Origin: Candidatus Onthoplasma sp.
GTDB taxonomy: Bacteria > Bacillota > Clostridia > Christensenellales > UBA1242
Assembly: GCA_965646995.1 (NCBI GenBank)
Contig: CBFGBH010000007.1
Location: 4,585 to 68,584 of the forward strand
DNA length: 64,000 nucleotides
Reading direction: 5' to 3'
The notes beneath the pieces were generated by a model. That model had not been told where the DNA came from. It worked only from the letters and a program-made list of their open reading frames with translations, and ran no database searches. A program made the translations under genes and the position numbers. Numbering within the stretch: position 1 is the first letter of the stretch; the number at the start of each line of letters is the position of its first letter. Shown in pieces: positions 1 through 64,000 of this stretch.

Positions 1-1
1 T

Positions 2-520
2 ACAGTTACTTTGAAACGTGCAAAGATTGATACAAATAGTTCATTCGAGCGCATTGGGACTGGCACTCTTGATAATATGTATTTATCCAAAGATGCTGAT
101 GCAGTGTTCGTTGTGACAGACAACATGATAGAGTATTATAGATTGGGATATGGCGGTATAAAAGTATTGGTAGAAGACGATTCAGCTACATCTATGACCT
201 ATGTCGGTATGACTAATGGCTGTGTCGTATATGTAGATAATAATAAGGCTATCAAAATGGTGAGCTTCGCAGACGCTATCGCAGGTAGAGCGACCGAGAT
301 AGTGACCCTTGCTACAGTTGCTGATATGAAAGTTGACACCACAGCTATTATAAATTGTCTAGATTTGGATGACAACTATTTGTATTTCTTCAAAAATATC
401 GGTAGCGGTATGTATCTAAATAGATTACTGGTAAATAACAATTCAGGTAGCACGGAAGAGATGCTCGGTGTATATTTAGAAGACGATAAGCCCAAAACAG
501 ACGAAGACGAAAAAAAATAG
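2..520 (+). CDS. C-terminal fragment of a larger protein entering from upstream of the window; function unknown
   Basis: The frame is open from base 2, with no stop before the TTG at 11 used by the ORF track. It ends at TAG 518-520 with an acidic KPKTDEDEKK tail, and a hairpin terminator follows. Confidence 0.45.
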   Translation, partial: TVTLKRAKIDTNSSFERIGTGTLDNMYLSKDADAVFVVTDNMIEYYRLGYGGIKVLVEDDSATSMTYVGMTNGCVVYVDNNKAIKMVSFADAIAGRATEIVTLATVADMKVDTTAIINCLDLDDNYLYFFKNIGSGMYLNRLLVNNNSGSTEEMLGVYLEDDKPKTDEDEKK

Positions 521-550
521 GACTAAGGCCTATAAATTTTGAAACTAGCA

Positions 551-580
551 AAAAACCGAGGGTATATATTCTCGGTTTTT
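551..580. terminator. Bidirectional intrinsic terminator between convergent genes
   Basis: AAAAACCGAG (551-560) pairs with CTCGGTTTTT (571-580) around a 10-nt loop, with A/T runs on both sides. Confidence 0.6.
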
Positions 581-592
581 AATTTTATATTT

Positions 593-1135
593 CTATTTTA
601 TTGTGTATTCCCAAATCGGTTGCCACTTATGTTCAATTCTCCAATCACTCGCAAGAGCTTGTTCCCAAGTTTTATTGTTGGTGATTTTATCCATTGCAAG
701 TTGAGGAGCCTTATGTGCAACAATAGCAACTGTTTTCCCATCATAATTTTTCTTTAGAAAATCTAAAAATTCTTGTATTCTTTTTTCAACATCAAGCAAA
801 CACTCGCCATTGGGGAAATGTTTAGTTATGTGAGCACCGTAATTAGCAAGTTTGCTATCTTTACCATTGAAATCTCCATAATTGCATTCTCTAATTCGTT
901 TGTCTTTTATTATTTCTATCTCACGATTATAAAAATTTAATTTTGCACTTTCAACAGCTCGTTTTAAATCTGAACAAAACACAACATCTATTTTTTCATT
1001 TTCTATTGTTTTTGCAAGCGTAATACCTTGCATAATGCCTTTTTCTGAAAGTTCTCCTGGATTCCAACCTGTTGACAATTTTTCTAAATTGTCTGTTGTT
1101 GTTCCGTGAACAATATATTTAATTAAAACACTCAT
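593..1135 (-). CDS. Histidine phosphatase (phosphoglycerate-mutase-like) family protein
   Basis: N-terminal IKYIVHGTT motif (RHG-type variant) and a later VAIVAHKAP histidine motif. I take the ATG at 1135, preceded by AAGGAG, rather than the TTG at 1165 of the ORF track. Confidence 0.6.
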   Translation of the reverse strand: MSVLIKYIVHGTTTDNLEKLSTGWNPGELSEKGIMQGITLAKTIENEKIDVVFCSDLKRAVESAKLNFYNREIEIIKDKRIRECNYGDFNGKDSKLANYGAHITKHFPNGECLLDVEKRIQEFLDFLKKNYDGKTVAIVAHKAPQLAMDKITNNKTWEQALASDWRIEHKWQPIWEYTIK

Positions 1136-1139
1136 TTTT

Positions 1140-1739
1140 TTACTCCTTAAATTTTTTTGAATCAATATCGTAATGAAATAGAATATCCATAATATCTTTA
1201 AAGCGTTTTCTATATGTTCTTTTTGTTTTTTTGCTTAAATCATCAAAATCTTTGTTAAACCATTTAATATAGTAATTTACGCCTTCTTTTTCCAGTTCGT
1301 TCTTGTGCAATAGTTGAGCTGTTTCAAAACATCTTGGAATATTGTCAAAGTGGGCAAGAATATCAGCATCACAGACACATAATTCTTCTATATTTTCTGC
1401 GTTTTTACTACTTCTATGATGTAAAACACAACCTAAAACTTTTTCTCTTTTTTCTTTATCATAGTTTTGCCTAGTTAAAAATTCACGTGCAAGTTGTTCG
1501 CCGATAACATTATGTGTTGGCTTAGCTTCATAGCCATTTTTAATTAAGGCAATATCATGTAATAAAGCACCCAATTCAACTATTTCTTCATCTGCTTTGT
1601 ATTTTTCTGCAAGCATAAGAGCGTTATGGACTACGAATTTAATATGCTCATTCCAAAAATCATAGTGGTCAATAGATGTCATTTTGAATTTTTCACTTTC
1701 TTTTATCACAAAGTTCCGTGTTATTTCAATAATTTTCAT
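1140..1739 (-). CDS. HD-domain phosphohydrolase
   Basis: Motifs GALLHDIA, HHRSS and DADILAH. The stop lies 4 nt upstream of the next gene's ATG, so the two probably form an operon. A TGtTATAAT extended -10 sits just upstream. Confidence 0.65.
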   Translation of the reverse strand: MKIIEITRNFVIKESEKFKMTSIDHYDFWNEHIKFVVHNALMLAEKYKADEEIVELGALLHDIALIKNGYEAKPTHNVIGEQLAREFLTRQNYDKEKREKVLGCVLHHRSSKNAENIEELCVCDADILAHFDNIPRCFETAQLLHKNELEKEGVNYYIKWFNKDFDDLSKKTKRTYRKRFKDIMDILFHYDIDSKKFKE

Positions 1740-1830
1740 TTATCTACTCCTAATATATATATTATAACATAATCTCTAGCTAATTGTATTAATAATTAAA
1801 AAATAATTAAAAAATTCAATTGGCATTTAT

Positions 1831-1961
1831 GCGTGTGCTTGTCTTATACAAGTAGTGTCGCTTCGCTCCGCCAGACAAACACACGCCTATAAATAAACTT
1901 TGTTGCAAAAGAGCGGTTGCTGGCGGAGCATTACGCAGCCCGCTCTTTTGCTTTTTGTTTT
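1831..1961 (+). ncRNA. Candidate orphan structured small RNA ending in an intrinsic terminator
   Basis: Local GC-rich island. Hairpin 1831-1844/1873-1886. A 12-bp stem 1905-1916/1940-1951 is followed by TTTTTGTTTT. A 10-nt perfect complement links 1865-1874 to 1920-1929. No + strand CDS lies upstream. Confidence 0.35.
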
Positions 1962-1983
1962 CTTCTCTCTATTATTTTAGTTT

Positions 1984-2084
1984 AAACGAATATTCTTTGT
2001 TGTCAAGGTCAAGGCAAGTGCCATAAGATTTGAAAGTTTAGTGCTTTTCACGGCAACCTATGACAACGGCAGAAGTATTCGTTT
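1984..2084. other. ~100-nt imperfect long hairpin (structured element, strand unresolved)
   Basis: AAACGAATA (1984-1992) pairs with TATTCGTTT (2076-2084), and GTTGTCA..AGG pairs with CCT.TGACAAC further in. More GC-rich than the surrounding DNA. Confidence 0.3.
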
Positions 2085-2110
2085 TGCTTGGCAGTTAAGA
2101 GAGTAAGGGT

Positions 2111-2146
2111 AAAAAAGAAAACATAGATTCTTTTTCTATGCTTTTC
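2111..2146 (-). terminator. Intrinsic terminator of the CYTH-like gene
   Basis: The minus strand reads GAAAAGCATAG-loop-CTATGTTTTC followed by TTTTTT. Confidence 0.6.
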
Positions 2147-2186
2147 TTTACTTATTCCGCTAGTTTCAAAAGTAAGCAATTAAGTC

Positions 2187-2939
2187 CTATTTTTTCTTTT
2201 TCTTCTTCTCTTTTTCTTCCTTTCTGAGTTGAGCTTTGGTCTTGATAGGCGCTGCTGTATAAGCAGTCATCTTTCTAGCTATCATGATTTTCGTCTCGCT
2301 AGTAGGTGTCAGCTCTTTCACATATCTAGTGAGTTTACTTATAAGGTCTTCAAAGTCTGTGTCAGTGAGTTCGTTGCTGTGCTCATATATCGTTAAAATA
2401 TTTGCTACGGCTTTTTGATTATTGAAGTGGTTGGTATATATATCTTTATCAAATGAATAAGTGATTTTTAGACCCATTACATTCGCGCTTCTATATTCCA
2501 TACTGGTTGTTTCGATAGTGTATGCTTCTTGCAGTTTTCTCATCAAGAATTCTGCATCGAAATTTAGAGAAGAGAAGAACATAGATTTGAAGTTCTCTAC
2601 CAAGAAATCTTTGTGTTTAAGTAAATTATCGTGAGGTTTAATTTGCTTGGTATAATGTTTAAAATTAGTACGTAAAGTATACCTAGCAGTCGAACTAATC
2701 TTTTCTGTCGCCATATTAAGTTCGGTAAAATTGCCGATTTGGGTCTTGAATAAAACAATATTTGATTTTTGCAAATCATGATCAGGCGTATCGTAATAAG
2801 TAAACTTTTTCTTAATTTTATCTTCGAAACTCATCGTATACTTGGCGAAAAAAGAGTTAAGTTCAAGTACCTTTTCTCTCGATTTCTCATCGAACATCTC
2901 AAATCTTCGCTTTTGTCTTATTATATCTAAATGATGCAT
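2187..2939 (-). CDS. Hypothetical protein with a possible CYTH (triphosphate tunnel) fold and a poly-Lys tail
   Basis: KKFTYYDTPDHDLQKSNIVLF resembles the CYTH 'YyDTPd..L' core. The C-terminus is EKEKKKKKK. The domain call is weak. Confidence 0.4.
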   Translation of the reverse strand: MHHLDIIRQKRRFEMFDEKSREKVLELNSFFAKYTMSFEDKIKKKFTYYDTPDHDLQKSNIVLFKTQIGNFTELNMATEKISSTARYTLRTNFKHYTKQIKPHDNLLKHKDFLVENFKSMFFSSLNFDAEFLMRKLQEAYTIETTSMEYRSANVMGLKITYSFDKDIYTNHFNNQKAVANILTIYEHSNELTDTDFEDLISKLTRYVKELTPTSETKIMIARKMTAYTAAPIKTKAQLRKEEKEKKKKKK

Positions 2940-3040
2940 ATTACCCCTTAATATACTCTTATAATAATAGTTTAAATAAATATTGAAAAAAAATCAACAA
3001 ATTGTGGTCTTTTTTTATATCTTCGTGTTATAATTTGCAT

Positions 3041-4348
3041 ATGTCAGAGTTTAATCCGCGATTTTTAGATAGGATGAGTACGCTTTTAGGAGCAGAATAC
3101 GGAGATTTTTTATCCGCGCTAGAAAAGCCAGCAGAAAAAGCGATTTTTGTTAATACAAATAAGATTACTGTAGAGAAGTTTAAATCTATTGTTGATTTTT
3201 CACTGCAAACAATCAAGTATGAGAAATCAGGTTTTTATATAGATGGAGAGAAGTTGGGTCGCCATCCCTTGCATCATGCAGGTGCATTTTATATTCAAGA
3301 GCCAAGCGCGATGTTTACAGTGAATGCTTATTCTTTCAAGGGAGATGAATATGTGCTTGATATGTGTGCCGCCCCAGGCGGAAAGAGTATACAGATAGCA
3401 AATCGAATACCGAATGGACTATTAGTTAGTAATGAATATATCTCTAAGCGAGCAGATATTTTATATTCTAATATTGAACGAATGGGGTTGAAAAATGTAA
3501 TAATTACAAATGACTCGCCGGAAAATATTGCTACAGCGTATGCCAACACTTTCGATGTCTGCCTAGTCGATGCTCCATGTAGTGGAGAAGGTATGTTTAG
3601 GCGTGGCGAAGATATTGTGAATGAGTGGACAGAGAATGCTCCGGCACAATGTCGCATCCGTCAACTAGATATATTAGATAAAGCTGACAAGGCTCTTAAA
3701 ACAGGTGGTCATCTAATTTACTCTACTTGTACTTATTCTTTGGAAGAGAACGAGTCGGTAGTTAAAGAATTTATTGAAAGATATAACTATAAATTGATTC
3801 CTATTAACGAGGATTTTTCTCGCGGAATAGACTTAGAAGGAGCAGTTAGATTATACCCGCATAGAGTAAAAGGCGAAGGTCAGTTTGTAGCGGTGTTAAA
3901 AAAATGTAGTAAAAATGAGTTACAGCCGTGTGGTAATCTAAAGTTGAAAGAGAATAAACTAGCAGAGAAATTTGTTTTAGATAACACAGGTTTAGAAATT
4001 CTAGCATATGATTATAGGAGATATGCTTATTGCGTACCTGCTTTGTCTATGATTAAAAAGGGTATCAACTATGTTAGTTTAGGTGTGAGGTTAGGCGAAG
4101 AAAAGAATGCTAGATTAGAACCAAACCACTATTTATTTTCAGCATTTGGAGCGGAGTTTAAGCGAAAAATTGATTTGCCCTACGATTCATTATTAGCACA
4201 AAAATATTTGAAGGGAGAGACTTTTAGCGGTGAAATCAGTGATGGGTATTGTTCAATTTTATTCGATTCTTGCTCCATTGGTGGTGGAAAAGTGTGCGCA
4301 AATACAATTAAAAACCACTATCCAAAGGGATTGAGGAATTTCAAATAA
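3041..4348 (+). CDS. NOL1/NOP2/Sun-family rRNA cytosine-C5 methyltransferase (RsmF/RsmB-like)
   Basis: Motifs FYIQEPSAM, DMCAAPGGKS, DAPCSGEGMFRR and YSTCT. Start taken at ATG 3041 (MSEFNPRF). Confidence 0.8.
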   Translation: MSEFNPRFLDRMSTLLGAEYGDFLSALEKPAEKAIFVNTNKITVEKFKSIVDFSLQTIKYEKSGFYIDGEKLGRHPLHHAGAFYIQEPSAMFTVNAYSFKGDEYVLDMCAAPGGKSIQIANRIPNGLLVSNEYISKRADILYSNIERMGLKNVIITNDSPENIATAYANTFDVCLVDAPCSGEGMFRRGEDIVNEWTENAPAQCRIRQLDILDKADKALKTGGHLIYSTCTYSLEENESVVKEFIERYNYKLIPINEDFSRGIDLEGAVRLYPHRVKGEGQFVAVLKKCSKNELQPCGNLKLKENKLAEKFVLDNTGLEILAYDYRRYAYCVPALSMIKKGINYVSLGVRLGEEKNARLEPNHYLFSAFGAEFKRKIDLPYDSLLAQKYLKGETFSGEISDGYCSILFDSCSIGGGKVCANTIKNHYPKGLRNFK

Positions 4349-4463
4349 TAAAAAAATTTTAAAATTTTACCAATAAAAAGTTAAAAATATAAGCAAAATA
4401 AGTAAAATTAAGCAAAAATTTCATAAAATTTTAACTTTTTTTAAAAAAATTTTCAAAAAGGTA

Positions 4464-4492
4464 TTGAAAATTTAAAACTCTTGCAGTATAAT
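4464..4492 (+). promoter_or_regulatory. Sigma-A-type promoter with an A/T-tract UP-like element
   Basis: TTGAAA (4464-4469), 17 nt, TATAAT (4487-4492). Preceded by AAAAAAATTTTCAAAAA, a module also seen ahead of the 23S promoters. Confidence 0.6.
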
Positions 4493-4517
4493 AGTGGCAT
4501 ATAAAGGAGATTTTATT

Positions 4518-5690
4518 ATGGCATGGATGGCATTTCTTAGTGTTTTAGCAATTTTAGGGATTGTTTTAGTAGGTGGAGGACTTATCGCTTTCTTGATTCA
4601 TATGATACTTGGAGCATTTGACAGCGGTAAAAATGCTGAAAATACTAATGTTAATACTTCTAAAGAAGTTATTGATTATAAAGAGTTCAAACAGTTAGAG
4701 AACGCGAACACTGTTGACAAGGAATATGATTTTGAAGCTATTGATGAGGCTAAGGCTGAGTCAGAGAAGAAACTTGCAGAGAATGATGAGACAAAAGAAG
4801 ATATATTCGACCTTGATAATACTACAGATGAAGAAGACATTGCTCAAATCGAAGAGAGACTTAAGAGTGAGAACGTAGAATCTAGCGAAGACGATGATTT
4901 GTCTGACCTTCTTGATGAGATAGCTAATGATGTGGTTGACGAAGAAAAAGATAAGATTCAGGAAGAGAATGCTCCTAAAATGGATGAAAAATTAGAGTCT
5001 TATAGTATTGATGATTATTTAAAGACAATCAACGAAGACAATACAGAAGAATCAGAAGTAGTAGAAGAGACAGAGGAAGAAGAGACTGAACTAGTGGAAA
5101 CTGAGCCTGTTGTAGTAGAAGCGAAGTCTAACGAAGAATTAGATAATGCAAATCAAGTAATAGCAGATTTAAAAGCTCAATTAGAGTCATTAAATGCACA
5201 GTTGGCATTAGCTAGAACTGCAAATAAGACTGAAGTTGCTATCGATATGACTGAGGATGAGTGTGTAGCAAGACTTGAGACATTAGAAGAGAGACTTAAG
5301 AACGCTAAGCGTGAGTACAAAATTAATGGTAAAGAGTATCGTCCACTTAAGAAAGTGATGAACGACCTAGAGCGTAATCAGACTAAACTTAGAAGAAGAG
5401 AAGCAGTAGTAGCGAAGAAGAAAGTCGCTTTATATGGTGTAAACAATTATGTTGACATTGATAAAGAGAAAGCAGAGCAACTAGCTAACGAGATAGAATT
5501 ACTTGAAGGTCTACGTCTAAGTGTTCAACACTGTGAAGAAGTTATCAACGAGAGCAAGGATAGATATCCAATCTTAGAGCATACCAATAATATTCTTGAA
5601 GAGCAGATTTCTCAGCTCGAGGCAGATATCGAGAGAACAAACATAGTTCTTCAAAAGATTAGAGACAAGAAAGGTAATGGCGAGAAATAA
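4518..5690 (+). CDS. N-terminally membrane-anchored acidic coiled-coil protein
   Basis: AAAGGAG RBS and ATG 4518. TM segment MAWMAFLSVLAILGIVLVGGGLIAFLIHMIL, then a D/E-rich stretch, then heptad-like K/E/L-rich sequence. Confidence 0.7.
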   Translation: MAWMAFLSVLAILGIVLVGGGLIAFLIHMILGAFDSGKNAENTNVNTSKEVIDYKEFKQLENANTVDKEYDFEAIDEAKAESEKKLAENDETKEDIFDLDNTTDEEDIAQIEERLKSENVESSEDDDLSDLLDEIANDVVDEEKDKIQEENAPKMDEKLESYSIDDYLKTINEDNTEESEVVEETEEEETELVETEPVVVEAKSNEELDNANQVIADLKAQLESLNAQLALARTANKTEVAIDMTEDECVARLETLEERLKNAKREYKINGKEYRPLKKVMNDLERNQTKLRRREAVVAKKKVALYGVNNYVDIDKEKAEQLANEIELLEGLRLSVQHCEEVINESKDRYPILEHTNNILEEQISQLEADIERTNIVLQKIRDKKGNGEK

Positions 5691-5768
5691 GACAAATCTA
5701 ACTAATTGCAAATTAAAAAATAATCTCTATTAGGGATTATTTTTTATATAAAGTTACATACTACTCCT

Positions 5769-6599
5769 ATGAGATTTAAAGAATATCTAAGTGAAAGAAA
5801 AAAAAGAAAGTTTAAAAAGAAATATAAAGTAGGTTTGTGTTTAAGTGGCGGTGGAGCTAGGGGATTTGCGCATTTGGGTGCATTTAAGGCATTTGAAGAA
5901 TATGGCATTACATTCGACATGGTAGCAGGTACTAGTGCAGGCAGCCTTTTCGGTGCAATTTATGCTACAGGGATTTCATATGAAGATATGTACAAATTAA
6001 CAGATGGAGTTAAAAATACTGATTTTAGGAGCGCTAAACTAGGATTTTTACCCTCTAGAATGGATAGGTTATCCGCTCTAATTAATAAAACATTGACTAT
6101 AGAGAGGATAGAAGATTTACCCATTCCACTTTATGTAGTAGCAGTGGATTTAAAGACGGGAAAAGAATTGCATTTTAATACAGGAGAGATAGCTCCAGTT
6201 GTTTGTGGTAGTTGTGCTATACCAGGAGTGTTCTTGCCAGTCAAATATAAAAATATGGTGCTAATTGATGGAGGTTCGCGCAATAATATTCCGGCAGATG
6301 TTTTAAAAATGGCCGATTGTGACTTTGTAGTAACGATTGATTGTAACTGTTCGCGTGGTGGGGGTACTAGTAGCAATAATATTTTCACTCAATTTATGAC
6401 AGCAGTAGGTATTATGATGGTCAATAATTCAGTTCAAGGTAAAAATTATAGCGATATTGTTATATGTCCAGATATGAGACGCTTTAATTCATTGAAAATT
6501 ATTGACAAAGATGCTATGATAGAAGAAGGATACAAGGCTACAATAGCTAAGATGCCGGAAATTCTTGACCTATTTCTAGGCAAAATCAAAAAAAGATAA
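5769..6599 (+). CDS. Patatin-like phospholipase
   Basis: GGGARG oxyanion motif, GTSAG nucleophile elbow and a later DGG motif. Confidence 0.8.
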   Translation: MRFKEYLSERKKRKFKKKYKVGLCLSGGGARGFAHLGAFKAFEEYGITFDMVAGTSAGSLFGAIYATGISYEDMYKLTDGVKNTDFRSAKLGFLPSRMDRLSALINKTLTIERIEDLPIPLYVVAVDLKTGKELHFNTGEIAPVVCGSCAIPGVFLPVKYKNMVLIDGGSRNNIPADVLKMADCDFVVTIDCNCSRGGGTSSNNIFTQFMTAVGIMMVNNSVQGKNYSDIVICPDMRRFNSLKIIDKDAMIEEGYKATIAKMPEILDLFLGKIKKR

Positions 6600-7627
6600 T
6601 GAAATCTACACAAAAGAAAAAATCGATAATTATAGTGAGCATTATAGCATTATTATCATTACTATGTATTTTTTCGTGTTGTATTAATCCATTATTAAAA
6701 GAGATATTAAAAAATAACTTTAATATCGTTTCGGCAAAAGGCAATGTTTTAATTCATTTTATATCAGTTGGTCATGGAGACGCTATAGCAATTAATTTGC
6801 CGGATAATAAGATAATGCTCATAGATACAGGAGACATTTCTACTGCTAGTACTGTGACTAATTATATTAGAGATAAAGTCATGCATACTCATAATAATAA
6901 GATAATAGATTATTTGGTGCTTACACATGCGGATGCAGACCATATCGGTGGAGCATTACGATTGCTCACTGAATTTGATATACAAAAAATATTTTTACCA
7001 TCGGTCAGTAAAGATACACTCACATACAATAATTTAATGTCATATATCGAGAATAATTCTTACGACACTATGATTAATACAGATGGCTATATAATAGAAA
7101 ATAATTATTACATAGAATTCTTTGGACCACTTAGCTATACCGATACGAATAATTCATGTCCTGTTATTAAATTTAGTGTCCAAGATACAAGTTTTCTATT
7201 TACAGGAGACATTTCATCCCAAGTCGAAACTGACCTAATAGATAAATATGGAATTAGGCTTGATTCAGATATACTAAAAGTCGCACATCATGGTAGCAAA
7301 TATTCTACTAGTATGGAGTTTTTAAATTTGGTCACGCCTAAATATTCGGTTATATCTTGTGGCAATCAATATGGTCATCCATCTGATATTGTGATGAATA
7401 ATCTAATGAATAGCGGTAGTGGCATTCTCCGCACAGATATAGATGGGAATATTATGTTTGTGGTGGGAGAAGAGTATGATGTGACTGTATTATCAGGGAA
7501 TTATACTATCACTAGTCTAAGTTTGGATTATAGAATTTTGATTTGCATTATAGATAGTATTCTTATGGTAAATATTGTCATTATTATTTTTAAAAAAGAT
7601 AGAAAAGTGAAGAATAAACGAAAATAA
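6599..7627 (+). CDS. Membrane-anchored metallo-beta-lactamase-fold protein (ComEC C-terminal-domain-like)
   Basis: VGHGDA, LTHADADHIGG and VAHHGS motifs, with N- and C-terminal TM segments. The start overlaps the patatin stop (ATAATGA). Confidence 0.7.
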   Translation: MKSTQKKKSIIIVSIIALLSLLCIFSCCINPLLKEILKNNFNIVSAKGNVLIHFISVGHGDAIAINLPDNKIMLIDTGDISTASTVTNYIRDKVMHTHNNKIIDYLVLTHADADHIGGALRLLTEFDIQKIFLPSVSKDTLTYNNLMSYIENNSYDTMINTDGYIIENNYYIEFFGPLSYTDTNNSCPVIKFSVQDTSFLFTGDISSQVETDLIDKYGIRLDSDILKVAHHGSKYSTSMEFLNLVTPKYSVISCGNQYGHPSDIVMNNLMNSGSGILRTDIDGNIMFVVGEEYDVTVLSGNYTITSLSLDYRILICIIDSILMVNIVIIIFKKDRKVKNKRK

Positions 7628-7819
7628 TCTACACATATTACTTATGTAAGGTTAATCCTTACGACATAGAGAGATAGTTCTATGCTCTAAAAAAACTATA
7701 ATATTTTATCTGAATTAGATTAACAATCGTTAATTAATTCATCATTTACAAAATAAAATAGTTTCGAGTGTAAACAACATCTCTCTTTTTTAATAAAAAA
7801 AGAGCTAGATAACTCTTTT

Positions 7820-8170
7820 TTATAATTCCGTATGATTGTTTTTAGCGTCTATATATTCGCGTAGTGTATGCCTACAATAAGCCAAATCACGAATAGTGCT
7901 ATAATTAATATTCTCAAAGTGTCCAGGATATTCATGAGCATAATATCTCATTTCATCGAATGATGGAGCTAGTTCGACATAAGTTACTTTTTTAAATTGT
8001 TCAGGGTCAATGTTAAATTTTTTTAATGTATCATCTGCTCCTGTAAATCTACCATTGCGTAGTGCGTCAATGAGCAGTGCATCGTGAATATCGTTTACTA
8101 TAGTACCGCCTTTACCTAAATATTTTTTGCCCATTTTAACGACTACTATCAAACCATTTATACTTGCCAT
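7820..8170 (-). CDS. Hypothetical protein
   Basis: 116-aa ORF with an AGGAGG RBS before the ATG at 8170. No motif recognised. Confidence 0.5.
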   Translation of the reverse strand: MASINGLIVVVKMGKKYLGKGGTIVNDIHDALLIDALRNGRFTGADDTLKKFNIDPEQFKKVTYVELAPSFDEMRYYAHEYPGHFENINYSTIRDLAYCRHTLREYIDAKNNHTEL

Positions 8171-8263
8171 ATGTTACCTCCTGTGATGAATAACGATAGT
8201 ATATCATAAATCTTTTATTTGTCAATAGGGAAATAAAAAAAATGTGCATGTAGCACATTTTCA

Positions 8264-8803
8264 TTATCTCTTACTAAATTGTGGAGCACGACGAGCTTTC
8301 TTGAGACCGTATTTCTTACGCTCTTTCTTTCTAGCGTCACGAGTGATGAAGCCAGCTTTCTTAAGAGTAGGGCGTAGTTCAGGTCTGAACTCTGCTAATG
8401 CTCTAGTGATACCATGACGAAGTGCACCGGCCTGACCAGCTTTACCACCGCCATAGATGTTAGCAGTGATATCTACATTGCCTTCAGTCTCAGTTAATAC
8501 TAGAGGCTGTTTAACGATAGTGATAAGAGTATCAAGGTCGAAATATTCCTTTAATTCTTCACCATTAACTTTAATGCTACCAGTACCGGTAGTTAAGCGC
8601 ACACGAGCTACAGAGCATTTTCTTCTGCCAGTGCCTAAAAATTCTTGCACTTTAGCTTTAGCTGTTTTTGGTTTACTAGCCTTAGGAGCAATAGTTTTAG
8701 TTGTAGTTACCTTTGTAGCAGTTTTAGTCTCAGTAGCTTTAGGCTCAGTTTTAGCTACCTTAGTAGTCTTTTTAACTGTCTTCTTTTCTTCTAAATCAGC
8801 CAT
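8264..8803 (-). CDS. rpsI: 30S ribosomal protein S9 with a ~50-aa Lys/Thr/Ala/Pro-rich N-terminal extension
   Basis: [12 protein letters not shown] core and [19 protein letters not shown]-terminus. The start overlaps the rplM stop. Confidence 0.95.
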
Positions 8804-9240
8804 TAGTTGTTACCTCCGTTCCATACTTCTGGTTTTTGAGCTTGGTTATTGTGTTCAGCACCTTTGTAGATATGGCAGTGTTTAGCCATAGTTCTTCCTA
8901 AGCTATTCTTAGGAAGCATGCCTTTTACCGCTCTCATAAGTGCTACATCACTATGATTAGCCATCATGGTCTTGTACTGAGTAAGGTGTAGACCTGATTG
9001 GAAACCAGAGTAACGTTTGAAATATTTTTGTTCTTCTTTTTTACCTGTCAAAACGACCTTGTCGCTATTCAAGATAATAACATTGTCACCACAGTCAACA
9101 TTAGGAGTGAAAGTAGCCTTGTGTTTGCCACGAAGTAGTTTTGCAGCTTCGCTAGCAACACGACCTAGAGCTTTGCCTTCAGCATCTATAATGTACCATT
9201 TCTTTTCAACTGTGGCAGGTTTAGCCATAATTGTTTTCAT
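8803..9240 (-). CDS. rplM: 50S ribosomal protein L13
   Basis: [27 protein letters not shown] matches L13. Typical rplM-rpsI order. Confidence 0.95.
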
Positions 9241-9347
9241 TTTTATATTCTCCTTAATTTTTTTTAGTCCTTATTTCGCGTTCGGACTCTGTTAGAACAA
9301 TCTTCCCCGTGTGGCAAGAAAAATCTTCTAATGAGCAATACTTTATT

Positions 9348-9376
9348 AGTATAATAAATCAGTCTACGATTGTCAA
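9348..9376 (-). promoter_or_regulatory. Promoter of rplM-rpsI (~100-nt leader follows)
   Basis: Minus strand: TTGACA (9376-9371), 17 nt, TATACT (9353-9348). Confidence 0.6.
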
Positions 9377-9395
9377 TAGAAAATTTAAATTATTT

Positions 9396-10139
9396 TTATT
9401 CAGATAGTATTTTTTGCAGACATTTTAATGTCTGTTCGTTGATTTTAATGATATCAGACGATTTGAGTTCGTTTTCTACTTTTAAACTAATTGCGACTTT
9501 AGTGTCTTTGTCCATAGTTTTTATGTAAGTTTCTTTATATATTTTTATATCACTTGCGAATTGAGACTTGTTCTTATTGAGCTGATAATTCTCTAAAATA
9601 TGCTTCATAGAGATGAATAGATTAAAATAAGTGGATTCGGTAGTATCAATGACTTTTTCTTCAGTATGAGCATGTGTAATTTTTATTTTTTTGACATTTG
9701 CATATATCAAGACGGATATAAATGCAAATATCAGACTCAATACTACTATTTCAATGACCATTTTTTGTAAGTTAGATAGAGTAGGTAAGTTATTTTGCAG
9801 TTTATTAAAATAAATTCCGACAGCTTCGAATAAATTGTATTTTACTTCGCATATGAATATAGACTCAACGAACATTGTGGCGATTATATTTAAAATTGCA
9901 GACCACAATACGCACCAAATGAAAGCGCCGAATACACTTCGCCAAGTAGGTCGACAATAGTGTAGGAATACAGCGATAGCTATCAATATGCCTATAATTG
10001 TTACGACGAAGTCATATAGATTGTATGCATAGAGAATGGCGAATACAATACTGGCGATTAATAGTGTATGGAAACTAAGTCCGAGAGCTTTTGCTTTACT
10101 CGGCTCAATGTGGCGTTCTTTTTTCTCTTTTTTGCTCAT
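9396..10139 (-). CDS. Polytopic membrane protein, paralogue A (paired with 11005-11766)
   Basis: AAGGAG RBS and ATG 10139. Shares an ordered set of motifs with the downstream paralogue (KA.G.SF; W..V...F.WC..W...LNI; E.IFIC; YFNLF). Confidence 0.7.
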   Translation of the reverse strand: MSKKEKKERHIEPSKAKALGLSFHTLLIASIVFAILYAYNLYDFVVTIIGILIAIAVFLHYCRPTWRSVFGAFIWCVLWSAILNIIATMFVESIFICEVKYNLFEAVGIYFNKLQNNLPTLSNLQKMVIEIVVLSLIFAFISVLIYANVKKIKITHAHTEEKVIDTTESTYFNLFISMKHILENYQLNKNKSQFASDIKIYKETYIKTMDKDTKVAISLKVENELKSSDIIKINEQTLKCLQKILSE

Positions 10140-10221
10140 ATGGCACTCCTTATGAATAAAATATAGCATATATTAAAAAAAATGTCAACCCCATCATAAT
10201 ATTGACATGGTTAACATTCTG

Positions 10222-11003
10222 TCATACAATATCTGGTGTATCTACATAAAAACCCGAACTTCCCATACGCCTAGCGAATGAGATCTCTTTAGAATTAGTT
10301 GGAGTATGTACGAGAATAGGTTTATATCGGCTTAAATAAGACTTGTTAGAGTTAATTGAAGAGATAGGTAGAGTTATTGCTATAATACGCATATCATTAA
10401 AATTTGATATTATTTTAAAAGCAGAATAGTGGGATATATAGTTAGTATAAATATATTCTTTGAAACTATATTTTTCTTTTGCGATTTTCCACATATCTAA
10501 TGAATATATTTGAGGTATTATAACATTGTTTAAATCAATTTCGGTATTATTGTTTAATTTAACAATCCGGTCTAGTACACCAATGGGGTCAATTTTACTA
10601 TCAATTATGATTTTTATATCAGGATGTGACTCGAGTGTTTTGATTAGCCATTCTTCATTAATGGGAGTAAACCGATTAAATACTTTTAATTTCAAAAATT
10701 CATCATAACTTATATTTGAATTGCTTATGCTTAAACCATAAAATTCGTGTGTTCCAATTAAATGATTGTCTTTTGATAGTTCAAAATCATATTCAAAATA
10801 TCTACAACCTTTTTTATAATAATATTCAAAACTTTCTTGAGAATTCAGATAATTATATCCCTCGTAATTACCGCCAGCATGTAATATTACAAATTCATTG
10901 TTTGAATAAGGGGGGGGGTCACGCTATTTGAGATAATACTAGGCTGAGGTAGTATAAATGAAAGTAAAAATATTGTGCATATTATAATAATTTTAGATAT
11001 CAT
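10222..11003 (-). pseudogene. Secreted PLC/GDPD-like phosphodiesterase, frameshifted at a C9 tract (candidate phase-variable gene, currently OFF)
   Basis: ATG 11003 gives MISKIIIICTIFLLSFILPQPSIISNSVTPP, then goes out of frame at the tract and stops. With 10 or 7 C the reading continues ...PPPYSNNEFVILHAGGNYEG...IGTHEF... into ORF 10222-10695. Confidence 0.7.
10910..10918. repeat. G9 (C9 on the coding strand) homopolymer
   Basis: Counted directly. Confirmed by the antisense ORF reading AAG GGG GGG GGT. Confidence 0.95.
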
Positions 11004-11004
11004 G

Positions 11005-11766
11005 TTAGACCTGATTTTTAATCATCTTATACAATAAAGTTAAAGCATTCTTTTCAGTTGTGCCGAGATTTTCTTTATTAAGTTCGGCATCGATGATTTT
11101 AACTAATGTATCTTTCTCTTCTTGAGAGAGCTTTTCTAGATATGTAGTACGTAGCTCTTCCATATCAGCTTTTAATAGTTCTTTATCCTTATCGTTATTA
11201 AATCTCTCCAAACTACGCTTAGCGGTAGAGAATAGATTAAAATACAATAATTCTATATTAGCGTCTTGAATAGTAGTAGAAGTATTTTCAGAGTTATCTT
11301 TAGATTTTCCTTCTTTCTTTTTGTTTACCACATACGAACCGATGAAATATGCAAGCCCAATTGCAGCACAGAATACAGTGATGAGTGTAGATTCAGTGAT
11401 TATTTTTATAAATAAATTGCTAGCTTCTTCGCTGGTTTGTAATAAGGTATTGAGTAGTCCAAATGCAGTTATTAAATCGTAGCCTTCCATACATATAAAT
11501 ATACCTTCAGTGATATACACTGCTGTAATGTTCAGTAAAACCAGCCACACAGTACACCAGACGAATGATACTAAAATATTTACCCAATTAGTTTTAGTGA
11601 ATTTGTTGAAAACAATCATGGATAGCAATATACCAGCAATAGGAACTAAATATAGATAATAGCCAAAACCATATATTAAACCAAATAGTACACTAGTAGC
11701 TAAGCAAACTAAGAAACTGAATCCATATGCTTTCACTATACTAGGTTTTACATCTTTTTTATTCAT
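11005..11766 (-). CDS. Polytopic membrane protein, paralogue B
   Basis: 253 aa with the same architecture and motif order as 9396-10139: N-terminal TM bundle and a C-terminal helical soluble part. Confidence 0.7.
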   Translation of the reverse strand: MNKKDVKPSIVKAYGFSFLVCLATSVLFGLIYGFGYYLYLVPIAGILLSMIVFNKFTKTNWVNILVSFVWCTVWLVLLNITAVYITEGIFICMEGYDLITAFGLLNTLLQTSEEASNLFIKIITESTLITVFCAAIGLAYFIGSYVVNKKKEGKSKDNSENTSTTIQDANIELLYFNLFSTAKRSLERFNNDKDKELLKADMEELRTTYLEKLSQEEKDTLVKIIDAELNKENLGTTEKNALTLLYKMIKNQV

Positions 11767-11824
11767 ATTATCTCCTTATCTCTTATTAATATATTATCAA
11801 AATTTTATTAAACTGTAAAGAATA

Positions 11825-12544
11825 TTATTTATATTCGACAGATTTCAAATATAAAAATTCAGGTTTTGCAGTATGTACAGATTTAAAAGTAGTGAATAAA
11901 ATTGGTTTGATTTTTTTGAGCTCTAACTTTCCTTCGCCTATCTTAATCATAGTTCCTACGATATTACGCACCATTTTATATAAAAATCCATTCCCGGTTA
12001 TGAAGAAATATAAATATTTATCTTGTTTTTTTAGATTTGTTTTATAGATTGTGCGAATACTTGTATCTGATTCGCTCCCGCTTGCTCTAAAACCTGCGAA
12101 ATCATGTGCACCTATTAGAGTATTAATAAATTTTTTCATCTCTTTTATATTAATACTTTCATTCACTCTAAAAGCATCAGTATATAATGGTAAATCTATG
12201 CCGGATAGATACATTTTATACATGTAAGTTTTTCTTTTAGCAGAAAATCTAGCATGAATGTCGCTTTCTACTATATTTAATACACGAATAGTATTTGGAA
12301 GTATTCCATTAATAGAGTGCAAAAATTTATTAGTATCTAATTCATGCTCTATGTCAAAATGCACAGTTTGAGCGTAAGCAGAAACACCTGCGTCAGTTCT
12401 GCCACTCGCTACACAGTTAACCTTTTCTTTGGTAATTATTTCAATAGCTTTTTCGACCTGCTCCTCAATAGTGTTCGCGTTTTTCTGCTTTTGCCATCCT
12501 GCGTAATCTCTGCCGTTATAGCTAATAGTCATCAAATATCTCAT
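11825..12544 (-). CDS. truA: tRNA pseudouridine(38-40) synthase
   Basis: ISYNGRDYAGWQKQ, ASGRTDAGVSA (catalytic Asp) and FLYKMVRNIVG. Confidence 0.9.
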   Translation of the reverse strand: MRYLMTISYNGRDYAGWQKQKNANTIEEQVEKAIEIITKEKVNCVASGRTDAGVSAYAQTVHFDIEHELDTNKFLHSINGILPNTIRVLNIVESDIHARFSAKRKTYMYKMYLSGIDLPLYTDAFRVNESINIKEMKKFINTLIGAHDFAGFRASGSESDTSIRTIYKTNLKKQDKYLYFFITGNGFLYKMVRNIVGTMIKIGEGKLELKKIKPILFTTFKSVHTAKPEFLYLKSVEYK

Positions 12545-12687
12545 ATGTTTATTCTAACATATGTTAAGATAAATTTCAACTCTTATAAAAATGAAAAATT
12601 TTGATTAATAAAAAACAGATAAAAATGTTTGTAAAAAAAACTTTCACATGTTAAACTTTTTATGAATTAATACAATAAGGAGAAAGT

Positions 12688-15600
12688 ATGAGAAAGGTTA
12701 CTATAGATGGCAATTTTGCTGCGGCGAATATTGCATATATGATGAACGATGTGGCAGTGATATATCCTATTACGCCCAGCAGCCCAATGGCAGAGAATTG
12801 TGACCAGTTTAGGTTTGATAAGAAATTAAATATTTTTGATAATACATTATATCTTACCCAGATGCAGAGTGAGGCAGGAGTAGCAGGAGCTGTTCATGGC
12901 AGTTTAGTTGCAGGGGCAAAGACTACCACATTTACATCTAGTCAAGGCTTGCTACTAATGATTCCTAATATGTATAAGATAGCAGGGGAGGGACTTCCTA
13001 CAGTCTTTTATGTGGCAGCTAGAAGTGTAGCAACACATGCATTAAATATATTCTGTGACTATAGTGATATTTATGCTTGCCTTAAAACTGGATTTAATAT
13101 TATTAACTGTTCAAGTGTGCAAGAGGTCAACGACATAGCTATAGCTTGCGAGTTGGCTAGTCAGCGAAGCAAGACGCCTTTCATCTGTTTCTTTGACGGA
13201 TTTAGAACAAGCCACGAATTGTCCACTATCGAGATGACCGAATTAGACGATTTAAAGAAAATCGTTGACTATGAAGATATAAAAGAATTTAAACATACTG
13301 CTATGAATAATCACGAACCATATAGTGCAGGCACTAACCAAAACCCAGATGTATTCATGCAGAATAGAGTGCGCGCGATAGAGAAATATTCGCATGTGCT
13401 CGATGATGTGAGATTTGGCTTAAATAGACAGAGCGAAATTACAGGTAGGACTTATGACACGATAGAGTATTATGGAGACCCTAATGCGCGTGATGTGGTA
13501 GTGAGTATGGGTACCTGTGCTGATGTATTAAAACTTGCATTGAAGCAGTACAAAAGTAAAGTCGGAGTGATTAAAGTTCGTCTACTTAAACCTTTTGATG
13601 AAGAGAATTTTATAAAAAAATTACCCAAAACTACTAAAAATATCACGATTTTAGAGCGAAATCTCGATGTTAATGGAGTGGATACGCTCACTAGTTTTGT
13701 TACTCATACATTGTTTAAGTATAGATTTAATGTTAATTGTTTCACAGGTACATATGGTCTCGGTGGTAAAGAATTCACTCCGGATATGGCTATGTCGGTA
13801 TTTGATAATATGACTAGTAGGAAAAAGGAGTTTTTCACACTTGGAGTATATGACGATGTGACTCAGACGAATCTTGAGATTAAAGAACGCTACCTTGATG
13901 ATACATCGGATTTCAGTATGCGAGTTTATGGACTGGGTAGTGATGGTAGTGTCAGTTCGGTTAAGAATACTATCAAGATTTTAGGCGAAGAGACCACTAG
14001 CTATATGCAGGGGTACTTTGACTATGATTCGAAGAAATCAGGTAGTCTCACAGTATCTCATATGCGTTCGCATTTCTTGCCAATAGTAGCTCCGTTCAAT
14101 CCTAGACAGGTTGATTTAGTAGTATGCAATAATGCGGGATATATAGAGAAATATGACATTACAGAGTGTTTGAAAGATAATGGGATATTACTTCTTAATT
14201 CAAATTATGATTTTGAGACGCTAGACAAGATAATGCCCAATAAGATGAAAGAAGATTTGAATACCAAAAATATTAGACTATATTCGATAGATGCAAATCA
14301 CATAGCACACGATTGTGGATTGGGTGGCAAGATTAATACAATCATGCAGACCGCACTATTCTATGTATCTAAATTATTACCTTTCGATGTAGCTATGAAT
14401 AATATCAAATCTAGTATTGTTAAGACCTATTCTAAAAAGGGTCAGAAAATAGTAGACGCTAATCTAAAAGCTATCAATGGTATTGAGAGTAAAATTACTA
14501 ACATTAATCCTAAACGCTTCACATTGAAGTCTACACCTGTATGTAAAGTGAGACAGAGTGAGTATTATGAGAATATTATTGTGCCTACTAGCAATCAGGA
14601 GGGAGATAATATTCCTGTCAGCAGTTTTGATGTAGCTGGTCATATGCCGACCGATACTTCTAAGTTTGAGAAACGAGCTCTAGCTACTCAAATGCCTGAA
14701 TGGATTAGTGAGAAATGTATTCAATGCGGTAGGTGTACTATGATGTGTCCGCATGCAGCAATACGTCCAGTGATATTCGAAGAGAAGAAAAAGGTACCTA
14801 AAACCTTCACTAGTAGGAAAGCCTATATATGCGATGGCAACTATCGTATGCAGGTTAATACGCTAGATTGTACCGGTTGCGGAGTGTGTAGCGAAGTATG
14901 CCCAGTGAAAGCTCTCATCATGACTGAGAGTGAGAAGATTAGAGATAAGGAGATATCAAACGAAGAGTTCTTGCTCACATTGCCACAGATTACACCATTT
15001 ACTCCAAATACTGTCAAAGGTGTTCAGTTTAAACGCCCATATTTTGAATTCAGCGGAGCATGTGCAGGTTGCGGAGAGACTCCGTATATCAAGCTTGCCA
15101 CTCAGCTTTTCGGCGATAGAATGCTCATTGCAAATGCGACAGGTTGTTCATCAATCTATGGGGGGACATATCCTACTTGCCCATACTCGAAGGACAAAGA
15201 TGGCTTTGGACCTAGTTGGGCAAATTCACTATTTGAGGACAATGCAGAGTTTGGTTTTGGTATGGCAATCGCTAGACGAAATCAGAGAAAAATTTTTATA
15301 GAAAACTTAAAAACAATGAAATTTTCTAAAAAAATCCAGACTTTAGTCTCAAAATTTTTAGAAAATACAGAAAATCATGAGTTTAATAAACAATTTATTT
15401 TGTTCTTAAAAGATTATAAGCGTGGTCATGTTATTAAATTAAATGAAACTTATCTATTCGAAAATATATCACTTATTACTAGTTCAAGTATGTGGATATT
15501 TGGCGGAGATGGTTGGGCTTACGATATAGGTTTCGGCGGGCTTGACCATGTGGTAGCTAGTGGAGAGAATGTGAATATCTTAATATTAGATACCGAAGTA

Positions 15601-16140
15601 TACTCTAATACTGGTGGTCAGACGAGTAAGTCAACTCCACGGGGTGCTACGGCCAAATTTAATATGGCGGGCAAAGAGACGAAGAAAAAAGACTTAGCCA
15701 GTATGCTCATGACTTATAAAGATGTATATGTAGCAACTGTTGCAATGGGTGCAAATCCTGACCAGTGCGTTTCTGCCTTTATCGAAGCGGAGAAATATGA
15801 TGGGCCAAGTGTGATAATTGCTTACGCACCTTGCATCAATCATGGCTATGAAATGAGATATAGCCAGCAGCATTCTTTCAATTCAGTGAAGAGTGGATAT
15901 AATACGCTCTTCCGCTATAACCCGAGTGAAAAAGAGCCAATGAAGATAGATAGTTACGAACCAACTATGAACTATAGTGAATATGTTGATAGCGAGAATC
16001 GATTTGCAATTTTAGAGAAAGTGAATAAACCAAATAAGAAAAAACTTATCAAAGCGAGCGAGTGTGATGCCAAGGCTCGTCGCTCGACCTATCTAAATCA
16101 GCAAAAGAATTTAAATAAACCGAGAAAAAAGAATGATTAA
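12688..16140 (+). CDS. nifJ: Pyruvate:ferredoxin (flavodoxin) oxidoreductase
   Basis: 1150 aa. Two CxxCxxCxxxCP ferredoxin motifs (CIQCGRCTMMCP, CTGCGVCSEVCP), a GGDGWAYDIG TPP-binding motif and an N-terminal MDGN..AA..AY pattern. Confidence 0.9.
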   Translation: MRKVTIDGNFAAANIAYMMNDVAVIYPITPSSPMAENCDQFRFDKKLNIFDNTLYLTQMQSEAGVAGAVHGSLVAGAKTTTFTSSQGLLLMIPNMYKIAGEGLPTVFYVAARSVATHALNIFCDYSDIYACLKTGFNIINCSSVQEVNDIAIACELASQRSKTPFICFFDGFRTSHELSTIEMTELDDLKKIVDYEDIKEFKHTAMNNHEPYSAGTNQNPDVFMQNRVRAIEKYSHVLDDVRFGLNRQSEITGRTYDTIEYYGDPNARDVVVSMGTCADVLKLALKQYKSKVGVIKVRLLKPFDEENFIKKLPKTTKNITILERNLDVNGVDTLTSFVTHTLFKYRFNVNCFTGTYGLGGKEFTPDMAMSVFDNMTSRKKEFFTLGVYDDVTQTNLEIKERYLDDTSDFSMRVYGLGSDGSVSSVKNTIKILGEETTSYMQGYFDYDSKKSGSLTVSHMRSHFLPIVAPFNPRQVDLVVCNNAGYIEKYDITECLKDNGILLLNSNYDFETLDKIMPNKMKEDLNTKNIRLYSIDANHIAHDCGLGGKINTIMQTALFYVSKLLPFDVAMNNIKSSIVKTYSKKGQKIVDANLKAINGIESKITNINPKRFTLKSTPVCKVRQSEYYENIIVPTSNQEGDNIPVSSFDVAGHMPTDTSKFEKRALATQMPEWISEKCIQCGRCTMMCPHAAIRPVIFEEKKKVPKTFTSRKAYICDGNYRMQVNTLDCTGCGVCSEVCPVKALIMTESEKIRDKEISNEEFLLTLPQITPFTPNTVKGVQFKRPYFEFSGACAGCGETPYIKLATQLFGDRMLIANATGCSSIYGGTYPTCPYSKDKDGFGPSWANSLFEDNAEFGFGMAIARRNQRKIFIENLKTMKFSKKIQTLVSKFLENTENHEFNKQFILFLKDYKRGHVIKLNETYLFENISLITSSSMWIFGGDGWAYDIGFGGLDHVVASGENVNILILDTEVYSNTGGQTSKSTPRGATAKFNMAGKETKKKDLASMLMTYKDVYVATVAMGANPDQCVSAFIEAEKYDGPSVIIAYAPCINHGYEMRYSQQHSFNSVKSGYNTLFRYNPSEKEPMKIDSYEPTMNYSEYVDSENRFAILEKVNKPNKKKLIKASECDAKARRSTYLNQQKNLNKPRKKND

Positions 16141-16146
16141 ATTAGA

Positions 16147-16176
16147 AAATCCACTTGTACGAGTGGGATTTTTATT
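16147..16176 (+). terminator. Intrinsic terminator after nifJ
   Basis: AATCCACT-loop-AGTGGGATT followed by a T run. Confidence 0.6.
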
Positions 16177-16288
16177 TTTATTATTTATTATAATCACTAT
16201 GTTTTGATATTCTTGTAAAAATTAGTTGCAATTTGTAAAAAAATATTGCATACTCTTTTGAGTTATATTTATTTATGGAGTAATTAGT

Positions 16289-17632
16289 ATGGATTATTTA
16301 GAAATAGTGAAGATTATAATGATAGTGATTAATGCAATATTATTGATATTCCCACTCCAGTATGTATTTATTTGTTTGCCAGGAGTATTTTTAAAACCAA
16401 AGAAATTTCCCACGAGGGAGGAAAAACTTAAATACGGAATGATAATAACAGCTAGAAACGAAGAGAAGGTAATAGCTGGACTTATTGATAGCATTAAAAA
16501 ATCAGATTATCCACAGGATAAAATCTCAATTTTTGTAATTGCTCATAATTGTACTGATAGAACAGCGGAGATAGCAAGAGAGCATGGAGCTATAGTATGT
16601 GAATACAATAATCCTAATGAAAGAACTAAAGGCTATGCTCTAAAAAGAATTTTTGAATATATTAATACTAATTATGGTATAACAAATTTTGATGGTTATC
16701 ATATTTTTGATGCTGATAATATTCTAGATAAAAATTATATTACTAAACTTAATGATGCTTTTTTATATTATGATAAAAAACGACCAGTCATGGGGTTCCG
16801 TAATTCTAAAAATTTCGGTGAAAATACTCAAACTGCTATGTATGGACTTCTATATGTTTCTGAATGTAGATTGGAAGATGTTACTAGGTCGTATCTAGAT
16901 ATTTCGTCTAGATTGATAGGTTCTGGCTATGTCGTTAGTAGTGAAATGGTTAAAGATGGTTGGGATTGTGTAATTTTGTCTGACGACGTTGATTTTTCCA
17001 CAGAGCAAGTTCTCAGAGGAGAAAAAGTAATGTATTGCCATGAGGCAATGTATTATGATGAGCATCCTACGACTTTTAAAGCTATGTGGCGTCAAAGATT
17101 ACGTTGGTCAAAGGGTGTTATGGTTGTAGCGAAAAAACATTGGAATTCACTTTGGAAAAATCTATTTAGAAGCAAGAAAGCAGGCTCTTTAAAAGATAGT
17201 TCAAAATCTCCAAAGAAGATATCTACTATTGATTTGATGTTTAAATATGTGCCTATGGCATTATTAGGTTTTATAGCTTTATTTATAAATATAATATTAG
17301 TAGCAATAGCACCATTATTTGGTTGTGACCCTGTAAGCGCATGGATAGGACTACTAAATTCTTTGAGTTGGGGCATGCTTTTAGGTTATGGTATACTGAT
17401 ATTATGTCCAATAATATGTTATATACTTGAGAGAAAGACTATTGTTGGGGTTTCTTTGTGGACGAAAATTAAATCAACTTTATTATTTCCTTTATATATG
17501 TTTTTGCTAGTTCCATTACAAATTCAGGCACTATTCACTAAAAAATTTGAATGGAAACCTATAGAACATAAAAACACATCAAATTTTGATACATTTAATA
17601 AAATTGAGAATCAAACGGAGGATAAAAAATAA
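16289..17632 (+). CDS. Membrane-embedded processive family-2 glycosyltransferase (PgaC/IcaA/BcsA-like synthase)
   Basis: One N-terminal TM, catalytic motifs TARNEE, FDADN and SDDVDFS, QRLRW (17093-17107), and 4 C-terminal TM segments. Confidence 0.75.
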   Translation: MDYLEIVKIIMIVINAILLIFPLQYVFICLPGVFLKPKKFPTREEKLKYGMIITARNEEKVIAGLIDSIKKSDYPQDKISIFVIAHNCTDRTAEIAREHGAIVCEYNNPNERTKGYALKRIFEYINTNYGITNFDGYHIFDADNILDKNYITKLNDAFLYYDKKRPVMGFRNSKNFGENTQTAMYGLLYVSECRLEDVTRSYLDISSRLIGSGYVVSSEMVKDGWDCVILSDDVDFSTEQVLRGEKVMYCHEAMYYDEHPTTFKAMWRQRLRWSKGVMVVAKKHWNSLWKNLFRSKKAGSLKDSSKSPKKISTIDLMFKYVPMALLGFIALFINIILVAIAPLFGCDPVSAWIGLLNSLSWGMLLGYGILILCPIICYILERKTIVGVSLWTKIKSTLLFPLYMFLLVPLQIQALFTKKFEWKPIEHKNTSNFDTFNKIENQTEDKK

Positions 17633-19338
17633 TGAAGGTAGTAATAATATCAGGCGGTTCAGGTAATGATACTCTGATTAAAGGATTAACTAAATATGTT
17701 GATTCGGGTTTGGATATTAAAGTAATAGTCAACGCCTACGATAATGGAAAATCTACAGGTGTATGTAGAGCGATAACGAACACTTTAGGTGTATCAGATA
17801 TTAGGAAAAATCACTCCCGTATGTATGAAGCAATTTGTGCAGGGAGGGTTGGCCCTGACAAAAACTTGTTGGAATTCTACAATAATAGATATACATTCGA
17901 GAAAGGGCGCGAATTAAAGCAAGTTCTACAGCTTCTAAAGAAATGGAATTTAACAGAATATAACAAGTTTGTTAAAAACTTTTTCAAGCATGATTCTATC
18001 TCTAATTATGAATTTAAAGATTTTAGTGTGTCAAACATAGTTTATTCGGAGATGTATGAAGAATTAGGTTATGAGATTACTAATCGACATTTCTGCGATA
18101 AATTGGGCATTGATGATTTCGTGATACTAAATTCGTTTGATAATCTCTTCATTAAAGCACAGACAGAATCAGGTCATGTCATAGAAGATGAAGGGGAGAC
18201 AGTATTTTGGAATAATCCAAAAGACAAGATTGTCAAAACCCTATATGATGTAAAATCGCATTTTGGCTTAAATGAGCGTGCCGTGAATTTAGTTCTGGAT
18301 GCAGATTTAATTATTATTTCTACCGGTACATTCTGGAGTTCAATTCAGCCTACAATTGAATATTTAGACTTTTATAAAAACATCAACGAGTCAAAAGCCA
18401 AGAAAATATGGGTCATGAATAATGAAGAAGACGGAGATTCGTTTGGAGTATCTAATTTAGAATTGATTGAATATATGGCTAAGACAGGACTAGACTTGAG
18501 TCAGTTCAAAATATTAATCAACGAAGATGCTAGACCGTCTATGAAAATGAGCAATGAAAAGTACAATTTTATCAAGAAGTCTATGGGGAATACCAAAGGT
18601 AAACATGATGGTAATAAGTATGCTAAGGCAATATTACAAGTTTATTTCGGTGTAGAAGATCTAGTTAATTATGATAAAATTTTATTTGATTTTGATGACA
18701 CAATATGGACTAGGTCATTTGATAAAGATTTAGTAAAGTATTCCTTGCAGAATACCCAATTAATTAATGATTATTTGTCTAAAAAATCTGTTATTATCAG
18801 TGGCAATTCGTACAATAGTATATATAAAAAATTAGCCACATATTATGGTAATTCGCTTGAAAAATGGAAAGTTGATATATGGGCGGATGCCAATACCACA
18901 TTATATAGAAAAAATAAGGTGGTTGAGATAATTAATAGTCTGGTTATTCCAGATAGTGCTGATAAAGATATAGAGAAATTGACTAAAGATTATGGTTTAA
19001 CAATGCAAAAGATAGGAAACCCTATCGTAAACTATAAATTTAAACCATTATCAAACCTCGAGAGAATGTTACTAGTTGATTTGGTTAATAGTAAATTTAA
19101 AGGTCGGTTCAAAGCCAGTATGACAGGCAAAACCACAGTAGATATTTTACATTCTAATAATACTAAAGAGGTTGTATTCGATCATTGCGGTTTTGATAAA
19201 CTAAATACATTATTCATAGGAGATGAATTAGAGAATGGTAATGATTCTGTCATATATAAAAGATGCACCTCAGCAGTAGAAGTAAAAGATATAGTGGACA
19301 CCAATATAATATTAAAACTTTTGTTAGGAGATAAATAA
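17632..19338 (+). CDS. Fusion protein: CofD/YvcK-family (UPF0052) transferase domain plus HAD-IIB-type phosphatase domain
   Basis: N-domain: IISGGSGN, NAYDNGKSTG, ISTGTFWSSIQP, NNEEDGDSFG. From about aa 348: DFDDT, ISGNS, MTGKTTVDI, IGDELENGND. The start overlaps the upstream stop by 1 nt. Confidence 0.6.
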   Translation: MKVVIISGGSGNDTLIKGLTKYVDSGLDIKVIVNAYDNGKSTGVCRAITNTLGVSDIRKNHSRMYEAICAGRVGPDKNLLEFYNNRYTFEKGRELKQVLQLLKKWNLTEYNKFVKNFFKHDSISNYEFKDFSVSNIVYSEMYEELGYEITNRHFCDKLGIDDFVILNSFDNLFIKAQTESGHVIEDEGETVFWNNPKDKIVKTLYDVKSHFGLNERAVNLVLDADLIIISTGTFWSSIQPTIEYLDFYKNINESKAKKIWVMNNEEDGDSFGVSNLELIEYMAKTGLDLSQFKILINEDARPSMKMSNEKYNFIKKSMGNTKGKHDGNKYAKAILQVYFGVEDLVNYDKILFDFDDTIWTRSFDKDLVKYSLQNTQLINDYLSKKSVIISGNSYNSIYKKLATYYGNSLEKWKVDIWADANTTLYRKNKVVEIINSLVIPDSADKDIEKLTKDYGLTMQKIGNPIVNYKFKPLSNLERMLLVDLVNSKFKGRFKASMTGKTTVDILHSNNTKEVVFDHCGFDKLNTLFIGDELENGNDSVIYKRCTSAVEVKDIVDTNIILKLLLGDK

Positions 19339-20036
19339 TGATTTACGGCTTAATTATATGTGCAGGTAAGCAATCAAGATTTAAGACCGATTTACCAAAA
19401 GCATTAGTGGATATAAAAGGAGAGACTTTACTTGATAGAAATATTAGAGTGATGTATCCATTTTGTGACGAGATTTATACTGTGTGCTCCGTTGAGAATG
19501 CGCATTACTTTAAACAAGTCGAAAAGATAGTAATTGATTCGGGTAAAGGTAGTGGAGATGCAGTTTGGCAGGCATTGGAGAGATTAAATATTAAGAAGGG
19601 AGATACATGTTTCATAATATGGGGCGACTCTATGCAACAACCTTTGATATTCGAGAAATTAAAAAAAGAATATAATGGTATTGCTTTAATACCTACCGTT
19701 TATGAAGAACGACCTTATGTACAGATTATTCCGACTGAGAATAATAGAGTAGAAGTCCGATTTTCAAAATTTAATGAGACCATCACATCGGGTTATCACG
19801 ATTTGAGCATATTTTATTGTAATGCATATGATTTGCTTGAAGCTTTGCGTACTTTAAGGTCTATGATTATAGATTCAGAAGGTAAATACGTTCATAAACA
19901 TGGCAATGAAATGGATTTCTTAGATGCCTTTAATGAAACCGGACTTAGAGCAAATATTTGTGTACTAGAAAATTATAATGATTTCTCATTCAATACCCTC
20001 GAGGAATTAAATTCATTAATCAAACCAGAAAAATAA
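19338..20036 (+). CDS. Small nucleotidyltransferase (MobA/CofC/LicC-like NTP-transferase fold)
   Basis: N-terminus LIICAGKQSRFKTDLPKALVDIKGETLL. The start overlaps the upstream stop by 1 nt. Confidence 0.6.
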   Translation: MIYGLIICAGKQSRFKTDLPKALVDIKGETLLDRNIRVMYPFCDEIYTVCSVENAHYFKQVEKIVIDSGKGSGDAVWQALERLNIKKGDTCFIIWGDSMQQPLIFEKLKKEYNGIALIPTVYEERPYVQIIPTENNRVEVRFSKFNETITSGYHDLSIFYCNAYDLLEALRTLRSMIIDSEGKYVHKHGNEMDFLDAFNETGLRANICVLENYNDFSFNTLEELNSLIKPEK

Positions 20037-20064
20037 AGATCTCACCATTTAGGTGAGATCTTTT
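20037..20064. terminator. Bidirectional terminator between convergent genes
   Basis: 10-bp stem AGATCTCACC/GGTGAGATCT followed by TTTT. Confidence 0.75.
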
Positions 20065-20650
20065 AGTCTGCTACATAGAAGGATTGACCTTTTCTATACG
20101 CATATTTGTCATTATAGATTTTATGTAATTCGTCCGCTACATCATCTAGAGTTTTTAGTGACATATCAGCGTCTATTATGGTATGCTTACCTTCTCTATG
20201 ACCGATACGATAGTAACCATGTTTTTTAGGTTGTTTCATATACCATAATTCGTTTTGAGTGTATTTTGGGTTTGTTTTAATAGTAGGTGTTTTTATATCC
20301 CCAGTCATCATTAATTCACTAATTAAACTAGTGAGTGCAAGCTCTGAATTATTCTGACGATATTCATCAAACATGCCTAGTAGTCTATATACATTAGAGA
20401 AATTGTTATTTTTGAATTGAATAGTGTATACATCTGTATGCTTATTTTTATCATGCACACAGAAAACTATCAATGGATTAAATGGTTGAGTTTTGCCTAA
20501 TATTATTCCGCATTGCAAACTGATAGAATAGAAATTTGAGCTTAGCGGAAGATTTAAAAGTTTATTTTTAGTAATATCTTCATTGTTGTGATAGATAGTC
20601 ACTTCTCCTTTATCTAATAATTCAGTTAAAACATCTCCATGTATTATCAT
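20063..20650 (-). CDS. Hypothetical protein
   Basis: AAGGAG plus 6 nt plus ATG at 20650 (MIIHGDVL...). The ORF-track GTG at 20671 would place the RBS inside the CDS. No motif recognised. Confidence 0.6.
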   Translation of the reverse strand: MIIHGDVLTELLDKGEVTIYHNNEDITKNKLLNLPLSSNFYSISLQCGIILGKTQPFNPLIVFCVHDKNKHTDVYTIQFKNNNFSNVYRLLGMFDEYRQNNSELALTSLISELMMTGDIKTPTIKTNPKYTQNELWYMKQPKKHGYYRIGHREGKHTIIDADMSLKTLDDVADELHKIYNDKYAYRKGQSFYVAD

Positions 20651-20673
20651 AAATATCTCCTTTATATACACGC

Positions 20674-20705
20674 ATTATAGCACAAGGGGGGGGGGTGGCT
20701 GTCAA
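20674..20705 (-). promoter_or_regulatory. Promoter with a C10 tract in a 20-nt spacer
   Basis: Minus strand: TTGACA (20705-20700), GCCA, C10, TTGTGC, TATAAT (20679-74). TGc immediately 5' of the -10 gives an extended -10. Confidence 0.55.
20686..20695. repeat. G10 (C10 on minus strand) homopolymer
   Basis: Counted directly from 'cacaaggggg gggggtggct'. Confidence 0.9.
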
Positions 20706-20755
20706 TAGGTATAGGCAAATATTTTTAAAAAATATTTTGCGCCTTAGTTAATCAT

Positions 20756-20784
20756 TTGTCAAAAAATTTTTTCTTTGATATAAT
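20756..20784 (+). promoter_or_regulatory. tex promoter
   Basis: TTGTCA (20756-61), 17 nt, TATAAT (20779-84). The ORF track reads the -35 TTG as a start codon. Confidence 0.6.
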
Positions 20785-20842
20785 CATTTATAGAGTTTAT
20801 CTTACGATAAACTTTAATTATTACAACATAAAAGGAAGAAAT

Positions 20843-22996
20843 ATGGAATTACAGAAACAATTAGCTTATGAATTTAACTTAAAAGAAGTATATGCCGAGA
20901 ATATCATTAACTTAATAGACGAAGGCAATACCATACCATTCATTGCCCGTTATCGTAAAGAGATGCATGGTGCGTGCGATGACCAAGTACTTAGAGATTT
21001 TGCCGATAGACTTAATTATCTAAGGAATTTGAACAAAGAGAAAGAAAAAGTAGAGAAAGTCATCCGTGAGCAAGAGAAATGGACGGACGAGATAGCGAAA
21101 GCGTTAGAGGACGCTCTCACTCTCACTGAAGTGGAAGATATATATAGACCATACAAGCCTAAACGCAAGACTCGAGCTACAGTTGCAATTGCGAAGGGAC
21201 TTGAGCCACTAGCAGACATTATTCAGGCTCAAGAAATTAGCGAGCCAGTGGAGAATATAGCTAAAAATTATATAGACGAAGAAAAAGGCGTCAAGAATGA
21301 AAAAGAAGCTATTTTAGGCGCTATGGACATTATCGCGGAGCGTATCAGTGATGATGCTAATCTCCGTAAAACTCTTCGTGAAATCATAGCTAAGAAAGCG
21401 AACATTCTAGCTACTTGGGATGCAGAAGCAGACGAGAACAAGACCTATGAGAATTATAAAGATTTCAAGGGCGAGGTTGCAAAAATACCTAGTCATCGTA
21501 TTCTCGCACTCAATCGTGGAGAGAAAGAGAAATGTCTCAAGGTTGACATAGAGATTAACAATAAATTAACCATTACAGAGATAGAGAAGATTTATCTAAA
21601 GGACAACGAATACACAAACCAAATCATGAACGACACTATCGCTGATAGTTACGATAGATTATTGTTTCCGTCCCTTGAGCGTGAGTGTCGCACAGCCCTG
21701 ACTGATAGAGCGAACGAGCAGGCTATTAAAATGTTCGAAGTGAACTTAAAACCATTATTACTCCAAGCTCCACTCAAGAATAATATCATCATGGGTTATG
21801 ATCCGGGCTATTATAACGGATGTAAGATAGCAGTCATTGATACTAAAGGCGATGTGCTTGATACTGCTGTGGTTCATCCTACTCCACCACAAAATAAAGT
21901 AGAAGAGGCGAAGAAAAAACTTACTGATATGATATTAAAGAACAAAGTGGACATCATTGCAGTCGGTAATGGAACAGCTAGTAAAGAGAGCGAAATACTA
22001 GTCGCTGACCTTATCAAGACATGTGGTAGAAAGGTTAGTTATGCCATGGTTAATGAAGCAGGAGCCTCAGTATATAGTGCATCCAAGCTTGCTGCCAAAG
22101 AGTTCCCAGACTATGATGTCAACCTTCGTAGTGCGGTGTCAATAGCAAGAAGATTGCAAGACCCATTAGCAGAACTAATAAAGATAGATGTAAAATCTAT
22201 CGGGGTAGGTCAGTACCAGCATGATATGCCACAGAATAGGCTCAACGAAGTATTAGGTAACACTGTCGAAGACTGCGTTAATAGCGTAGGCGTTGACCTT
22301 AATACTGCATCAGTCAGTTTGCTGAGCTATGTCTCAGGTATCTCTGGTAGTCTTGCCGAGAATATTGTGGATTATCGTTCACAAGTAAAACATATCACTA
22401 ATAGAAATGAACTACTTAATGTTAAGAAAATGGGGCCTAAGGCATACGAGCAATGTGCAGGTTTCTTGCGTATCACAGACGGAGAGAATATTTTAGACAA
22501 TACAGCGGTGCATCCAGAAAGCTATGATGCGGTTAAAAAATTATTGGCACTATTCAATCTTACAGACGAACATATCAAGGCAGGCGAGCTAAATATGCTT
22601 CCTAGCCTTATTGAGAAGAAAGGTGCGAATAGCGTAGCAGATTCTATTGGTGTGGGTGTGCCAACTCTGAACGATATTGTGAAAGAATTATTGAAGCCGG
22701 GTCGTGATGTGCGTGAAGATATGCCTCTGCCAGAACTTAGAAGTGATATTCTATCTATGGAAGACTTGAAGCCAGACATGGTATTGGACGGCACAGTTCG
22801 TAATGTTATTGATTTCGGTGCATTTGTAGACATTGGAGTACATCAAGATGGCTTAGTTCATATTTCTCAGATAAGCAATAGCTTTATATCTCATCCTAGC
22901 GATGTATTAAAAGTAGGCGAGCGAGTTAAGGTTAAAATTTTATCCGTAGACCTACAGAAGAAACGTATTTCACTCACTATGAAAGGTATTGAATAA
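20843..22996 (+). CDS. tex: Transcription accessory protein Tex (S1 RNA-binding domain protein)
   Basis: IPFIARYRKE near the N-terminus, a YqgF/RuvC-like centre, HhH motifs and a C-terminal S1 domain (GTVRNVIDFGAFVDIG). Start taken at ATG 20843 after AAGGAAG. Confidence 0.9.
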   Translation: MELQKQLAYEFNLKEVYAENIINLIDEGNTIPFIARYRKEMHGACDDQVLRDFADRLNYLRNLNKEKEKVEKVIREQEKWTDEIAKALEDALTLTEVEDIYRPYKPKRKTRATVAIAKGLEPLADIIQAQEISEPVENIAKNYIDEEKGVKNEKEAILGAMDIIAERISDDANLRKTLREIIAKKANILATWDAEADENKTYENYKDFKGEVAKIPSHRILALNRGEKEKCLKVDIEINNKLTITEIEKIYLKDNEYTNQIMNDTIADSYDRLLFPSLERECRTALTDRANEQAIKMFEVNLKPLLLQAPLKNNIIMGYDPGYYNGCKIAVIDTKGDVLDTAVVHPTPPQNKVEEAKKKLTDMILKNKVDIIAVGNGTASKESEILVADLIKTCGRKVSYAMVNEAGASVYSASKLAAKEFPDYDVNLRSAVSIARRLQDPLAELIKIDVKSIGVGQYQHDMPQNRLNEVLGNTVEDCVNSVGVDLNTASVSLLSYVSGISGSLAENIVDYRSQVKHITNRNELLNVKKMGPKAYEQCAGFLRITDGENILDNTAVHPESYDAVKKLLALFNLTDEHIKAGELNMLPSLIEKKGANSVADSIGVGVPTLNDIVKELLKPGRDVREDMPLPELRSDILSMEDLKPDMVLDGTVRNVIDFGAFVDIGVHQDGLVHISQISNSFISHPSDVLKVGERVKVKILSVDLQKKRISLTMKGIE

Positions 22997-23112
22997 TATT
23001 TTGTAAAAAATTAGACTTTTTTGTACAAAATAATTTAACAATGATTTTTCGATATGATAATTTATTAATCGTCACGTTTTTTGTGGCGATTAATTTGTAT
23101 TGTAGGGGAGAT

Positions 23113-23481
23113 ATGAAATTAAAGTCAGAATATTGTAAGAAAGTCGTGCATTCGCATTATTTTATAAGCACAATGTTGAGAAAGTTGGGTATCACTAATA
23201 AATACATCGGATATTTTTATCTTATTGAGATTTTGGATCTTCTTATAAATGAGGGACTGATTGTCAATTCGTTTTCTGGACAGGTCTATCCTAGAATAGC
23301 CTGTAGATATAATAGGAGTGACCATACTATCGAGCGAGATATTAGACATATTATCAGTATTTTGTGGGACGAAAAATTGAAGAAGATATTATCTCCATTT
23401 TGTTTTTACACTAATAGACCGAGATGTCGTCAGTTCATCTACGCTGTGAAAGACTATATATTAAATGAATTAAATTATTGA
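23113..23481 (+). CDS. Stand-alone Spo0A C-terminal-type DNA-binding domain protein (no receiver domain)
   Basis: LGITNKYIGYFYLIEIL, VYPRIACRYNRSDHTIERDIRHIISILW and RPRCRQFIYAVKDYI align with the Spo0A effector domain. Start taken at ATG 23113 after GGGGAG. Confidence 0.65.
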   Translation: MKLKSEYCKKVVHSHYFISTMLRKLGITNKYIGYFYLIEILDLLINEGLIVNSFSGQVYPRIACRYNRSDHTIERDIRHIISILWDEKLKKILSPFCFYTNRPRCRQFIYAVKDYILNELNY

Positions 23482-23554
23482 TTTTACTTATCTACAAGTA
23501 TTTATTTGACAATTAATTTTCATTCATCTAGAATAAAACAAACTAGGGGATGAA

Positions 23555-24244
23555 ATGAATAGAAGAAAATTGTCAGGTCAGACTGTCACAATAGTTATTT
23601 TATCTATATTGCTGTTATGTACAGTAGTATTTGGTGGGGTATATGCTTATTATAGTTCTGCATCAAATAGACTTACGGGTAAGATAATAATGGCAAATCT
23701 AAAAATTTCTATGAGTGGAAATTCAGGCGACAGCAGTTCAAGTGAGATATTAGTGACTAATGGTTATGTAGTACCAGGGCAGAGTCTAGAGAATACCGCA
23801 CTTACTATTACTAATAAATCAAATACTTCCATATATATAGTGGTTTTATATTCGGTTAGAGCTAAAGATATCAATGACGATACTGAGACAGAGATTAAAT
23901 TAGATAAGCCTCTTATAGAGACAGGCAATAGCGTAGCGTGGTATGATTATCATTTTAAATATGAGGCAGGGGATGAAAGAAATGAATTTCGTTGCTTAGT
24001 GTCGTCTGTAGCCATTCCGGAGATAGAAGAGAATATTACGGTCATAGCACAGAATCAACTTCGGCTACATGCGAGTCTCGGTAATGAATTTCAGTCTAAA
24101 AGTATCAGTATGAAATTTCAAGCATATGCTATAGCATCTAATTCATTTAATGATATTATTACAAATAATACTACGATGGAAGAGAGAGCAGGCATAATAG
24201 TCAATGCTATATATGAAGCATTTGACCATGATATCAGTATTTAG
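23555..24244 (+). CDS. TasA/camelysin-family secreted protein (SipW-type signal peptide)
   Basis: The N-terminal TM followed by GGVYAYYSSASN...GKIIMANL resembles the GGT(F/Y)AYFSD motif of that family. A consensus promoter with 17-nt spacing (TTGACA...TAGAAT) lies upstream. Confidence 0.55.
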   Translation: MNRRKLSGQTVTIVILSILLLCTVVFGGVYAYYSSASNRLTGKIIMANLKISMSGNSGDSSSSEILVTNGYVVPGQSLENTALTITNKSNTSIYIVVLYSVRAKDINDDTETEIKLDKPLIETGNSVAWYDYHFKYEAGDERNEFRCLVSSVAIPEIEENITVIAQNQLRLHASLGNEFQSKSISMKFQAYAIASNSFNDIITNNTTMEERAGIIVNAIYEAFDHDISI

Positions 24245-24265
24245 ATGCACAATTGTGCATTTTTT
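24245..24265 (+). terminator. Intrinsic terminator
   Basis: Perfect palindrome ATGCACAATTGTGCAT followed by TTTTT. Confidence 0.7.
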
Positions 24266-24334
24266 CATATAAATTTGGTAAAAATATTTCATTTTTTATC
24301 GTGTCTAATTTAAAAAAATTTGCATAGATTAGAT

Positions 24335-24898
24335 ATGAGCAAAATTTGGATTGTGATGATAATAGCTAGTTTAGTGATGATGTCCATTTTTTCGCCATCG
24401 GCAGTAGTTGGTACGATGATGGAAGCAAGCAAGATGGGCATCACCATGTGCATAGAATTTATCGGCATATATGCAGTATGGATGGGTATCATGCAGGTTT
24501 TAGATGATTGTAAATTGAGTCATAAACTCTCCGCTGTTTTAAGTCGCCCAGTGCAATATATTTTTGGTAAAACAGATGCCGAGACAGAGAAAAACATATG
24601 TCTGAACATAGCATCTAATATTATAGGTATAGGCAGTGCGGCTACACCATACGGGATAAAGGCAATGCAAGGATTAGACAAAGGGGACAAGCGTGCTACA
24701 CGCGCCATGATAATGCTAGTAGTTATTAATTCTACTGGAATTCAGCTCTTGCCTACGACAGTGATAGGTATGAGAGCTATGGCTGGCAGTATTAGTCCAA
24801 GCTGTATACTATGGCCGACCATAGTCGCGACATTTATCCCTACATTACTCGGTATATTGCTTGTGAGTGTGATTTACAGAAGGCGAAGACATGGCTGA
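24335..24898 (+). CDS. spmA: Spore maturation protein A (nucleoside-recognition/Gate domain membrane protein)
   Basis: Polytopic membrane protein of SpmA size, overlapping the next gene as in spmA-spmB pairs. Start taken at ATG 24335. Confidence 0.65.
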   Translation: MSKIWIVMIIASLVMMSIFSPSAVVGTMMEASKMGITMCIEFIGIYAVWMGIMQVLDDCKLSHKLSAVLSRPVQYIFGKTDAETEKNICLNIASNIIGIGSAATPYGIKAMQGLDKGDKRATRAMIMLVVINSTGIQLLPTTVIGMRAMAGSISPSCILWPTIVATFIPTLLGILLVSVIYRRRRHG

Positions 24899-25397
24899 TT
24901 TATTTCTTCCTATCTTGATAGCATTCGTCATGATATATGCACTAATAAAAGGCGTAGATGCATATTCTGCATTCGTTAATGGTGCAAAAGGAGCATTACC
25001 GCTCATGGCTACACTTATGCCATTCATAATCGCAATGTTTGTTGCTGTAGAATTATTTAGGCATTGTGGTTTGAGTGGATACCTATGTAATATTTTAGCT
25101 CCAATATTTAGATTTATAGGAATACCCCCTGAGATTTGTGAATTAACTTTAATTCGTCCGTTTAGTTCAAATGCAGCATATGTGCTATTGCGAGATATTT
25201 TCACTACTTATGGTGTGGATAGTTATATAGGTAAATGTGCTAGTGTTATTATGGGTAGTAGCGATACGATTTTCTATGTAAGTAGTATATATTTTGCTTC
25301 TACGAATGTGAAAAAGACACTCCTTACCATTCCTATAGCACTAGTTTGTAATGTAGTGTGTGCGATTTTGGCATGTTTTTGTTGTAGATTTATTTGA
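24891..25397 (+). CDS. spmB: Spore maturation protein B
   Basis: 168-aa polytopic membrane protein that overlaps spmA by 8 nt. Confidence 0.65.
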   Translation: MADLFLPILIAFVMIYALIKGVDAYSAFVNGAKGALPLMATLMPFIIAMFVAVELFRHCGLSGYLCNILAPIFRFIGIPPEICELTLIRPFSSNAAYVLLRDIFTTYGVDSYIGKCASVIMGSSDTIFYVSSIYFASTNVKKTLLTIPIALVCNVVCAILACFCCRFI

Positions 25398-25467
25398 TTT
25401 TCGATTAATAGAAGCTTATTCGTGAAATTTCGACATTCATTTTCTTTCTGGGTTTAATGGGTTTAGA

Positions 25468-25496
25468 TTGACAATTATTATGTTTTATGGTAAAAT
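25468..25496 (+). promoter_or_regulatory. Promoter placing the transcription start at or next to the ATG of a micro-ORF
   Basis: TTGACA (25468-73), 17 nt, TAAAAT (25491-96). ATG at 25503 with no Shine-Dalgarno sequence. Confidence 0.55.
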
Positions 25497-25502
25497 ATAT
25501 CT

Positions 25503-25586
25503 ATGAAGATTATTAAATATTTGCTTCTGTTTGCTATTATAATTGTTGTTGTGTGCGTGTGTGCACAGTGCGGATTCTTTGGTTAA
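25503..25586 (+). CDS. 27-aa hydrophobic Cys-rich micro-ORF (MKIIKYLLLFAIIIVVVCVCAQCGFFG), candidate leader peptide or small membrane peptide
   Basis: Own promoter. The stop is followed 3 nt later by a terminator hairpin, and the next gene starts 14 nt after the T-run. Not in the ORF track (under 60 aa). Confidence 0.4.
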   Translation: MKIIKYLLLFAIIIVVVCVCAQCGFFG

Positions 25587-25588
25587 TG

Positions 25589-25614
25589 ATTCTTGCATTA
25601 TGCAAGAATTTTTG
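25589..25614 (+). terminator. Intrinsic terminator/attenuator immediately upstream of the permease RBS
   Basis: ATTCTTGCA-TTA-TGCAAGAAT followed by TTTTG. GGAG RBS at about 25617 and ATG at 25628. Confidence 0.6.
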
Positions 25615-25627
25615 TTGGAGTTATTGA

Positions 25628-26503
25628 ATGGAATATTGGTATGCTTTACTTGATGCTCTATTGGATACGGCGAAAATCGTACCTTTTCTTTTTATAATAT
25701 ATTATCTCATTGAACTAATGGAATATAAATGGGCTATCAAATTTCAGAATAATAAACTTCTAAAGGGTAAAGCAAGCCCAGTAATAGGCTCATTAATAGG
25801 ATGCGTACCACAGTGTGGATTTTCTATAGTATCAACCGATTTGTTTAGCAAGAGAGCGATTTCTGTCGGTGCGTTGATAGCGGTATATATTGCTACTAGC
25901 GATGAAGCCTTACCTTTAATGATTGCTAGTCCAGCTAGCATTCCATGGTTACTCGCGCTAATAGGTGTCAAAATTGTGGTTGGTATTATTGTTGGTTTTC
26001 TAGCTAATGGACTATATAAAATATGCTTTAGAAAAGAAATTACCGAGCAGATTCCAGAAGAGAAAGTAGTGGTAGAAGAACATGACGGATGTTGTCATCA
26101 TCATGTTGAAAGTAAGGCATTTGACTGGCTCCATCCGCTTTTGCATTGTTTGAAAATCAGTGCTTTTATATTGATAATAAATATATTATTTAGCTTTATT
26201 ACACAGATTTGGATAGGCGAGACCGCCTTAGTTTCGTTCTTGAATCAGAGCAAGTGGCTACAACCGCTTCTTGCAGTACTCGTGGGATTGATACCAAACT
26301 GTGCATCGAGTGTAGTCATCACAGAATTATTCTTGATGGGAGGACTATCTTTCGGAGCATTAGTGACTGGCTTGTGCGTCAATGCGGGTCTTGGACTCAT
26401 CGTACTATTTAAAAGAAATAAGCGTGTTAAAGAAAATATTTTTATACTTTCGATATTGATTGGTTCGAGTATTATTGTGGGATATTTATTAAGTTTTATT
26501 TAA
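25628..26503 (+). CDS. Polytopic permease of the 'putative 10-TM heavy-metal exporter' (ArsP_2/DUF2899-like) type
   Basis: GSLIGCVPQCGFS and LIPNCASS half-repeats, with a central HDGCCHHHVE Cys/His cluster. Confidence 0.5.
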   Translation: MEYWYALLDALLDTAKIVPFLFIIYYLIELMEYKWAIKFQNNKLLKGKASPVIGSLIGCVPQCGFSIVSTDLFSKRAISVGALIAVYIATSDEALPLMIASPASIPWLLALIGVKIVVGIIVGFLANGLYKICFRKEITEQIPEEKVVVEEHDGCCHHHVESKAFDWLHPLLHCLKISAFILIINILFSFITQIWIGETALVSFLNQSKWLQPLLAVLVGLIPNCASSVVITELFLMGGLSFGALVTGLCVNAGLGLIVLFKRNKRVKENIFILSILIGSSIIVGYLLSFI

Positions 26504-26593
26504 ATTGCACTAAATGTGCGATTTTTTTATGTAAAAAGACTAATTTATAGAATATTTAAATAAATTTTCTCAAATACTAATCGTGAGGTAAAT

Positions 26594-27034
26594 ATGGAAA
26601 AGAAAGAATATAATCTACTTAATAGAATCTATCAAGATGCTGGAATAGGCATGCAATCTATAGACAAAATCTTAAAAAAAATTGAGGACGAAAATTTAAA
26701 GAAAATATTTTCAAAGCAGTTCGAAGCGTACGAGAAGATAGCGGAACGTTGTGATATTTTAGCTATACAAGACAATGAAGAATTGAAAGATAATGGTATG
26801 TTTAAGAAATTTAAGCAGACAGCAATGCTGTATTTATCATTGTGGACAGATAAGACACCTCGACACATAGTTGAGATGATGATTACAGGTACAGTGATGG
26901 GAATAGTCGACACTATCAAGGCAGAAAAAGACTTAAAATCCAAAAATCCAGAAATCAAACTTCTTTTGGAAGATTTTAAGAAAATGCAGGATGATTTCTA
27001 CGAAAAATTAAAAAAGCAGTTAGCTAAGGTTTAA
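26594..27034 (+). CDS. Hypothetical all-helical protein
   Basis: 146 aa, K/E-rich helical sequence. 22 nt upstream of the next ORF, so it may be co-transcribed with it. Confidence 0.5.
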   Translation: MEKKEYNLLNRIYQDAGIGMQSIDKILKKIEDENLKKIFSKQFEAYEKIAERCDILAIQDNEELKDNGMFKKFKQTAMLYLSLWTDKTPRHIVEMMITGTVMGIVDTIKAEKDLKSKNPEIKLLLEDFKKMQDDFYEKLKKQLAKV

Positions 27035-27056
27035 CTTTGGTTAAAAAGGAGAATAT

Positions 27057-27251
27057 ATGGACGAAGTGGTTGGTGCCTATATCGAATATTTATCGAGTTT
27101 GAAGGAAATCACGAAACCATCAATGCCAAAATTCAATCTCTCGGCATATACTGACAATGAATACGTTAGTGCAATTTCATCAGTATTAAAAGAGTATGAA
27201 TGTATTGATGATTATAATCTAACCCTTCAATATTTGAAAGGAGAGAAATAG
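27057..27251 (+). CDS. Small acidic protein in the antitoxin position upstream of mazF (non-canonical candidate antitoxin)
   Basis: AGGAGA RBS, 64 aa, D/E/Y-rich, with no RHH- or AbrB-type basic N-terminus. Ends 11 nt before mazF. Confidence 0.45.
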
Positions 27252-27262
27252 ATTATACTACT

Positions 27263-27613
27263 ATGATGGAAGTTAATCGTGGCGACATATATTTTGCAGA
27301 TCTTAGTCCAGTAGTGGGTAGCGAACAGGGTGGTGTTCGTCCCGTTTTGGTCGTGCAGAATGATGTGGGCAATAAATATAGTCCTACAGTGATTATCGCG
27401 GCGATTACGAGCCAGTTAACCAAAGCGAAACTCCCTACACATATTGAGCTTGATAAAGATAGCTATAATTTACCTAAGGATAGTGTAGTTTTGCTAGAGC
27501 AGATTCGCACGCTAGACAAACGTAGATTGAAAGATAAATTATCCACAATAGATAGTCAGACCATGCAAAAAGTAGACATTGCTATCATGATTAGTTTAGG
27601 CATTACAGCATAA
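27263..27613 (+). CDS. mazF: MazF/EndoA-type mRNA interferase toxin
   Basis: [29 protein letters not shown]...KLPTHIEL...[17 protein letters not shown] is very close to B. subtilis EndoA (NdoA), from memory. Confidence 0.9.
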
Positions 27614-27697
27614 AGGAATTGTGTAATTTTGTACAAAATTACTTTACATTCTTTTTTTTATATGATATACTTATATTATCATAAAAGAGAGTAACAA

Positions 27698-28771
27698 ATG
27701 ACAGAGATCGAATTAAATCAACTAAGCATATTCGCCTTGAGAGAACTTGCTAGACAGATAGGAGTACCATCTCCGACTAGCAAGAAAAAGGATGAATTAA
27801 TCCAAGCTATCTTGGATATCAATACAGGGAAGAAAAAACCATATATCGCCAAGACCAAGCAGGGTCGCCCGCCTAAAAATTATGGTTATCCTTTTACGGA
27901 TGTCATAAATAATAATGTCAAACCTATTTATAGTGCAACTGTACTAAATCAGGCCACAGAGTTTAGAGGATGTATGTCTGAATTTATCTCTGGATATTTA
28001 GAGATTGTGAGCAACAATTTAGCCTATGTCTGCTCATATGAAGGATTTGAATGTCATCGAGTTATTATTCCATTTTCGTTAATAGTAGAATATAATTTAA
28101 AGAATGGAGATTTTTTACATGTGCGTGTGATTAATACTCCGACCAAAATTGAAGTTGGTGAAGTACTCAATATCAATAATTGTTCGATTAAGAAATTTAA
28201 TCCGAATCGAAAGGATTATTATGAATATCGTCATGAGATGAGCGAAGATAATATCTCATTTGCAGATGAAGATATGTCCAAATTCGATATAAAGTTTGGC
28301 GAGAGTGTGTATCTTTATGGCAAAAATAATAGAGAGAATACTGAATCGATTATTAATATGCTTAACAAATGTGAAGTAGATAAAAAATTATATGTCAATA
28401 TATCTATAGCAGAGAAGAATAAATGTCTCATAGAGAAATTAAATGGAGCAGAGATGTTCGTTGCCAATTTCACAGATGACATCGATACAGCTAAGCGTGT
28501 AGTACTATTAGCTGCCGAGCGAGCTAAGCGACTATTTGAATCAGGAGTAAGCGTAGTAGTTGCGATAGATGATGTATTGTCTCTTGCAGGAATCGACACT
28601 CAAGATTTACCAGTCACTAAGAATCTTCTTTCGCTTGCCAAATCCGCGCCAGACGCAGGCTCAGTATCTGTGTTTGCTGTAATTTCTTCGAATAATGGTA
28701 TCAGCCTATTTGAGAAACTAGCAGATAGACGACTTAAAGTACTAAATCGTGAATTATTTATTATGGATTAA
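27698..28771 (+). CDS. Rho-like protein with intact N-terminal/RNA-binding region but degenerate ATPase motifs (pseudo-Rho)
   Basis: Rho_N-like LSIFALRELARQIGVPSPTSKKKDELIQAIL and a CSD-like segment ...EYNLKNGDFLHVRV. The Walker A position reads YLYGKNNRENT. VVVAIDDVLSLA aligns to [10 protein letters not shown]. 357 aa. Confidence 0.6.
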   Translation: MTEIELNQLSIFALRELARQIGVPSPTSKKKDELIQAILDINTGKKKPYIAKTKQGRPPKNYGYPFTDVINNNVKPIYSATVLNQATEFRGCMSEFISGYLEIVSNNLAYVCSYEGFECHRVIIPFSLIVEYNLKNGDFLHVRVINTPTKIEVGEVLNINNCSIKKFNPNRKDYYEYRHEMSEDNISFADEDMSKFDIKFGESVYLYGKNNRENTESIINMLNKCEVDKKLYVNISIAEKNKCLIEKLNGAEMFVANFTDDIDTAKRVVLLAAERAKRLFESGVSVVVAIDDVLSLAGIDTQDLPVTKNLLSLAKSAPDAGSVSVFAVISSNNGISLFEKLADRRLKVLNRELFIMD

Positions 28772-28906
28772 CATAATAAATTTTTTTTATTTTTAAATAT
28801 TTCAAACTAGTTTATTAAAATTTTAGACAATACTAATTTTCATTCGTAAATTTTCACATTTTGATTTCTTTATTTAGTTTTATTTAAATTTTTAACTTTT
28901 TAATTA

Positions 28907-28935
28907 TTGATTTTTATGTATGCTTGTGATATAAT
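28907..28935 (+). promoter_or_regulatory. Promoter of the 1398-aa gene
   Basis: TTGATT, 17 nt, TATAAT with TGa extended -10. A long A/T-tract region lies upstream. Confidence 0.55.
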
Positions 28936-28952
28936 TATTTTAAGAGGTATTT

Positions 28953-31900
28953 ATGGCAGATACTAAAGTGAAATTAACTAAACAATTTAATATCATTAGT
29001 GCGACAGAAGCTTCATCTAAACCACTAAGAGATATATTTATAATAGATACAAAGGGAATGGCTCATCGAACTAGTGATTTATATTTTAAAGCAGATAATA
29101 ATTCGCCTACTCGTAAAATTAAAACTTTTTCAGATTTGCAGAATGCCATTAAAGGATATATCTATACTAGTAATAATGACGCATCTCAAATTAAAATAGT
29201 AGAGCAGACTAGGGGATCGATGAAATCATATTATTCCACTCGTAATTATGAGATACCAGCATCATTTGAGTCGGATTCTGTCAATGGTGCGGACAGGACG
29301 ATTACAAGAGGAAGAACGACGACAATTTTACATGATACAGTTCCTGTGGGCATAAAGAGAACTCTAGAATTGAAACGAATACCGTCTGTATCTGATTTTG
29401 AGAAGGACGAAGCTTATTTTTCGAAAACCGAATACTTCATGGTAAAAGCGGGCGGTCGCTGGATGAGAGTTCATCGCTCAGAGATAGGTATTTATAATGG
29501 TATTGAGTTTATTAGCTTAGACCATGCTAAGAATAAAATTAAATCATTTGAACAATTAAATAATGTGGATATCAGTGTGACTCCTATAGTCCTTTCTCAT
29601 AAATTAGGTGGTTATACTCTTGAAGAGATAGGCTTAGAGTCAGCTCTTACAGTTGGACGAATATTAGACTATGAGAGAATAAATACTTACACAATGACTC
29701 GAGAGACAATTGAGAGGAAAGAAGATGGTACAGAAGCGGTTAAAGCAAATCTATCTAAGCCACTAGATAGAGAACTATCCGAGCATATATTCGTTCCGCC
29801 AGTAGACAATGCAGAGGCTACTCTGAATGTCAAGACTTTCTCATATGACGAGAATGGTAATGTAATTAAGGTAGTGCTTTCAGACGGCACTACTCGTCTA
29901 GTCTCACTAGACAAATTATTAGAAGTAGATATAGACGGTAAGGCTACAGATAAGACGATTGATTTGAGTGGTACATCCGATGAGATTAAAGATAAATTAT
30001 CTAAATTAGTAGGCAAGCAGGTGGCATTCGAATTGGATGGCAAGAAATATATATCCGCTCCACTAACTTACGAGCAGACAATAATGCGTTATACTAGCAA
30101 TAAGTATATGAACGCTACCAATGTCGCATTTGACGAGAAAGCTACTGACCCTACATATCTTCGTCTGAAAAATGGCAAATATGTAGAGGAGCAAAAAGCC
30201 ATTCGCCCAATTTGCTATGATTATGTTAAGAATGAAGATTATGAGAAATTATCTTCTTCTGAGAGGAAACGTTGTCGTGGTTTAGTTATCTTAGATAGCG
30301 GAGAAACTCGAATTGTAGATATATCAGAGTTGAGGTCTAAATATAGCAGTTTGGCTCCTAGTAGAAAGAGTATCATCACCCCATCTACCAAGGCAATCGC
30401 TGACTGTGATGTCATCCAGACTACCAATGTGGCAGGGGCAAAAACTCATAAATGTACACTGCTTAATAATCCAGATAGTACACCTGTATTTTCTACAGAA
30501 GATGAGAAAAATGATGCTATTAAATCAGCCTGCGAGACCTTCCTAGCTGGTTATAAGAGTAATGACCTTAATTCACACTATCAACTAGACGAAGTATTAG
30601 TTGATGGCAAATTTGAGCCGTTATCCGATCAAGGACAGAGATACCAAATTACAGATACATATTCTCGTCCATTCCATGCTAAAGAGAATGATGATTACAA
30701 GTATTTAAAGAAATCTCCATTAGTTATTAACAATGGTAAACTCGAGGGTGGAGTTCGATACGACACAGCCGGTGCTATTAAGGATTTTTATAAGTCATGG
30801 GGAGCTTTCTTTGGTGGTATCATGGCATTCACTTTTAGTGTGGGTGGTATTATCACAGCATTAGCAGCTCCAGTCCTACTAGGTGGTGCTATGGCAGCAC
30901 TCGTAGTATCAGCGATAGTTGGGCTTATATACCACGCGATCAAAGGTCGTAGGATGAATAGTATGTTCCGTAAGGGCAAGAAATTCGCAGATACCGCACA
31001 GTTACAGAGGGATGGCATTGAGACTGAAGTGAAAGCCGAACTGCAAGACATCCTTAACCAAGTGAAAGACCTTACTAATACTTCAGAGAAAGGTGCTTTG
31101 AGTGAAATTCAAAAAGAATTAGTAAATGTTACAACAGAAATAGAGCAATTAGAAGCAGAGCAAACTAGACTTAATAGTCTAGTCCTACACTTAGATACAG
31201 ATGTTACTAATGCTGAAACTAAGTTAAATGAAGATATAGCTATGCGAAATACATTAGATACTCAATTTACAGATCTATCAAATGAAATGTTGAGTAAAGG
31301 TTGGACAGCTGATGATTTTGCTAGAATTTTATCTTTAACAGCTGATGATTTAGATTTAGCTTTGACAAATTCCAATATCGCACTATCCACAGCCCAATCA
31401 GAGCAGGCGGAGGCTCAGAGTGACTTAGATACTATTACCACTCTACAAGGGGAATTACAGGCACTCAGTCGTGAATTTGGTGGAAAAACACCTGCTGAAT
31501 TAAGAGCGGTACTTAAAACTGTCAGAGAACCAAAAAGAAAAGTCCCAGTCAACACCGAGTCCGAATTCTTAAAAATAAAGAAAGCAAAAGTCGATGCTAA
31601 AAAGACAGCATATGAAAAATACATAGAAGAATTAGCCCGTATCAGTAGATATGAAGAATTACTCGGTCTAGGTCTAGATGGGCAGAGAGCTAATGCAGAA
31701 GCTAGATTAGCCAGTGCTAATACTTCTATGGCTACAGCTCAGGATGCTAAAGACAAGGCAGAGAATGAGCGCGAATATAGAAGAATTAAAGAAGAGTTAG
31801 ATGTTCAAGATAATGTCGTAGATAGTTCAAGAGACAGGCTACAAGAAGCAAAAAATGCAGTGTCTGATAATAATGAAAAGTTACAAGAAACAATCGCTAA

Positions 31901-33149
31901 ACTATCAAAAGCCCAAGAAAAGCACAAAGATTTAAAAGCGCAAAAGGAAGATTATCGTACCGCTATCATGGAGCGAATAGATGCTACTTGTCAGAAAATT
32001 CTTGAGACCTCTCCTACAGAATACCATGCAGAGTTCACAGTGACAGACGGCAAAGCTGAGATTAATGACAGCAATGCAGCCTTAGCTCAAGAGTATATGC
32101 AGAAATATCGAGCAGCAGAGAAGAAACTCAAAGAAGTTGAGAAACGACATAAAAAAGGCAATGCCACCGACGATGAGTTAAATAAAGCAAAAGATGAACT
32201 AGAAGTGTTGAAAAACTACCACGCTTCTACCAGTGAATCGAAAGATAACGATTATCAGAAACGACTCACGATGGCGAAACGCTATAAGGCTTTCATCGAA
32301 CTCAAGACTTTCGGTACAGAAGATGAGAAGAAAGCACTCAAAGACTATGATTTTAATACAAATACAGGCGAAATCGTATATACTGGTAAATTAACAGGTA
32401 AGAAGAGCAAAGAGCGTCAAACTGAATTAAAATCGAAATTATCAAAAGCTCTTACACTAATAGACAAAGCAATAGAAGGTAAGCTCCCAGACGACACACC
32501 AAGAGCGGAAGGTAAAGTCGGAGAGATTAAGACTTTCACTAATGAGGATGAGTTGAAAGATTCACTCGTTACCAATAAGGACGAAGATGTCAAGATGCCT
32601 ACCTTAGAGAAAACCGAAGATAAGGAAGACGAAAAGACAGAAGAAGACGAAAAATCAGCAGATAAAGAAGCCGAAGACGAGAAAGAAGTTGAGAAAACCG
32701 ACGAAACAGCAGCAAGGTCAGGACTAGACAAAGAACTTAGCAGTACTGCTATCAAGGCTATTGAATACATGTATACTAAACCTAAATATATTGATAAGAA
32801 ATATATTAAGATGATGCTTACTTTAATTACTACATATACTACATTAGGGCATTTGAAATTAAAGGGTAATAAACTGACCAAAGAGCTTGAGACAATTTAT
32901 AAAGATATTAATGATTTCTTGCGTGCTAATGCTCATGTTCTTAGTGATGTGGCTAAAACTTATGATGAAAGGACAGAAAAAAGCAAAGAATATCCATTCA
33001 TGGACGCAAAACTCTATATAAGTATAGTTAAAGGTGCTAATAAATATACAAACTATCATGCAGATCTTAAAAACAAAGTAAAAGTAGGCGATCGTGTACT
33101 AGGCAAAAAACCTAAATCTACAGACTTAGATAGAGAAGAGACTCTCTAG
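28953..33149 (+). CDS. Giant (1398 aa) protein: ~615-aa N-terminal region of unknown fold, central Gly-rich two-TM hairpin, ~700-aa coiled coil with an acidic segment
   Basis: Single uninterrupted ORF with RBS AAGAGG. The TM hairpin WGAFFGGIMAFTFSVGGIITALAAPVLLGGAMAALVVSAIVGLIY lies at about 30795-30945. Heptad-like E/K/L/Q-rich sequence follows. No signal peptide. Confidence 0.8.
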   Translation: MADTKVKLTKQFNIISATEASSKPLRDIFIIDTKGMAHRTSDLYFKADNNSPTRKIKTFSDLQNAIKGYIYTSNNDASQIKIVEQTRGSMKSYYSTRNYEIPASFESDSVNGADRTITRGRTTTILHDTVPVGIKRTLELKRIPSVSDFEKDEAYFSKTEYFMVKAGGRWMRVHRSEIGIYNGIEFISLDHAKNKIKSFEQLNNVDISVTPIVLSHKLGGYTLEEIGLESALTVGRILDYERINTYTMTRETIERKEDGTEAVKANLSKPLDRELSEHIFVPPVDNAEATLNVKTFSYDENGNVIKVVLSDGTTRLVSLDKLLEVDIDGKATDKTIDLSGTSDEIKDKLSKLVGKQVAFELDGKKYISAPLTYEQTIMRYTSNKYMNATNVAFDEKATDPTYLRLKNGKYVEEQKAIRPICYDYVKNEDYEKLSSSERKRCRGLVILDSGETRIVDISELRSKYSSLAPSRKSIITPSTKAIADCDVIQTTNVAGAKTHKCTLLNNPDSTPVFSTEDEKNDAIKSACETFLAGYKSNDLNSHYQLDEVLVDGKFEPLSDQGQRYQITDTYSRPFHAKENDDYKYLKKSPLVINNGKLEGGVRYDTAGAIKDFYKSWGAFFGGIMAFTFSVGGIITALAAPVLLGGAMAALVVSAIVGLIYHAIKGRRMNSMFRKGKKFADTAQLQRDGIETEVKAELQDILNQVKDLTNTSEKGALSEIQKELVNVTTEIEQLEAEQTRLNSLVLHLDTDVTNAETKLNEDIAMRNTLDTQFTDLSNEMLSKGWTADDFARILSLTADDLDLALTNSNIALSTAQSEQAEAQSDLDTITTLQGELQALSREFGGKTPAELRAVLKTVREPKRKVPVNTESEFLKIKKAKVDAKKTAYEKYIEELARISRYEELLGLGLDGQRANAEARLASANTSMATAQDAKDKAENEREYRRIKEELDVQDNVVDSSRDRLQEAKNAVSDNNEKLQETIAKLSKAQEKHKDLKAQKEDYRTAIMERIDATCQKILETSPTEYHAEFTVTDGKAEINDSNAALAQEYMQKYRAAEKKLKEVEKRHKKGNATDDELNKAKDELEVLKNYHASTSESKDNDYQKRLTMAKRYKAFIELKTFGTEDEKKALKDYDFNTNTGEIVYTGKLTGKKSKERQTELKSKLSKALTLIDKAIEGKLPDDTPRAEGKVGEIKTFTNEDELKDSLVTNKDEDVKMPTLEKTEDKEDEKTEEDEKSADKEAEDEKEVEKTDETAARSGLDKELSSTAIKAIEYMYTKPKYIDKKYIKMMLTLITTYTTLGHLKLKGNKLTKELETIYKDINDFLRANAHVLSDVAKTYDERTEKSKEYPFMDAKLYISIVKGANKYTNYHADLKNKVKVGDRVLGKKPKSTDLDREETL

Positions 33150-33349
33150 AGAAATCATTTGACTAATTTCTAGAAGAAATAAATCCACAAAAACGATTAA
33201 TTAAGTCATAAAGTTGCTAGTTTAAGAAAATATTAGTTAACTTTATTAAAAGATTATTTAAATTTCATTACAGTAAAATTTAGAACTTCAGGGTTGACTA
33301 TGAAACTTTACATAATAGTAGCAATATATAAATATTTCAATGACTATGT

Positions 33350-33566
33350 AGATATGTAAGATAAAAAATCTGATGAAGTTGAAAAATAGAAGATAGAACA
33401 ATAGACTAAATCCAATAGTGAAGTGGCGATTCACTTTAGGAGATATTGAAAAGATATCCGCTCGCTCGGCGTAAAAGAGCAATTAAGGTGGGTTATACCA
33501 ATTAGGGTGGAACCGCGGTATTAATTTATCGTCCCTATGCAAAACTTTTTGCATAGGGATTTTTTG
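33350..33566 (+). promoter_or_regulatory. T-box leader (glycine-type) with terminator
   Basis: T-box sequence AATTAGGGTGGAACCGCGG (33500-33518). Terminator CCCTATGC-loop-GCATAGGG (33533-33558) followed by TTTTTT. The 5' boundary is approximate. Confidence 0.7.
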
Positions 33567-33741
33567 TTTATGAGGGATACACCAGTTTTCCTCACATTAC
33601 TCACTCTTCATATGAGAAAGTATTATAATAAAAAAAGGAGAAAATAAAATTAGAAATTTTGTCACTCAGAATTTCTACATTATTCTCCATAAAATAAAAA
33701 ATTAAAACCTATAGAAAGTAAAAGATAAAGGAGATAAATAA

Positions 33742-35106
33742 ATGGGAAATTTTGATAAAATAGTGAATTTATGTAAAAATAGGGGATTTATATTCCCTGG
33801 TAGTGATATATATGACGGACTAGCGAATACATGGGATTACGGTCCGGTCGGTGTGGAACTAAAGAATAATATCAAGCGTGCATGGTGGAAGAAATTTGTG
33901 CAGGAGTCGCATAATTCATTCGGCGTGGATGCAGATATCTTCATGAATAGTAGAGTATGGGATGCAAGCGGTCATACAGCGGGCTTTTCTGATCCTAAAA
34001 TGGATTGTAAGTCGTGTAAGACTCGTCATAGAGCGGACAATCTCATCGAAGCACATTCGAAAGGAAATGTGAACCCAGACCTTATGACAAACGAGGAGAT
34101 GGAGAAATACATCGCAGAGCATAAGGTTGCATGCCCGAAATGTGGTAAATGCGACTGGACTAATATTCGTAATTTCAATCTTATGTTTTCCACTTCTCGT
34201 GGAGTTACAGACGAGAGCCAAAATCTAATCTATCTTCGACCAGAGACCGCACAGGGAGAGTTTGTAAATTTTTTAAATGTACAGCGCAGTATGCGTGCGA
34301 AAGTACCATTCGGTATAGCTCAGATTGGTAAAGCGTTCCGTAACGAAGTGACTCCGGGGAATTTCACTTTCCGTACTATTGAGTTTGAGCAGATGGAGCA
34401 CCAGTGGTTCTGTAAGGCAGACACTAGCATGGACTTTTACGCCGAGTATAAGAAGAAAGCAATGGATTTCTTACTAGCTTTAGGTTTCAGTTCTGAGCAT
34501 TTACGCTATCACGACCATGATAAACTCGTATTCTATGCCAAAGCAGCGTGCGATATTCAGTATCTGTATCCAATAGGTTGGGAAGAGCTCAATGGTATAC
34601 ATCATCGTGGAGATTGGGATTTGTCTCGTCATCAAGAGTTTAGTGGGAAATCAATGCTCTATCTAGATCCTTTCACTAACGAGAAATATATTCCGAATGT
34701 AATAGAGTACTCAATCGGTTGCGATAGACTTACTTTGGCGGTTTTATGTGAAGCATATGACGAAGAGAAATTAGAGGGCGGAGACACCCGTGTCGTGATG
34801 CACTTCCACCCAAGCATTGCGCCATATAAAGTAGCAATTCTACCATTACAGAAAAATCTAAGTGAGAAAGCTAACGAAGTTTACTCAAAGCTCAGCAAAC
34901 ATTTCATGGTAACATACGATGAAGCAGGTAGCATAGGTAAACGCTATCGCCGTCAGGACGAGATAGGTACTCCTATGTGCGTGACAATAGATTTCGATAC
35001 ATTAGAGAACAATACTGTTACAGTTCGTGACCGTGACACAATGGAGCAAATTCGTCTCCCAATCGACGAATTATTCGACTATATCAATAAAAAAATAGAG
35101 TTTTAA
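33742..35106 (+). CDS. glyQS: Glycine--tRNA ligase (single-chain class II)
   Basis: NRGFIFPGSDIYDGLANTWDYGPVGVELKNN, YLRPETAQG and FRNEVTPGNFTFRTIEFEQME. Confidence 0.95.
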   Translation: MGNFDKIVNLCKNRGFIFPGSDIYDGLANTWDYGPVGVELKNNIKRAWWKKFVQESHNSFGVDADIFMNSRVWDASGHTAGFSDPKMDCKSCKTRHRADNLIEAHSKGNVNPDLMTNEEMEKYIAEHKVACPKCGKCDWTNIRNFNLMFSTSRGVTDESQNLIYLRPETAQGEFVNFLNVQRSMRAKVPFGIAQIGKAFRNEVTPGNFTFRTIEFEQMEHQWFCKADTSMDFYAEYKKKAMDFLLALGFSSEHLRYHDHDKLVFYAKAACDIQYLYPIGWEELNGIHHRGDWDLSRHQEFSGKSMLYLDPFTNEKYIPNVIEYSIGCDRLTLAVLCEAYDEEKLEGGDTRVVMHFHPSIAPYKVAILPLQKNLSEKANEVYSKLSKHFMVTYDEAGSIGKRYRRQDEIGTPMCVTIDFDTLENNTVTVRDRDTMEQIRLPIDELFDYINKKIEF

Positions 35107-35236
35107 TCTAAACTCTTTTTTTATAATATATAATGGCTTATTCTACTCAGATTCTACTCAGATAAAAAAATAACCCACAATTCATACATTATATGTAGAC
35201 TATAGGTTATTTTAAAACACAATATATAGTGTTAAA

Positions 35237-35324
35237 TGGCGCGGAGCTAGGGATTCGAACCCCAGGAGGCTTTCACCTCGGCAGTTTTCAAGACTGCTGT
35301 ATTAGACCACTCTACCAGCTCCGC
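35237..35324 (-). tRNA. tRNA-Ser (anticodon UGA)
   Basis: GCGGAGC/GCTCCGC acceptor stem, anticodon stem GCAGT/ACTGC with loop CTTGAAA, long variable arm, GGTTCGAATCC T-loop, discriminator G and encoded CCA. Confidence 0.9.
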
Positions 35325-35377
35325 ATGTCTTATTGAGATACTGATATCTTGCAATACAAGAAACTTAGTACTTTGGT

Positions 35378-35406
35378 AATATAACATAAAATTTTCATTT
35401 TGACAA
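35378..35406 (-). promoter_or_regulatory. Promoter for tRNA-Ser
   Basis: Minus strand: TTGTCA, 17 nt, TATATT, about 50 nt upstream of the mature 5' end. Confidence 0.5.
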
Positions 35407-35699
35407 GTATTTAAACAAAATTTTTTGATAAAACCTATTAAAAGATTGTTAATTCATATCAATCAATATAAAACAAAGAAGTGAAAAATTTATTAAATAA
35501 AAAAACGACCGAAAAAATCTCCTAAAAATTTGTATTGCACTAATAAGATTTATAACGAAATACTAGTTAATTATTTATAAATTAAAGTATATGTAATAAT
35601 GTAAGTAAAAATTATTGATTTGTTTTGAATAATATTTATTCTAAAATTAGTTGTAAAATATTAAAAATTTTATTATAATATTATAGAGGAAAAGTACAA

Positions 35700-36254
35700 G
35701 TGGAGAAAAGTGTTTATCTAATACTGAGTCAGACAGGCACAATGTTTTCGCGTGCTTTGAAGTTCTTTACTGGGGCTAAATATAATCATTCTTCGATTTC
35801 GCTTTCTCCTACACTTGAGCCGATGTATTCGTTCGGCAGGCTCAATCCATATAATCCATTTATAGGCGGTTTTGTTCGCGAAGGTATTAATACAGGTACA
35901 TTTAAACGCTTTGATAAAACTACAGCTATAGTTTTGGAGATTAAAGTCAGTGAAGAGAAATATAATGGTTTAAAATCTCTAATTGATTACATAGAAAATA
36001 ATAAACTGAAATTTCATTATAATTACTTGGGTGTATTATATGCCTGCTTTAAGAGAAATCATGCACCCAAAAATAGATTTTATTGTTCTCAATTCGTACG
36101 CACTTGTTTGACAGCGTTTGATATAGAGAACGCATCAGAATTGCCCGAAATAATTAAACCGATTGATTTTATGAAACTGAATAATAAAAGAATAGTCTAT
36201 AGTGGTGTCTTGAAGAATTATAATAAAAGTAATGCAGTTGTGAATTTTAATTAA
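35700..36254 (+). CDS. YiiX/YebB-like permuted papain-fold (NlpC/P60-related) hydrolase
   Basis: LILSQTGTMFSRALKFFTGAKYNHSSISL followed by a later YCSQFV cysteine. GTG start after AGAGGA. Confidence 0.5.
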   Translation: MEKSVYLILSQTGTMFSRALKFFTGAKYNHSSISLSPTLEPMYSFGRLNPYNPFIGGFVREGINTGTFKRFDKTTAIVLEIKVSEEKYNGLKSLIDYIENNKLKFHYNYLGVLYACFKRNHAPKNRFYCSQFVRTCLTAFDIENASELPEIIKPIDFMKLNNKRIVYSGVLKNYNKSNAVVNFN

Positions 36255-36269
36255 TAAAGGAGAAAAATT

Positions 36270-36686
36270 ATGAAATGTGAATATTGTGGTAGAACGCTTA
36301 CCAATAATTATAAGTATTGCCCAGAATGTGGAGCATCGGTCCACGCTGAAGAAGAACCAGTAGAGGAGAAGGTAGAGACCTCTACTACTCAACCAGCAGA
36401 GAAGCCAGCAGAGAAGAAAATACCGGGGTTTGGTATTGCTGGTTTTACATTGGGTATCATAGGACTCTGTACAGTATCTATGGTATGTAGTATACTGGGT
36501 ATAATTTTTAGCGGAATTGCTTTGTCTAAATTTGATACTACTAAGCATAAAACGAAGGGGCTTGTTATCGCAGGATTAGTATTAGCTATAACCGGCGTTG
36601 TAGTAGCATTCTTTGCAAGTTTGAGAGACTTTACTAATTTCAATTTTTGGAATTTCTTATTTCTGTTCGGCATGTTTGCTGCATAG
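36270..36686 (+). CDS. Zinc-ribbon membrane protein (DUF4190-like)
   Basis: CEYCG...CPECG ribbon, a P/E-rich linker and Gly-rich TM segments. Confidence 0.6.
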   Translation: MKCEYCGRTLTNNYKYCPECGASVHAEEEPVEEKVETSTTQPAEKPAEKKIPGFGIAGFTLGIIGLCTVSMVCSILGIIFSGIALSKFDTTKHKTKGLVIAGLVLAITGVVVAFFASLRDFTNFNFWNFLFLFGMFAA

Positions 36687-36780
36687 TTAAAAAATAGATT
36701 TTATTCAATCTCAGAAGCTTTAAAAAATATGCTCTATGAGCATATTTTTTGTTTGTATATTTTATTATAGATAAGAAAAT

Positions 36781-37209
36781 TTATTCGTTTTTGGTTAAAG
36801 TAATTGATATATATGACATTGCAAACGACATAAAGCAACTAAGCAAGATATTAGGATATGAAGCATTAAATGCTAGATTATATATTGAATCTTCAATTGA
36901 AGCATTGTTCGTGAAATTAAATATAAGATAGCATATGATGATGAAAATTATAAATGCTAATATTACTACCAAAATTATTTCTTTAGCGCTTTTAGAAATC
37001 AAAAGTGATGACAATGCTGTAAAGAATAATATAATAATGAATGTTACAAATAATACTGAGAAAAATATTAAAAATAATGAATAACTAGTGCTTTGTAATT
37101 TTAGTGCTTTTATTAGTTGCACTAACTGATAAATGGAATAAACTACAAATATTAAATTAATTATAGTTACTTCTATAAATAGTATCAATTTTGTTCTTCT
37201 TTCTATCAT
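36781..37209 (-). CDS. Small polytopic membrane protein, divergent from an XRE regulator
   Basis: 142 aa with about 4 TM segments. AGGAG RBS. Confidence 0.6.
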   Translation of the reverse strand: MIERRTKLILFIEVTIINLIFVVYSIYQLVQLIKALKLQSTSYSLFLIFFSVLFVTFIIILFFTALSSLLISKSAKEIILVVILAFIIFIIICYLIFNFTNNASIEDSIYNLAFNASYPNILLSCFMSFAMSYISITLTKNE

Positions 37210-37220
37210 AAAATCTCCTA

Positions 37221-37261
37221 ATGTAACATATTGTTACATTTATAGAGTAACATAATGTTAC
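37221..37261. promoter_or_regulatory. Two palindromic operators sharing the half-site GTAACAT
   Basis: ATGTAACA-TAT-TGTTACAT (37221-37239) and GTAACAT-A-ATGTTAC (37247-37261), between the divergent genes. Confidence 0.6.
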
Positions 37262-37265
37262 ACTA

Positions 37266-37505
37266 ATGTCAATAGATTTTTATGATTATTTGGAGATAAA
37301 ATTGAAAGGTTTAAAGCTTATTAGAAAGCAAAAAAATCTTAATCAACAAAAAATAGCCATAGACTTAAATATATCAAGAGAGGCATTGTCTTACTATGAG
37401 AATGGGAAAAGAGAGCCGAGTCTTAGATTATTGATAGACATGTCTAAATATTTCAATGTAAGCATTGATTACTTAATAACAGGTGAAGAATTTAAGAAAA
37501 GATAA
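37266..37505 (+). CDS. XRE-family HTH regulator
   Basis: QQKIAIDLNISREALSYYENGKREPSLRLLIDMSKYFNVSIDYLI. ATG 37266 has no RBS; the TTG at 37302 after GGAGA is an alternative start (67 aa). Confidence 0.8.
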   Translation: MSIDFYDYLEIKLKGLKLIRKQKNLNQQKIAIDLNISREALSYYENGKREPSLRLLIDMSKYFNVSIDYLITGEEFKKR

Positions 37506-37513
37506 AAAACAGC

Positions 37514-38545
<1,032 letters not shown>

Positions 38546-38621
38546 TTAAAATTATTGTATTAGATGAGCATTTATTTGTCAAATGTATTTTAATTTTTCT
38601 CTTGCTGGAGACAATCTAAAC

Positions 38622-39194
38622 ATGATATTTGCCGTTTTTGCCTACATTATTGCCAGTATTGTCACATTCATAGTATGTGAGCGTATTCGTGTGTCTAATC
38701 ATATTTTGCCCGACTTAAGACTTAGTAAAACCGGAATTATATTTACATCTCGTGCTCGTCATAGACTTCCTATTCAAGATGCTAAAATCATGCAAATAAA
38801 TAAGTCAGTTTTTATAAAATTTGGTAATAAAATGATAACTTTAATAAATGTAGACAGAGTGTATCTGAAATCCGGGTTTCTTTATTTTACAGCTCTTGGC
38901 AAATGTAGAATAGTTTTCAATGCCAAGAAGATATATAAATATTTTAATATCAATATTATTTCGGATAAATTCAATATAGACACACTTAAGAGAGAAGCTA
39001 TACTTGACATGATTGAACATAAGTTCAAGTATGAAGAATGCGACAAATTAAAGCGTTTTATTCACATTATGACTAAAATATTGATGATTAAGATAGAAGA
39101 TAAAAAGATAGAAGTTAAGCAAAACAAATTTCATCTAAATTACACTCTTGAATATAAATTAAAAGACAAAATGAAAGTAGTGAAAATCAATTAA
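38622..39194 (+). CDS. Hypothetical N-terminally anchored protein
   Basis: ATG 38622 (MIFAVFAYIIASIVTFIV...). No motif recognised. Confidence 0.5.
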   Translation: MIFAVFAYIIASIVTFIVCERIRVSNHILPDLRLSKTGIIFTSRARHRLPIQDAKIMQINKSVFIKFGNKMITLINVDRVYLKSGFLYFTALGKCRIVFNAKKIYKYFNINIISDKFNIDTLKREAILDMIEHKFKYEECDKLKRFIHIMTKILMIKIEDKKIEVKQNKFHLNYTLEYKLKDKMKVVKIN

Positions 39195-39233
39195 CTATTT
39201 TACTATTTTTTCATTATATGTTATAATTTTAAT

Positions 39234-40511
39234 ATGAAAAAGATTAATGACGAAGTTAGTATTGACAATACTCCACTAGCCGAACGTATGCGTGCTCGCA
39301 CGCTGGACGAATTTGTCGGTCAGACTCATATAGTAGGGAAAGATAGTCTCATACGCAGAGCCTTGTCAGTGAATAGACTGGGTAGTTGTATTTTTTATGG
39401 CACGCCAGGAGTAGGCAAGACGACGTTAGCGTACATAATAGCTAATTCACTAGGTCTAGAGTATGAGAAACTCAACGCCGTATCTAGTGGTGTAGCAGAT
39501 GCGAAACGAGTGATAGAGAGTGCAAAAAAGCATTTTGAATTGATAGGTAAAAGCACGATTTTAATCCTAGACGAGTGCCATAGATGGAGCAAGGCTCAGA
39601 GCGATAGTGTGCTTGAGGCTGTCGAGCGTGGATATATTACATTCATCGGTACGACTACCGAGAATCCTCATGTCAGCATGACGCCAGCTATTGTTAGCAG
39701 ATGTAGGATATTTAAGTTTGAGTCACTGAATGCGGATGACATAAAAGACGCACTTATCCGTGCGATTAAGGACGAAGAACGAGGCTTCGGTAGACTAAAA
39801 GTTGAACTTAGTATAGACGCACTCAACCATTTTGCTATGTTTAGCAATGGGGATCTGCGTTCCGCTTATAATGCACTAGAACTAGCGGTCACTACTACAA
39901 AACCTGATAAAAAAGGCATTATTAATATAGATAAAACCGTGGCGAGCCAGTGTATTCAACAACCAATCATCTCGGTGGATGAAAACACTTATTACGATAT
40001 GCTCAGTGCGTTTTGCAAGAGCTTAAGGGGTAGTGATAGTGACGCAGCTCTGTATTATGCCGAGCGTTTAATAGTGGCAGGTTGTGACCCATTGCTTATT
40101 TGCCGTAGACTGATAGCACATGCTAGCGAAGATGTAGGAATGGCTGATAGTAATGCTGCACTGCTAGCTATGGTAGCAATGAATGCTGTTAAAAATCTTG
40201 GCATGCCAGAAGGCAATATTCCGCTTGCCCACGCGATAATATACACTTGCGAGGCTGAGAAATCGAATAGTGTAGTAATGGCATTAAATAAGGCGAAAGA
40301 TGACGCTACATATCATCCAGACGACAATGTTCCCGAGCATTTAAAAAATCAACATTATGATATCAAAAATCCGGCAAAATATAAATATCCACACGATTAC
40401 GGCGGTTATGTGAAGCAACAATATCTTCCAGATACCCTAAAAGATAGAGTGTACTACACTCCAAGTAATAATGGTAGAGAAAAAGGACTGATAAAGAAAA
40501 AAGATAGATAA
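39234..40511 (+). CDS. rarA: Replication-associated recombination protein A (AAA+ ATPase)
   Basis: LAERMRARTLDEFVGQ, GTPGVGKTTLA, LILDECHRW and a MgsA C-terminal YYD.LSAF.KS.RGSD..AALYY motif. Confidence 0.9.
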   Translation: MKKINDEVSIDNTPLAERMRARTLDEFVGQTHIVGKDSLIRRALSVNRLGSCIFYGTPGVGKTTLAYIIANSLGLEYEKLNAVSSGVADAKRVIESAKKHFELIGKSTILILDECHRWSKAQSDSVLEAVERGYITFIGTTTENPHVSMTPAIVSRCRIFKFESLNADDIKDALIRAIKDEERGFGRLKVELSIDALNHFAMFSNGDLRSAYNALELAVTTTKPDKKGIINIDKTVASQCIQQPIISVDENTYYDMLSAFCKSLRGSDSDAALYYAERLIVAGCDPLLICRRLIAHASEDVGMADSNAALLAMVAMNAVKNLGMPEGNIPLAHAIIYTCEAEKSNSVVMALNKAKDDATYHPDDNVPEHLKNQHYDIKNPAKYKYPHDYGGYVKQQYLPDTLKDRVYYTPSNNGREKGLIKKKDR

Positions 40512-40521
40512 AAATAAATAA

Positions 40522-40700
40522 GACTCGTAGTATCACAACTCCGTTTCGTATCGCTAATTATCCCACTGCGAACCATTTCTTGTGGGGACCCTAGACGCTC
40601 AAGGCACTCGTTGTGACACTACTCGCATTTCCGTAAAATCGGAATTATTCTTCGTCATTCTGAGAGACTTCAGCTTCGTGAGAATCTAGTTCGGTTACAG
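40522..40700. other. GC-rich structured intergenic island (candidate ncRNA or degenerate repeat)
   Basis: Long-range pairing CGTAGTATCACAAC (40526-39) with GTTGTGACACTAC (40610-22). Inner hairpins CCCAC/GTGGG and TTCCG/CGGAA. Composition differs from the flanks. Confidence 0.3.
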
Positions 40701-40834
40701 ATTAAGAAAATTAGGGCATCGTAGCAATCAAAGTTATAAAGAATTAATAAATTTTATTAGCTATGATAATTAAAATGTTTGCTTTTCATTAAAATATTTT
40801 CTATAATATTAAAGTACAATTTAAGGAGGAAAGT

Positions 40835-41374
40835 ATGGAATTAAAAGGTAGTAAAACCGAACAAAATCTTATGACCGCATTTGCAGGGGAGAGTCAGGCT
40901 AGGAATAAATATGCATATTATGCTAGTCAAGCGAAGAAAGACGGCTACGAGCAGATAGCAGCCATTTTCACTGAGACTGCAGACAACGAGAAAGAGCACG
41001 CTAAAATGTGGTTCAAACTATTACATGGTGGAGCTGTGCCAGACACATTGACCAATCTTAAGGATGCGGCTTCAGGCGAGAATTATGAGCATACGACTAT
41101 GTATAAGGAGTTTGCCGCTACAGCGAAGAAAGAGGGCTTTACCGCTATTGCTAAAATGTTTGAAGGTGTAGCTAAAATTGAAGCTGAGCATGAGGCTAGA
41201 TACAATGCATTACTTGAGAATGTGAAGAAAAATAAATGCTTTGTGAAGAAAGAAGTAGTAGTATGGGTATGCCGTAACTGCGGACACAAACATGTAGGTA
41301 AGACAGCTCCTAAAGTTTGTCCAGTATGCGCTCATCCACAAGCATATTTCGAAGTAGAGTCTAAAAATTATTAA
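40835..41374 (+). CDS. rbr: Rubrerythrin
   Basis: GESQARNKY and EKEHA...EAEH ferritin-like di-iron motifs, plus a C-terminal CRNCGH...CPVCAHP rubredoxin domain. Confidence 0.95.
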   Translation: MELKGSKTEQNLMTAFAGESQARNKYAYYASQAKKDGYEQIAAIFTETADNEKEHAKMWFKLLHGGAVPDTLTNLKDAASGENYEHTTMYKEFAATAKKEGFTAIAKMFEGVAKIEAEHEARYNALLENVKKNKCFVKKEVVVWVCRNCGHKHVGKTAPKVCPVCAHPQAYFEVESKNY

Positions 41375-41379
41375 AAAAA

Positions 41380-41408
41380 GACCACCAGTTTATTTGGTGG
41401 TTTTTTTA
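41380..41408 (+). terminator. Intrinsic terminator after rbr
   Basis: CCACCA-loop-TGGTGG followed by TTTTTTT. Confidence 0.7.
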
Positions 41409-41521
41409 TGATAGTTAATTATTCTCAATTTTGCGCTCTTTACTACCTTATGTTTTTGTGAATGTTCTGTTTCCATTAGACATATGTCGATATTGGGCAA
41501 TTTGTTGAAAGATCTGAAAAT

Positions 41522-41547
41522 AAAAAACTGGCGATTGCCAGTTTTTA
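41522..41547. terminator. Terminator downstream of the 41554-43350 gene
   Basis: AAAAACTGGC-loop-GCCAGTTTTT. Confidence 0.6.
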
Positions 41548-41553
41548 TATATA

Positions 41554-43350
41554 CTATATTATATCAAATGCTGATGCTGCAGTAATGCCATCTATTACAT
41601 CATCTACTAATACTTGGATATCTGCGTCAGACTTAGGTGTACCAGCATCTCTTAGATGACCAGCTACTTTACCACAAATATCTATAAGTGTAGTCTTACG
41701 AGCAGTCTTACCTTTTCCTTCTAAATATTTATCAGGAATAGTAAATGTAACATCTCTACCTTTCTTTGATTTGTCTACTGCATAGTCTAGAGTAACGGTT
41801 ACTTCATTTGTATCTTTATTCAATTTTACTGAATAGAATGAACCCATTTTACTGCTTGGGGTTAATACTACAACTCTCGGAGTTCTTGGGGGAACAGGAA
41901 CAACAGGAGTAACAGGAACAACAGGAGTAACAGGAACAACAGGAGTAACAGGAACAACAGAAGTAATAGGAATAACAGGAGTTACAGGAGGAACGGGAGC
42001 AACAGGTATAATAGGTGGAGTTCTTGGAGTTAATCCATATAGTTCGTCATACATCTTTAGCATTTTTCTTAAATAAGCTTGATTTAATAGACCTATTTTA
42101 TTTTTGTTCTTCTTAGCTGACTTGACTGCAGATTTATCAAGCATATCAGCCATATCATCTGGAGTAGTCTCATAATGTCTAACTACGATATCGCCATAGC
42201 GATTGTTAGCCATAAATTCCTCTAAGAAAGCATTCATGTATGTTCCAGTAAATTCATCATAGCGGGCACGCCTAATAGCATCACTAACATCAATCTGTGT
42301 AGCATCGAATTCTAATTTGTATTTAGTGTCCATTACTTCATGTAATCTATTTCTGTTTTTCTTCATTAATCTCCAAGCTTTTAACTTTTTGAAAGGATTA
42401 TCAGAAGCATTTAATGTTATTATTTCAGCTTCAGTGTCTTGCATCATTTTCATCAAGAGTACTAAAGGCATTTCAGATTTGGCTTTTTTAATTTGTCTAA
42501 TTTGTTTTTTAGTTAAAGGCGTCGTAGATGATAATAAATCCATAATATCTACTAAATCTGTATCAGAATTTAGGATATTATTATTTTCAGCATTTTTTCT
42601 ACCATAAACTTTTTGATAGTGTCTCTTAGTAAATACATCTTTTAAAACTATTAATGTGGCAGCAACCACACTACCGCCAAATAGACCAACTATAGCGAGT
42701 GAACTGATATCTGCCCAGGCATTACCTGTTAGCGCAGGGGTAACACCTAGTACACCAGCAGCACCATATATACTACCAAAAATAGAGCATGCTACACCAG
42801 TGGCTAAGGCAGGTATACCAATCTTTTTAAGCGCAAAAGTACGTTTAGGTTTCATCTTTCTTAAAGTGAAAGGTTGATTAATCGCTGTCTCTTCAGTATT
42901 ATCATAAAAATCAAAATACTGTATCCATAATTTCTCTGGGTCATCAATATTTAGACGCTTTCCTTTCCCAATAGAAGTTCTAATAATAGGAGCAATTACA
43001 TGAGCTTTTTCATAAATTTGAACTTCGCCATTAGCTAAACCATCAACGAAAGCTATAAATTCTTCATACTTTTCCTTATATTTAGTATCAAAATCTGGGT
43101 CATTGAAATAATGAGTATCCACGATTGCTGTAGGATCAGCTAGTCTACGATTGATTATACTATCTCTTTTCATATCAGTTAGAGTATGAGCTGACTCATC
43201 ATAAGCTACATTTAATACCCCTTTATGAGTATCATAGGTATTACGATGGTTTAAATAGTCTGAAAAACTAGTAGCAGCATCTTCCGCTAAATATTCATTA
43301 AATAATACTACAATGTCTTTAATAGTAACCGGCATATTTGTTGTTGCCAT
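41554..43350 (-). CDS. 598-aa protein with a central two-TM Gly-rich hairpin, a Pro/Val/Thr hexapeptide-repeat linker and a small C-terminal domain
   Basis: GGAGGGG RBS and ATG 43350. TM hairpin [27 protein letters not shown]...[22 protein letters not shown]. (V)TPVVPV repeats. Confidence 0.75.
41894..42019. repeat. 18-bp tandem repeat, 7 units (3 identical, then progressively degenerate)
   Basis: ACAGGAACAACAGGAGTA x3 at 41894-41947, followed by diverged units. Encodes TPVVPV-type hexapeptides on the minus strand. Confidence 0.85.
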
Positions 43351-43531
43351 ATTCCCCTCCAATAAAGAATTAATCTTTAATTACTGATAGTATAATACGC
43401 AAACGAGATTTTGTCAATACCGATTTTTAAAATTTTTTCAATTTTTCACTATATTATATATTAATATTACTATTTTGATAGAAAATTAAAAAGACATAGA
43501 TGTTTTATATACTTTCTATGTCTAAATATTT

Positions 43532-44182
43532 TTATTTTATAGTTATAAAAGTAAGCATTTTATCTACTACTTGTTCAATACTAAGTTTAGTAGAATCGAC
43601 GATAATAGCGCCATCTGGTACGACTAGACGAGCTACTTGTTTCGTCATATCGAATTCATCTCTTGCTCGGATTTGTTCTTTAATGTCTTTTAATTTTATT
43701 TTGGTTTTCTTAGACTTTTCTTCCTTGAATCTTCTTCTTGCTCGCTCGTCTAGTGAACACTCGAGATAGAATTTGACATCGGCATTAGGGAATACGAAAC
43801 TCCCAGTATCTCGACCATCTATCACGATATTATTCTTACTGCCGAATTTTCGTTGACAGGTATCAATAATTTCACGAATACGCTTATCATTGCTGACTAG
43901 AGGAGAACTTATACTTACTTCATTGTCTCGTAATCTCGAAGTGTAGTCTATATCATTGACATATACATATTGTATATTATCTATAAATAGAGTAGTGAGT
44001 TTTAGTTTCGTTAATTCTCTATCTGTAATGTTATAAAAATCAATTTTTTTATCTAGAAAATATGCAGTCACTCCACGATAAAGTGAACCTGAATTAAAAT
44101 GGATAAAATTAAGCCTTTTAGCTAAATGTTCTGCAATGGTAGATTTTCCACTTCCAGCTGGACCATCAATAGTGATTATCAT
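43532..44182 (-). CDS. cmk: Cytidylate kinase
   Basis: [15 protein letters not shown]...NSGSLYR. The ATG overlaps the eno stop (ATGA). Confidence 0.9.
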
Positions 44183-45435
44183 AATTTAAACTTTGCCTTT
44201 TTCCCTAGATTTCTCTCAATTCTAATTAATTGATTGTATTTTGCTACTCTGTCAGTTCTGCATATCGAACCGGACTTGATTTGACCTGCATCCAGACCGA
44301 CTGCGAGGTCTGCAATAGTAGTATCTTCACTCTCGCCACTGCGATGTGAGATGATAGTCTTGTATCCATTGTCTTGAGCGAGTTTAATAGTCTCGAGTGT
44401 TTCAGTTAGAGTTCCGATTTGATTGAGTTTGATTAGGATTGCATTAGCGACCTTTTTCTCAATACCTTCCTTTAATATTTTAGGATTGGTTACGAATATA
44501 TCATCGCCCACGATTTGAATTTTGTTGCCCAACCGTTCAGTCATCTTCGCCCAGCCGTCCCAGTCATTTTCGCCGAGTGGGTCCTCTATAGAGATTATAG
44601 GATAGGTCTTGATGAGTTCAGTATACCATTTTATCATTTGTGCGGTAGTGAGACTTCCGCCATTACTTTTCGTTAAATCATATTTTTTGGTCTTAGGATT
44701 ATAAAATTCACTTGCAGCTACATCCATAGCGATGGCAATGTCTTTTTTAGGCTCGTATCCGGCATTTTTGATAGCTTGGACTATCGCTTGCAATGGTTGC
44801 TCATTGTCTTTGAAATTTGGAGCAAAGCCACCCTCATCGCCGACAGCTGTAGGGTAGCCCATAGATTTTAATACTTTTTTTAGTTCTACGAATGTCTCCC
44901 CGGCAAATTGCATCGCTTCACTAAAAGTCTTAGCACCTACAGGTACAATCATATATTCTTGAAAGTCCACATTGCTGTCCGCATGCGCACCACCATTGAT
45001 GACATTCATCATAGGTACAGGTAGAGTAGTGCCGTTACCAAATGTTTTGAATAGTGGTTTATTTCTATTTAAGGCATTGGCTCGTGCTACAGCGAGACTC
45101 ACAGAAAGAATCGCATTAGCACCGAGATTATTTTTGAATTCAGTGCCATCTAATTCTAGCATTTTTTTATCAATTAGTTCTTGCTTTGCTACATCCATAC
45201 CGATGATTGCTTTTGATATGATTTTGTTTACATTTTCTACTGCCTTTAATACGCCTTTACCATGGAAGCGAGTGCCGCCATCTCTTAGTTCCAATGCTTC
45301 ACGCTCGCCAGTAGATGCTCCGCTAGGCACAATAGCACTAACTCGCACTCCATTTTCGAGCGTAACTTCACATTCCACAGTAGGATTGCCTCGGCTGTCG
45401 ATTACTTCGTATGCTACGATATTTTCAATCTTCAT
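44179..45435 (-). CDS. eno: Enolase
   Basis: [35 protein letters not shown] and IKSGS.CR.DR.AKYNQL. Confidence 0.95.
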
Positions 45436-45594
45436 ATTTCCCCCTTAATACTATATCAATTATAACATAATAACCTAAATAATGAAAATATTTAAAAGTA
45501 TATTAACTAAATTTATAAAATAAATATTGATATTAATTTTTATTTAGACTATAGCAAATTTTTTTAGTTTTTCTAAAAATTTTTTAAAAACCCC

Positions 45595-45627
45595 TTGTCA
45601 AAATTTGAAAAAGGGGGGGGGTATACT
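45595..45627 (+). promoter_or_regulatory. Promoter-like element with a G9 tract in a 21-nt spacer
   Basis: TTGTCA (45595-600), AAATTTGAAAAA, G9, TATACT (45622-27). Preceded by CTAAAAATTTTTTAAAAA, the same UP-like module as the rRNA promoters. Confidence 0.5.
45613..45621. repeat. G9 homopolymer
   Basis: Read as GGG GGG GGG in the ORF-track translation (KGGGY). Confidence 0.95.
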
Positions 45628-45660
45628 AGAGTTGAATTCGAAAGATTCATAAGAGGTATT

Positions 45661-46242
45661 ATGACTAAAGAAGAAAAGCAGGCTTTAAAACACTTGAGAA
45701 TGTCAGAGAAAGAAGCCACTAGAAAAATGAAAGAAGAAGAAATTCAATTTAGAAAGGAGCAAAAAGTTAGGGAGGCAGAAGAAAGATATGATGAATTTGT
45801 CGCTCGTCTAACAGACGAAGAGAAACAGGGAATGGCGACTTTAGGGCTTAATGGTTTAAAAAATTTGGCGGAGAAACAGAGAAAATCTAAATCATCATTA
45901 TTAATAGGTAAGATTACGCTAGCGTCAATAGGATTGGTGTGCATTGGATTAACTACAATATTAGCCACACTCTCACTCATAACGTTAGTTCCAGCTCTAT
46001 CATTAGGACTTTTTGGAATTGGTATTGCATGCAGTTCAGTTATTCTAGATACTAATTCACAAAAATTTTATAAATGTGATTTTGAGTCAATGGCTAGATA
46101 CTATGAAGAACATGCAGATGAGATGGAGAAACTTAGAGCCGAGATAGAGAAAGCAAAGGCAGTCGAGAAAAAAGATGCAGTTGACGAACGCTTAATTCTA
46201 AAGAAGTTAAATAGAGATTATAGAGAGTCTATGAAACAATAG
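45661..46242 (+). CDS. Coiled-coil protein with a central two-TM hairpin; in-frame TAG followed by 40 more open codons
   Basis: AAGAGG RBS and ATG 45661. The TM pair lies at about 45898-46051. See the finding on the TAG at 46240. Confidence 0.65.
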   Translation: MTKEEKQALKHLRMSEKEATRKMKEEEIQFRKEQKVREAEERYDEFVARLTDEEKQGMATLGLNGLKNLAEKQRKSKSSLLIGKITLASIGLVCIGLTTILATLSLITLVPALSLGLFGIGIACSSVILDTNSQKFYKCDFESMARYYEEHADEMEKLRAEIEKAKAVEKKDAVDERLILKKLNRDYRESMKQ

Positions 46243-46515
46243 AGACAGGAGCGTAAATTAATAGCAAAAATGGAAAAACAGCATAGACGAGAAGAAAAGA
46301 AAAAGAAAGTAGAAGAGACATTAAATGAAGATTCAGCCAACACCGACCATAATACAGATTTATAAATTGATAAACATGAAGTGAATTCCGAAAGAGTCAC
46401 TTAATTTTTTGTAAATTTAAACTAAAAATTAATATGTTTAATGTTGCAATTAAATAATTTGTCAAGTTTTATATATTAAGTTTCTTTTCAAATTTATATA
46501 TGTTATAATGAATGT

Positions 46516-47109
46516 ATGAATATTATTAAAATTGCATTAAAATCAAGTAAGAATTCAAATATATTCCTAGTTTCTACGAATATGGGCGAATATTTATTAC
46601 ATAGTGATATAATAGTGAAATTTGGTATCGCAGTCGGCGAGCTTAGTGATGAAAAGTTTTTTAATGCGTTGTCAGAGAGTATGGAACTAATTGCATTGAA
46701 TACTGCTATTAAGTATATGACCAACGCTATCAAGAGCGAGAAGCAATTACGAGACTATTTATATAAAAAAGAATTTAAAACTGCCACAATCAATGCAGTA
46801 GTGAAGAAGCTGAAAGAATATAATATAATAAATGACACCAATTTCGTCAGTTCGTATATCAAATCAAATCCGAATTTTAGCCGAAATAAATTAAGGCAGA
46901 AACTCTCCTCATTCGGTATTAAAAGTGATATATTTGATACTCAATTAGTAGAAGTGGACGAAATTTCATCCTGTGAGCGTGAAGTCAATAAATTCTTCCG
47001 CGCTAGAGAGATAACGAAAGAAAATACAGAGAAATTAATGCGTCGACTATATTCGCAGGGCTATAGTTACGATACCATTAGACGCGTAGTCAAAAATAAT
47101 GAAGAGTAA
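46516..47109 (+). CDS. recX: Recombination regulator RecX
   Basis: Three-repeat helical pattern: LRDYLYKKEF...AVVKKLKEYNIINDTNFVSSYIKS...KLRQKLSSFGI. Confidence 0.7.
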   Translation: MNIIKIALKSSKNSNIFLVSTNMGEYLLHSDIIVKFGIAVGELSDEKFFNALSESMELIALNTAIKYMTNAIKSEKQLRDYLYKKEFKTATINAVVKKLKEYNIINDTNFVSSYIKSNPNFSRNKLRQKLSSFGIKSDIFDTQLVEVDEISSCEREVNKFFRAREITKENTEKLMRRLYSQGYSYDTIRRVVKNNEE

Positions 47110-47215
47110 AGTTAGTAAAGACATCTCGACTACGCTAAATATTATAAATATTGTTTTTCACAAGAACTGACTTCGTACTAGTGCAATATAGTGAAGAATC
47201 AAAAATGGAGAAATT

Positions 47216-47629
47216 ATGATAGGAATAGATATAGAGCGAAATGATAGATTTTTAGGCTGGGATGAGAAGAAATTAAAGCGAATTTTTACTCCCGCCGAAA
47301 TTGAATATGCACTAAAACAGGGAAACCCAGCTCGGCATTTTTGCGGTTTTTTTTGTGTAAAGGAAGCACTAGTGAAAGCTCTAAATAATCAGTCTATAGA
47401 GTATAAGAAAATCGAGATTCTCCACACCGACACGAATAAGCCATATATTAAAATTTCATCATATGTTCAATCGTTATTAAATAATGAAAAATTAAATAAA
47501 AATTTTAAAATCAGCCCCAAAAATAGCGAAAAACCAAGTGAAAATACAACTAAATCAAAAAATTCCACTATAGATATTAGTATTTCACACACTGACGCAT
47601 ATTCCACCGCAGTAGTACAGATATTATAG
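47216..47629 (+). CDS. acpS: Holo-ACP synthase with a ~35-aa low-complexity insertion
   Basis: MIGIDIE, FTPAEIEY, F..KEALVKAL and ISISHTDAYSTAVV. The N/K/S-rich insert lies at about 47470-47575. Confidence 0.8.
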   Translation: MIGIDIERNDRFLGWDEKKLKRIFTPAEIEYALKQGNPARHFCGFFCVKEALVKALNNQSIEYKKIEILHTDTNKPYIKISSYVQSLLNNEKLNKNFKISPKNSEKPSENTTKSKNSTIDISISHTDAYSTAVVQIL

Positions 47630-47656
47630 AATTTATGCGGTATATATAGATAAAAA

Positions 47657-47678
47657 AGAGTGTAAAACTACACTCTTT
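47657..47678. terminator. Bidirectional terminator shared by acpS and ileS
   Basis: AGAGTGTA-loop-TACACTCT with A/T runs on both sides. It overlaps the last ileS codons. Confidence 0.6.
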
Positions 47679-50600
47679 TCATTTTTATTGTGACTTTTTC
47701 ATCTCCGATTTCAGTAGTTTGCTTGAATTCGGAATTGTCAAGTTTTTTGATTTCTTTTGCTAGCAACTCGGATTTGATTTTATCGCTAAATTTATTTAGT
47801 ATTTCAGTCAAATCATTTCCGTCAGTTATGAATTCAAGATAGATTCTATCTTCTACATTGAAGCCAGCATCTTTTCGCATTACTTGTGCCGAGCGGATTA
47901 GTTCACGAGCTAGTCCTTCTAGCATCAATTCACGATTGATAGTGACATCTAGTACTACAGTGATATCGCCCTCGCTCGCTATCACATATTCGCTCTTAGG
48001 TTTAGTAGCGATAGAGAATAGCTCACTAGGTAGACTCTTAAATTCACCCACGGTCACGAAGCCACTCTTATAACCTGCTACCATGAGACGCATCTCGTCA
48101 TCACTAGCACTTACTAGTAGATTCTTCACTTTCTGTACATCGCCTTTAAGCACCGCACCTGCACGCCTAAAGTCTAGCACTAGATATTCGTCATTGAAGA
48201 TTGAATTATCACTCTCCATTACAACATCTTTTATGTTAAGTTCACTCTCGATAATGTCACGATAGATTTTGACAGCACTAGCTACTTCGTCATTTCCATT
48301 GACATATAGAGTCTTGAGCGGTTGCTTTACTTTAATTTGATTTTCGTTTCTTAACTTACTTGCCATAGTGAATATATTTCTCACAATGTCAGTCTTTTTG
48401 GTTAATCCGGTGTCTTTTACTTTATATTCAGCGATTGTATAGCCATTTAGAGCGACACTTTCACTTGCATTTTTGTCCAATTCACGCACTGTATTTTGCC
48501 ACAAATATTCGCTTATGAAAGGAATGATAGGGAACATTACCATAGCGATATTTTTGATACAATAATTTAGGCAGAAATATGCATTCAATGTGTCAGTGTT
48601 ATTCTCACTCTTATAGAAACGCCTACGATTGTTACGAATATACCAGTTGGTAAGCTCGTCAACTAGCACTTCAAAATCTTTAGCGACAGTACCGAAATTT
48701 TCATGACTATATGCGTCGAACGAGTCACGAGTAAATTCGTTCACACGATTGATGAGCCACTTGTCCATAAAGGTAAGCTCACTCTCTTTAGGTGTGTAAC
48801 CTGTCAAATCAGGTTTGTCAATATATGCATAGGTATTTAGGAATATATAAGCATTCCATAGTCCTAACAATTTTCTCTTCACTTCGTCACAAGTATCACG
48901 ACCGAATTTTACATCATTCACGAGTGGAGTAGCGACGAAATTATATCGAATGACATCGGCACCAATCTCAGCGAATGCGGTATCTAACGGAATGTTATTC
49001 GGACTAGATTTAGATAATTTCTTTCCGTCCTGAGCGAGTAGCATTGGGGTAGTACCGATACGCTTGTATGGAGCTTTTCCAGTCAGCACCACACTCATGA
49101 CTAGTAGCGAGTAGAACCATAGTCTCACTTGCTCCTTTCCCTCTATTACACATTCGACAGGGAAGTTTTTATTGAAGAAATCTTTGTCAGAAAAATATTT
49201 TTTAGTACTAAATGGCGTGATACCGGCATCTAGCCAGCAGTCGCCGACATCTTTGATACGAGCAACTTTAGCACTGCAATGTGGACAATTAATCTTGATT
49301 TTATCGATATATGGTCTATGAATATGTGGCATAGCATCCACTTCCGCAGGACTAGATAGTTTCTTGAGTTCATCAATAGAGCCAACTACAGTCACATGTC
49401 CGCAATTCTCACAAGGGTAGAAAGGCAATGGTATTCCATAATATCTCGAGCGAGAGATAGCCCAATCGCCCATGTTATTGAGCCAGTCGAGCATACGCTT
49501 TTTCATGAAGTCAGGATTAAATTCGACATCATCTATAGCTTTAATCAACTGCGGACGAAGCTCATCCATCTTGATTACCCACTGGTCAACTAATCTAAAT
49601 AGTAGTGGATGCTTACATCTCCAGCAGTGCGGATAGCTGTGAGTATATTTGTGTATATAGTAGGTCTTATTTCGCTCTTTCATGAGTTCGAATACAAAAT
49701 CACGAGTCTCATCGGTATTCGCATTTCTTCCGGCGAATACACCAAAGTTTTTGTAATAATTACCTGCCTCGTCAATAGGGCAGATACTAGGTAACCCCAA
49801 TTTTTTGCCCAACTCAAAGTCCGCATCTCCACATCCCGGAGCAATATGGACAGCTCCAGTACCTTCATCTGCACTGACTTCATCCCAAGCGACTATCTTA
49901 TGCTCGAAGTTCTGTTCTTCTAGTTCAGGGAAACAGGTCTCATATGTTAAACCTACCAGCTTGCTTCCTTTCTTGGTTTCAAGTACACTTGCGACATCAT
50001 CTTTTAGTACTTTCATAGCATTCTTGCATACAATTACATTTCTATCACTTGATTTTAGTTTAACGATATTGTACTCGAGCTCAGGATTGACCGCAATCGC
50101 CACATTAGATGTCAGTGTCCATGGAGTAGTAGTCCAGACTAGCATATCGTTATTAGTATTCTTGATAGGACAACGGAAGAAGATAGCGAGACAGGTCACG
50201 CTCTTGTATGCGTCATCATCCGTCATCTCGTGGTCTGATATACTCGTTCCACAGCGAGTACACCAGCGCATGATACGATGACTATTTGCTATCCAGTTTT
50301 TTTCTTGACACTTCTTTAAGAAATGCCATATAGCAGTGATATTCTCGTCACTATTGGTATAATAACTATCATCCCAGTTCATCCATTGACCGAGACGAAT
50401 TGATGATTCAGTCTGAGAGGCAGAGTATTTGTCCACCGTCTCCATACATTTCTTCACGAATTTATCCATGCCATACGCTTCAATTTCGCGCTTACTATCC
50501 AGTCCCAGTTCGCCTTCGACTCTAAGCTCGACAGGCAAGCCATGTGCATCAAATCCGTTCTGATAATGCTGGTCGCATCCGCATAACGCATGGAATTTAA

Positions 50601-50805
50601 TCATCGCATCTTTGAATGTCCTACCATACGCATGGTGTAGCCCCATATTGTAGTTGGCAGTGATAGGACCATCTAGGGTAGCGAAATATTTACCAGTCTT
50701 TTTATTCTTGGTCTTTAATTTATTGAAAATATCATTTTCCTGCCAAAATTTCAGTACACCTTCTTCCATTTTGACATAATCTAGATTACCTTGTTCTTTC
50801 TTCAT
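47668..50805 (-). CDS. ileS: Isoleucine--tRNA ligase (long, 1045-aa form)
   Basis: LHHAYGRT (HIGH-type), KLSKSS (KMSKS-type), the CP1 editing region and Cys clusters. Confidence 0.95.
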   Translation of the reverse strand: MKKEQGNLDYVKMEEGVLKFWQENDIFNKLKTKNKKTGKYFATLDGPITANYNMGLHHAYGRTFKDAMIKFHALCGCDQHYQNGFDAHGLPVELRVEGELGLDSKREIEAYGMDKFVKKCMETVDKYSASQTESSIRLGQWMNWDDSYYTNSDENITAIWHFLKKCQEKNWIANSHRIMRWCTRCGTSISDHEMTDDDAYKSVTCLAIFFRCPIKNTNNDMLVWTTTPWTLTSNVAIAVNPELEYNIVKLKSSDRNVIVCKNAMKVLKDDVASVLETKKGSKLVGLTYETCFPELEEQNFEHKIVAWDEVSADEGTGAVHIAPGCGDADFELGKKLGLPSICPIDEAGNYYKNFGVFAGRNANTDETRDFVFELMKERNKTYYIHKYTHSYPHCWRCKHPLLFRLVDQWVIKMDELRPQLIKAIDDVEFNPDFMKKRMLDWLNNMGDWAISRSRYYGIPLPFYPCENCGHVTVVGSIDELKKLSSPAEVDAMPHIHRPYIDKIKINCPHCSAKVARIKDVGDCWLDAGITPFSTKKYFSDKDFFNKNFPVECVIEGKEQVRLWFYSLLVMSVVLTGKAPYKRIGTTPMLLAQDGKKLSKSSPNNIPLDTAFAEIGADVIRYNFVATPLVNDVKFGRDTCDEVKRKLLGLWNAYIFLNTYAYIDKPDLTGYTPKESELTFMDKWLINRVNEFTRDSFDAYSHENFGTVAKDFEVLVDELTNWYIRNNRRRFYKSENNTDTLNAYFCLNYCIKNIAMVMFPIIPFISEYLWQNTVRELDKNASESVALNGYTIAEYKVKDTGLTKKTDIVRNIFTMASKLRNENQIKVKQPLKTLYVNGNDEVASAVKIYRDIIESELNIKDVVMESDNSIFNDEYLVLDFRRAGAVLKGDVQKVKNLLVSASDDEMRLMVAGYKSGFVTVGEFKSLPSELFSIATKPKSEYVIASEGDITVVLDVTINRELMLEGLARELIRSAQVMRKDAGFNVEDRIYLEFITDGNDLTEILNKFSDKIKSELLAKEIKKLDNSEFKQTTEIGDEKVTIKMKRV

Positions 50806-50818
50806 GAATTCTCCTTTT

Positions 50819-50843
50819 AAAAAATGTCAGCGGAATGCTGACA
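50819..50843 (-). terminator. Leader terminator/attenuator abutting the ileS RBS
   Basis: Minus strand: TGTCAGC-ATTCC-GCTGACA followed by TTTTTT and directly by AAAAGGAG and ATG. Confidence 0.55.
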
Positions 50844-50933
50844 CACCTACAGCAAACACACTATCTACAGTTTGACAGGTAGAATGCAGTAGCAAATAAT
50901 GACTAATCCTAATATGAAACTAAACATACCTAT

Positions 50934-50962
50934 ATTATATATAAGCAAAGAGCATAAGTCAA
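50934..50962 (-). promoter_or_regulatory. ileS promoter
   Basis: Minus strand: TTGACT, 17 nt, TATAAT. Confidence 0.6.
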
Positions 50963-50967
50963 ATGAT

Positions 50968-51186
50968 TTAATATATATCTACTAAACCAACAATATAATC
51001 AGACGGAACATTATAGAATTTACAAATAGTCACCAAAACATCACAAGGTAAAATACGAGTACCTTTTTCGTAATAAAAATAAGTGCTTGGCGAAATATTA
51101 ATTAATTTTGTCAAACCTCTTATACTAAGTTTTTCTCTATTTCTTAGTTCTTTTAATCTTTTACTGATAATATTGCTCATAATCAT
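50968..51186 (-). CDS. XRE-family single-domain HTH protein (third of three tandem paralogues)
   Basis: KRLKELRNREKLSIRGLTKLINISPSTYFYYEKG...CDVLVTICKFYNVPSDYIVGL. Confidence 0.8.
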   Translation of the reverse strand: MIMSNIISKRLKELRNREKLSIRGLTKLINISPSTYFYYEKGTRILPCDVLVTICKFYNVPSDYIVGLVDIY

Positions 51187-51401
51187 TAATCAATATCTGA
51201 CAAACCCAAAAGATAATCTGCAGACACATTGAAATACTTACATATACTTATTAATATGTCAAAAGATGGTTTGCATTTGCCAGTTTCATAATTCGAGTAA
51301 GTTCCTGTACCAATATTTAATGCTTTTGCAACATCGCGAGTAGTAAGGTGTTTACTTACTCTTAAAGTTTTTAATTTTTCACTGATAGATTTTTCTTTCA
51401 T
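51186..51401 (-). CDS. XRE-family single-domain HTH protein (second of three)
   Basis: KLKTLRVSKHLTTRDVAKALNIGTGTYSNYETG...ISICKYFNVSADYLLGL. The stop overlaps the next start (TAATG). Confidence 0.8.
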   Translation of the reverse strand: MKEKSISEKLKTLRVSKHLTTRDVAKALNIGTGTYSNYETGKCKPSFDILISICKYFNVSADYLLGLSDID

Positions 51402-51420
51402 AAGTTTAATACCATATCAT

Positions 51421-51621
51421 TTAAATAAAATCTACGAGTCCTAAAAGGTAATCTGCCGAAGTATTAAATAATTTACAAATATTATATAAGACATCACAAG
51501 GCATTTTACTTATTCCTCTTTCATAATTGTTATAAGTGTCTTTTGTAAGATTTAATAGTTTTGCCATTTCTCTAATACTTAATTTTTTGTTCTTTCTTAG
51601 TTCCTTTAATCTTTCATTCAT
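51421..51621 (-). CDS. XRE-family single-domain HTH protein (first of three)
   Basis: RLKELRKNKKLSIREMAKLLNLTKDTYNNYERG...YNICKLFNTSADYLLGL. Confidence 0.8.
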   Translation of the reverse strand: MNERLKELRKNKKLSIREMAKLLNLTKDTYNNYERGISKMPCDVLYNICKLFNTSADYLLGLVDFI

Positions 51622-51747
51622 ATAATAATTCTAGCATAATAAATAAAATTTTAAATAATGTATAATATTTTATGACAAAACTGTTGACAAATATCAATTT
51701 AAATGCAATAATGAAAATGTCTAAATATTTATGACAAAGGAGTATTT

Positions 51748-52029
51748 ATGAAATTAGAAAGTGTATTTGAAATTTGCATGAACTCAGGTATGTTGAGTTT
51801 GGACTGGGATGAAAAGGAATCTATTCATTTATCAGAGCTAAACGAAAGGGAGAAGCTTTTACTTGATAGTCTAGATGATGAGCAGAAAAAACTATTTCGA
51901 TCTTTCAGATATGATTTAGTCTGGCATATGTTCAGTGTGAGAGACGAAGAGTGTATGGACACCTTTCGCTTAGGTTTCAGAATCGGTAAAGAATTGCAAA
52001 AAGCAGATGACGAAGAAGAGATGATTTAG
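51748..52029 (+). CDS. Small acidic hypothetical protein divergent from the XRE array
   Basis: AAGGAG RBS, 93 aa, no motif recognised. Its 3' end overlaps the ung stop by 4 nt (convergent). Confidence 0.55.
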   Translation: MKLESVFEICMNSGMLSLDWDEKESIHLSELNEREKLLLDSLDDEQKKLFRSFRYDLVWHMFSVRDEECMDTFRLGFRIGKELQKADDEEEMI

Positions 52030-52688
52030 ATTTTCCAATCAATCGGCTCGATACCATGTGCCGATAGAAATTCATTACATTTAGAGAAGTGTCTGCATCC
52101 GAAGAACTTGCTAGCTGAGAATGGGCTAGGGTGGGCGGACTGTAGTACCAAATGATTAGGGTTAGTTAGTAGTGGCAAGAATGACTTAGCATGATTGCCC
52201 CATAGCATGAATACGATAGGTTGATTTTGTTCGTTTAGTATTTTGATTATCTCACGAGTGAAGGTGTGCCAACGCTCGTTACTGTGGCTGGCAGGGAGAT
52301 GCTCGATTACCGTCAGACTGGTGTTTAAGAGTATCACGCCCTGCTTAGCCCAAGCGGTCAAATCGGTCGACTCGCTCATTTCGATTCCAAGGTCGGAATG
52401 AATCTCTTTGAAGATATTTTTTAGACTTGGTTGTGGTGTGCCGTTATGACAGCTAAAGGCTAATCCGTCCGCCTGACCTTTCGTGTGATATGGGTCTTGT
52501 CCTATTATCACAACTTTCACATTTTTGATAGGTACAGCATTCAGTGCATTAAAGATTTTTTCTTTCGGTGGAAAGATTGTTTTTGTCGCATATTCGCTTT
52601 CGAGCCAGGAGAAAAGTTCACGCTTGTATTCAATAGGAAAGCGGTCTTTTAACATTGCGCTCCAGTCATCATTAAGTACATAATTCAT
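52026..52688 (-). CDS. ung: Uracil-DNA glycosylase
   Basis: VVIIGQDPYH, GQADGLAFS and HPSPFSA motifs. Confidence 0.95.
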   Translation of the reverse strand: MNYVLNDDWSAMLKDRFPIEYKRELFSWLESEYATKTIFPPKEKIFNALNAVPIKNVKVVIIGQDPYHTKGQADGLAFSCHNGTPQPSLKNIFKEIHSDLGIEMSESTDLTAWAKQGVILLNTSLTVIEHLPASHSNERWHTFTREIIKILNEQNQPIVFMLWGNHAKSFLPLLTNPNHLVLQSAHPSPFSASKFFGCRHFSKCNEFLSAHGIEPIDWKI

Positions 52689-52852
52689 ACAAATATTATA
52701 ACAAAATTCTACAGATAAGTAAATTATTATATTACTTATTTTTTGGATGCTGTATAAGAAATTTTTTTACATGTCGTTACTTAATCATGCTTGACATAAA
52801 AATTTTCAAAGAATCAATTTATGTTGAAAAATTAAAAAAATAATAAAAAACG

Positions 52853-54127
52853 CTAATTTTTAGCGAGTTTTATATGTTTTTTTATCAAATTTAGACAATT
52901 TTCTGCTTTTTTTCTATCCTTATGTTCTACCATAATGCGTAGTACAGGCTCTGTGCCACTAGGTCGGATTATTATTCTGAAATTTTCTTTTTCGTATTTT
53001 TTTATTAAATTTTTTAGTTCATTTGTTAGCTCAAATTCACTCTCTAGTTTAATATTTTCCATTAGTCTATGATAGTCGGTATAATCGTCTAATAATTCAT
53101 CTAGATTCTTTTTGGTGGCTTGCATTATATTCATTATAATGATAGAGACGAGTAGTCCGTCTCCGGTATTAGTATATTTTTTTATTACGATATGCCCCGA
53201 GCTTTCTCCGCCTATACTAGCGTTTTCTTCTTTCATTTTTAGTAGGACATTTTTGTCTCCGACAGTCGCACGCACGAGTGTGATATTATTTTTTGCTAGA
53301 GCCTTTTCGATGGCAGTATTAGTATAAATCGTGCCCACGATTTTGTCTTTAGAATTGAGATAATATTTAGATAAAATATACAATAACTTATCTCCATTTA
53401 TTATTTGTCCAGACTCACTTATCATATGGACTCTATCGCCGTCTCCGTCTAGGCTGACAGCTATTGTTTTCGACTTAATACACATTAGTCGGAGTAGTTC
53501 GATATTCGTACAACCGCAGTTTCTATTTATATTCGTGCCATCAGGTTTTGAGTAAATTAAATTAGCATTTTTAAATACTAATTTTGCTATCTCACTCGTG
53601 CCACCATTCGCGCAATCTATGATACAATGTTGACTGCATTTTTTGATACTTTTTATATATTCTATATACGAATTAATGAGAGTGTGTTTGTCTAATAGTC
53701 TAACATAATTAGCATTATGTTTTTCTCTCGCATTAGAGATTAAATTTGATAATTCTTCTTCTGATTCAAAAGAGATTTTTTCGCCCTTAGCATTGAAAAA
53801 CTTTATCCCATTATATTCGCTTGGATTGTGTGATGCGGATATCATCATTCCTAGCGGATAGTTGAATTTTCTAGTGAGATAGGCGAGAGCAGGGCTAGAG
53901 CAAATACCTACATTATGTATTTCAATTCCGTGCTTTAGTAGTACACTAGCGCAAATATTTAGTATATAGTCACTACTGATTCTTGAATCATTGCCTACGA
54001 TTAATAAAGGCTTTAGATTATGTATTTGATAGAATGAGACGAGTGCTTTGGCAACTTTTAAAATTAATTTTTTATCTAAACCATTATCGATTACACCTCT
54101 AATGCCGTCAGTACCGAAATATTTCAT
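52853..54127 (-). CDS. glmM: Phosphoglucosamine mutase
   Basis: YFGTDGIRG, ISASHNPSEYNGIKFF, DGDGDR and GGESSGH. Confidence 0.9.
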   Translation of the reverse strand: MKYFGTDGIRGVIDNGLDKKLILKVAKALVSFYQIHNLKPLLIVGNDSRISSDYILNICASVLLKHGIEIHNVGICSSPALAYLTRKFNYPLGMMISASHNPSEYNGIKFFNAKGEKISFESEEELSNLISNAREKHNANYVRLLDKHTLINSYIEYIKSIKKCSQHCIIDCANGGTSEIAKLVFKNANLIYSKPDGTNINRNCGCTNIELLRLMCIKSKTIAVSLDGDGDRVHMISESGQIINGDKLLYILSKYYLNSKDKIVGTIYTNTAIEKALAKNNITLVRATVGDKNVLLKMKEENASIGGESSGHIVIKKYTNTGDGLLVSIIIMNIMQATKKNLDELLDDYTDYHRLMENIKLESEFELTNELKNLIKKYEKENFRIIIRPSGTEPVLRIMVEHKDRKKAENCLNLIKKHIKLAKN

Positions 54128-54382
54128 ATATGTTCATATGTGAATATTGTATTTTTTGTGATACCACTATAATAATATACCTTATATATTATATATTAGT
54201 AGAAATATCAGACTAGATTTGTGTTTTTAATGCTTCGGTTGTTTATGTAGTCAAGATGTTTACTCAAATTTACTACGCTCAATGAATATTTCTTTTTCAA
54301 ACCGATTTATTAAAAGACTGACAAAATCAGCCAGAATTTTAGTTGCATTTTTTATAATCATATCTTAGAATATTATAGAAAC

Positions 54383-55183
54383 ATGTATACAGTTCCGCCC
54401 AAGAGTTTTTTTATAGGTAGCTTAGAGATTAGCTTTTACGGCATAATCATGGCTGTTTCTATGTTCGTTGGAGTAATACTGGCGTGCAAGCTAGCCAAGA
54501 AGCGTGGTATCAAGAGTGATGATATTCTATTGCTTGCGCTTATTGTTCTACCATTTGCAGTGCTGGGAGCGAGAATATATTATTGTCTATTCCACAACGC
54601 TGATTATACTTTTTTGGATTTCTTTAATATCAAAAAAGGCGGTCTAGCAGTCCTAGGCGGTGTGATAGGTGGCGTGATAGGTATACTTATATTCGCACTT
54701 ATTAAGAAGAATTTTAGAATCATCATTGATTTACTAGATATATGTGCTCCATGTCTTATCTTGGGTCAGGGGATAGGTAGAATTGGCTGTTTCTTCTCGC
54801 AATGTTGTTACGGAGTAGAAGTGACTAATCCGAATCTACAATGGTTCCCATTCTCTGTGCTTATTGAGAGTTATGAAGGTTCAGGCGTTTATACATGGCA
54901 TTTGGCGACACAGTTGTATGAAAGTCTCTGGAATTTCGTAGGAGTCGCTCTACTACTTTTGGTGTATTTCCGTTCGGATACGAAGTCTGACACTGTGGCG
55001 AGTTATCTACTATGGTATGGAGTAGGTAGGACTATTATAGAGGGTTTTAGGGGAGATTCTTTATTCTTAGGCTCTAGTAGTATTCGAGTATCGCAAGCTT
55101 TAAGTATTATTTTGGTTATACTAGGTACAATTATCATAGTTTATAATTTTATTAGGAAGAAAAAGAATGGGCAAAAAATCTAA
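54383..55183 (+). CDS. lgt: Prolipoprotein diacylglyceryl transferase
   Basis: ISFYGIIMA, GARIYY, GGLAVLGGVIGG and GQGIGRIGCFF..CCYG. Confidence 0.9.
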   Translation: MYTVPPKSFFIGSLEISFYGIIMAVSMFVGVILACKLAKKRGIKSDDILLLALIVLPFAVLGARIYYCLFHNADYTFLDFFNIKKGGLAVLGGVIGGVIGILIFALIKKNFRIIIDLLDICAPCLILGQGIGRIGCFFSQCCYGVEVTNPNLQWFPFSVLIESYEGSGVYTWHLATQLYESLWNFVGVALLLLVYFRSDTKSDTVASYLLWYGVGRTIIEGFRGDSLFLGSSSIRVSQALSIILVILGTIIIVYNFIRKKKNGQKI

Positions 55184-55664
55184 AATACTCTATATCTCAG
55201 TGTTGTTAGTCAATTTAGTATGTTTTATACTGGATCTTTTGCCTATCAATTTTCCGTTCTTTCGAATCAGTTTCGCCGTTTCATTAATGCTAATAGGTGT
55301 ATTACTGATTGTTCGAGCTTTTTCATTGAAAATCGACAGCAGTATGTTTTTCGGCATTACATTATTGCTTTGCGGAGTGCTGAATTTTGTGCTATACTTT
55401 GTTCAGACTAGATTAGGCGTGGATGCCAATCAATTCTGGCCGTACTATCTGCTAGCTCTATCATTTGCGAGTTTCTTTACAGGAATTTACTTTAAGGATA
55501 AATTGCAGTTTAAATTATGTGTTTTATTTTTAGGATTTGGTCTAATAATATTATTATTCGTACAGAATCTGATTGTATTATGGCTCATGATAGTACTTTT
55601 GGTAGTATGGTTTATACTATATTTCACAATAAATATCATTATGAATAAAAAAAGGAGAAAATAA
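55167..55664 (+). CDS. Polytopic membrane protein
   Basis: 165 aa with about 5 TM segments. Overlaps lgt by 17 nt and the next gene by 1 nt. Confidence 0.6.
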   Translation: MGKKSKILYISVLLVNLVCFILDLLPINFPFFRISFAVSLMLIGVLLIVRAFSLKIDSSMFFGITLLLCGVLNFVLYFVQTRLGVDANQFWPYYLLALSFASFFTGIYFKDKLQFKLCVLFLGFGLIILLFVQNLIVLWLMIVLLVVWFILYFTINIIMNKKRRK

Positions 55665-56275
55665 TGGACAAGAGAGAGAACGAGTTGCAAGCAGAGATTG
55701 CTAGACTTAGAGCAAAGGTGACCGAGCAAAAAGATACTATTTCAGCCCTGCATGTAACTATTGAAGATTACAAACAAAAAGAGCAATCAATATCTAGTGC
55801 CATTATAGCCAGCATGGAGCATGCTAATCAACTTGAAGCTAGCAGGAAGAAACTATATTCGCTTGATATTCAACGCAGTAGATTGATGTATCTTAGAATG
55901 GAGCAGATAATCAATGAATTGTACGCTAAATATCCGGAATTAACTAAAGATGTAGAACTAAAAGAGATGAGTGAACGTTTCAGGTCTATGGTATATGAAG
56001 GTCTAAAAGAGAAGAGCGCAAATTCGCTATCGTTTGATGTGAAGAAGGCTCCTGTAGTGGATGATCCAATCAAGAAACTATTACACAATATCATAGATTG
56101 TTTTGATAGCAAGAAAGTAAATGGCGGAGATTTAAAACGGGGTGGTCCTAGTGACGATTTAATCAACAATGCTTCAAAAAGTGGGTTTGATTTTAATGAG
56201 GCACTGCATCCTACTATGGGACTCGAAGAAATAATGAAAGTGTTTAATCTCGGAAATAAAGAAAGTCATAATTAA
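55664..56275 (+). CDS. Coiled-coil protein, weakly DivIVA-like
   Basis: An N-terminal heptad region, then YKQKEQSISSAIIASMEHANQLEA, which resembles the DivIVA central motif. The call is weak. Confidence 0.35.
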   Translation: MDKRENELQAEIARLRAKVTEQKDTISALHVTIEDYKQKEQSISSAIIASMEHANQLEASRKKLYSLDIQRSRLMYLRMEQIINELYAKYPELTKDVELKEMSERFRSMVYEGLKEKSANSLSFDVKKAPVVDDPIKKLLHNIIDCFDSKKVNGGDLKRGGPSDDLINNASKSGFDFNEALHPTMGLEEIMKVFNLGNKESHN

Positions 56276-56363
56276 ATGTTGGTGTATTCGCATCAACTTT
56301 TTTTATTTACTAGGTCATAATCTCTATCTTTTTCACATAATGTAGACTAGATTGGAGGAAATA

Positions 56364-57842
56364 ATGGACAAAAATTCTAGCATCTACACAGATATAGCTC
56401 GTCGTACCAATGGAGATGTGTATATCGGTGTGGTTGGGCCTGTGAGATGTGGGAAATCCACATTTATACAAAAATTTATACAAAATTTCGTCTTAAGCAA
56501 CATCACTAATAAACACGATAGGGAGCGTGCTAATGATGAATTACCGCAAGCCAGTGCAGGTAATATGGTTATGACTACAAAACCACAATTCGTACCTAAC
56601 GAAGCGGTCAAGATGAAAATCGGTGCAACCACCATGTCAGTACGACTGATTGATTGTGTAGGCTATATGGTGGATGGTGCAGTTGGGGCGTTTGATGGCG
56701 ATAAGCCAAGACTAGTAAAAACTCCTTGGAGTGATGAAGCTATACCTTTCACTCAGGCGGCGGTTATTGGTACAGAAAAAGTGATTAATGATCATTCGAC
56801 CATCGCAATAGCGGTGACAACAGATGGCAGTATTGGAGAAATTACGAGAAAGGACTATGTAGAGGCAGAAGAGCGAACAGTGAGTCAATTAAAAGCTACT
56901 GGTAAACCTTTCGTTATATTACTTAATACTACTACTCCTACTGATATGAAGACGGTAGAATTAGCAAAAAATTTGACTGAAAAATACGATTCAAGTGTAA
57001 TACCTATTAATATTAATGAATTAAAAAAGGAAGATGTGGACAATATCATGACTGAGATTTTAAAAGAATTTCCAATAGAAGTAGTTAACATCCGTATGCC
57101 AAGATGGTTGAAGCCATTACCAATAGATAATCCTACCGTGCGTGAAGTATTAGATTCAGTAAGCGAGGCGATAGGAGATGCAGGTAGAATAGGAGATTTC
57201 AATACAAATAAAGTACTTTTTGAGAGTAGTGAAAACTTTGACCCAATTCTCACTAGCAATATTGAGATGGGTTTAGGTGCGGTTACTTTTGATGTAGTAG
57301 CGAAAGAAGGCTTGTTTTATCGCGTACTTAGCGAGCAATGTGGCACTGAGATAAAGGACGACTACGAACTCGTGAATTCACTTAAGGATTTGACCAATGC
57401 GAAGCGTAAATATGATAAGATAGCATCGGCGCTTGCTGAGGTTGATGAGACAGGATATGGTATCGTTATCCCTACGCTCGATGAGATGGAATTAAAAGAG
57501 CCAGAGATAGTACATCAGGGCGGTAGATGTGGTGTGAAATTAAAGGCACAAGCACCTAGTCTTCATATCATGAAAGTCAATGTAGAGACAGAGGTTAGTC
57601 CAATCATGGGTGGATACGAACAGAGCGAAGATTTGGCAAAATATTTGCTCCAAGAGTTTGAAAATAATCCGCAAGGAATTTGGCAGACTAATATGTTCGG
57701 AAAATCTTTAGAGAGTTTGGTTAATGAAGGCTTGAATAATAAACTCACATCTATGCCAGTCAATCTTCAAAATAAATTAAGGAAAACACTTTCTCGTATT
57801 GTGAATGAAGGTAAGGGCGGTATTCTCTGTATATTATTATAA
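56364..57842 (+). CDS. spoIVA: Stage IV sporulation protein A (spore-coat basement-layer ATPase)
   Basis: IYTDIARRTNGDVYIGVVGPVRCGKSTFIQKF Walker A N-terminus, about 490 aa, C-terminus ...GKGGILCILL. Start taken at ATG 56364 after GGAGG. Confidence 0.9.
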   Translation: MDKNSSIYTDIARRTNGDVYIGVVGPVRCGKSTFIQKFIQNFVLSNITNKHDRERANDELPQASAGNMVMTTKPQFVPNEAVKMKIGATTMSVRLIDCVGYMVDGAVGAFDGDKPRLVKTPWSDEAIPFTQAAVIGTEKVINDHSTIAIAVTTDGSIGEITRKDYVEAEERTVSQLKATGKPFVILLNTTTPTDMKTVELAKNLTEKYDSSVIPININELKKEDVDNIMTEILKEFPIEVVNIRMPRWLKPLPIDNPTVREVLDSVSEAIGDAGRIGDFNTNKVLFESSENFDPILTSNIEMGLGAVTFDVVAKEGLFYRVLSEQCGTEIKDDYELVNSLKDLTNAKRKYDKIASALAEVDETGYGIVIPTLDEMELKEPEIVHQGGRCGVKLKAQAPSLHIMKVNVETEVSPIMGGYEQSEDLAKYLLQEFENNPQGIWQTNMFGKSLESLVNEGLNNKLTSMPVNLQNKLRKTLSRIVNEGKGGILCILL

Positions 57843-57961
57843 ATTTGTAGAAATTTGTAAAAAAACTTATTAAAATCATTTGTATTTATAAAATCATTGT
57901 GATAAAATAATCCCATAAAGTAAAAGTGTAGATCGCACTTTTAACTAAGGGGGATTTTTTT

Positions 57962-58783
57962 ATGAAAGAATTTATTGCATTAAATTGGTGGTGGATGGTT
58001 ATAATCATAGCAGTCATCATCGTAGGTCTGATAGTTGCTCTTATCGTGTTGGATAGGCGTGACCGCAAGATTATGAAGGATTTTCAAGACAAAGTTTTGA
58101 GTGTTGAGACAGAGAGTTCGGAGGGAGTTGCCCCAGTAGCTAATACTGCTGAGACTAATGATTCTACTAGTACTCCAGTGTTAGAAGAGAAGGCTGCTGA
58201 GTCTAAAATAGTTGAGAGTGCTACAGTTAATCCGGATGAGAAAAAGCCTGTAGCCAAGACAACTAAGAAATCAAGCACTACTAAATCTGTATCGGAAAAG
58301 AAATCAGTAACAAAACCGGTTGCTAAATCAACGACAAAGAAAACAACTGCACCTAAGGCAAGTGAAAAGAAAGTGAGTGAACCTAAGGTTGAGACCGAAA
58401 TCAAAGATGAAATGGTAAATAATTTAGAAAAAAAGGAAGAAAAAGAAATGAAGACCACAACTAAAAAGCCAGCAACAAAATCTGTAGTTAAGCCGGCAGC
58501 CAAGACCACTACTACTAAAGCACCAGCTAAAACAGCCACTAAAGCACCAGCTAAGCCAGTTGCAAAGACTACAGCTAAAGCACCAGCTAAAACTGCAGCA
58601 AAAGCTCCAGCAACAAAAGTTGCAACTAAGCCAGTTGCAAAGACTGCACCAGCTAAGACTGCTACTAAAGCGCCAGCTAAGGCTCCAGCTAAAAAGGCAG
58701 CGCCAACTAAGACTGCTACTACTAAGGCACCAGCTAAGACTGCTACTACTAAAACACCAGCCAAGAAAACTACAAAGAAGTAG
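57962..58783 (+). CDS. N-terminally anchored protein with a ~190-aa Lys/Ala/Pro/Thr-rich (histone-H1-like) tail
   Basis: The TM NWWWMVIIIAVIIVGLIVALIVL is followed by DRRDRK. The tail consists of AKAPAKT/KPVAKT-type repeats. Confidence 0.75.
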   Translation: MKEFIALNWWWMVIIIAVIIVGLIVALIVLDRRDRKIMKDFQDKVLSVETESSEGVAPVANTAETNDSTSTPVLEEKAAESKIVESATVNPDEKKPVAKTTKKSSTTKSVSEKKSVTKPVAKSTTKKTTAPKASEKKVSEPKVETEIKDEMVNNLEKKEEKEMKTTTKKPATKSVVKPAAKTTTTKAPAKTATKAPAKPVAKTTAKAPAKTAAKAPATKVATKPVAKTAPAKTATKAPAKAPAKKAAPTKTATTKAPAKTATTKTPAKKTTKK

Positions 58784-58786
58784 TTT

Positions 58787-58811
58787 AAGTCCGAATTCGG
58801 ACTTTTTTTTT
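58787..58811 (+). terminator. Intrinsic terminator
   Basis: Palindrome AAGTCCGAATTCGGACTT followed by a T run. Confidence 0.75.
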
Positions 58812-58877
58812 ATTTTACTAGACTTTATTATTTTTATTTGCTAGTATATAAATATATAAGTGATATAGAGGTAAGTT

Positions 58878-59066
58878 ATGTATTTTGTAGTATCATGGTG
58901 GTATTTGGCAATTGCTTTGTTATTTGTAGGCATAGTCGCTATGACTATAGTTTATTTTATGATGGATAAAAAGGACAAATTGATTATTAAAGAATTTGTA
59001 GATTCGTCTAGCTCTTCTATTAAGACGAAACCAGAAGATAAAAAAGTTGAGAAACTATCAGAATAA
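58878..59066 (+). CDS. 62-aa paralogue of the N-terminal anchor of 57962-58783
   Basis: SWWYLAIALLFVGIVAMTIVYFMMDKKDKLIIKEFVD compared with NWWWMVIIIAVIIVGLIVALIVLDRRDRKIMKDFQD. Has its own terminator. Confidence 0.6.
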   Translation: MYFVVSWWYLAIALLFVGIVAMTIVYFMMDKKDKLIIKEFVDSSSSSIKTKPEDKKVEKLSE

Positions 59067-59141
59067 TGAATTTGAGTTTAGGTTGGCCTAAACTTTTTTA
59101 AAACATTTGTGTTTTTCAAAAAACTGATTTATTATCATTAT

Positions 59142-59678
59142 ATGAGAATTATTTCAGGTAAATATAGAGGTAAAAAACTAAAAGAATTCGATATTACTAG
59201 CACTAAACCTACTTTAGATAGGGTAAAAGAATCAATGTTCAATCTTATTCAGTTTGATATTGTGGATTCGGTAGTGTGCGATTTGTTTTCTGGGACTGGT
59301 GCTTTGGGTATCGAGTGTATCTCTCGTGGTGCCAGATTTACATACTTAGTGGACACTAACCCAAAAGCAATTAACCTAATTAAAGAAAATTTAAAAAGTA
59401 TTGATGGTCAATATCAAGTCGTTAATGACGATTTCAAGTCCTTTTTAAATAAAACGAATATTAAATTTGATATAATACTATTAGACCCTCCGTTCGCATC
59501 GGACTATGGTATACGGGCTATAAAATATATTTTAAATAATGATAGATTGAATCCTAATGGTATTATACTGTTTGAGACAAGTGTGGATAATAACATAGTT
59601 TTAGAGTTTAATGGTATTGATGTTATGAGAAAAAAATATGGCACAGTAGCTGTGTATAAGATACAAAGGATAGATTAA
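59142..59678 (+). CDS. rsmD: 16S rRNA (guanine966-N2)-methyltransferase
   Basis: MRIISGKYRGKKL, PT.DRVKESMFN, DLFSGTGALGIE and LDPPF. Confidence 0.85.
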   Translation: MRIISGKYRGKKLKEFDITSTKPTLDRVKESMFNLIQFDIVDSVVCDLFSGTGALGIECISRGARFTYLVDTNPKAINLIKENLKSIDGQYQVVNDDFKSFLNKTNIKFDIILLDPPFASDYGIRAIKYILNNDRLNPNGIILFETSVDNNIVLEFNGIDVMRKKYGTVAVYKIQRID

Positions 59679-60511
59679 TGAGAATAATAAAAGATTTAGA
59701 AAAAATTGTTATACACGATTCTACCGATTTTAATGTAGTTCAGACTCTTAATTGTGGACAGATATTTCGCTTTGTCATAGATGGTGAGATTGCTTATGTC
59801 TATTCCAAAGATAAGAGGGCTATACTTCATACATTTCCAGATAGAATAGAGATATATTCTTCTGATTTAGATTATTTTTATCATTTCTTTGATTTAGAAC
59901 GTGACTATGGCGAAATAAAATCTATCTTACGCCGGGACTCCTTTTTAGAGTCAGCAGTAGATTTTGGATACGGTATACGCATAATAAATAATGATGCTTA
60001 TGAAATGCTAGTTAGTTTCATCATTTCTGCTAATAATAATATAGGACGAATAAAGAAATCTATCGAATATCTATGCACTCATTTTGGTACTAATTGTGGC
60101 GAATACTTTGCCTTTCCTGCTTTAAAAGAGTTGAAGCGAGCACAGATAGAAGATTTTAGGCGAGCAGGTCTTGGATATCGAGCCGAACAGATGTTTGATA
60201 CTATTCAGCGCCTAAAAGAGCAAGATATTGAACACTTAAAGAGTTTACCAGTCGATGAGCAGTTTAGTTTTCTCGTATCATTGAAAGGTATAGGAGAGAA
60301 GGTGGCTAATTGCATTATGCTGTTTGGATTAGGTGTCAAGACTGTTTTTCCGGTAGATACGTGGATTAATAAAGTGTACAATAATTTAACCGAAACCAAT
60401 GAGACTGATAGAAAGAAGATAGCTCGAGTGTTCACTTCACGATATAAAGAACTCTCAGGCTACGCACAGCAATACTTCTTCTATTATTATAGAGATAATA
60501 AGCTTAGTTAG
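59678..60511 (+). CDS. ogg: 8-oxoguanine DNA glycosylase/AP lyase (HhH-GPD)
   Basis: LKGIGEKVANCIMLFGL and FPVDTWI motifs. The start overlaps the rsmD stop. Confidence 0.75.
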   Translation: MRIIKDLEKIVIHDSTDFNVVQTLNCGQIFRFVIDGEIAYVYSKDKRAILHTFPDRIEIYSSDLDYFYHFFDLERDYGEIKSILRRDSFLESAVDFGYGIRIINNDAYEMLVSFIISANNNIGRIKKSIEYLCTHFGTNCGEYFAFPALKELKRAQIEDFRRAGLGYRAEQMFDTIQRLKEQDIEHLKSLPVDEQFSFLVSLKGIGEKVANCIMLFGLGVKTVFPVDTWINKVYNNLTETNETDRKKIARVFTSRYKELSGYAQQYFFYYYRDNKLS

Positions 60512-60571
60512 TTTATTTGACTTTATTATAAATGATATATTATAATATATATGAAAATATTAGGAGAATAT

Positions 60572-60919
60572 ATGTTTTGTGGTAAATGTGGACATGAGAA
60601 TAGGAATGATAGGAAGTTTTGTATGAATTGCGGAGCTTCACTACGCGACTATACTCAACCTAGAGAGAACCTATTGATGCCAGACGATGTGAAAGAACAA
60701 CACGAGCAGGCACTCAAACATAATAGGTCAATAATAGCTCTTAATATTACTATGTGGGTGTTATTTGTTATTTCTATTGTTTTTGTAGTGGTATCATTCT
60801 TTATTGGTAAAGTTCCACAGTTAATATTAGCAATCGGCGCAGTTGTTGTGCTAATAACATTTCTTATTTTGGCAGTTATAAGGAATAGGAAAGTAAAAAA
60901 TAATAGTAAAAAGGAATAG
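60572..60919 (+). CDS. Zinc-ribbon membrane protein
   Basis: AGGAGA RBS. CGKCGH...CMNCG ribbon and two TM segments. Confidence 0.6.
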   Translation: MFCGKCGHENRNDRKFCMNCGASLRDYTQPRENLLMPDDVKEQHEQALKHNRSIIALNITMWVLFVISIVFVVVSFFIGKVPQLILAIGAVVVLITFLILAVIRNRKVKNNSKKE

Positions 60920-61026
60920 GTATCCACCTATTTTTTTGTTGTAATATTAGGTATAAACATCAAATTTCAAAAAGGGTATTGACGATTTGGGCTTTTGGTA
61001 GTATAATTCAGTCAAAGGAGTGAAAT

Positions 61027-61542
61027 ATGGAGTTCGCAGTTATATTCACGGAGATGGGTTGGATTCCTGCTGTATTATTGTGCGTAGGCTTAGTTTTCTT
61101 GATTGTTGAAGTATTGATGCCGGGTTTTGGTTTCTTTGGTATCACAGGAGGTTTGCTAGTCATAGCAGGTGTGATTGTACGAATTGTAGATGGGTTAAAT
61201 TTATTACAGTCTGTGTCATTAGTTTTAATGGTTATAGGATGTTTGTTAATATTAGTTATATTGATGGTAATAAGTGCGAAATCTGGCATTCTAGGTCATA
61301 GTGGAATATTTGAGACGAAATCAACCTTATCTAGCGATTATGCTAAAGTTGACAAGAACATGAAGAAATTAATAGGTAAATCAGGAAAGACATTGAGTGT
61401 GCTTAATCTGGGTGGCAAAGCTAAGATTGCAGGTAAGATATATGATGTTATGAGCATTAGTTCATACATCGAGTCGGGAGCTCATATTAAGGTGGTCGAG
61501 ATTAAGAATAACACCATTATGGTGCGTAAATGGTTTGAGTAA
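61027..61542 (+). CDS. nfeD: NfeD-family membrane protein
   Basis: An N-terminal TM bundle plus a C-terminal OB-like GKSGKTLSVLNLGGKAKIAGKIYDVMS...VVEIKNNTIMV. Confidence 0.8.
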   Translation: MEFAVIFTEMGWIPAVLLCVGLVFLIVEVLMPGFGFFGITGGLLVIAGVIVRIVDGLNLLQSVSLVLMVIGCLLILVILMVISAKSGILGHSGIFETKSTLSSDYAKVDKNMKKLIGKSGKTLSVLNLGGKAKIAGKIYDVMSISSYIESGAHIKVVEIKNNTIMVRKWFE

Positions 61543-61552
61543 GGAGTGAAAT

Positions 61553-62599
61553 ATGTATAATTTATTAGCCAGTATGCCTACATGGGCAATATTAGTGATC
61601 GTACTAGCAGTGGTTTTAGCTATAATTATAGCAATTTTAGTCCTAGTGCCAGTGAATGTATGGTTTAGAGCATTGGCGTCAGGCGCGCATGTATCAATGT
61701 TCAGACTTATAGGTATGAAACTTAGGAAAGTCGACTACAAGAAATTAGTTAATATATTCATCGTTTCACAGAAAGCAGGACTTAAGATTCCTATAGTCGA
61801 TTTAGAGACGCACTTAATGGCAGGCGGTAATATTGAGAATGTAGTCAATGCTCTTATCGCAGCGCATAGTGCCAAACTAGATTTAGATTTAGGACTTGCT
61901 AAGGCGATTGACTTAGCGGGTCGTGATGTAGTGGAGGCTGTCAAGACTAGCGTAACACCTAAGATTATTCGTACTCCATGGATAGAGGCAGTAGCAAAGA
62001 ACGGTGTGCAGGTTAAAGCATTCGCTCAGATTACAGTGCGTGCGAAATTAGATAGACAGATAGGTACAGCAGATTCTGACACTATTATAGCGCGTGTATC
62101 TGAAGGAATAGTAGCAGCAGTCGGTAAGGCCAATAGCCATATGGATATATTAGAAGAGCCAGCCATCATTTCTAGAACGGTACTAGGTGAAAAACTAGAT
62201 AGACAAACCTCGTTTGAGATTTTATCAATAGATATAGCAGATGTTGACATTGGCGAAAATATCGGTGCTAAATTGAAGATAGAAGAGGCAGAGGCAAAGA
62301 AGCGTATCTCTCAGGCAGCAGCAGAGGAGAGAAAAGCTCAGGCAGTAGCATTAGAGCAGGAGATGAAGGCTAAGACTCAAGAGATGAAGGCTATCGTGCT
62401 AGCAGCCGAGAGTGAAGTGCATAAGGCTATGGCTACAGCTATGAAGAGTGGTAAATTCGGAGTGATGGATTACTATAAGCTTCAGAATATGGTGGCGGAC
62501 ACCAATATGCGTAATTCTATCAGTACAGTGAAAGAAAAGACCGATACCCAACCTCAAGGTAGACAGGGTATGGGTAGACCGGGAGATAGATTAAATTAA
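61553..62599 (+). CDS. floA: Flotillin-like protein FloA (YqfA family)
   Basis: VPVNVWFRALASGAHVSMFRLIGMKLRKV and GGNIENVVNALIAA. Follows nfeD as in yqeZ-yqfA. Confidence 0.85.
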   Translation: MYNLLASMPTWAILVIVLAVVLAIIIAILVLVPVNVWFRALASGAHVSMFRLIGMKLRKVDYKKLVNIFIVSQKAGLKIPIVDLETHLMAGGNIENVVNALIAAHSAKLDLDLGLAKAIDLAGRDVVEAVKTSVTPKIIRTPWIEAVAKNGVQVKAFAQITVRAKLDRQIGTADSDTIIARVSEGIVAAVGKANSHMDILEEPAIISRTVLGEKLDRQTSFEILSIDIADVDIGENIGAKLKIEEAEAKKRISQAAAEERKAQAVALEQEMKAKTQEMKAIVLAAESEVHKAMATAMKSGKFGVMDYYKLQNMVADTNMRNSISTVKEKTDTQPQGRQGMGRPGDRLN

Positions 62600-62607
62600 G
62601 GTAAATT

Positions 62608-63060
62608 ATGACTGATGTAGAGATTTTTATCGTAGTGTGCGTTTGCTTGATACCAATCATTGCATTGGTTGTACTTTTGCCGAAGATTAAATTTAAGAAG
62701 CAAGAAAAAGTAAAAAAAATTAAATCAGCAGACCCGGCACCTACCGAGAAATATGTACCTACTGCTCCGATTGTGGAAAGTGCAAAGATAGAAGAAAAAA
62801 CGATTAAACCAATGCAAGTTAAATATACATCTAATGATTTTAAGGATTATTTGTTAGATAAACAATCTAGAATAGGTCATCCAAAATTCAACGAACTACC
62901 CGAGAATTATCTAGATAGGACTAGAAGATATGATCCAAATTACGATTTTATGCCAAAAACACAAGAAGCAAAAAGCGTAGCGGAAGAGATTCAGACTCTC
63001 AGCCCAGAGCTACGAGCAATGATACTGGCTGGCGTGTTAGACAAACGAGATTTTGATTAA
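62608..63060 (+). CDS. N-terminally anchored hypothetical protein (third gene of the nfeD-floA operon)
   Basis: 150 aa with one TM segment. Its position matches yqfB of B. subtilis, but this rests on position only. Confidence 0.5.
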   Translation: MTDVEIFIVVCVCLIPIIALVVLLPKIKFKKQEKVKKIKSADPAPTEKYVPTAPIVESAKIEEKTIKPMQVKYTSNDFKDYLLDKQSRIGHPKFNELPENYLDRTRRYDPNYDFMPKTQEAKSVAEEIQTLSPELRAMILAGVLDKRDFD

Positions 63061-63072
63061 CTAAATAAAAGG

Positions 63073-63096
63073 TGGAGTTATTGAACTCCATTTTTT
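63073..63096 (+). terminator. Intrinsic terminator
   Basis: TGGAGTT-loop-AACTCCA followed by TTTTTT. Confidence 0.7.
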
Positions 63097-63147
63097 GTTG
63101 AGATTAAAAAAAATCTTAAAATTTCTAAAAAAATTTTTAAAAAACAC

Positions 63148-63176
63148 TTGTCAAAATCATTTTAGTGTGCTATTAT
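63148..63176 (+). promoter_or_regulatory. rRNA promoter P1
   Basis: TTGTCA, 17 nt, TATTAT, with an upstream A/T-tract UP-like element AAATTTTTAAAAAA. Confidence 0.6.
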
Positions 63177-63278
63177 ATCTAGCGTCCGACCAAAAGTGGA
63201 CTTGAGATACTAAAATTTACATACTTTGTCGACTAATAAAAAATTTCAAAATATTTTTAAAAATTTTTGAAAAAACTG

Positions 63279-63307
63279 TTGACAAAAGTTTTAAACTGTG
63301 GTATCTT
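63279..63307 (+). promoter_or_regulatory. rRNA promoter P2
   Basis: TTGACA, 17 nt, TATCTT, with an upstream AAAAATTTTTGAAAAAA element. Confidence 0.6.
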
Positions 63308-63517
63308 AATATTACATTCAGCGTACATGAGACTTTTTCAAGTGCGTAGAATGTCTATATAATAGTGGTTTTCTCCATTTCCTTATATAGTATGAGAACA
63401 ATGACAACTGCATATTTTGAAGAAATACAAATACGAGAAGTAATTGCATTTGCAATTTATTTCAATTTCAGATTTGTAATTTTGCCAAAGAACATTAATC
63501 AAAGGAACAAAAAGAAC

Positions 63518-64000
63518 GATCAAGCTACAAAGAGCATATAGAGGATGCCTTGGCACTAAACGCCGATGAAGGACGTAACTAACTGCGAAAAGCTACGGGG
63601 AGCTGTAAATGAGCTATAATCCGTAGATGTCCGAATGTGGAAACACACTATGGTGGAGCCATAGTATCATAACATGAATTCATAATGTTATGAGGGGAAC
63701 TCAGGGAACTGAAACATCTAAGTACCTGAAGGAAAAGAAAGTAAATTAACGATTACCTAAGTAGTGGCGAGCGAACGGGTAACAGCCCAAACCATGGGTA
63801 GCAATATCTATGGGGTTTAGGACTCAGTGAGTAGTTGAAGTACTTGTAGTCGAACAACTTGGAAAGGTTGACAAAATAGAGTAACAGTCTCGTAGACGAA
63901 ACAAGTATCAGATGAATGAGTATCCAGAGTAACGTGGGACACGTGGAATCCTGCGTGAAGATAGGAGGACCATCTCCAAAGGCTAAATACGATTTAGTGA
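63518..64000 (+). rRNA. rrl: 23S rRNA, 5' part (continues beyond the window)
   Basis: GGATGCCTTGGCAC, CCGATGAAGGACG, GGGAACTGAAACATCTAAGTA and GTAGTGGCGAGCGAACGGG match the conserved 23S domain I. The 5' end is approximate. Confidence 0.95.

Follow-up and report, generated by a model that had tools for sequence, protein, structure and literature searches.

A probable slipped-strand switch in the gene for a predicted GDPD-type surface phosphodiesterase of an uncultured gut Clostridia-type bacterium

When a run of nine cytosines divides a bacterial gene into a short leader and an open frame without a start, is the gene being lost, or can it be turned on again? The question was raised by a locus on the minus strand of a 64,000-nucleotide stretch of DNA from Candidatus Onthoplasma sp. 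(hereafter the window), where the earlier note had seen a 9-C tract dividing a signal-peptide start from an enzyme frame, with a product of about 260 aa if the frame were repaired. We consider the probable answer to be a phase-variable gene, switched by slipped-strand mispairing and sequenced in its OFF state, the switching within a population being read from the alleles found in natural samples.

A nine-C tract between a leader and a catalytic frame

The layout was confirmed from the sequence. The C run of the minus strand (10918-10910) is, as read in the window, exactly 9 C, or G9 on the plus strand. From the ATG at 11003 the leader reads MISKIIIICTIFLLSFILPQPSIISNSVTPP, then enters the tract and meets a premature stop 7 codons on. 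The resulting minus-strand ORF of 38 codons (10887..11003; MISKIIIICTIFLLSFILPQPSIISNSVTPPLIQTMNL, stop at 10887) has, by hydropathy, a short positively charged start followed by a single hydrophobic segment, either a signal peptide or an anchor. The second frame, also on the minus strand, is open for 233 codons (10222..10923, stop at 10222) and holds a complete catalytic domain of the GDPD-type TIM-barrel kind, with no ATG, GTG, or TTG ahead of the TTG at 10695. One C more or two C less at the tract fuses both frames into 260 aa, and a tract of in-frame length encodes Pro-Pro-Pro. The frame across the tract is set by the tract length, the homopolymer being placed between the signal peptide and the catalytic domain.

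We propose that this C9 homopolymer (10910..10918, minus strand) lies toward the 5' end of the gene, in a dispensable linker from the signal peptide to the catalytic barrel, and works as a slipped-strand mispairing switch. With C10 or C7 the 260-aa protein would be made, and with C9 translation would end after 38 codons and the catalytic domain would not be made. The sequenced state had been called OFF, and the C9 allele bears this out, since it puts the stop after 38 codons and leaves the catalytic frame without a start of its own.

The tract is real and not random, and neither chance nor codon usage accounts for it. In the genome that contains the window (G000; 1.04 Mb in 19 contigs, 34% GC), runs of G or C with lengths of 5, 6, 7, 8, 9, and 10 number 117, 9, 3, 1, 4, and 4, respectively, a bimodal distribution. 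Eight runs reach a length of at least 9, where about 0.017 would be expected if the decay from lengths 3 to 6 is extrapolated and 0.2 under a model of independent bases. At 4.6%, CCC is the rarest Pro codon of the genome; in 213,000 codons Pro-Pro-Pro occurs just twice more, both times without CCC.

The predicted enzyme and the origin of its gene

The product had been described as a PLC-like or GDPD enzyme; the GDPD assignment and the catalytic pattern stand, the PLC part does not. In the HMM search that the earlier note had proposed, the window protein itself scored 21 bits against Pfam GDPD (PF03009), below the cutoff of 23.6, and Pfam GDPD was matched by 24 of 27 aligned homologues, with a best E of 2.5e-12. 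PI-PLC gave no Pfam match to the window protein at E up to 1 and is absent from the Foldseek top 50. The PI-PLC assignment was dropped, HMM and fold comparisons having returned GDPD matches only.

Relatives were found at two levels. A large protein collection contained five at E <= 0.001, and a degenerate-pattern scan of species genomes gave 28 loci with 35-43% identity, all in gut MAGs that belong to Clostridia and Bacilli. The family profile matched GP-PDE and GDPD chains of the PDB (E 5e-10 to 1e-7), the best matches being the phage K gp155 and phi812 spike domains (5e-10). The AF2 model built on the alignment reached a pLDDT of 92.1 and a pTM of 0.89, and GDPD-type TIM barrels dominate its Foldseek top 50 (E 1e-9 to 1e-6, TM 0.64-0.78).

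Six residues (H15, E44, D46, H59, D108, and K110) are invariant across 27 sequences. The profile alignment places the family residues over the H, E-x-D, and H of 9F49, a GP-PDE of solved structure, and we take the invariant residues to be the counterparts of His17, Glu44, Asp46, His59, and Glu119 in the GDPD of T. tengcongensis. After the first catalytic His, where the canonical HRG motif has a phosphate-binding Arg, the family has Ala, and His-Ala-Gly is invariant in it. This is therefore a divergent GDPD subfamily, and its substrate may differ. Extracellular GDPDs (GlpQ of B. subtilis and S. aureus, 5T9B and 2OOG; the GP-PDE domains of phage K gp155 and the phi812 spike, 9F5M and 9EUL) have the same TIM-barrel fold (TM 0.7-0.78), and their catalytic His/Glu/Asp/His align with those of the window enzyme, whose homologues are secreted or lipid-anchored; their identity to the window enzyme is, however, only 12-20%, and they have the canonical His-Arg where His-Ala is invariant here.

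Most homologues begin with a lipoprotein signal that carries an L-x-x-C lipobox, and a few with a plain anchor like that of the window protein. Taken with the gene's own signal or anchor leader, these starts lead us to predict that the product is a cell-surface GDPD-type phosphodiesterase, either signal-anchored or secreted. GlpQ and the phage GP-PDE domains cleave polymers of glycerol phosphate (teichoic acid) or diesters, and H. influenzae protein D is another extracellular GDPD enzyme. By analogy with GlpQ and the phage domains, the substrate is suggested to be of the glycerol-phosphate diester type, candidates being glycerophosphodiesters from the diet or the host and a polymer of the teichoic-acid type. 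The enzyme would then act on such diesters at the cell surface, in nutrient scavenging or in the trimming of such a polymer; as a conjecture, a surface-polymer role would suit the usual cargo of contingency loci. A literature search found none of these extracellular GDPDs reported as phase-variable, and no phase-variable GDPD at all.

One homologue from a gut MAG of 32% GC (L010) encodes HAGGG as CAC GCT GGG GGG GGG, with an in-frame G9 at 6031-6039, whereas all other homologues checked use mixed Gly codons for HAGGG. Judged by its sequence, this run is a possible further case of a homopolymer switch in the gene family, one that would have arisen independently.

On the chromosome, the enzyme gene lies between memA (11005..11766, minus strand), which encodes a 253-aa membrane protein upstream, and memB (9396..10139, minus strand), which encodes one of 247 aa downstream. 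That these are clear paralogues was upheld (28% identity, E 2e-34), and the genome has no further copy. A functional trio of the enzyme with its flanking paralogues was rejected, because in the relative G056 (L040, G056:C22:2500-7446) the pair stands adjacent at the same truA-rplM locus without the enzyme gene, in the order truA-memA-memB-rplM-rpsI, an empty site with 84 nt between the paralogues. None of the 28 loci of enzyme homologues has the paralogues beside it. At 27.7%, the enzyme gene is lower in GC than any of its neighbours, and it was found in 2 of 25 genomes of the genus, the other copy being at a different locus. The empty site, the low GC, and the patchy presence therefore indicate insertion of the gene between the members of a conserved tandem pair, so that the layout by itself implies no functional link, and the empty site of G056 places this insertion in the lineage of the present species; the two membrane-protein genes would be older than the enzyme gene acquired between them.

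The enzyme ATG at 11003 sits 1 nt past the memA stop and no good promoter was found directly ahead of it; the gene is therefore most likely cotranscribed with memA. A candidate promoter for both (TTTACA-17-TAATAT with TG, at 11791..11819 of the minus strand) was recognized by consensus match only. As memB has its own near-consensus promoter (TTGACA-17-TATATT with TG, at 10160..10188 of the minus strand), a polar effect on it need not follow when the enzyme gene is OFF. A promoter of the same type is present in the 84-nt gap of G056. In the RNA run, a contig lies on memA and none on the enzyme gene.

Two further features of this neighbourhood were recorded. The 17-nt spacer of the memB promoter contains a T8 run (TTGACAttttttttaatatatgcTATATT). 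Ribosomal protein S9 (window 8264-8803, minus strand) is 179 aa long, with some 50 residues rich in Lys, Thr, and Ala as an N-terminal extension, and the S9 orthologue of G056 is likewise long (172 aa).

Tract length in natural samples

Tract lengths were read from assembled contigs of public runs, at a depth of 2-5-fold; run metadata point to the mouse gut. In this comparison with related strains, which the earlier note had proposed, C9 was found in four independent assemblies from at least three studies, namely the window, X1, X9, and a contig of SRR35209588 (L042). The last of these is a 10-kb contig, 99.3% identical over 4.4 kb, and represents a strain that is 0.7% diverged. The in-frame C10 was found in X6, from a different study, on one 163-nt Logan contig of depth 2.7 that has no other difference over 162 nt. 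OFF is the state in 4 of the 5 observations, which include two lineages 0.7% apart. X6 has single-base variants elsewhere in common with the X1/X3 lineage, and therefore C9 and C10 occur within one near-identical lineage and do not mark an old split. From these alleles we infer frequent, reversible switching within a population. The contigs of X5, X7, X10, X12, X13, X15, and X16 contained none that spans the tract, and a pattern scan of a metagenome collection for more observations of the tract found nothing, as did exact-protein look-ups of two promoter-tract genes.

Could the 9 C simply be an error of sequencing or assembly, the true length being 10 C and the gene intact? Homopolymers this long are error-prone, and the contigs of several runs break at or near the tract. 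The contig of X3 ends at 10909, and at another long tract of the genome, on contig C5, those of X3 and X6 end at the near and far edge, respectively; such ends fit either heterogeneity or poor sequencing of these runs. The four independent assemblies nevertheless agree on 9 C, where uniform reads of 10 C had been named as the sign of an assembly error, and this explanation is very improbable.

Length changes do concentrate at such tracts. Six length differences were seen over 40 kb in four runs, and three of them, namely 10909 +G, 20683 +A, and 45607 +A, fall on or directly next to one of the three long G tracts (P ~9e-8 for a 22-nt zone per tract). At 20683 and 45607, the X1/X3 lineage keeps the number of G and has one A more in the A-run directly 5' of the tract, so that the spacer is longer by 1. 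Three promoter tracts have the same number of G in both lineages; the tracts are therefore not wildly unstable at the consensus level. At the tracts on contigs C5 and C4 no further length variant came to light, the C4 tract being unchanged in length in X3. Elsewhere, at 17841, a 568-aa gene (17632-19338) is longer by one in-frame GGG codon (an additional Gly) in X1, an ordinary strain difference.

The alleles can also be read as those of a plain, recent pseudogene, in which a single slip was neutral or beneficial, the gene is decaying, and C10 is the ancestral intact form kept in some strains. A fixed frameshift would fit the C9 majority (4 of 5 assemblies) common to two lineages 0.7% apart, the gene is an accessory, low-GC insertion in 2 of 25 genomes of the genus, and accidental tracts can mimic phase variation, a warning given in PMC11868660. 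We nevertheless consider this reading unlikely. The 233 codons of the 28% GC frame carry no second lesion in either lineage, and in the 0.7% diverged strain both of the two substitutions in the enzyme frame are synonymous, so that the 233-residue translation is identical, although two are too few for a selection test. The tract, moreover, is made of the rarest Pro codon, in a genome whose other tracts occupy promoter spacers, and the C10-bearing X6 has the SNPs of the C9-bearing X1/X3 lineage. A uniform 9 C with further decay in relatives had been given as the mark of a pseudogene; what was found is C10 in X6 and an intact frame at 0.7% divergence. The contingency-locus layout that had been proposed probably holds, supported by the tract excess, the C9 and C10 alleles, and the intact frame.

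Alternatively, C9 might itself be the working form, with a low level of enzyme produced through slippage of RNA polymerase or through a -1 ribosomal slip of tRNA-Pro on CCC CCC C. A -1 slip on the run yields exactly the in-frame product and C9 prevails among the assemblies; slippage of polymerases on homopolymers is established, and realignment is discussed in PMC9187656. The 90 nt downstream of the run, however, are without a stimulatory structure (z = +1.03, 172 of 200 shuffles fold as well), a C10 allele exists at the DNA level in X6, and among the contigs of the RNA run none lies over the tract. G/C runs form stable hybrids, on which transcriptional slippage is rarer than on A/T runs, and this counts against slippage of RNA polymerase on a run of C. 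We regard recoding as quite improbable, and return to the slipped-strand switch in the setting of the other tracts.

G/C tracts of the genome and genus, and known switches

The genome has 12 runs of G or C of at least 7, and 11 of these lie between a TTGACA and a -10-like hexamer, 30-190 nt ahead of gene starts, as runs of 7-10 in spacers of 15-21 nt. The promoter tracts are located at C1:81450, C1:159534, C2:2008, C2:154775, C4:113962, C5:6168, C8:34479, C10:76, and C12:2539 and, in the window, at 20686-20695 and 45613-45621. They mostly precede envelope genes; the products encoded behind them are a BspA-type LRR surface protein, a lipoprotein, a polytopic membrane protein of 461 aa, a membrane coiled-coil protein, a methyltransferase, a histidine phosphatase, and several small proteins. 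The C9 of the enzyme gene is the sole intragenic tract among the 12. A promoter-spacer role for it, like that of the other eleven, was considered and rejected, as its coding strand has neither a TTGACA nor a -10 in usable register; the opposite strand at C9 has only a weak TTGAAT-17-TATTTG, with no gene downstream.

The same arrangement recurs in the genus. A G/C run of at least 9 is present in 42 of 61 genomes, and the pattern of a TTGACA, a poly-G, and a -10 was found in 17 of the 61, while a control with the reversed pattern gave no match in any of them. Within a genome, paralogous promoter cassettes are told apart solely by the number of G, spanning G10 to G13: those of G007 (C1:163195, C6:67333, C14:26973, and C16:14) have G10, G11, G11, and G13, and the nine sites of G024 range over G10-G12. 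This excess of promoter-spacer tracts in the genome and across the genus argues that the lineage uses G/C tracts as expression devices. A mutator background deficient in mismatch repair was ruled out by the presence of MutS and MutL throughout the genus. From their sequences, the eleven promoter tracts are a candidate multi-locus set of phase-variable promoters, and together with the enzyme gene they would give this organism a small multi-locus set of phase-variable genes.

A broader reading, which we offer only tentatively and hold to be rather doubtful, is that the C9 tract is one node of a genus-wide multi-locus G/C set in these gut Clostridia of about 1 Mb (Christensenellales-type), with twelve loci here that are mostly promoter-spacer dials on envelope genes. 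New genes would be recruited into the set after their arrival, and GDPD at least twice independently, through the C9 linker and the G9 of L010. If GDPD was indeed recruited twice, this would point to fluctuating selection on its activity, for example, on the trimming of a surface polymer made of glycerol phosphate and used by phages as a receptor or by antibodies as a target.

The mechanism proposed for the enzyme gene is classical; it is the host lineage and the cargo that are new. The closest precedent is found in the pilus genes bbr_0113 and bbr_1889 of Bifidobacterium breve UCC2003, which are turned ON and OFF by intragenic G tracts (PMC9187656). There, too, the host is a gut commensal, an intragenic G/C homopolymer of 9-12 splits the first gene for a surface-structure product into two ORFs, the second ORF has no start, and the reference is annotated in the OFF state. 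Switching in B. breve was measured by maximum-depth sequencing and was shifted in mice (PMC9187656), whereas here it is read from alleles. B. breve is a high-GC actinobacterium and its switched genes encode pilus subunits, whereas the present genome is a low-GC, 1-Mb, uncultured one of Clostridia type and the cargo is an enzyme.

In Campylobacter, the tracts are mostly intragenic and MutSL-type mismatch repair is missing. By contrast, 11 of the 12 tracts found here lie in promoter spacers, with MutS and MutL present. C. jejuni resembles the present case in being low-GC and host-restricted, in its bimodal excess of G/C runs of at least 8, and in having multiple intragenic and intergenic tracts that control surface-modifying genes (PMC8355987, PMC8437040). 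Neisseria, with the spacer tracts of porA, opc, and fetA and with intragenic poly-G genes (PMC5320596), likewise has a multi-locus set in a repair-proficient background, its G/C tracts being located in -35/-10 spacers or within the 5' parts of coding sequences. Neisseria, however, is Gram-negative and lives on humans as a pathogen or commensal, and no GDPD is among those genes.

Repeat-driven multi-locus phase variation has been described almost only in pathogens, and a 2025 review (PMC11868660) finds it seemingly restricted to them, possibly through database bias. Our literature search returned nothing on repeat-driven phase variation in Christensenellales. The present commensal with a minimal genome has the signature of such a system in its bimodal tract lengths, its promoter-spacer tracts, and an intragenic candidate switch with both alleles in nature, in the presence of mismatch repair. 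If this is confirmed, annotation pipelines that call such genes pseudogenes would systematically discard switchable surface functions, and tract lengths in metagenomes could serve as a record of selection in the gut.

A last observation concerns two contig ends of the genome. The end of contig C2 (154775-154850) and the start of contig C10 (76-150) have a common flank on the -35 side of a poly-C tract, with a different other flank and with tracts of 10 and 8 C, respectively; either a break of the assembly at the tract or alternative joins could explain this.

Follow-up and report, generated by a model that had tools for sequence, protein, structure and literature searches.

The window, a stretch of DNA of 64 kb, carries three genes on its plus strand, which we refer to as g1 (16289-17632, 447 aa), g2 (17632-19338, 568 aa) and g3 (19338-20036, 232 aa). 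At both junctions, successive genes overlap by one base within a TAATG (AAAATAATGAAG and TAAATAATGATT), and a GGAG ribosome-binding site can be read from the sequence at 16277-16280 on the same strand, 8 nt upstream of the g1 ATG. A hairpin scan detected a terminator-like hairpin at 16150-16167 (plus strand), followed by the T run ATTTTTATTTTT; it terminates the upstream PFOR gene and delimits the unit on its 5' side. A perfect hairpin with a 12-bp stem lies at 20037-20064 between the convergent g3 and a 202-aa ORF. The scan placed this hairpin on the minus strand, the T run on the plus strand is weak, and we regard it as a probable bidirectional terminator that forms the 3' limit of the unit. 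An earlier note on this DNA had described three translationally coupled genes between two hairpins as one operon; we agree with this description, and the ORFs were found exactly as claimed. In the clade of the window the operon is flanked by unrelated housekeeping genes, and any special feature of its polymer must therefore lie in g1 to g3. A canonical PGM/PMM is encoded elsewhere in the window, at 52853-54127.

Domain identities of the three proteins

The product of g1 is a membrane-embedded GT2 synthase. It matches GT2 families in Pfam (4e-19), contains DAD141, DD232 and QRLRW at aa 269-273, and has one N-terminal and about three C-terminal transmembrane segments. The D, DxD and QxxRW motifs and the transmembrane channel that characterize GT2 synthases are thus all present, as was already noticed when g1 was first called a processive GT2 synthase. 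Over its full length g1 shares 52% identity with BAH69904.1 of Mycoplasma fermentans (E 3e-144), a value that does not guarantee the same polymer from both synthases, and it is 33% identical to the galactofuranan synthase CAE76760.1 of M. mycoides. By these similarities, g1 belongs with the processive membrane GT2 synthases of the mycoplasma 'M1' furanan synthase cluster and is an orthologue of the synthase to which the glucofuranan of M. fermentans has been assigned.

The N-terminal domain of g2 (aa 1-340, 17632-18651, plus strand) is the most conserved region of the operon. It matches PF01933 (CofD) at aa 3-299 with an E value of 2.3e-21 and a score of 76.7 bits (cutoff 30), a result that indicates superfamily membership only, as PF01933 spans YvcK as well. 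Profile searches against the PDB retrieved YvcK structures with 3e-23 and CofD with 0.006, and the Foldseek TMt values were 0.75-0.77 for YvcK (2hzb, 2o2z) versus 0.60-0.64 for CofD. The NCBIfam matches of g2 were confined to two models, that of the YvcK subfamily and a CofD-like one of the GAK system; no CofD equivalog was matched. Within the CofD superfamily, profiles, predicted fold and invariant residues place the domain on the YvcK/GlmR branch and not with CofD proper. Its fold is that of YvcK/GlmR (UPF0052), a protein of Firmicutes that binds UDP-sugars and serves as an accessory uridyltransferase, and it shares with that protein the GGxG N-terminus and the DxGxSxG and G(T/S)xxSS motifs. 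In addition, the Asp of NAYDNGKSTG is kept at the position of a residue needed for full GlmR activity. UDP-Glc and UDP-GlcNAc are ligands of the YvcK/GlmR family (PMC5482804), for which uridyltransferase activity has also been reported (PMC10128056). Unlike YvcK/GlmR, however, the g2 N-domain scores 69.3 bits and thus below the cutoff of 196 with the YvcK subfamily model TIGR01826, contains a helical insertion of about 60 residues, has invariant residues of its own (R86, W105, K40 and R58-K59-N60) and is fused to a HAD domain. The genomic context differs as well: the yvcJ-yvcK-whiA arrangement typical of YvcK/GlmR was not found at the g2 loci, which always contain a nucleotidyltransferase (NTase) and a glycosyltransferase instead.

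For the C-terminal domain of g2 (aa ~349-568, 18676-19338, plus strand) Pfam gave no match in the window protein, and the domain was identified through invariant motifs, predicted fold and profile search. Its HAD motifs D353-F-D355-D-T357 (DFDDT, 18688-18702), S390-G-N392, K469/K512 and G530-D-E...G536-N-D538 show little or no variation among 41 homologues; the motif IV of clade c is GNE...GxE, where Asn takes the place of the first Asp. The best profile match in the PDB was the Lactococcus lactis alpha-PGM 4bnd (3.6e-12), followed by PMMs (1e-6 to 1e-7), and Foldseek retrieved PMM2 and 4bnd with E values of about 2e-9 and a C2B cap fold. Although T6PP was also among the fold matches, PMM and alpha-PGM outranked the phosphatases in the profile search as well as in the fold comparison, which marks a HAD-IIB domain nearest to PMM/alpha-PGM phosphomutases rather than to generic phosphatases. 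The domain shares DxDxT, SG, K and GDx4-5GND with 4bnd and with eukaryotic-type PMM1/PMM2, and its GxT(S/T)xD cap motif aligns with GG(M/Q)ISFD of the PMMs. It differs from these enzymes in the missing Pfam match of the window protein, in the GNE...GxE motif IV of clade c and in a mutase activity that is only predicted. In the AF2 model of g2 the relative arrangement of both domains is confident (pTM 0.88).

g3 (19338-20036, plus strand, 232 aa) matches NTP_transf_3 in Pfam (2e-10) and carries AGKQSRF...PKAL near its N-terminus, fitting the G-x-G-K-x-x-R...PK signature. Its structure matches are to the GlmU pyrophosphorylase domain (TMq 0.72-0.79), and CofC/FbiD is absent from the top 50. All NCBIfam matches of g3 stay far below the family cutoffs, and the CofC models gave none. 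g3 belongs to a distinct subfamily with the GlmU sugar-1-phosphate pyrophosphorylase fold and is not CofC. The initial view of g2 as a CofD/YvcK-family domain fused to a HAD phosphatase and of g3 as a CofC-like nucleotidyltransferase is therefore retained in part: superfamily membership (PF01933, 2e-21), the fusion with its HAD motifs and the nucleotidyltransferase assignment (NTP_transf_3) hold, whereas CofD proper (0.006 versus 3e-23 for YvcK), a generic phosphatase and the likeness to CofC are not supported, the nearest relatives being YvcK, PMM/alpha-PGM and GlmU, respectively.

Linkage and spread of g2 and g3

With more than 500 homologues of the g2 fusion and g3 adjoining g2 in 31 of 32 non-redundant loci, this gene arrangement is not a product of chance. 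A search of representatives yielded about 150 clusters at 50% identity. The genes are conserved together, as the interpretation in the earlier note required, and its failure to recognise their combination as a described pathway is also borne out, as we found no paper that reports a function of the module. The module domains are joined in further ways elsewhere. YvcK-like, HAD and NTase domains form single proteins in P0462, where Pfam detects CofD and NTase, and in P0477, where Pfam detects CofD only and inspection of the sequence revealed the HAD and NTase parts. A YvcK-like domain is fused directly to an NTase in L034, and a GT2 to YvcK-like and HAD domains in L011 and P0033. Several representatives of 336-386 aa comprise the N-domain only, without HAD.

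Among the relatives that could be located in genomes, nearly all belong to uncultured Clostridia and Bacilli of the gut. Outside the window clade, the module is found in polysaccharide loci directly beside a GT8, a GT8 fused to an ABC ATPase, or a GT2, and in clade c it lies inside heteropolysaccharide loci. Such a position beside varying glycosyltransferases is the pattern expected for a special donor that is used by a dedicated transferase. To our knowledge, the GT8 enzymes that neighbor the module in other clades are not known as furanosyltransferases. The glf gene was not found in the window or at any locus with annotated neighbors. Stand-alone GT2 paralogues with 42-47% identity to g1 are abundant in Clostridia; the module was present beside five sampled GT2 relatives with at least 49% identity and absent beside three of three with at most 47%.

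The counterpart in Mycoplasma fermentans

A mycoplasma cluster noticed by one paper in 2024 (Gaurivaud et al., Mol Microbiol 2024, PMC11658790) is the counterpart of the operon and was overlooked in the earlier note. At this glucofuranan locus of M. (Mycoplasmopsis) fermentans (L036-L038), a GT2, a CofD-like gene and an NTase follow each other in the same order as in the window, with tblastn identities of 52% (synthase), 63% (YvcK-like domain) and 49% (NTase). The mycoplasma synthase also has the DAD/DD/QrlRW signature and the 1+3 transmembrane layout of g1. The capsule of M. fermentans, of a rare type, is reported to consist of unbranched, substituent-free beta-(1->6)-glucofuranose (Glcf); the organism possesses pgm and GalU and is devoid of glf, and the NTase was named as a candidate for donor synthesis (PMC11658790). 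The link between synthase and polymer was drawn in that paper from the presence of a sole synthase in the genome (PMC11658790). In strain PG18, the CofD-family gene has been described as two pseudogenes (PMC11658790). If it were truly dead, the YvcK-like domain would not be needed for glucofuranan. In three assemblies of M. fermentans, we found this ORF intact, with none of the invariant motifs lost.

The CofD-like gene of M. fermentans contains no HAD domain, nor any remnant of one, whereas the window copy is full-length and stands in its native lineage. An IS element and transposase-like ORFs border the mycoplasma copy, housekeeping genes the window copy, and the M. fermentans locus was apparently acquired from Clostridia. 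The loss of HAD fits a HAD step that can be replaced by the housekeeping pgm and a YvcK-like step that cannot. It is equally compatible with a phosphatase role that passed to Cof-type phosphatases, of which mycoplasmas have many. A further comparison is offered by Glf (UDP-galactopyranose mutase) and the Galf synthase of M. mycoides, which belongs to the same GT2 subfamily as g1 (33% identity). The logic of this galactan system, a furanose donor combined with a processive synthase, resembles that of the window operon. Unlike in the Glf system, any furanose donor here would come from non-flavin enzymes.

Donor supply and alternative explanations

From the domain architecture and the mycoplasma counterpart, g2 and g3 most likely supply a nucleotide-activated sugar rather than decorate a finished polymer. 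We see about an even chance that the operon is a self-contained system for synthesis and export of a homopolysaccharide, for which g2 and g3 provide the donor, and thus the clostridial counterpart of the M. fermentans glucofuranan locus. In this case, the HAD domain would act as an alpha-PGM/PMM-type phosphomutase that converts hexose-6-P to hexose-1-P, and the GlmU-like g3 would form NDP-hexose from hexose-1-P and an NTP. The YvcK/GlmR-like domain would act on the sugar nucleotide or its precursor to yield NDP-glucofuranose without the flavoenzyme Glf, while g1 would polymerise the sugar and export the polymer, possibly a glucofuranan also in the window organism, across the membrane. The candidate for the novel step is the g2 N-domain. 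That this domain is a new kind of enzyme that leads, together with the GlmU-like NTase, to NDP-glucofuranose in a flavin-free manner is a more tentative proposal that we consider possible but doubtful. We know of no chemical precedent for a pyranose-to-furanose conversion by an enzyme of the CofD/YvcK fold.

Alternatively, the module could serve ordinary precursor supply and make a common sugar nucleotide such as UDP-, ADP- or CDP-glucose or UDP-GlcNAc. Its parts would then be an alpha-PGM, a GlmU-like pyrophosphorylase and a GlmR-like accessory uridyltransferase or regulator, the product would be an ordinary beta-glucan or a PNAG-like polymer, and any ring contraction would take place elsewhere. 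The nearest characterised relative of every module domain indeed performs such ordinary reactions, the stand-alone GT2 paralogues (42-47%) are abundant in Clostridia, and the canonical PGM/PMM of the window (52853-54127) implies that sugar-phosphate chemistry is conventional. Nevertheless, we consider this explanation unlikely. M. fermentans, with its furanose polymer and no glf (PMC11658790), keeps intact YvcK-like and NTase genes despite pgm and GalU. In addition, the module tracks one specific GT2 subclade, and the N-domain is set apart from YvcK by its score (69 versus 196 bits at the cutoff), its own invariant motifs and its insertion of about 60 residues.

The earlier note had favored phosphodiester decoration by the logic of CofC and CofD: g3 would produce NDP-X from a phospho-compound, the CofD-like domain would place P-X on hydroxyls of the exported glycan and the HAD domain would trim phosphate. 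The N-domain does belong to the CofD superfamily, and CofD/FbiA catalyse transfers of this kind; the Asp of NAYDNGKSTG coincides in position with a residue that GlmR needs for full activity, and the module of clade c lies in heteropolysaccharide loci, where decorating enzymes are common. However, the polymer of M. fermentans carries no substituents though the CofD-like ORF is intact in the assemblies, g3 is GlmU-like, the HAD domain is PMM/alpha-PGM-like and the N-domain is nearer to YvcK than to CofD. Moreover, the GT2::g2 fusion and the one-base overlaps point to a cytoplasmic coupling at the donor site of the synthase and not to modification of a chain already exported. We therefore consider this proposal improbable.

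Fusions of a transferase with HAD-IIB are the classic architecture of two-step glycosylation pathways. By analogy to trehalose-6-P synthase/phosphatase or to PRPP-dependent ribofuranosylation with a subsequent HAD phosphatase step, the YvcK-like domain could transfer a phospho-sugar from which the fused HAD domain removes the extra phosphate. T6PP among the fold matches and the confident domain arrangement in the AF2 model (pTM 0.88) would agree with this option. Yet HAD is missing in M. fermentans and in several N-domain-only representatives of 336-386 aa, and PMM and alpha-PGM rank above phosphatases by profile and fold, which leaves it a small chance. Finally, an identity of g2 and g3 as cofD and cofC of coenzyme F420 synthesis, suggested by the name of PF01933 alone, is effectively refuted, in line with the earlier note: no CofD equivalog or CofC model was matched, CofD structures are weak matches to g2 (E 0.006; TMt about 0.6), g3 is GlmU-like, glycosyltransferase genes accompany the pair in every case, in gut Firmicutes as in a mycoplasma, and no F420 genes were found within the 64-kb window. 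What g2 and g3 have in common with CofD/FbiA and CofC/FbiD is the superfamily of the N-domain and the pairing with an enzyme of the NTP-transferase fold.

For the route to a glucofuranose donor in bacteria, the operon narrows the missing step to two proteins, both amenable to expression and assay. It represents, with all three genes and in its native form, the one locus that has been tied to a glucofuranose polymer so far. The formation of NDP-glucofuranose by g2 and g3, if true, would constitute a second, Glf-independent way to furanose donors and the first defined catalytic role of the CofD/YvcK fold in glycan synthesis. The biochemistry of the YvcK/GlmR family, which is important in cell-wall homeostasis and virulence, is disputed, and this debate would profit from a defined catalytic role of the YvcK-like domain, if true. 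The module would then feed an unusual sugar to neighboring GT2 and GT8 enzymes in the polysaccharide loci of Lachnospiraceae, Oscillospiraceae, Erysipelotrichaceae and Bacilli. It is widespread in gut Clostridia and Bacilli, where host interaction is shaped by surface glycans.

Layout and genomic setting of the operon

We interpret the operon at 16289-20036 as a capsule operon of the synthase-dependent kind, in which the second and third genes form a donor module that is still uncharacterised. The three open reading frames g1 (16289-17632, 447 aa), g2 (17632-19338, 568 aa) and g3 (19338-20036, 232 aa) lie exactly where an earlier note on this DNA had placed them, and both the g1/g2 and the g2/g3 junction have the TAATG one-base overlap that it described. 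A GGAG is located 8 nt 5' of the g1 start. Upstream, a hairpin (16150-16167) and the T run after it terminate the pyruvate:ferredoxin oxidoreductase (PFOR) gene, and downstream a perfect 12-bp hairpin (20037-20064) separates g3 from a convergent 202-aa ORF (20063-20671, minus strand). This ORF matched no Pfam or NCBIfam family and is kept beside the operon only in the closest relative, locus L004 (E 5e-66; L- and P-numbers denote compared genomic loci and homologous proteins from our searches). An Rfam scan of the window detected no riboswitch upstream of g1 and no other family near the operon; its only hits were one tRNA (35240-35324, minus strand) and the 5' end of a 23S rRNA gene (63518-64000, plus strand).

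The window comes from the chromosome of a Clostridia lineage that forms spores, and it codes for SpoIVA, enolase, GAPDH, Tex, aminoacyl-tRNA synthetases and the start of the 23S rRNA gene. Its nearest relatives are uncultured Christensenellaceae MAGs, and the PFOR and pseudouridine synthase genes near the operon are common to the window and L045. A canonical alpha-D-phosphohexomutase with PGM_PMM domains I, III and IV is encoded at 52853-54127 (minus strand), so the organism has a conventional mutase besides the HAD-type domain of g2. A 157-aa ORF with no Pfam match is flanked by the genes of two membrane proteins, each of about 255 aa, that are paralogues (9396-10169 and 11005-11766, both minus strand; 28% identity, E 2e-34). 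Pfam matches were also missing for ORFs of 602 aa (41554-43362, minus strand), 398 aa (4494-5690, plus strand) and 273 aa (57962-58783, plus strand), and a 1398-aa ORF (28953-33149, plus strand) had no Pfam family at E <= 1e-5.

Affinities of the encoded proteins

Pfam profile searches agreed with the family assignments of the earlier note, matching g1 to GT2 (4e-19), g2 to CofD/PF01933 over aa 3-299 (2e-21) and g3 to NTP_transf_3 (2e-10), and every motif it had quoted was found in g1-g3. The synthase g1 has a single TM segment at its N-terminus, about three more towards its C-terminus, and the motifs DAD141, DD232 and QRLRW269. It is 52% identical over its full length (E 3e-144) to BAH69904.1, the Mycoplasma fermentans PG18 synthase assigned to a beta-(1->6)-glucofuranose homopolymer by Gaurivaud et al. 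(PMC11658790), and 33% identical to the M. mycoides beta-1,6-galactofuranan synthase. Identity to these two enzymes places g1, as judged by sequence, in a "furanan synthase" GT2 subfamily and not among PgaC or BcsA proper; its NCBIfam scores for EpsU and PgaC were far under their cutoffs.

The AlphaFold2 model of g2, with 41 homologues as input, reached a pLDDT of 92.3 and a pTM of 0.88. In fold, its N-domain (aa 1-340) resembles YvcK/UPF0052 most (TMt 0.75-0.77), with CofD/FbiA more distant (0.60-0.64). Single-sequence searches of the PDB returned weak matches only and profiles were needed: a profile built from 19 diverse family members matched YvcK structures at 3e-23 to 2e-18 but CofD only at 0.006. 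With the curated YvcK model the N-domain scores 69 bits, under the cutoff of 196, and it has a helical insertion of about 60 residues and invariant residues of its own. YvcK/GlmR binds UDP-Glc and UDP-GlcNAc (PMC5482804), and a uridyltransferase activity dependent on D40, D41 and N198 has been reported for purified GlmR (PMC10128056). D37 of NAYDNGKSTG, which is invariant in the N-domain family, aligns with GlmR D40.

The C-domain of g2 (aa ~349-568) is missed by Pfam and on its own gave only a sub-threshold GT-D-like match, yet its HAD motifs are invariant. Its profile matched phosphomutases best (Lactococcus lactis atypical alpha-PGM 4bnd, 3.6e-12; Plasmodium PMM, 3.7e-7; human PMM1, 2e-6), followed by the phosphatase 1nf2 at 1.5e-5, and Foldseek gave the same picture, with PMM2 and 4bnd at about 2e-9. 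HAD mutases and phosphatases have the Asp+2 general acid in common, and by sequence the domain may be either. The model of g3 (pLDDT 92.5) superimposes on the entire GlmU pyrophosphorylase domain (TMq 0.72-0.79, E 1e-14), with ST0452, IPCT, LicC, HddC and RmlA next; CofC/FbiD was not among the best 50 fold matches, and sequence profiles agree with this result.

Linkage of the module and its counterpart in Mycoplasma fermentans

More than 500 proteins of about 570 aa are homologous to the g2 fusion. Searching 1.84 billion representatives with the N-domain yielded 148 clusters at E <= 1e-30, mostly of 550-640 aa, some of 336-386 aa (N-domain only) and some of 768-807 aa. The adjacency in related genomes that the earlier note had proposed to check holds for g2 and g3 in 31 of 32 non-redundant loci; in the exception, L034 (Desulfobacteraceae), the nucleotidyltransferase is fused to the CofD-like domain. 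P0462 and P0477 were read as triple fusions of YvcK-like, HAD and nucleotidyltransferase domains (Pfam supports CofD and the nucleotidyltransferase in P0462 and CofD in P0477, the remainder being read from sequence), and L011 and P0033 are fusions of GT2, YvcK-like and HAD domains. Such fusions link the four domains to a single process.

The loci fall into three clades. Clade a, at least 50% identical to g2 and found in MAGs of uncultured Christensenellaceae and other Clostridia, has the GT2-g2-g3 order of the window with unrelated housekeeping genes at its flanks. In clade b (about 47%; Bacilli MAGs), g2 and g3 are followed by a GT8 fused to an ABC ATPase and by an ABC permease. Clade c (about 30%; Lachnospiraceae, Oscillospiraceae, Erysipelotrichaceae and Bacilli) has the g3-g2 order within Wzx/Bac_transf-type polysaccharide loci, usually beside GT8 or GT2. 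Identity to the window proteins in clades a, b and c is 60-74%, 52-54% and 33-37% for the N-domain, 38-58%, 38-40% and 22-27% for the HAD domain, and 51-64%, 46-49% and 23-28% for g3, which marks the N-domain as the most conserved part of the module. Sampled GT2 relatives with at least 49% identity to g1 carry the module (P0146, P0139, P0148, L001), and it is absent beside sampled relatives with 47% or less (P0149, P0200, P0217); among the relatives sampled, its link to g1 is thus specific to one GT2 subclade. Glf adjoined none of the three stand-alone GT2 paralogues checked, and the FAD_oxidored gene near P0217 did not match the GLF family.

Three M. fermentans assemblies (L036-L038), translated with genetic code 4, contain the cluster between an IS element (rve and HTH_38 genes) and transposase-like ORFs. 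Its GT2 gene is 52% identical to g1, and its nucleotidyltransferase, preceded by a 12-nt spacer with an AAGGAG site, is 49% identical to g3. The CofD-like ORF (9319-10341) is intact in all three assemblies, with 340 aa that are 63% identical to g2 aa 1-339 and retain all invariant motifs; neither a HAD domain nor a remnant of one was found in the cluster, even at E = 10. The PG18 polymer is reported to be unbranched and free of substituents, and M. fermentans to lack glf and to have pgm and galU; the glucofuranose donor route was called unknown and the nucleotidyltransferase named as a candidate (PMC11658790). The same paper describes the CofD-family gene of PG18 as two pseudogenes, whereas we find an intact ORF.

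A donor-supply module is the best fit to the data. The HAD mutase would convert hexose-6-P to hexose-1-P, g3 would convert hexose-1-P to an NDP-hexose, the YvcK-like domain would act on the sugar nucleotide or a precursor, and g1 would polymerise the product and export the polymer. We infer that the YvcK-like domain may do the unusual step, possibly furanose donor formation, because a housekeeping pgm can stand in for the HAD step, in keeping with the loss of the HAD domain in the mycoplasma, because the YvcK-like gene and the nucleotidyltransferase are retained there despite GalU, and because the N-domain is the most conserved element. To our knowledge, furanose donor formation by a YvcK-like domain has no chemical precedent.

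Ordinary precursor supply stays plausible, with a low probability. 

Less likely is a route in two steps via a phospho-intermediate, since several lineages can do without the HAD domain. The proposal of the earlier note, in which CofC/CofD-like logic and a phosphatase achieve phosphodiester decoration of an exopolysaccharide, is weakened by the undecorated mycoplasma polymer, the GlmU-like g3, the PMM-like HAD domain and the remoteness of the N-domain from CofD. F420 synthesis is excluded for practical purposes, with no CofC or CofD equivalog match, weak matches to CofD structures and neighbours that are always glycosyltransferases, and here the earlier note was right to set cofactor synthesis aside.

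Literature and further observations on module loci

Our searches of the literature on CofD-like, HAD and polysaccharide genes and on glucofuranose biosynthesis found a single relevant paper (PMC11658790), which noted the cluster in M. fermentans but did not analyse its function. They turned up no description of the native, full-length cluster, of how it is distributed among gut Firmicutes, of the domain fusions of the module, of the YvcK and PMM affinities of g2 or of the GT8 and GT2 genes that accompany the module in other polysaccharide loci.

The L034 fusion protein (6305-8560, Desulfobacteraceae MAG) comprises CofD/YvcK-like and NTP_transf_3 domains in 751 aa with no recognisable HAD domain, and is a distant family outlier outside Firmicutes. 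In-frame GT2::YvcK-like::HAD proteins of 917 to 1007 aa are encoded at L011 385-3408 and represented by P0033 and P0361; L011 has a second GT2 copy downstream (4842-6254). In the clade c locus L022, the stretch 11798-15955 codes for an APH and NTP_transf_3 fusion (LicA/LicC-like), a SIS-domain protein, an MptE-like protein and a CTP_transf_3 cytidylyltransferase, and an HMGL-like protein of L021 has a homologue at L022 15980-17572 by BLAST clustering. Together, these extra genes point to a complex heteropolysaccharide that contains additional unusual sugars. In a polysaccharide locus of Lachnospiraceae, the gene that directly follows the module encodes a glycyl-radical enzyme (PFL-like and Gly_radical; L028 9798-11813). 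Directly downstream of g2-g3 in Bacilli MAGs (L003 10487-12268, also L016-L018) lies a 593-aa fusion of GT8 to an ABC-transporter ATPase, with an ABC-2 permease after it; such a joining of transferase and exporter is unusual.

Follow-up and report, generated by a model that had tools for sequence, protein, structure and literature searches.

A Predicted Motor-Dead Descendant of rho Retained as the Single Rho-like Locus of a Reduced-Genome Christensenellales Family

Introduction

Rho is held to be a ring helicase driven obligately by ATP, and a Rho-like gene without recognizable ATPase motifs raises the question of what its product does, and of whether it works beside an active Rho or is all of rho that its lineage has kept. 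Such a gene, encoding 357 amino acids, lies in the 64,000-nucleotide stretch of Candidatus Onthoplasma sp. DNA analysed here (hereafter the window). A first-pass annotation of the window described the product as a pseudo-Rho, a name that we keep for the protein and its gene: a translocation-dead Rho paralogue with its RNA-binding N-terminus preserved, for which a role as decoy, anti-terminator or scaffold was suggested. Onthoplasma belongs to a reduced-genome family of the Christensenellales, designated UBA1242 in GTDB (PMC12306168), and the reduced genomes in the family measure 0.7–1.6 Mb, both in our sample and in the published description (PMC12306168). That description, which appeared in 2025, does not mention Rho (PMC12306168), and our literature search found no paper on a motor-less or inactive Rho, nor on Rho in UBA1242/Onthoplasma.

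The Gene and Its Surroundings

The reading frame of pseudo-Rho is unbroken from ATG to TAA, and a ribosome-binding site, AAAAGAGAG, precedes its start codon (Table 1). Its reported position between mazF and a gene for a 1398-aa protein holds: a PemK/MazF gene (27263-27613; Pfam E 4.4e-37) ends 84 nt on the 5' side, and the 1398-aa reading frame (28953-33149), for which Pfam gives no significant match, begins 181 nt on the 3' side. The gap behind mazF contains a promoter-like site, and at two loci of the genus (L035 and L040) the pseudo-Rho gene is accompanied by an inverted mazF block, so that co-transcription with mazF is not obligatory. Throughout the genus Onthoplasma the block runs in the order Tex, a Spo0A_C-only protein, a camelysin-like protein, SpmA, SpmB, a membrane protein, a DUF2383-like protein, MazF and pseudo-Rho. 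A 268-nt contig identical to positions 27751-28018 comes from a run labelled transcriptomic, of which the library is ambiguous, and a bona fide metatranscriptome gave no match to the gene; the contig was judged too weak to count as evidence of expression.

Table 1. Features of the pseudo-Rho locus, in coordinates of the window (all on the + strand)
Feature	Coordinates	Residues	Evidence
Promoter-like site TTTACA-17-TATACT with TG extended -10	27643..27671		Consensus scan; inside the 84-nt gap after mazF
Predicted motor-dead Rho derivative, whole ORF including stop	27698..28771	1-357	ORF call; profile and fold matches
Rho_N helix-hairpin-helix bundle, the most conserved part	27698..27838	1-47	Pfam, above gathering score; AF2 helices
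KTKQGRPPK, basic GRP-core (AT-hook-like) motif, near-invariant	27851..27877	52-60	Alignment
Variable, predicted-disordered linker	27878..27982	61-95	pLDDT <50 at residues 60-81; mean pairwise identity 0.27
Rho-type OB (cold-shock-like) domain	27983..28177	96-160	AF2 beta strands; Rho_RNA_bind sub-threshold
Former Walker A loop GESVYLYGKNNRENTE	28298..28345	201-216	Aligned to canonical GQRAMIVSPPKAGKTT
Former catalytic segment ISIAEKN, replacing VDERPEE	28400..28420	235-241	Alignment
Walker B-equivalent strand VVVAIDDVLS	28553..28582	286-295	Asp retained; D291 and D292 invariant
Shortened C-terminal part of RecA-like core	28583..28768	296-357	Alignment

Homology and Fold

Profile searches place the protein with Rho. 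Pfam Rho_N (PF07498) matches its N-terminus with 28.4–32.4 bits, above the gathering score of 24.9, while Rho_RNA_bind (PF07497) reaches 16.8–20 bits, below its gathering score of 27. The Rho equivalog profile TIGR00767 recognizes it at E 2.9e-11 and 42.9 bits, below the curated cut-off of 509.45, and NF006886 at E 3.2e-10 and ~40 bits, as against a cut-off of 315. As a single sequence searched with phmmer against the PDB it retrieves Rho (8hsj, 2.2e-6) and one DNA glycosylase at chance level (E 0.86). A profile built from 119 homologues finds about 11 distinct Rho entries in the same database, with E values from 8.5e-12 to 1.9e-8, which span the OB region and the RecA core, and Rho is the sole family matched.

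Structure prediction points the same way. The AF2 model built on the 119-homologue alignment has a mean pLDDT of 87.7, with disorder confined to residues 55-92, and when it is compared with the PDB by Foldseek the best 50 matches are without exception chains of Rho (E 6.5e-17), and where OB and RecA parts superpose they do so at about 3.3–4.1 Å over about 290–300 residues. We conclude that the 357-aa protein is a genuine Rho homologue, in whose predicted Rho fold a bundle of helices at the N-terminus is followed by an OB domain and then by a RecA-like core. The homology claimed at first pass is thus upheld both by alignment with scoring against Rho profiles, which lies above chance and reveals a P-loop that is not intact, and by a confident model of the fold.

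The Dismantled Motor

The motor motifs were mapped in a MAFFT alignment with canonical Rho of the Christensenellales. At Walker A, the canonical GQRAMIVSPPKAGKTT has become GESVYLYGKNNRENTE, in which Asn stands where Lys was and the second Gly has gone while the Thr is kept; a P-loop ending in GK[TS] is absent, and its place is taken by GESVYLYGKNNRENT, with Asn for Lys. The consensus of this region within the genus is GEN-Y-YG-NN--NT, and the strand-loop-helix geometry of the old P-loop is preserved in the model (strand at 203-208, helix at 211-224). In the former DERPEE segment the catalytic Glu is replaced by Ile and the Arg valve by Ala. The Q-loop has suffered a deletion of 16 residues, the R-loop segment is deleted, and the chain ends before the Arg-finger segment (R-[IV]-F-P-A-I-D), so that ~75 C-terminal residues and the C-terminal helical subdomain are missing; the structural helix AKRL-E-G survives. 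With the Walker A Lys, catalytic Glu, Arg valve, Q-loop, R-loop, Arg finger and C-terminal subdomain all lost, neither ATP hydrolysis nor RNA translocation in the manner of Rho is to be expected, and pseudo-Rho is predicted to be unable to act as an ATP-driven translocase. The alignment thereby confirms the first-pass account of a lost Walker A at this very position, a lost DERPEE segment, a deleted R-loop and Arg-finger region and a truncated C-terminus, and its description of the protein as translocation-dead fits a motor of which every motif except the Walker B Asp has gone.

A Single Rho-like Locus Descended from rho

In the source genome (1.04 Mb, 95% complete), the 357-aa gene is the single Rho-like locus, and the search for a canonical rho elsewhere in that genome, which had been proposed as a check, found none. 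No Rho above the curated cut-off occurs in any of the 37 genomes of the genus, nor in any of the 81 genomes (54 genera) of the family, in which the best score is 197 bits as against 509; a second, canonical Rho is likewise absent from 20 further genomes of ~1 Mb that carry intermediate forms. Homologues recognized by the family profile are present in 77 of the 81 family genomes and in 52 of the 54 genera, mostly as ORFs of 285–500 aa, and nearly all of these genomes have one locus, double matches being mostly one ORF matched twice or a gene split between contigs. Canonical Rho is present in 17 of 24 genomes drawn from the order's other families and, in a wider sample of the order, in 141 of 201; the wider sample also includes some Christensenellales lineages without any rho, and two of its families (f8 and f9) look like separate cases of motif loss. 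On these comparisons what the lineage has here is its own rho by descent, a predicted pseudo-enzyme, and the designation as a paralogue has to be given up. Since no active Rho is present in the 81 family genomes, the decoy and anti-terminator readings fall with it. The degenerate form itself, for which a survey of relatives had been proposed, recurs family-wide; the neighbours that had been noted beside it, mazF and the 1398-aa gene, are not conserved partners.

The descent can be followed in scores, in a tree and in gene order. TIGR00767 scores across the family form a graded series from 197 to about 24 bits. In the members that have decayed least, Glu and Arg still stand in the DERPEE segment (D/E-E-R-P-E-D/E) and the C-terminal subdomain is present, but the P-loop Lys is already gone, the sequence being for example ...PQNVDYS... 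(G306) or ...PKNVDYS... (L072). Intermediate forms include proteins of 469–473 aa. In a maximum-likelihood tree the canonical sequences are set off by a supported branch (95/97), and the degenerate forms branch off successively, a ladder-like shape that could reflect long-branch effects. The degenerate genes at loci L070-L090 are preceded by the same three genes, encoding about 170–190 aa, about 220–230 aa and about 440 aa, as canonical rho at loci L076 and L092, and the gene at L018, from another family, in which Walker A is intact and the loops are deleted, has an upstream neighbour common to 13 canonical loci. Such synteny supports orthology of the degenerate genes with canonical rho. In the source genome the three ancestral upstream genes sit on a different contig, the gene having been relocated in Onthoplasma, so that positional orthology is shown for other genera of the family and not directly for Onthoplasma. 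A possible rho-rpmE linkage was discarded, as the ORF at 37266-37505, which is common to canonical loci, encodes an XRE-type HTH protein and not L31; in-frame TAA flags that suggested recent truncations were likewise set aside, translation showing natural stop codons at the ends of the matches.

Selection and the N-Terminal Module

Across the genus, neighbouring genes are 80–94% identical and pseudo-Rho is 36–57% identical, which marks it as fast-evolving. It is nevertheless clearly under purifying selection: whole-gene pairwise dN/dS is 0.04–0.28, with 0.06–0.07 for the two closest pairs, in which dS is unsaturated at about 0.15. Among 119 homologues, 31 positions are invariant and about 35 near-invariant, and intact ORFs of constant length recur in >100 independent MAG clusters. 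Selection is far from even along the chain. Residues 1-60, which comprise Rho_N and GRPPK, have a mean pairwise identity of 0.69 and dN of 0.007–0.056, the RecA-like part (residues 199-357) an identity of 0.49 and dN of 0.08–0.20, and the OB domain an identity of 0.38 and dN of 0.06–0.32, the highest of the folded domains.

The same pattern extends beyond the genus. When 1.84 billion representatives were searched exhaustively with the profile, 2086 relatives came up, 99 of them below 1e-30. Among the best 136 representatives, roughly 25 of which are short fragments, 122 are without a GK[TS] Walker A, 130 without a DERPEE-type segment and 134 without an Arg-finger pattern, and about 90 keep a motif of the K-x-G-R-P-P type. 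The sole long block kept across about 100 family-level clusters is L--l-IfeLR--AR--GV-sPT--KK-eLI--i--I--G---P---k-k-GRPpK, together with the small structural motifs Lk-GD, akrl-e-g and gS-T. A set of polar residues round the old ATP site (GEN-Y-YG-NN--NT, Y232, N234, K240, D291, D292) is conserved at the level of the genus only.

Rho_N is a fold of the helix-extended-helix class, and in the AF2 model of pseudo-Rho its bundle consists of helices at residues 3-7, 11-21 and 31-42. In the GRP-core motif that follows, which has lysines on its flanks and is similar to an AT-hook, G56, P58, P59 and K60 are invariant among the 119 homologues, and of about 100 family-level representatives of full length most have K-x-GRPP. 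Residues 1-62 carry a net charge of +6 (pI about 10), residues 1-57 are 54% identical to canonical Rho of a sister family, and RGRPPK-type motifs follow Rho_N also in the canonical, active Rho of sister lineages. The OB domain presents another picture. Its fold is present in the AF2 model and in the Foldseek matches, but the RNP1 motif GYGFLR has become NLAYVC and the net charge is -3, as against -1 to +3 in canonical relatives; with the RNP1 residues lost and the domain slightly acidic, RNA binding in the manner of Rho is doubtful. The first-pass view that the RNA-binding N-terminus is kept therefore survives in part: the Rho_N helices and KQGRPPK are very strongly conserved, whereas the OB domain has lost its signature residues and is the fastest-evolving folded domain.

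Proposed Function and Alternatives

Taken together, these data make it very probable that the gene descends from the only rho of its lineage, has lost the motor and is kept by selection. We also consider it fairly probable, with less assurance, that the sole rho has turned pseudo-enzyme and been retained by virtue of its N-terminal module. Function would reside in the near-invariant, strongly basic Rho_N and KQGRPPK module, which is also present in the active Rho of sister lineages and which might bind, without ATP, nucleic acid (RNA or AT-rich DNA) or else RNA polymerase and cofactors of it. The OB and RecA-like domains, which evolve fast, would serve mainly as a folded scaffold, probably oligomeric and possibly ring-forming. 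As a mechanism, an ATP-independent factor that binds nucleic acid or RNA polymerase and is built on a RecA-like scaffold is the best-supported reading and yet a tentative proposal, to which we would give somewhat less than even weight. More doubtful still is the stricter version, in which a motor-independent Rho function of the helix-hairpin-helix and GRPPK module, as a tether to RNA polymerase or a cofactor, nascent RNA or AT-rich DNA, would alone keep the gene family-wide.

The RecA-like part may be more than a scaffold, as the polar motifs conserved within the genus round the old ATP site could mean a ligand site. In its full form this alternative holds that the remodelled pocket is the functional centre and binds a nucleotide or small ligand, the protein being a non-hydrolysing sensor or switch, or an unorthodox NTPase. 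The Mg ligands, namely Thr in Walker A and Asp in Walker B, are retained, D291 and D292 do not vary, the P-loop geometry persists in the model, and a genus-wide polar set (Y205, Y207, N211, N214, Y232, N234, S236, K240, N241, E252) accompanies them. Yet the P-loop Lys, second Gly, catalytic Glu and Arg valve are all gone, as is the Arg finger, the motif is genus-specific and not conserved family-wide, and dN in the RecA-like part is 3–10 times that of the N-terminus, so that a pocket at the centre of function is unlikely.

A dedicated partnership with a neighbouring gene, pseudo-Rho being a third component of the mazF toxin-antitoxin system or a regulator of the 1398-aa gene, is considerably less likely again. 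MazF lies directly upstream in essentially all Onthoplasma loci, and in 11 of 15 loci of other family genera a giant gene (1890–2609 aa) abuts the Rho derivative. On the other side, the Rho derivative occurs family-wide without mazF nearby, the mazF block is inverted at the two loci named above, and the gene has a promoter-like site of its own. The 1398-aa gene has one weak downstream relative in the genus (at L041, 25% identical over about 440 residues); large ORFs flank 12 of the 37 Onthoplasma loci, which is not above chance, the source genome having about 0.19 of them per 3-kb side as its baseline, and the giant genes are convergent, so that co-transcription is excluded. A role as third MazEF component was accordingly rejected, mazF adjacency being confined to the genus, inconstant in orientation and absent at the loci of other genera, and so was a giant-gene partnership in Onthoplasma, given the baseline flanking frequency and the one weak relative. 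As a separate observation, the convergent giant gene that abuts the Rho derivative in other genera is found at none of 11 canonical loci; the association looks real in those genera, and may be inherited gene order.

To return to retention through the N-terminal module, it presupposes that the gene is not simply decaying, and a relic without function, in the form of a rho pseudogene heading for loss in a shrinking genome, is indeed highly improbable. Genome reduction, the complete loss of rho in some Christensenellales lineages and the divergence of the gene relative to its neighbours are what such a relic would lead one to expect, but they are outweighed by intact reading frames of constant length in so many independent clusters, the low dN/dS, the invariant and near-invariant positions, the confident model and the persistence of the gene in nearly every genus of the family. 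Least probable of all is a paralogue beside an active Rho (decoy, anti-terminator or poison subunit): pseudo-Rho matches Rho in fold and in its N-terminal module, and a dead subunit could in principle enter hexamers, but each genome has essentially a single Rho-like locus, and there is no canonical Rho in the source genome, in the sampled genomes of the genus and the family or in the genomes with intermediate forms.

Relation to Known Rho Proteins and Significance

The three-part fold is common to pseudo-Rho and canonical Rho (TIGR00767/NF006886; E. coli, Thermus and M. tuberculosis; 1pv4, 3ice, 8hsj and 7oqh). Pseudo-Rho descends from rho, has the N-terminal motif seen in Rho of sister Christensenellales, and keeps the Asp of Walker B together with the AKRLVE-G helix and the GS-T strand; it is without the Lys of Walker A, the catalytic Glu and Arg valve, the Q- and R-loops, the Arg finger, the last ~75 residues and RNP1. 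According to a 2024 survey of Rho diversity, the ATPase domain of functional Rho is highly conserved and free of large deletions, while the N-terminus is variable, and atypical architectures include Type 4, without the N-terminal domain, and Type 2, with insertion regions (PMC11347177). Pseudo-Rho resembles these atypical proteins in its lineage-specific remodelling and in the insertion or linker between Rho_N and the OB domain; they vary the N-terminus (PMC11347177), whereas pseudo-Rho reverses the pattern, keeping the N-terminus and dismantling the ATPase. Pseudo-Rho is a predicted, naturally motor-less Rho that is kept family-wide.

In more than 100 protein clusters, the motor has been dismantled stepwise while the N-terminal module stayed near-constant under strong purifying selection. 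If our reading is true, the family offers a separation-of-function series made by nature, which runs from Rho that is near-complete to Rho with no motor at all, and uncultured gut Clostridia harbour an unrecognised class of Rho-derived, motor-less regulators of transcription or RNA. Were the partner of the module to be identified, it would expose a motor-independent activity of Rho, which may operate hidden in canonical Rho as well. For annotation, genomes of the family are to be scored as being without Rho-dependent termination, despite their 'Rho-like' gene.

Two further comparisons concern individual parts of the protein. The short form of 360 aa described by NF041509 (paralog_Rho2) is similar in length and is also a shortened relative of Rho, and membership of pseudo-Rho was rejected: it scores 23.6 bits as against a cut-off of 628, the match covers 47 residues (251-297), and there is no second Rho. 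Eukaryotic chromatin proteins with SAP/HeH/LEM domains and AT-hooks belong to the same fold class as the N-terminal bundle and likewise have a basic GRP-core next to it, so that a likeness of pseudo-Rho to them may be supposed; SAP-type Pfam matches of the N-terminus are sub-threshold (E 0.065–0.22), and the SAP domain, rejected as an assignment, is retained as an analogy.

Variation of Rho among Onthoplasma and its relatives

Instead of the standard form of the Rho derivative, four species assigned to the same genus have a more divergent version of 433–448 aa, three examples of which (genomes G021, G031 and G003) are located in the table, the fourth being carried by G027. The Rho_N/GRPPK module is absent from this version, and a new N-terminal region of about 170 aa, with a GADLGIYNYKP motif, precedes an OB domain that is still of the Rho type (Pfam Rho_RNA_bind, 35.9 bits) and a RecA core that is dead. 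The GAPDH, MgsA and rubrerythrin genes lie directly downstream of the divergent version in G031, and about 9 kb downstream of the Rho derivative in the window.

A few relatives of 460–470 aa, the family-level representatives P0180, P0203, P0213 and P0233, carry a compact G-E-[RK]-G-S-G-K-[TS] motif, and thus a P-loop may have been retained or re-formed in some branches.

Another family of the Christensenellales (f8 and f9 are named) includes a 429-aa Rho, at locus L018, in which both Walker A (AAANCGKT) and the Arg finger are intact, while NARPEE is read and the Q- and R-loops are deleted. Here TIGR00767 scores extend from about 1e-159 to as weak as 1e-38 between members of the family. Together, this motif state and this spread of scores suggest an independent and ongoing decay of Rho.

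Gene neighborhood of the Rho derivative

A slot that varies across the whole genus lies between the Rho derivative and glyQS; in the window it comprises the 1398-aa gene and the stretch up to glyQS. Its large genes are unrelated or barely related from one member of the genus to another.

In other genera of the family, the degenerate Rho gene adjoins a giant gene (1890–2609 aa or more) in 11 of 15 loci, mostly in convergent orientation, and a C-terminal domain of about 160 aa is conserved among these giant genes. No such neighbor was found at the canonical rho loci (0 of 11). Counted over all contigs, the 1.04-Mb genome holding the window contains 24 ORFs of at least 1000 aa, the largest of 6819 aa, which together occupy about 13% of its DNA, a striking share for so reduced a genome.

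Coordinates of the features near the Rho derivative and at compared loci (L-numbers)
Feature	Location	Strand	Remark
Spo0A C-terminal (DNA-binding) domain protein, stand-alone	window 23041-23481		Pfam E 6.7e-20
Acidic 64-aa ORF in antitoxin position	window 27057-27251		
mazF (MazF-type toxin gene)	window 27263-27613		
Slot, 1398-aa gene	window 28953-33149		
glyQS	window 33742-35106		
Slot, 1021-aa gene	L041		25% similarity
Slot, large genes	L036, L050		1903-1962 aa
Slot, rearranged block	L037, L044, L065		homologous to window 47668-56275
Giant gene	L071:9219-17048	-	
Giant gene	L084:9350-16102	-	
Giant gene	L067:204-7880	+	
Giant gene, further loci	L074, L078, L080, L082, L086-L088, L090		
Divergent Rho version	L015:6427-7728	-	G021
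Divergent Rho version	L016:6017-7363	+	G031
Divergent Rho version	L017:6403-7737	-	G003
429-aa Rho	L018:6324-7613	-	G043

Across the genus, mazF is 79–94% identical, a degree of conservation on a par with that of Tex and other housekeeping neighbors and unusual for the toxin of a toxin-antitoxin system. The small acidic ORF has BLAST matches in only a few relatives.

The Spo0A C-terminal domain protein lacks a receiver domain. Several other genera (L071, L074, L077, L080 and L084-L088) also have a homologue of it, with 31–35% identity, in the vicinity of their degenerate Rho gene.
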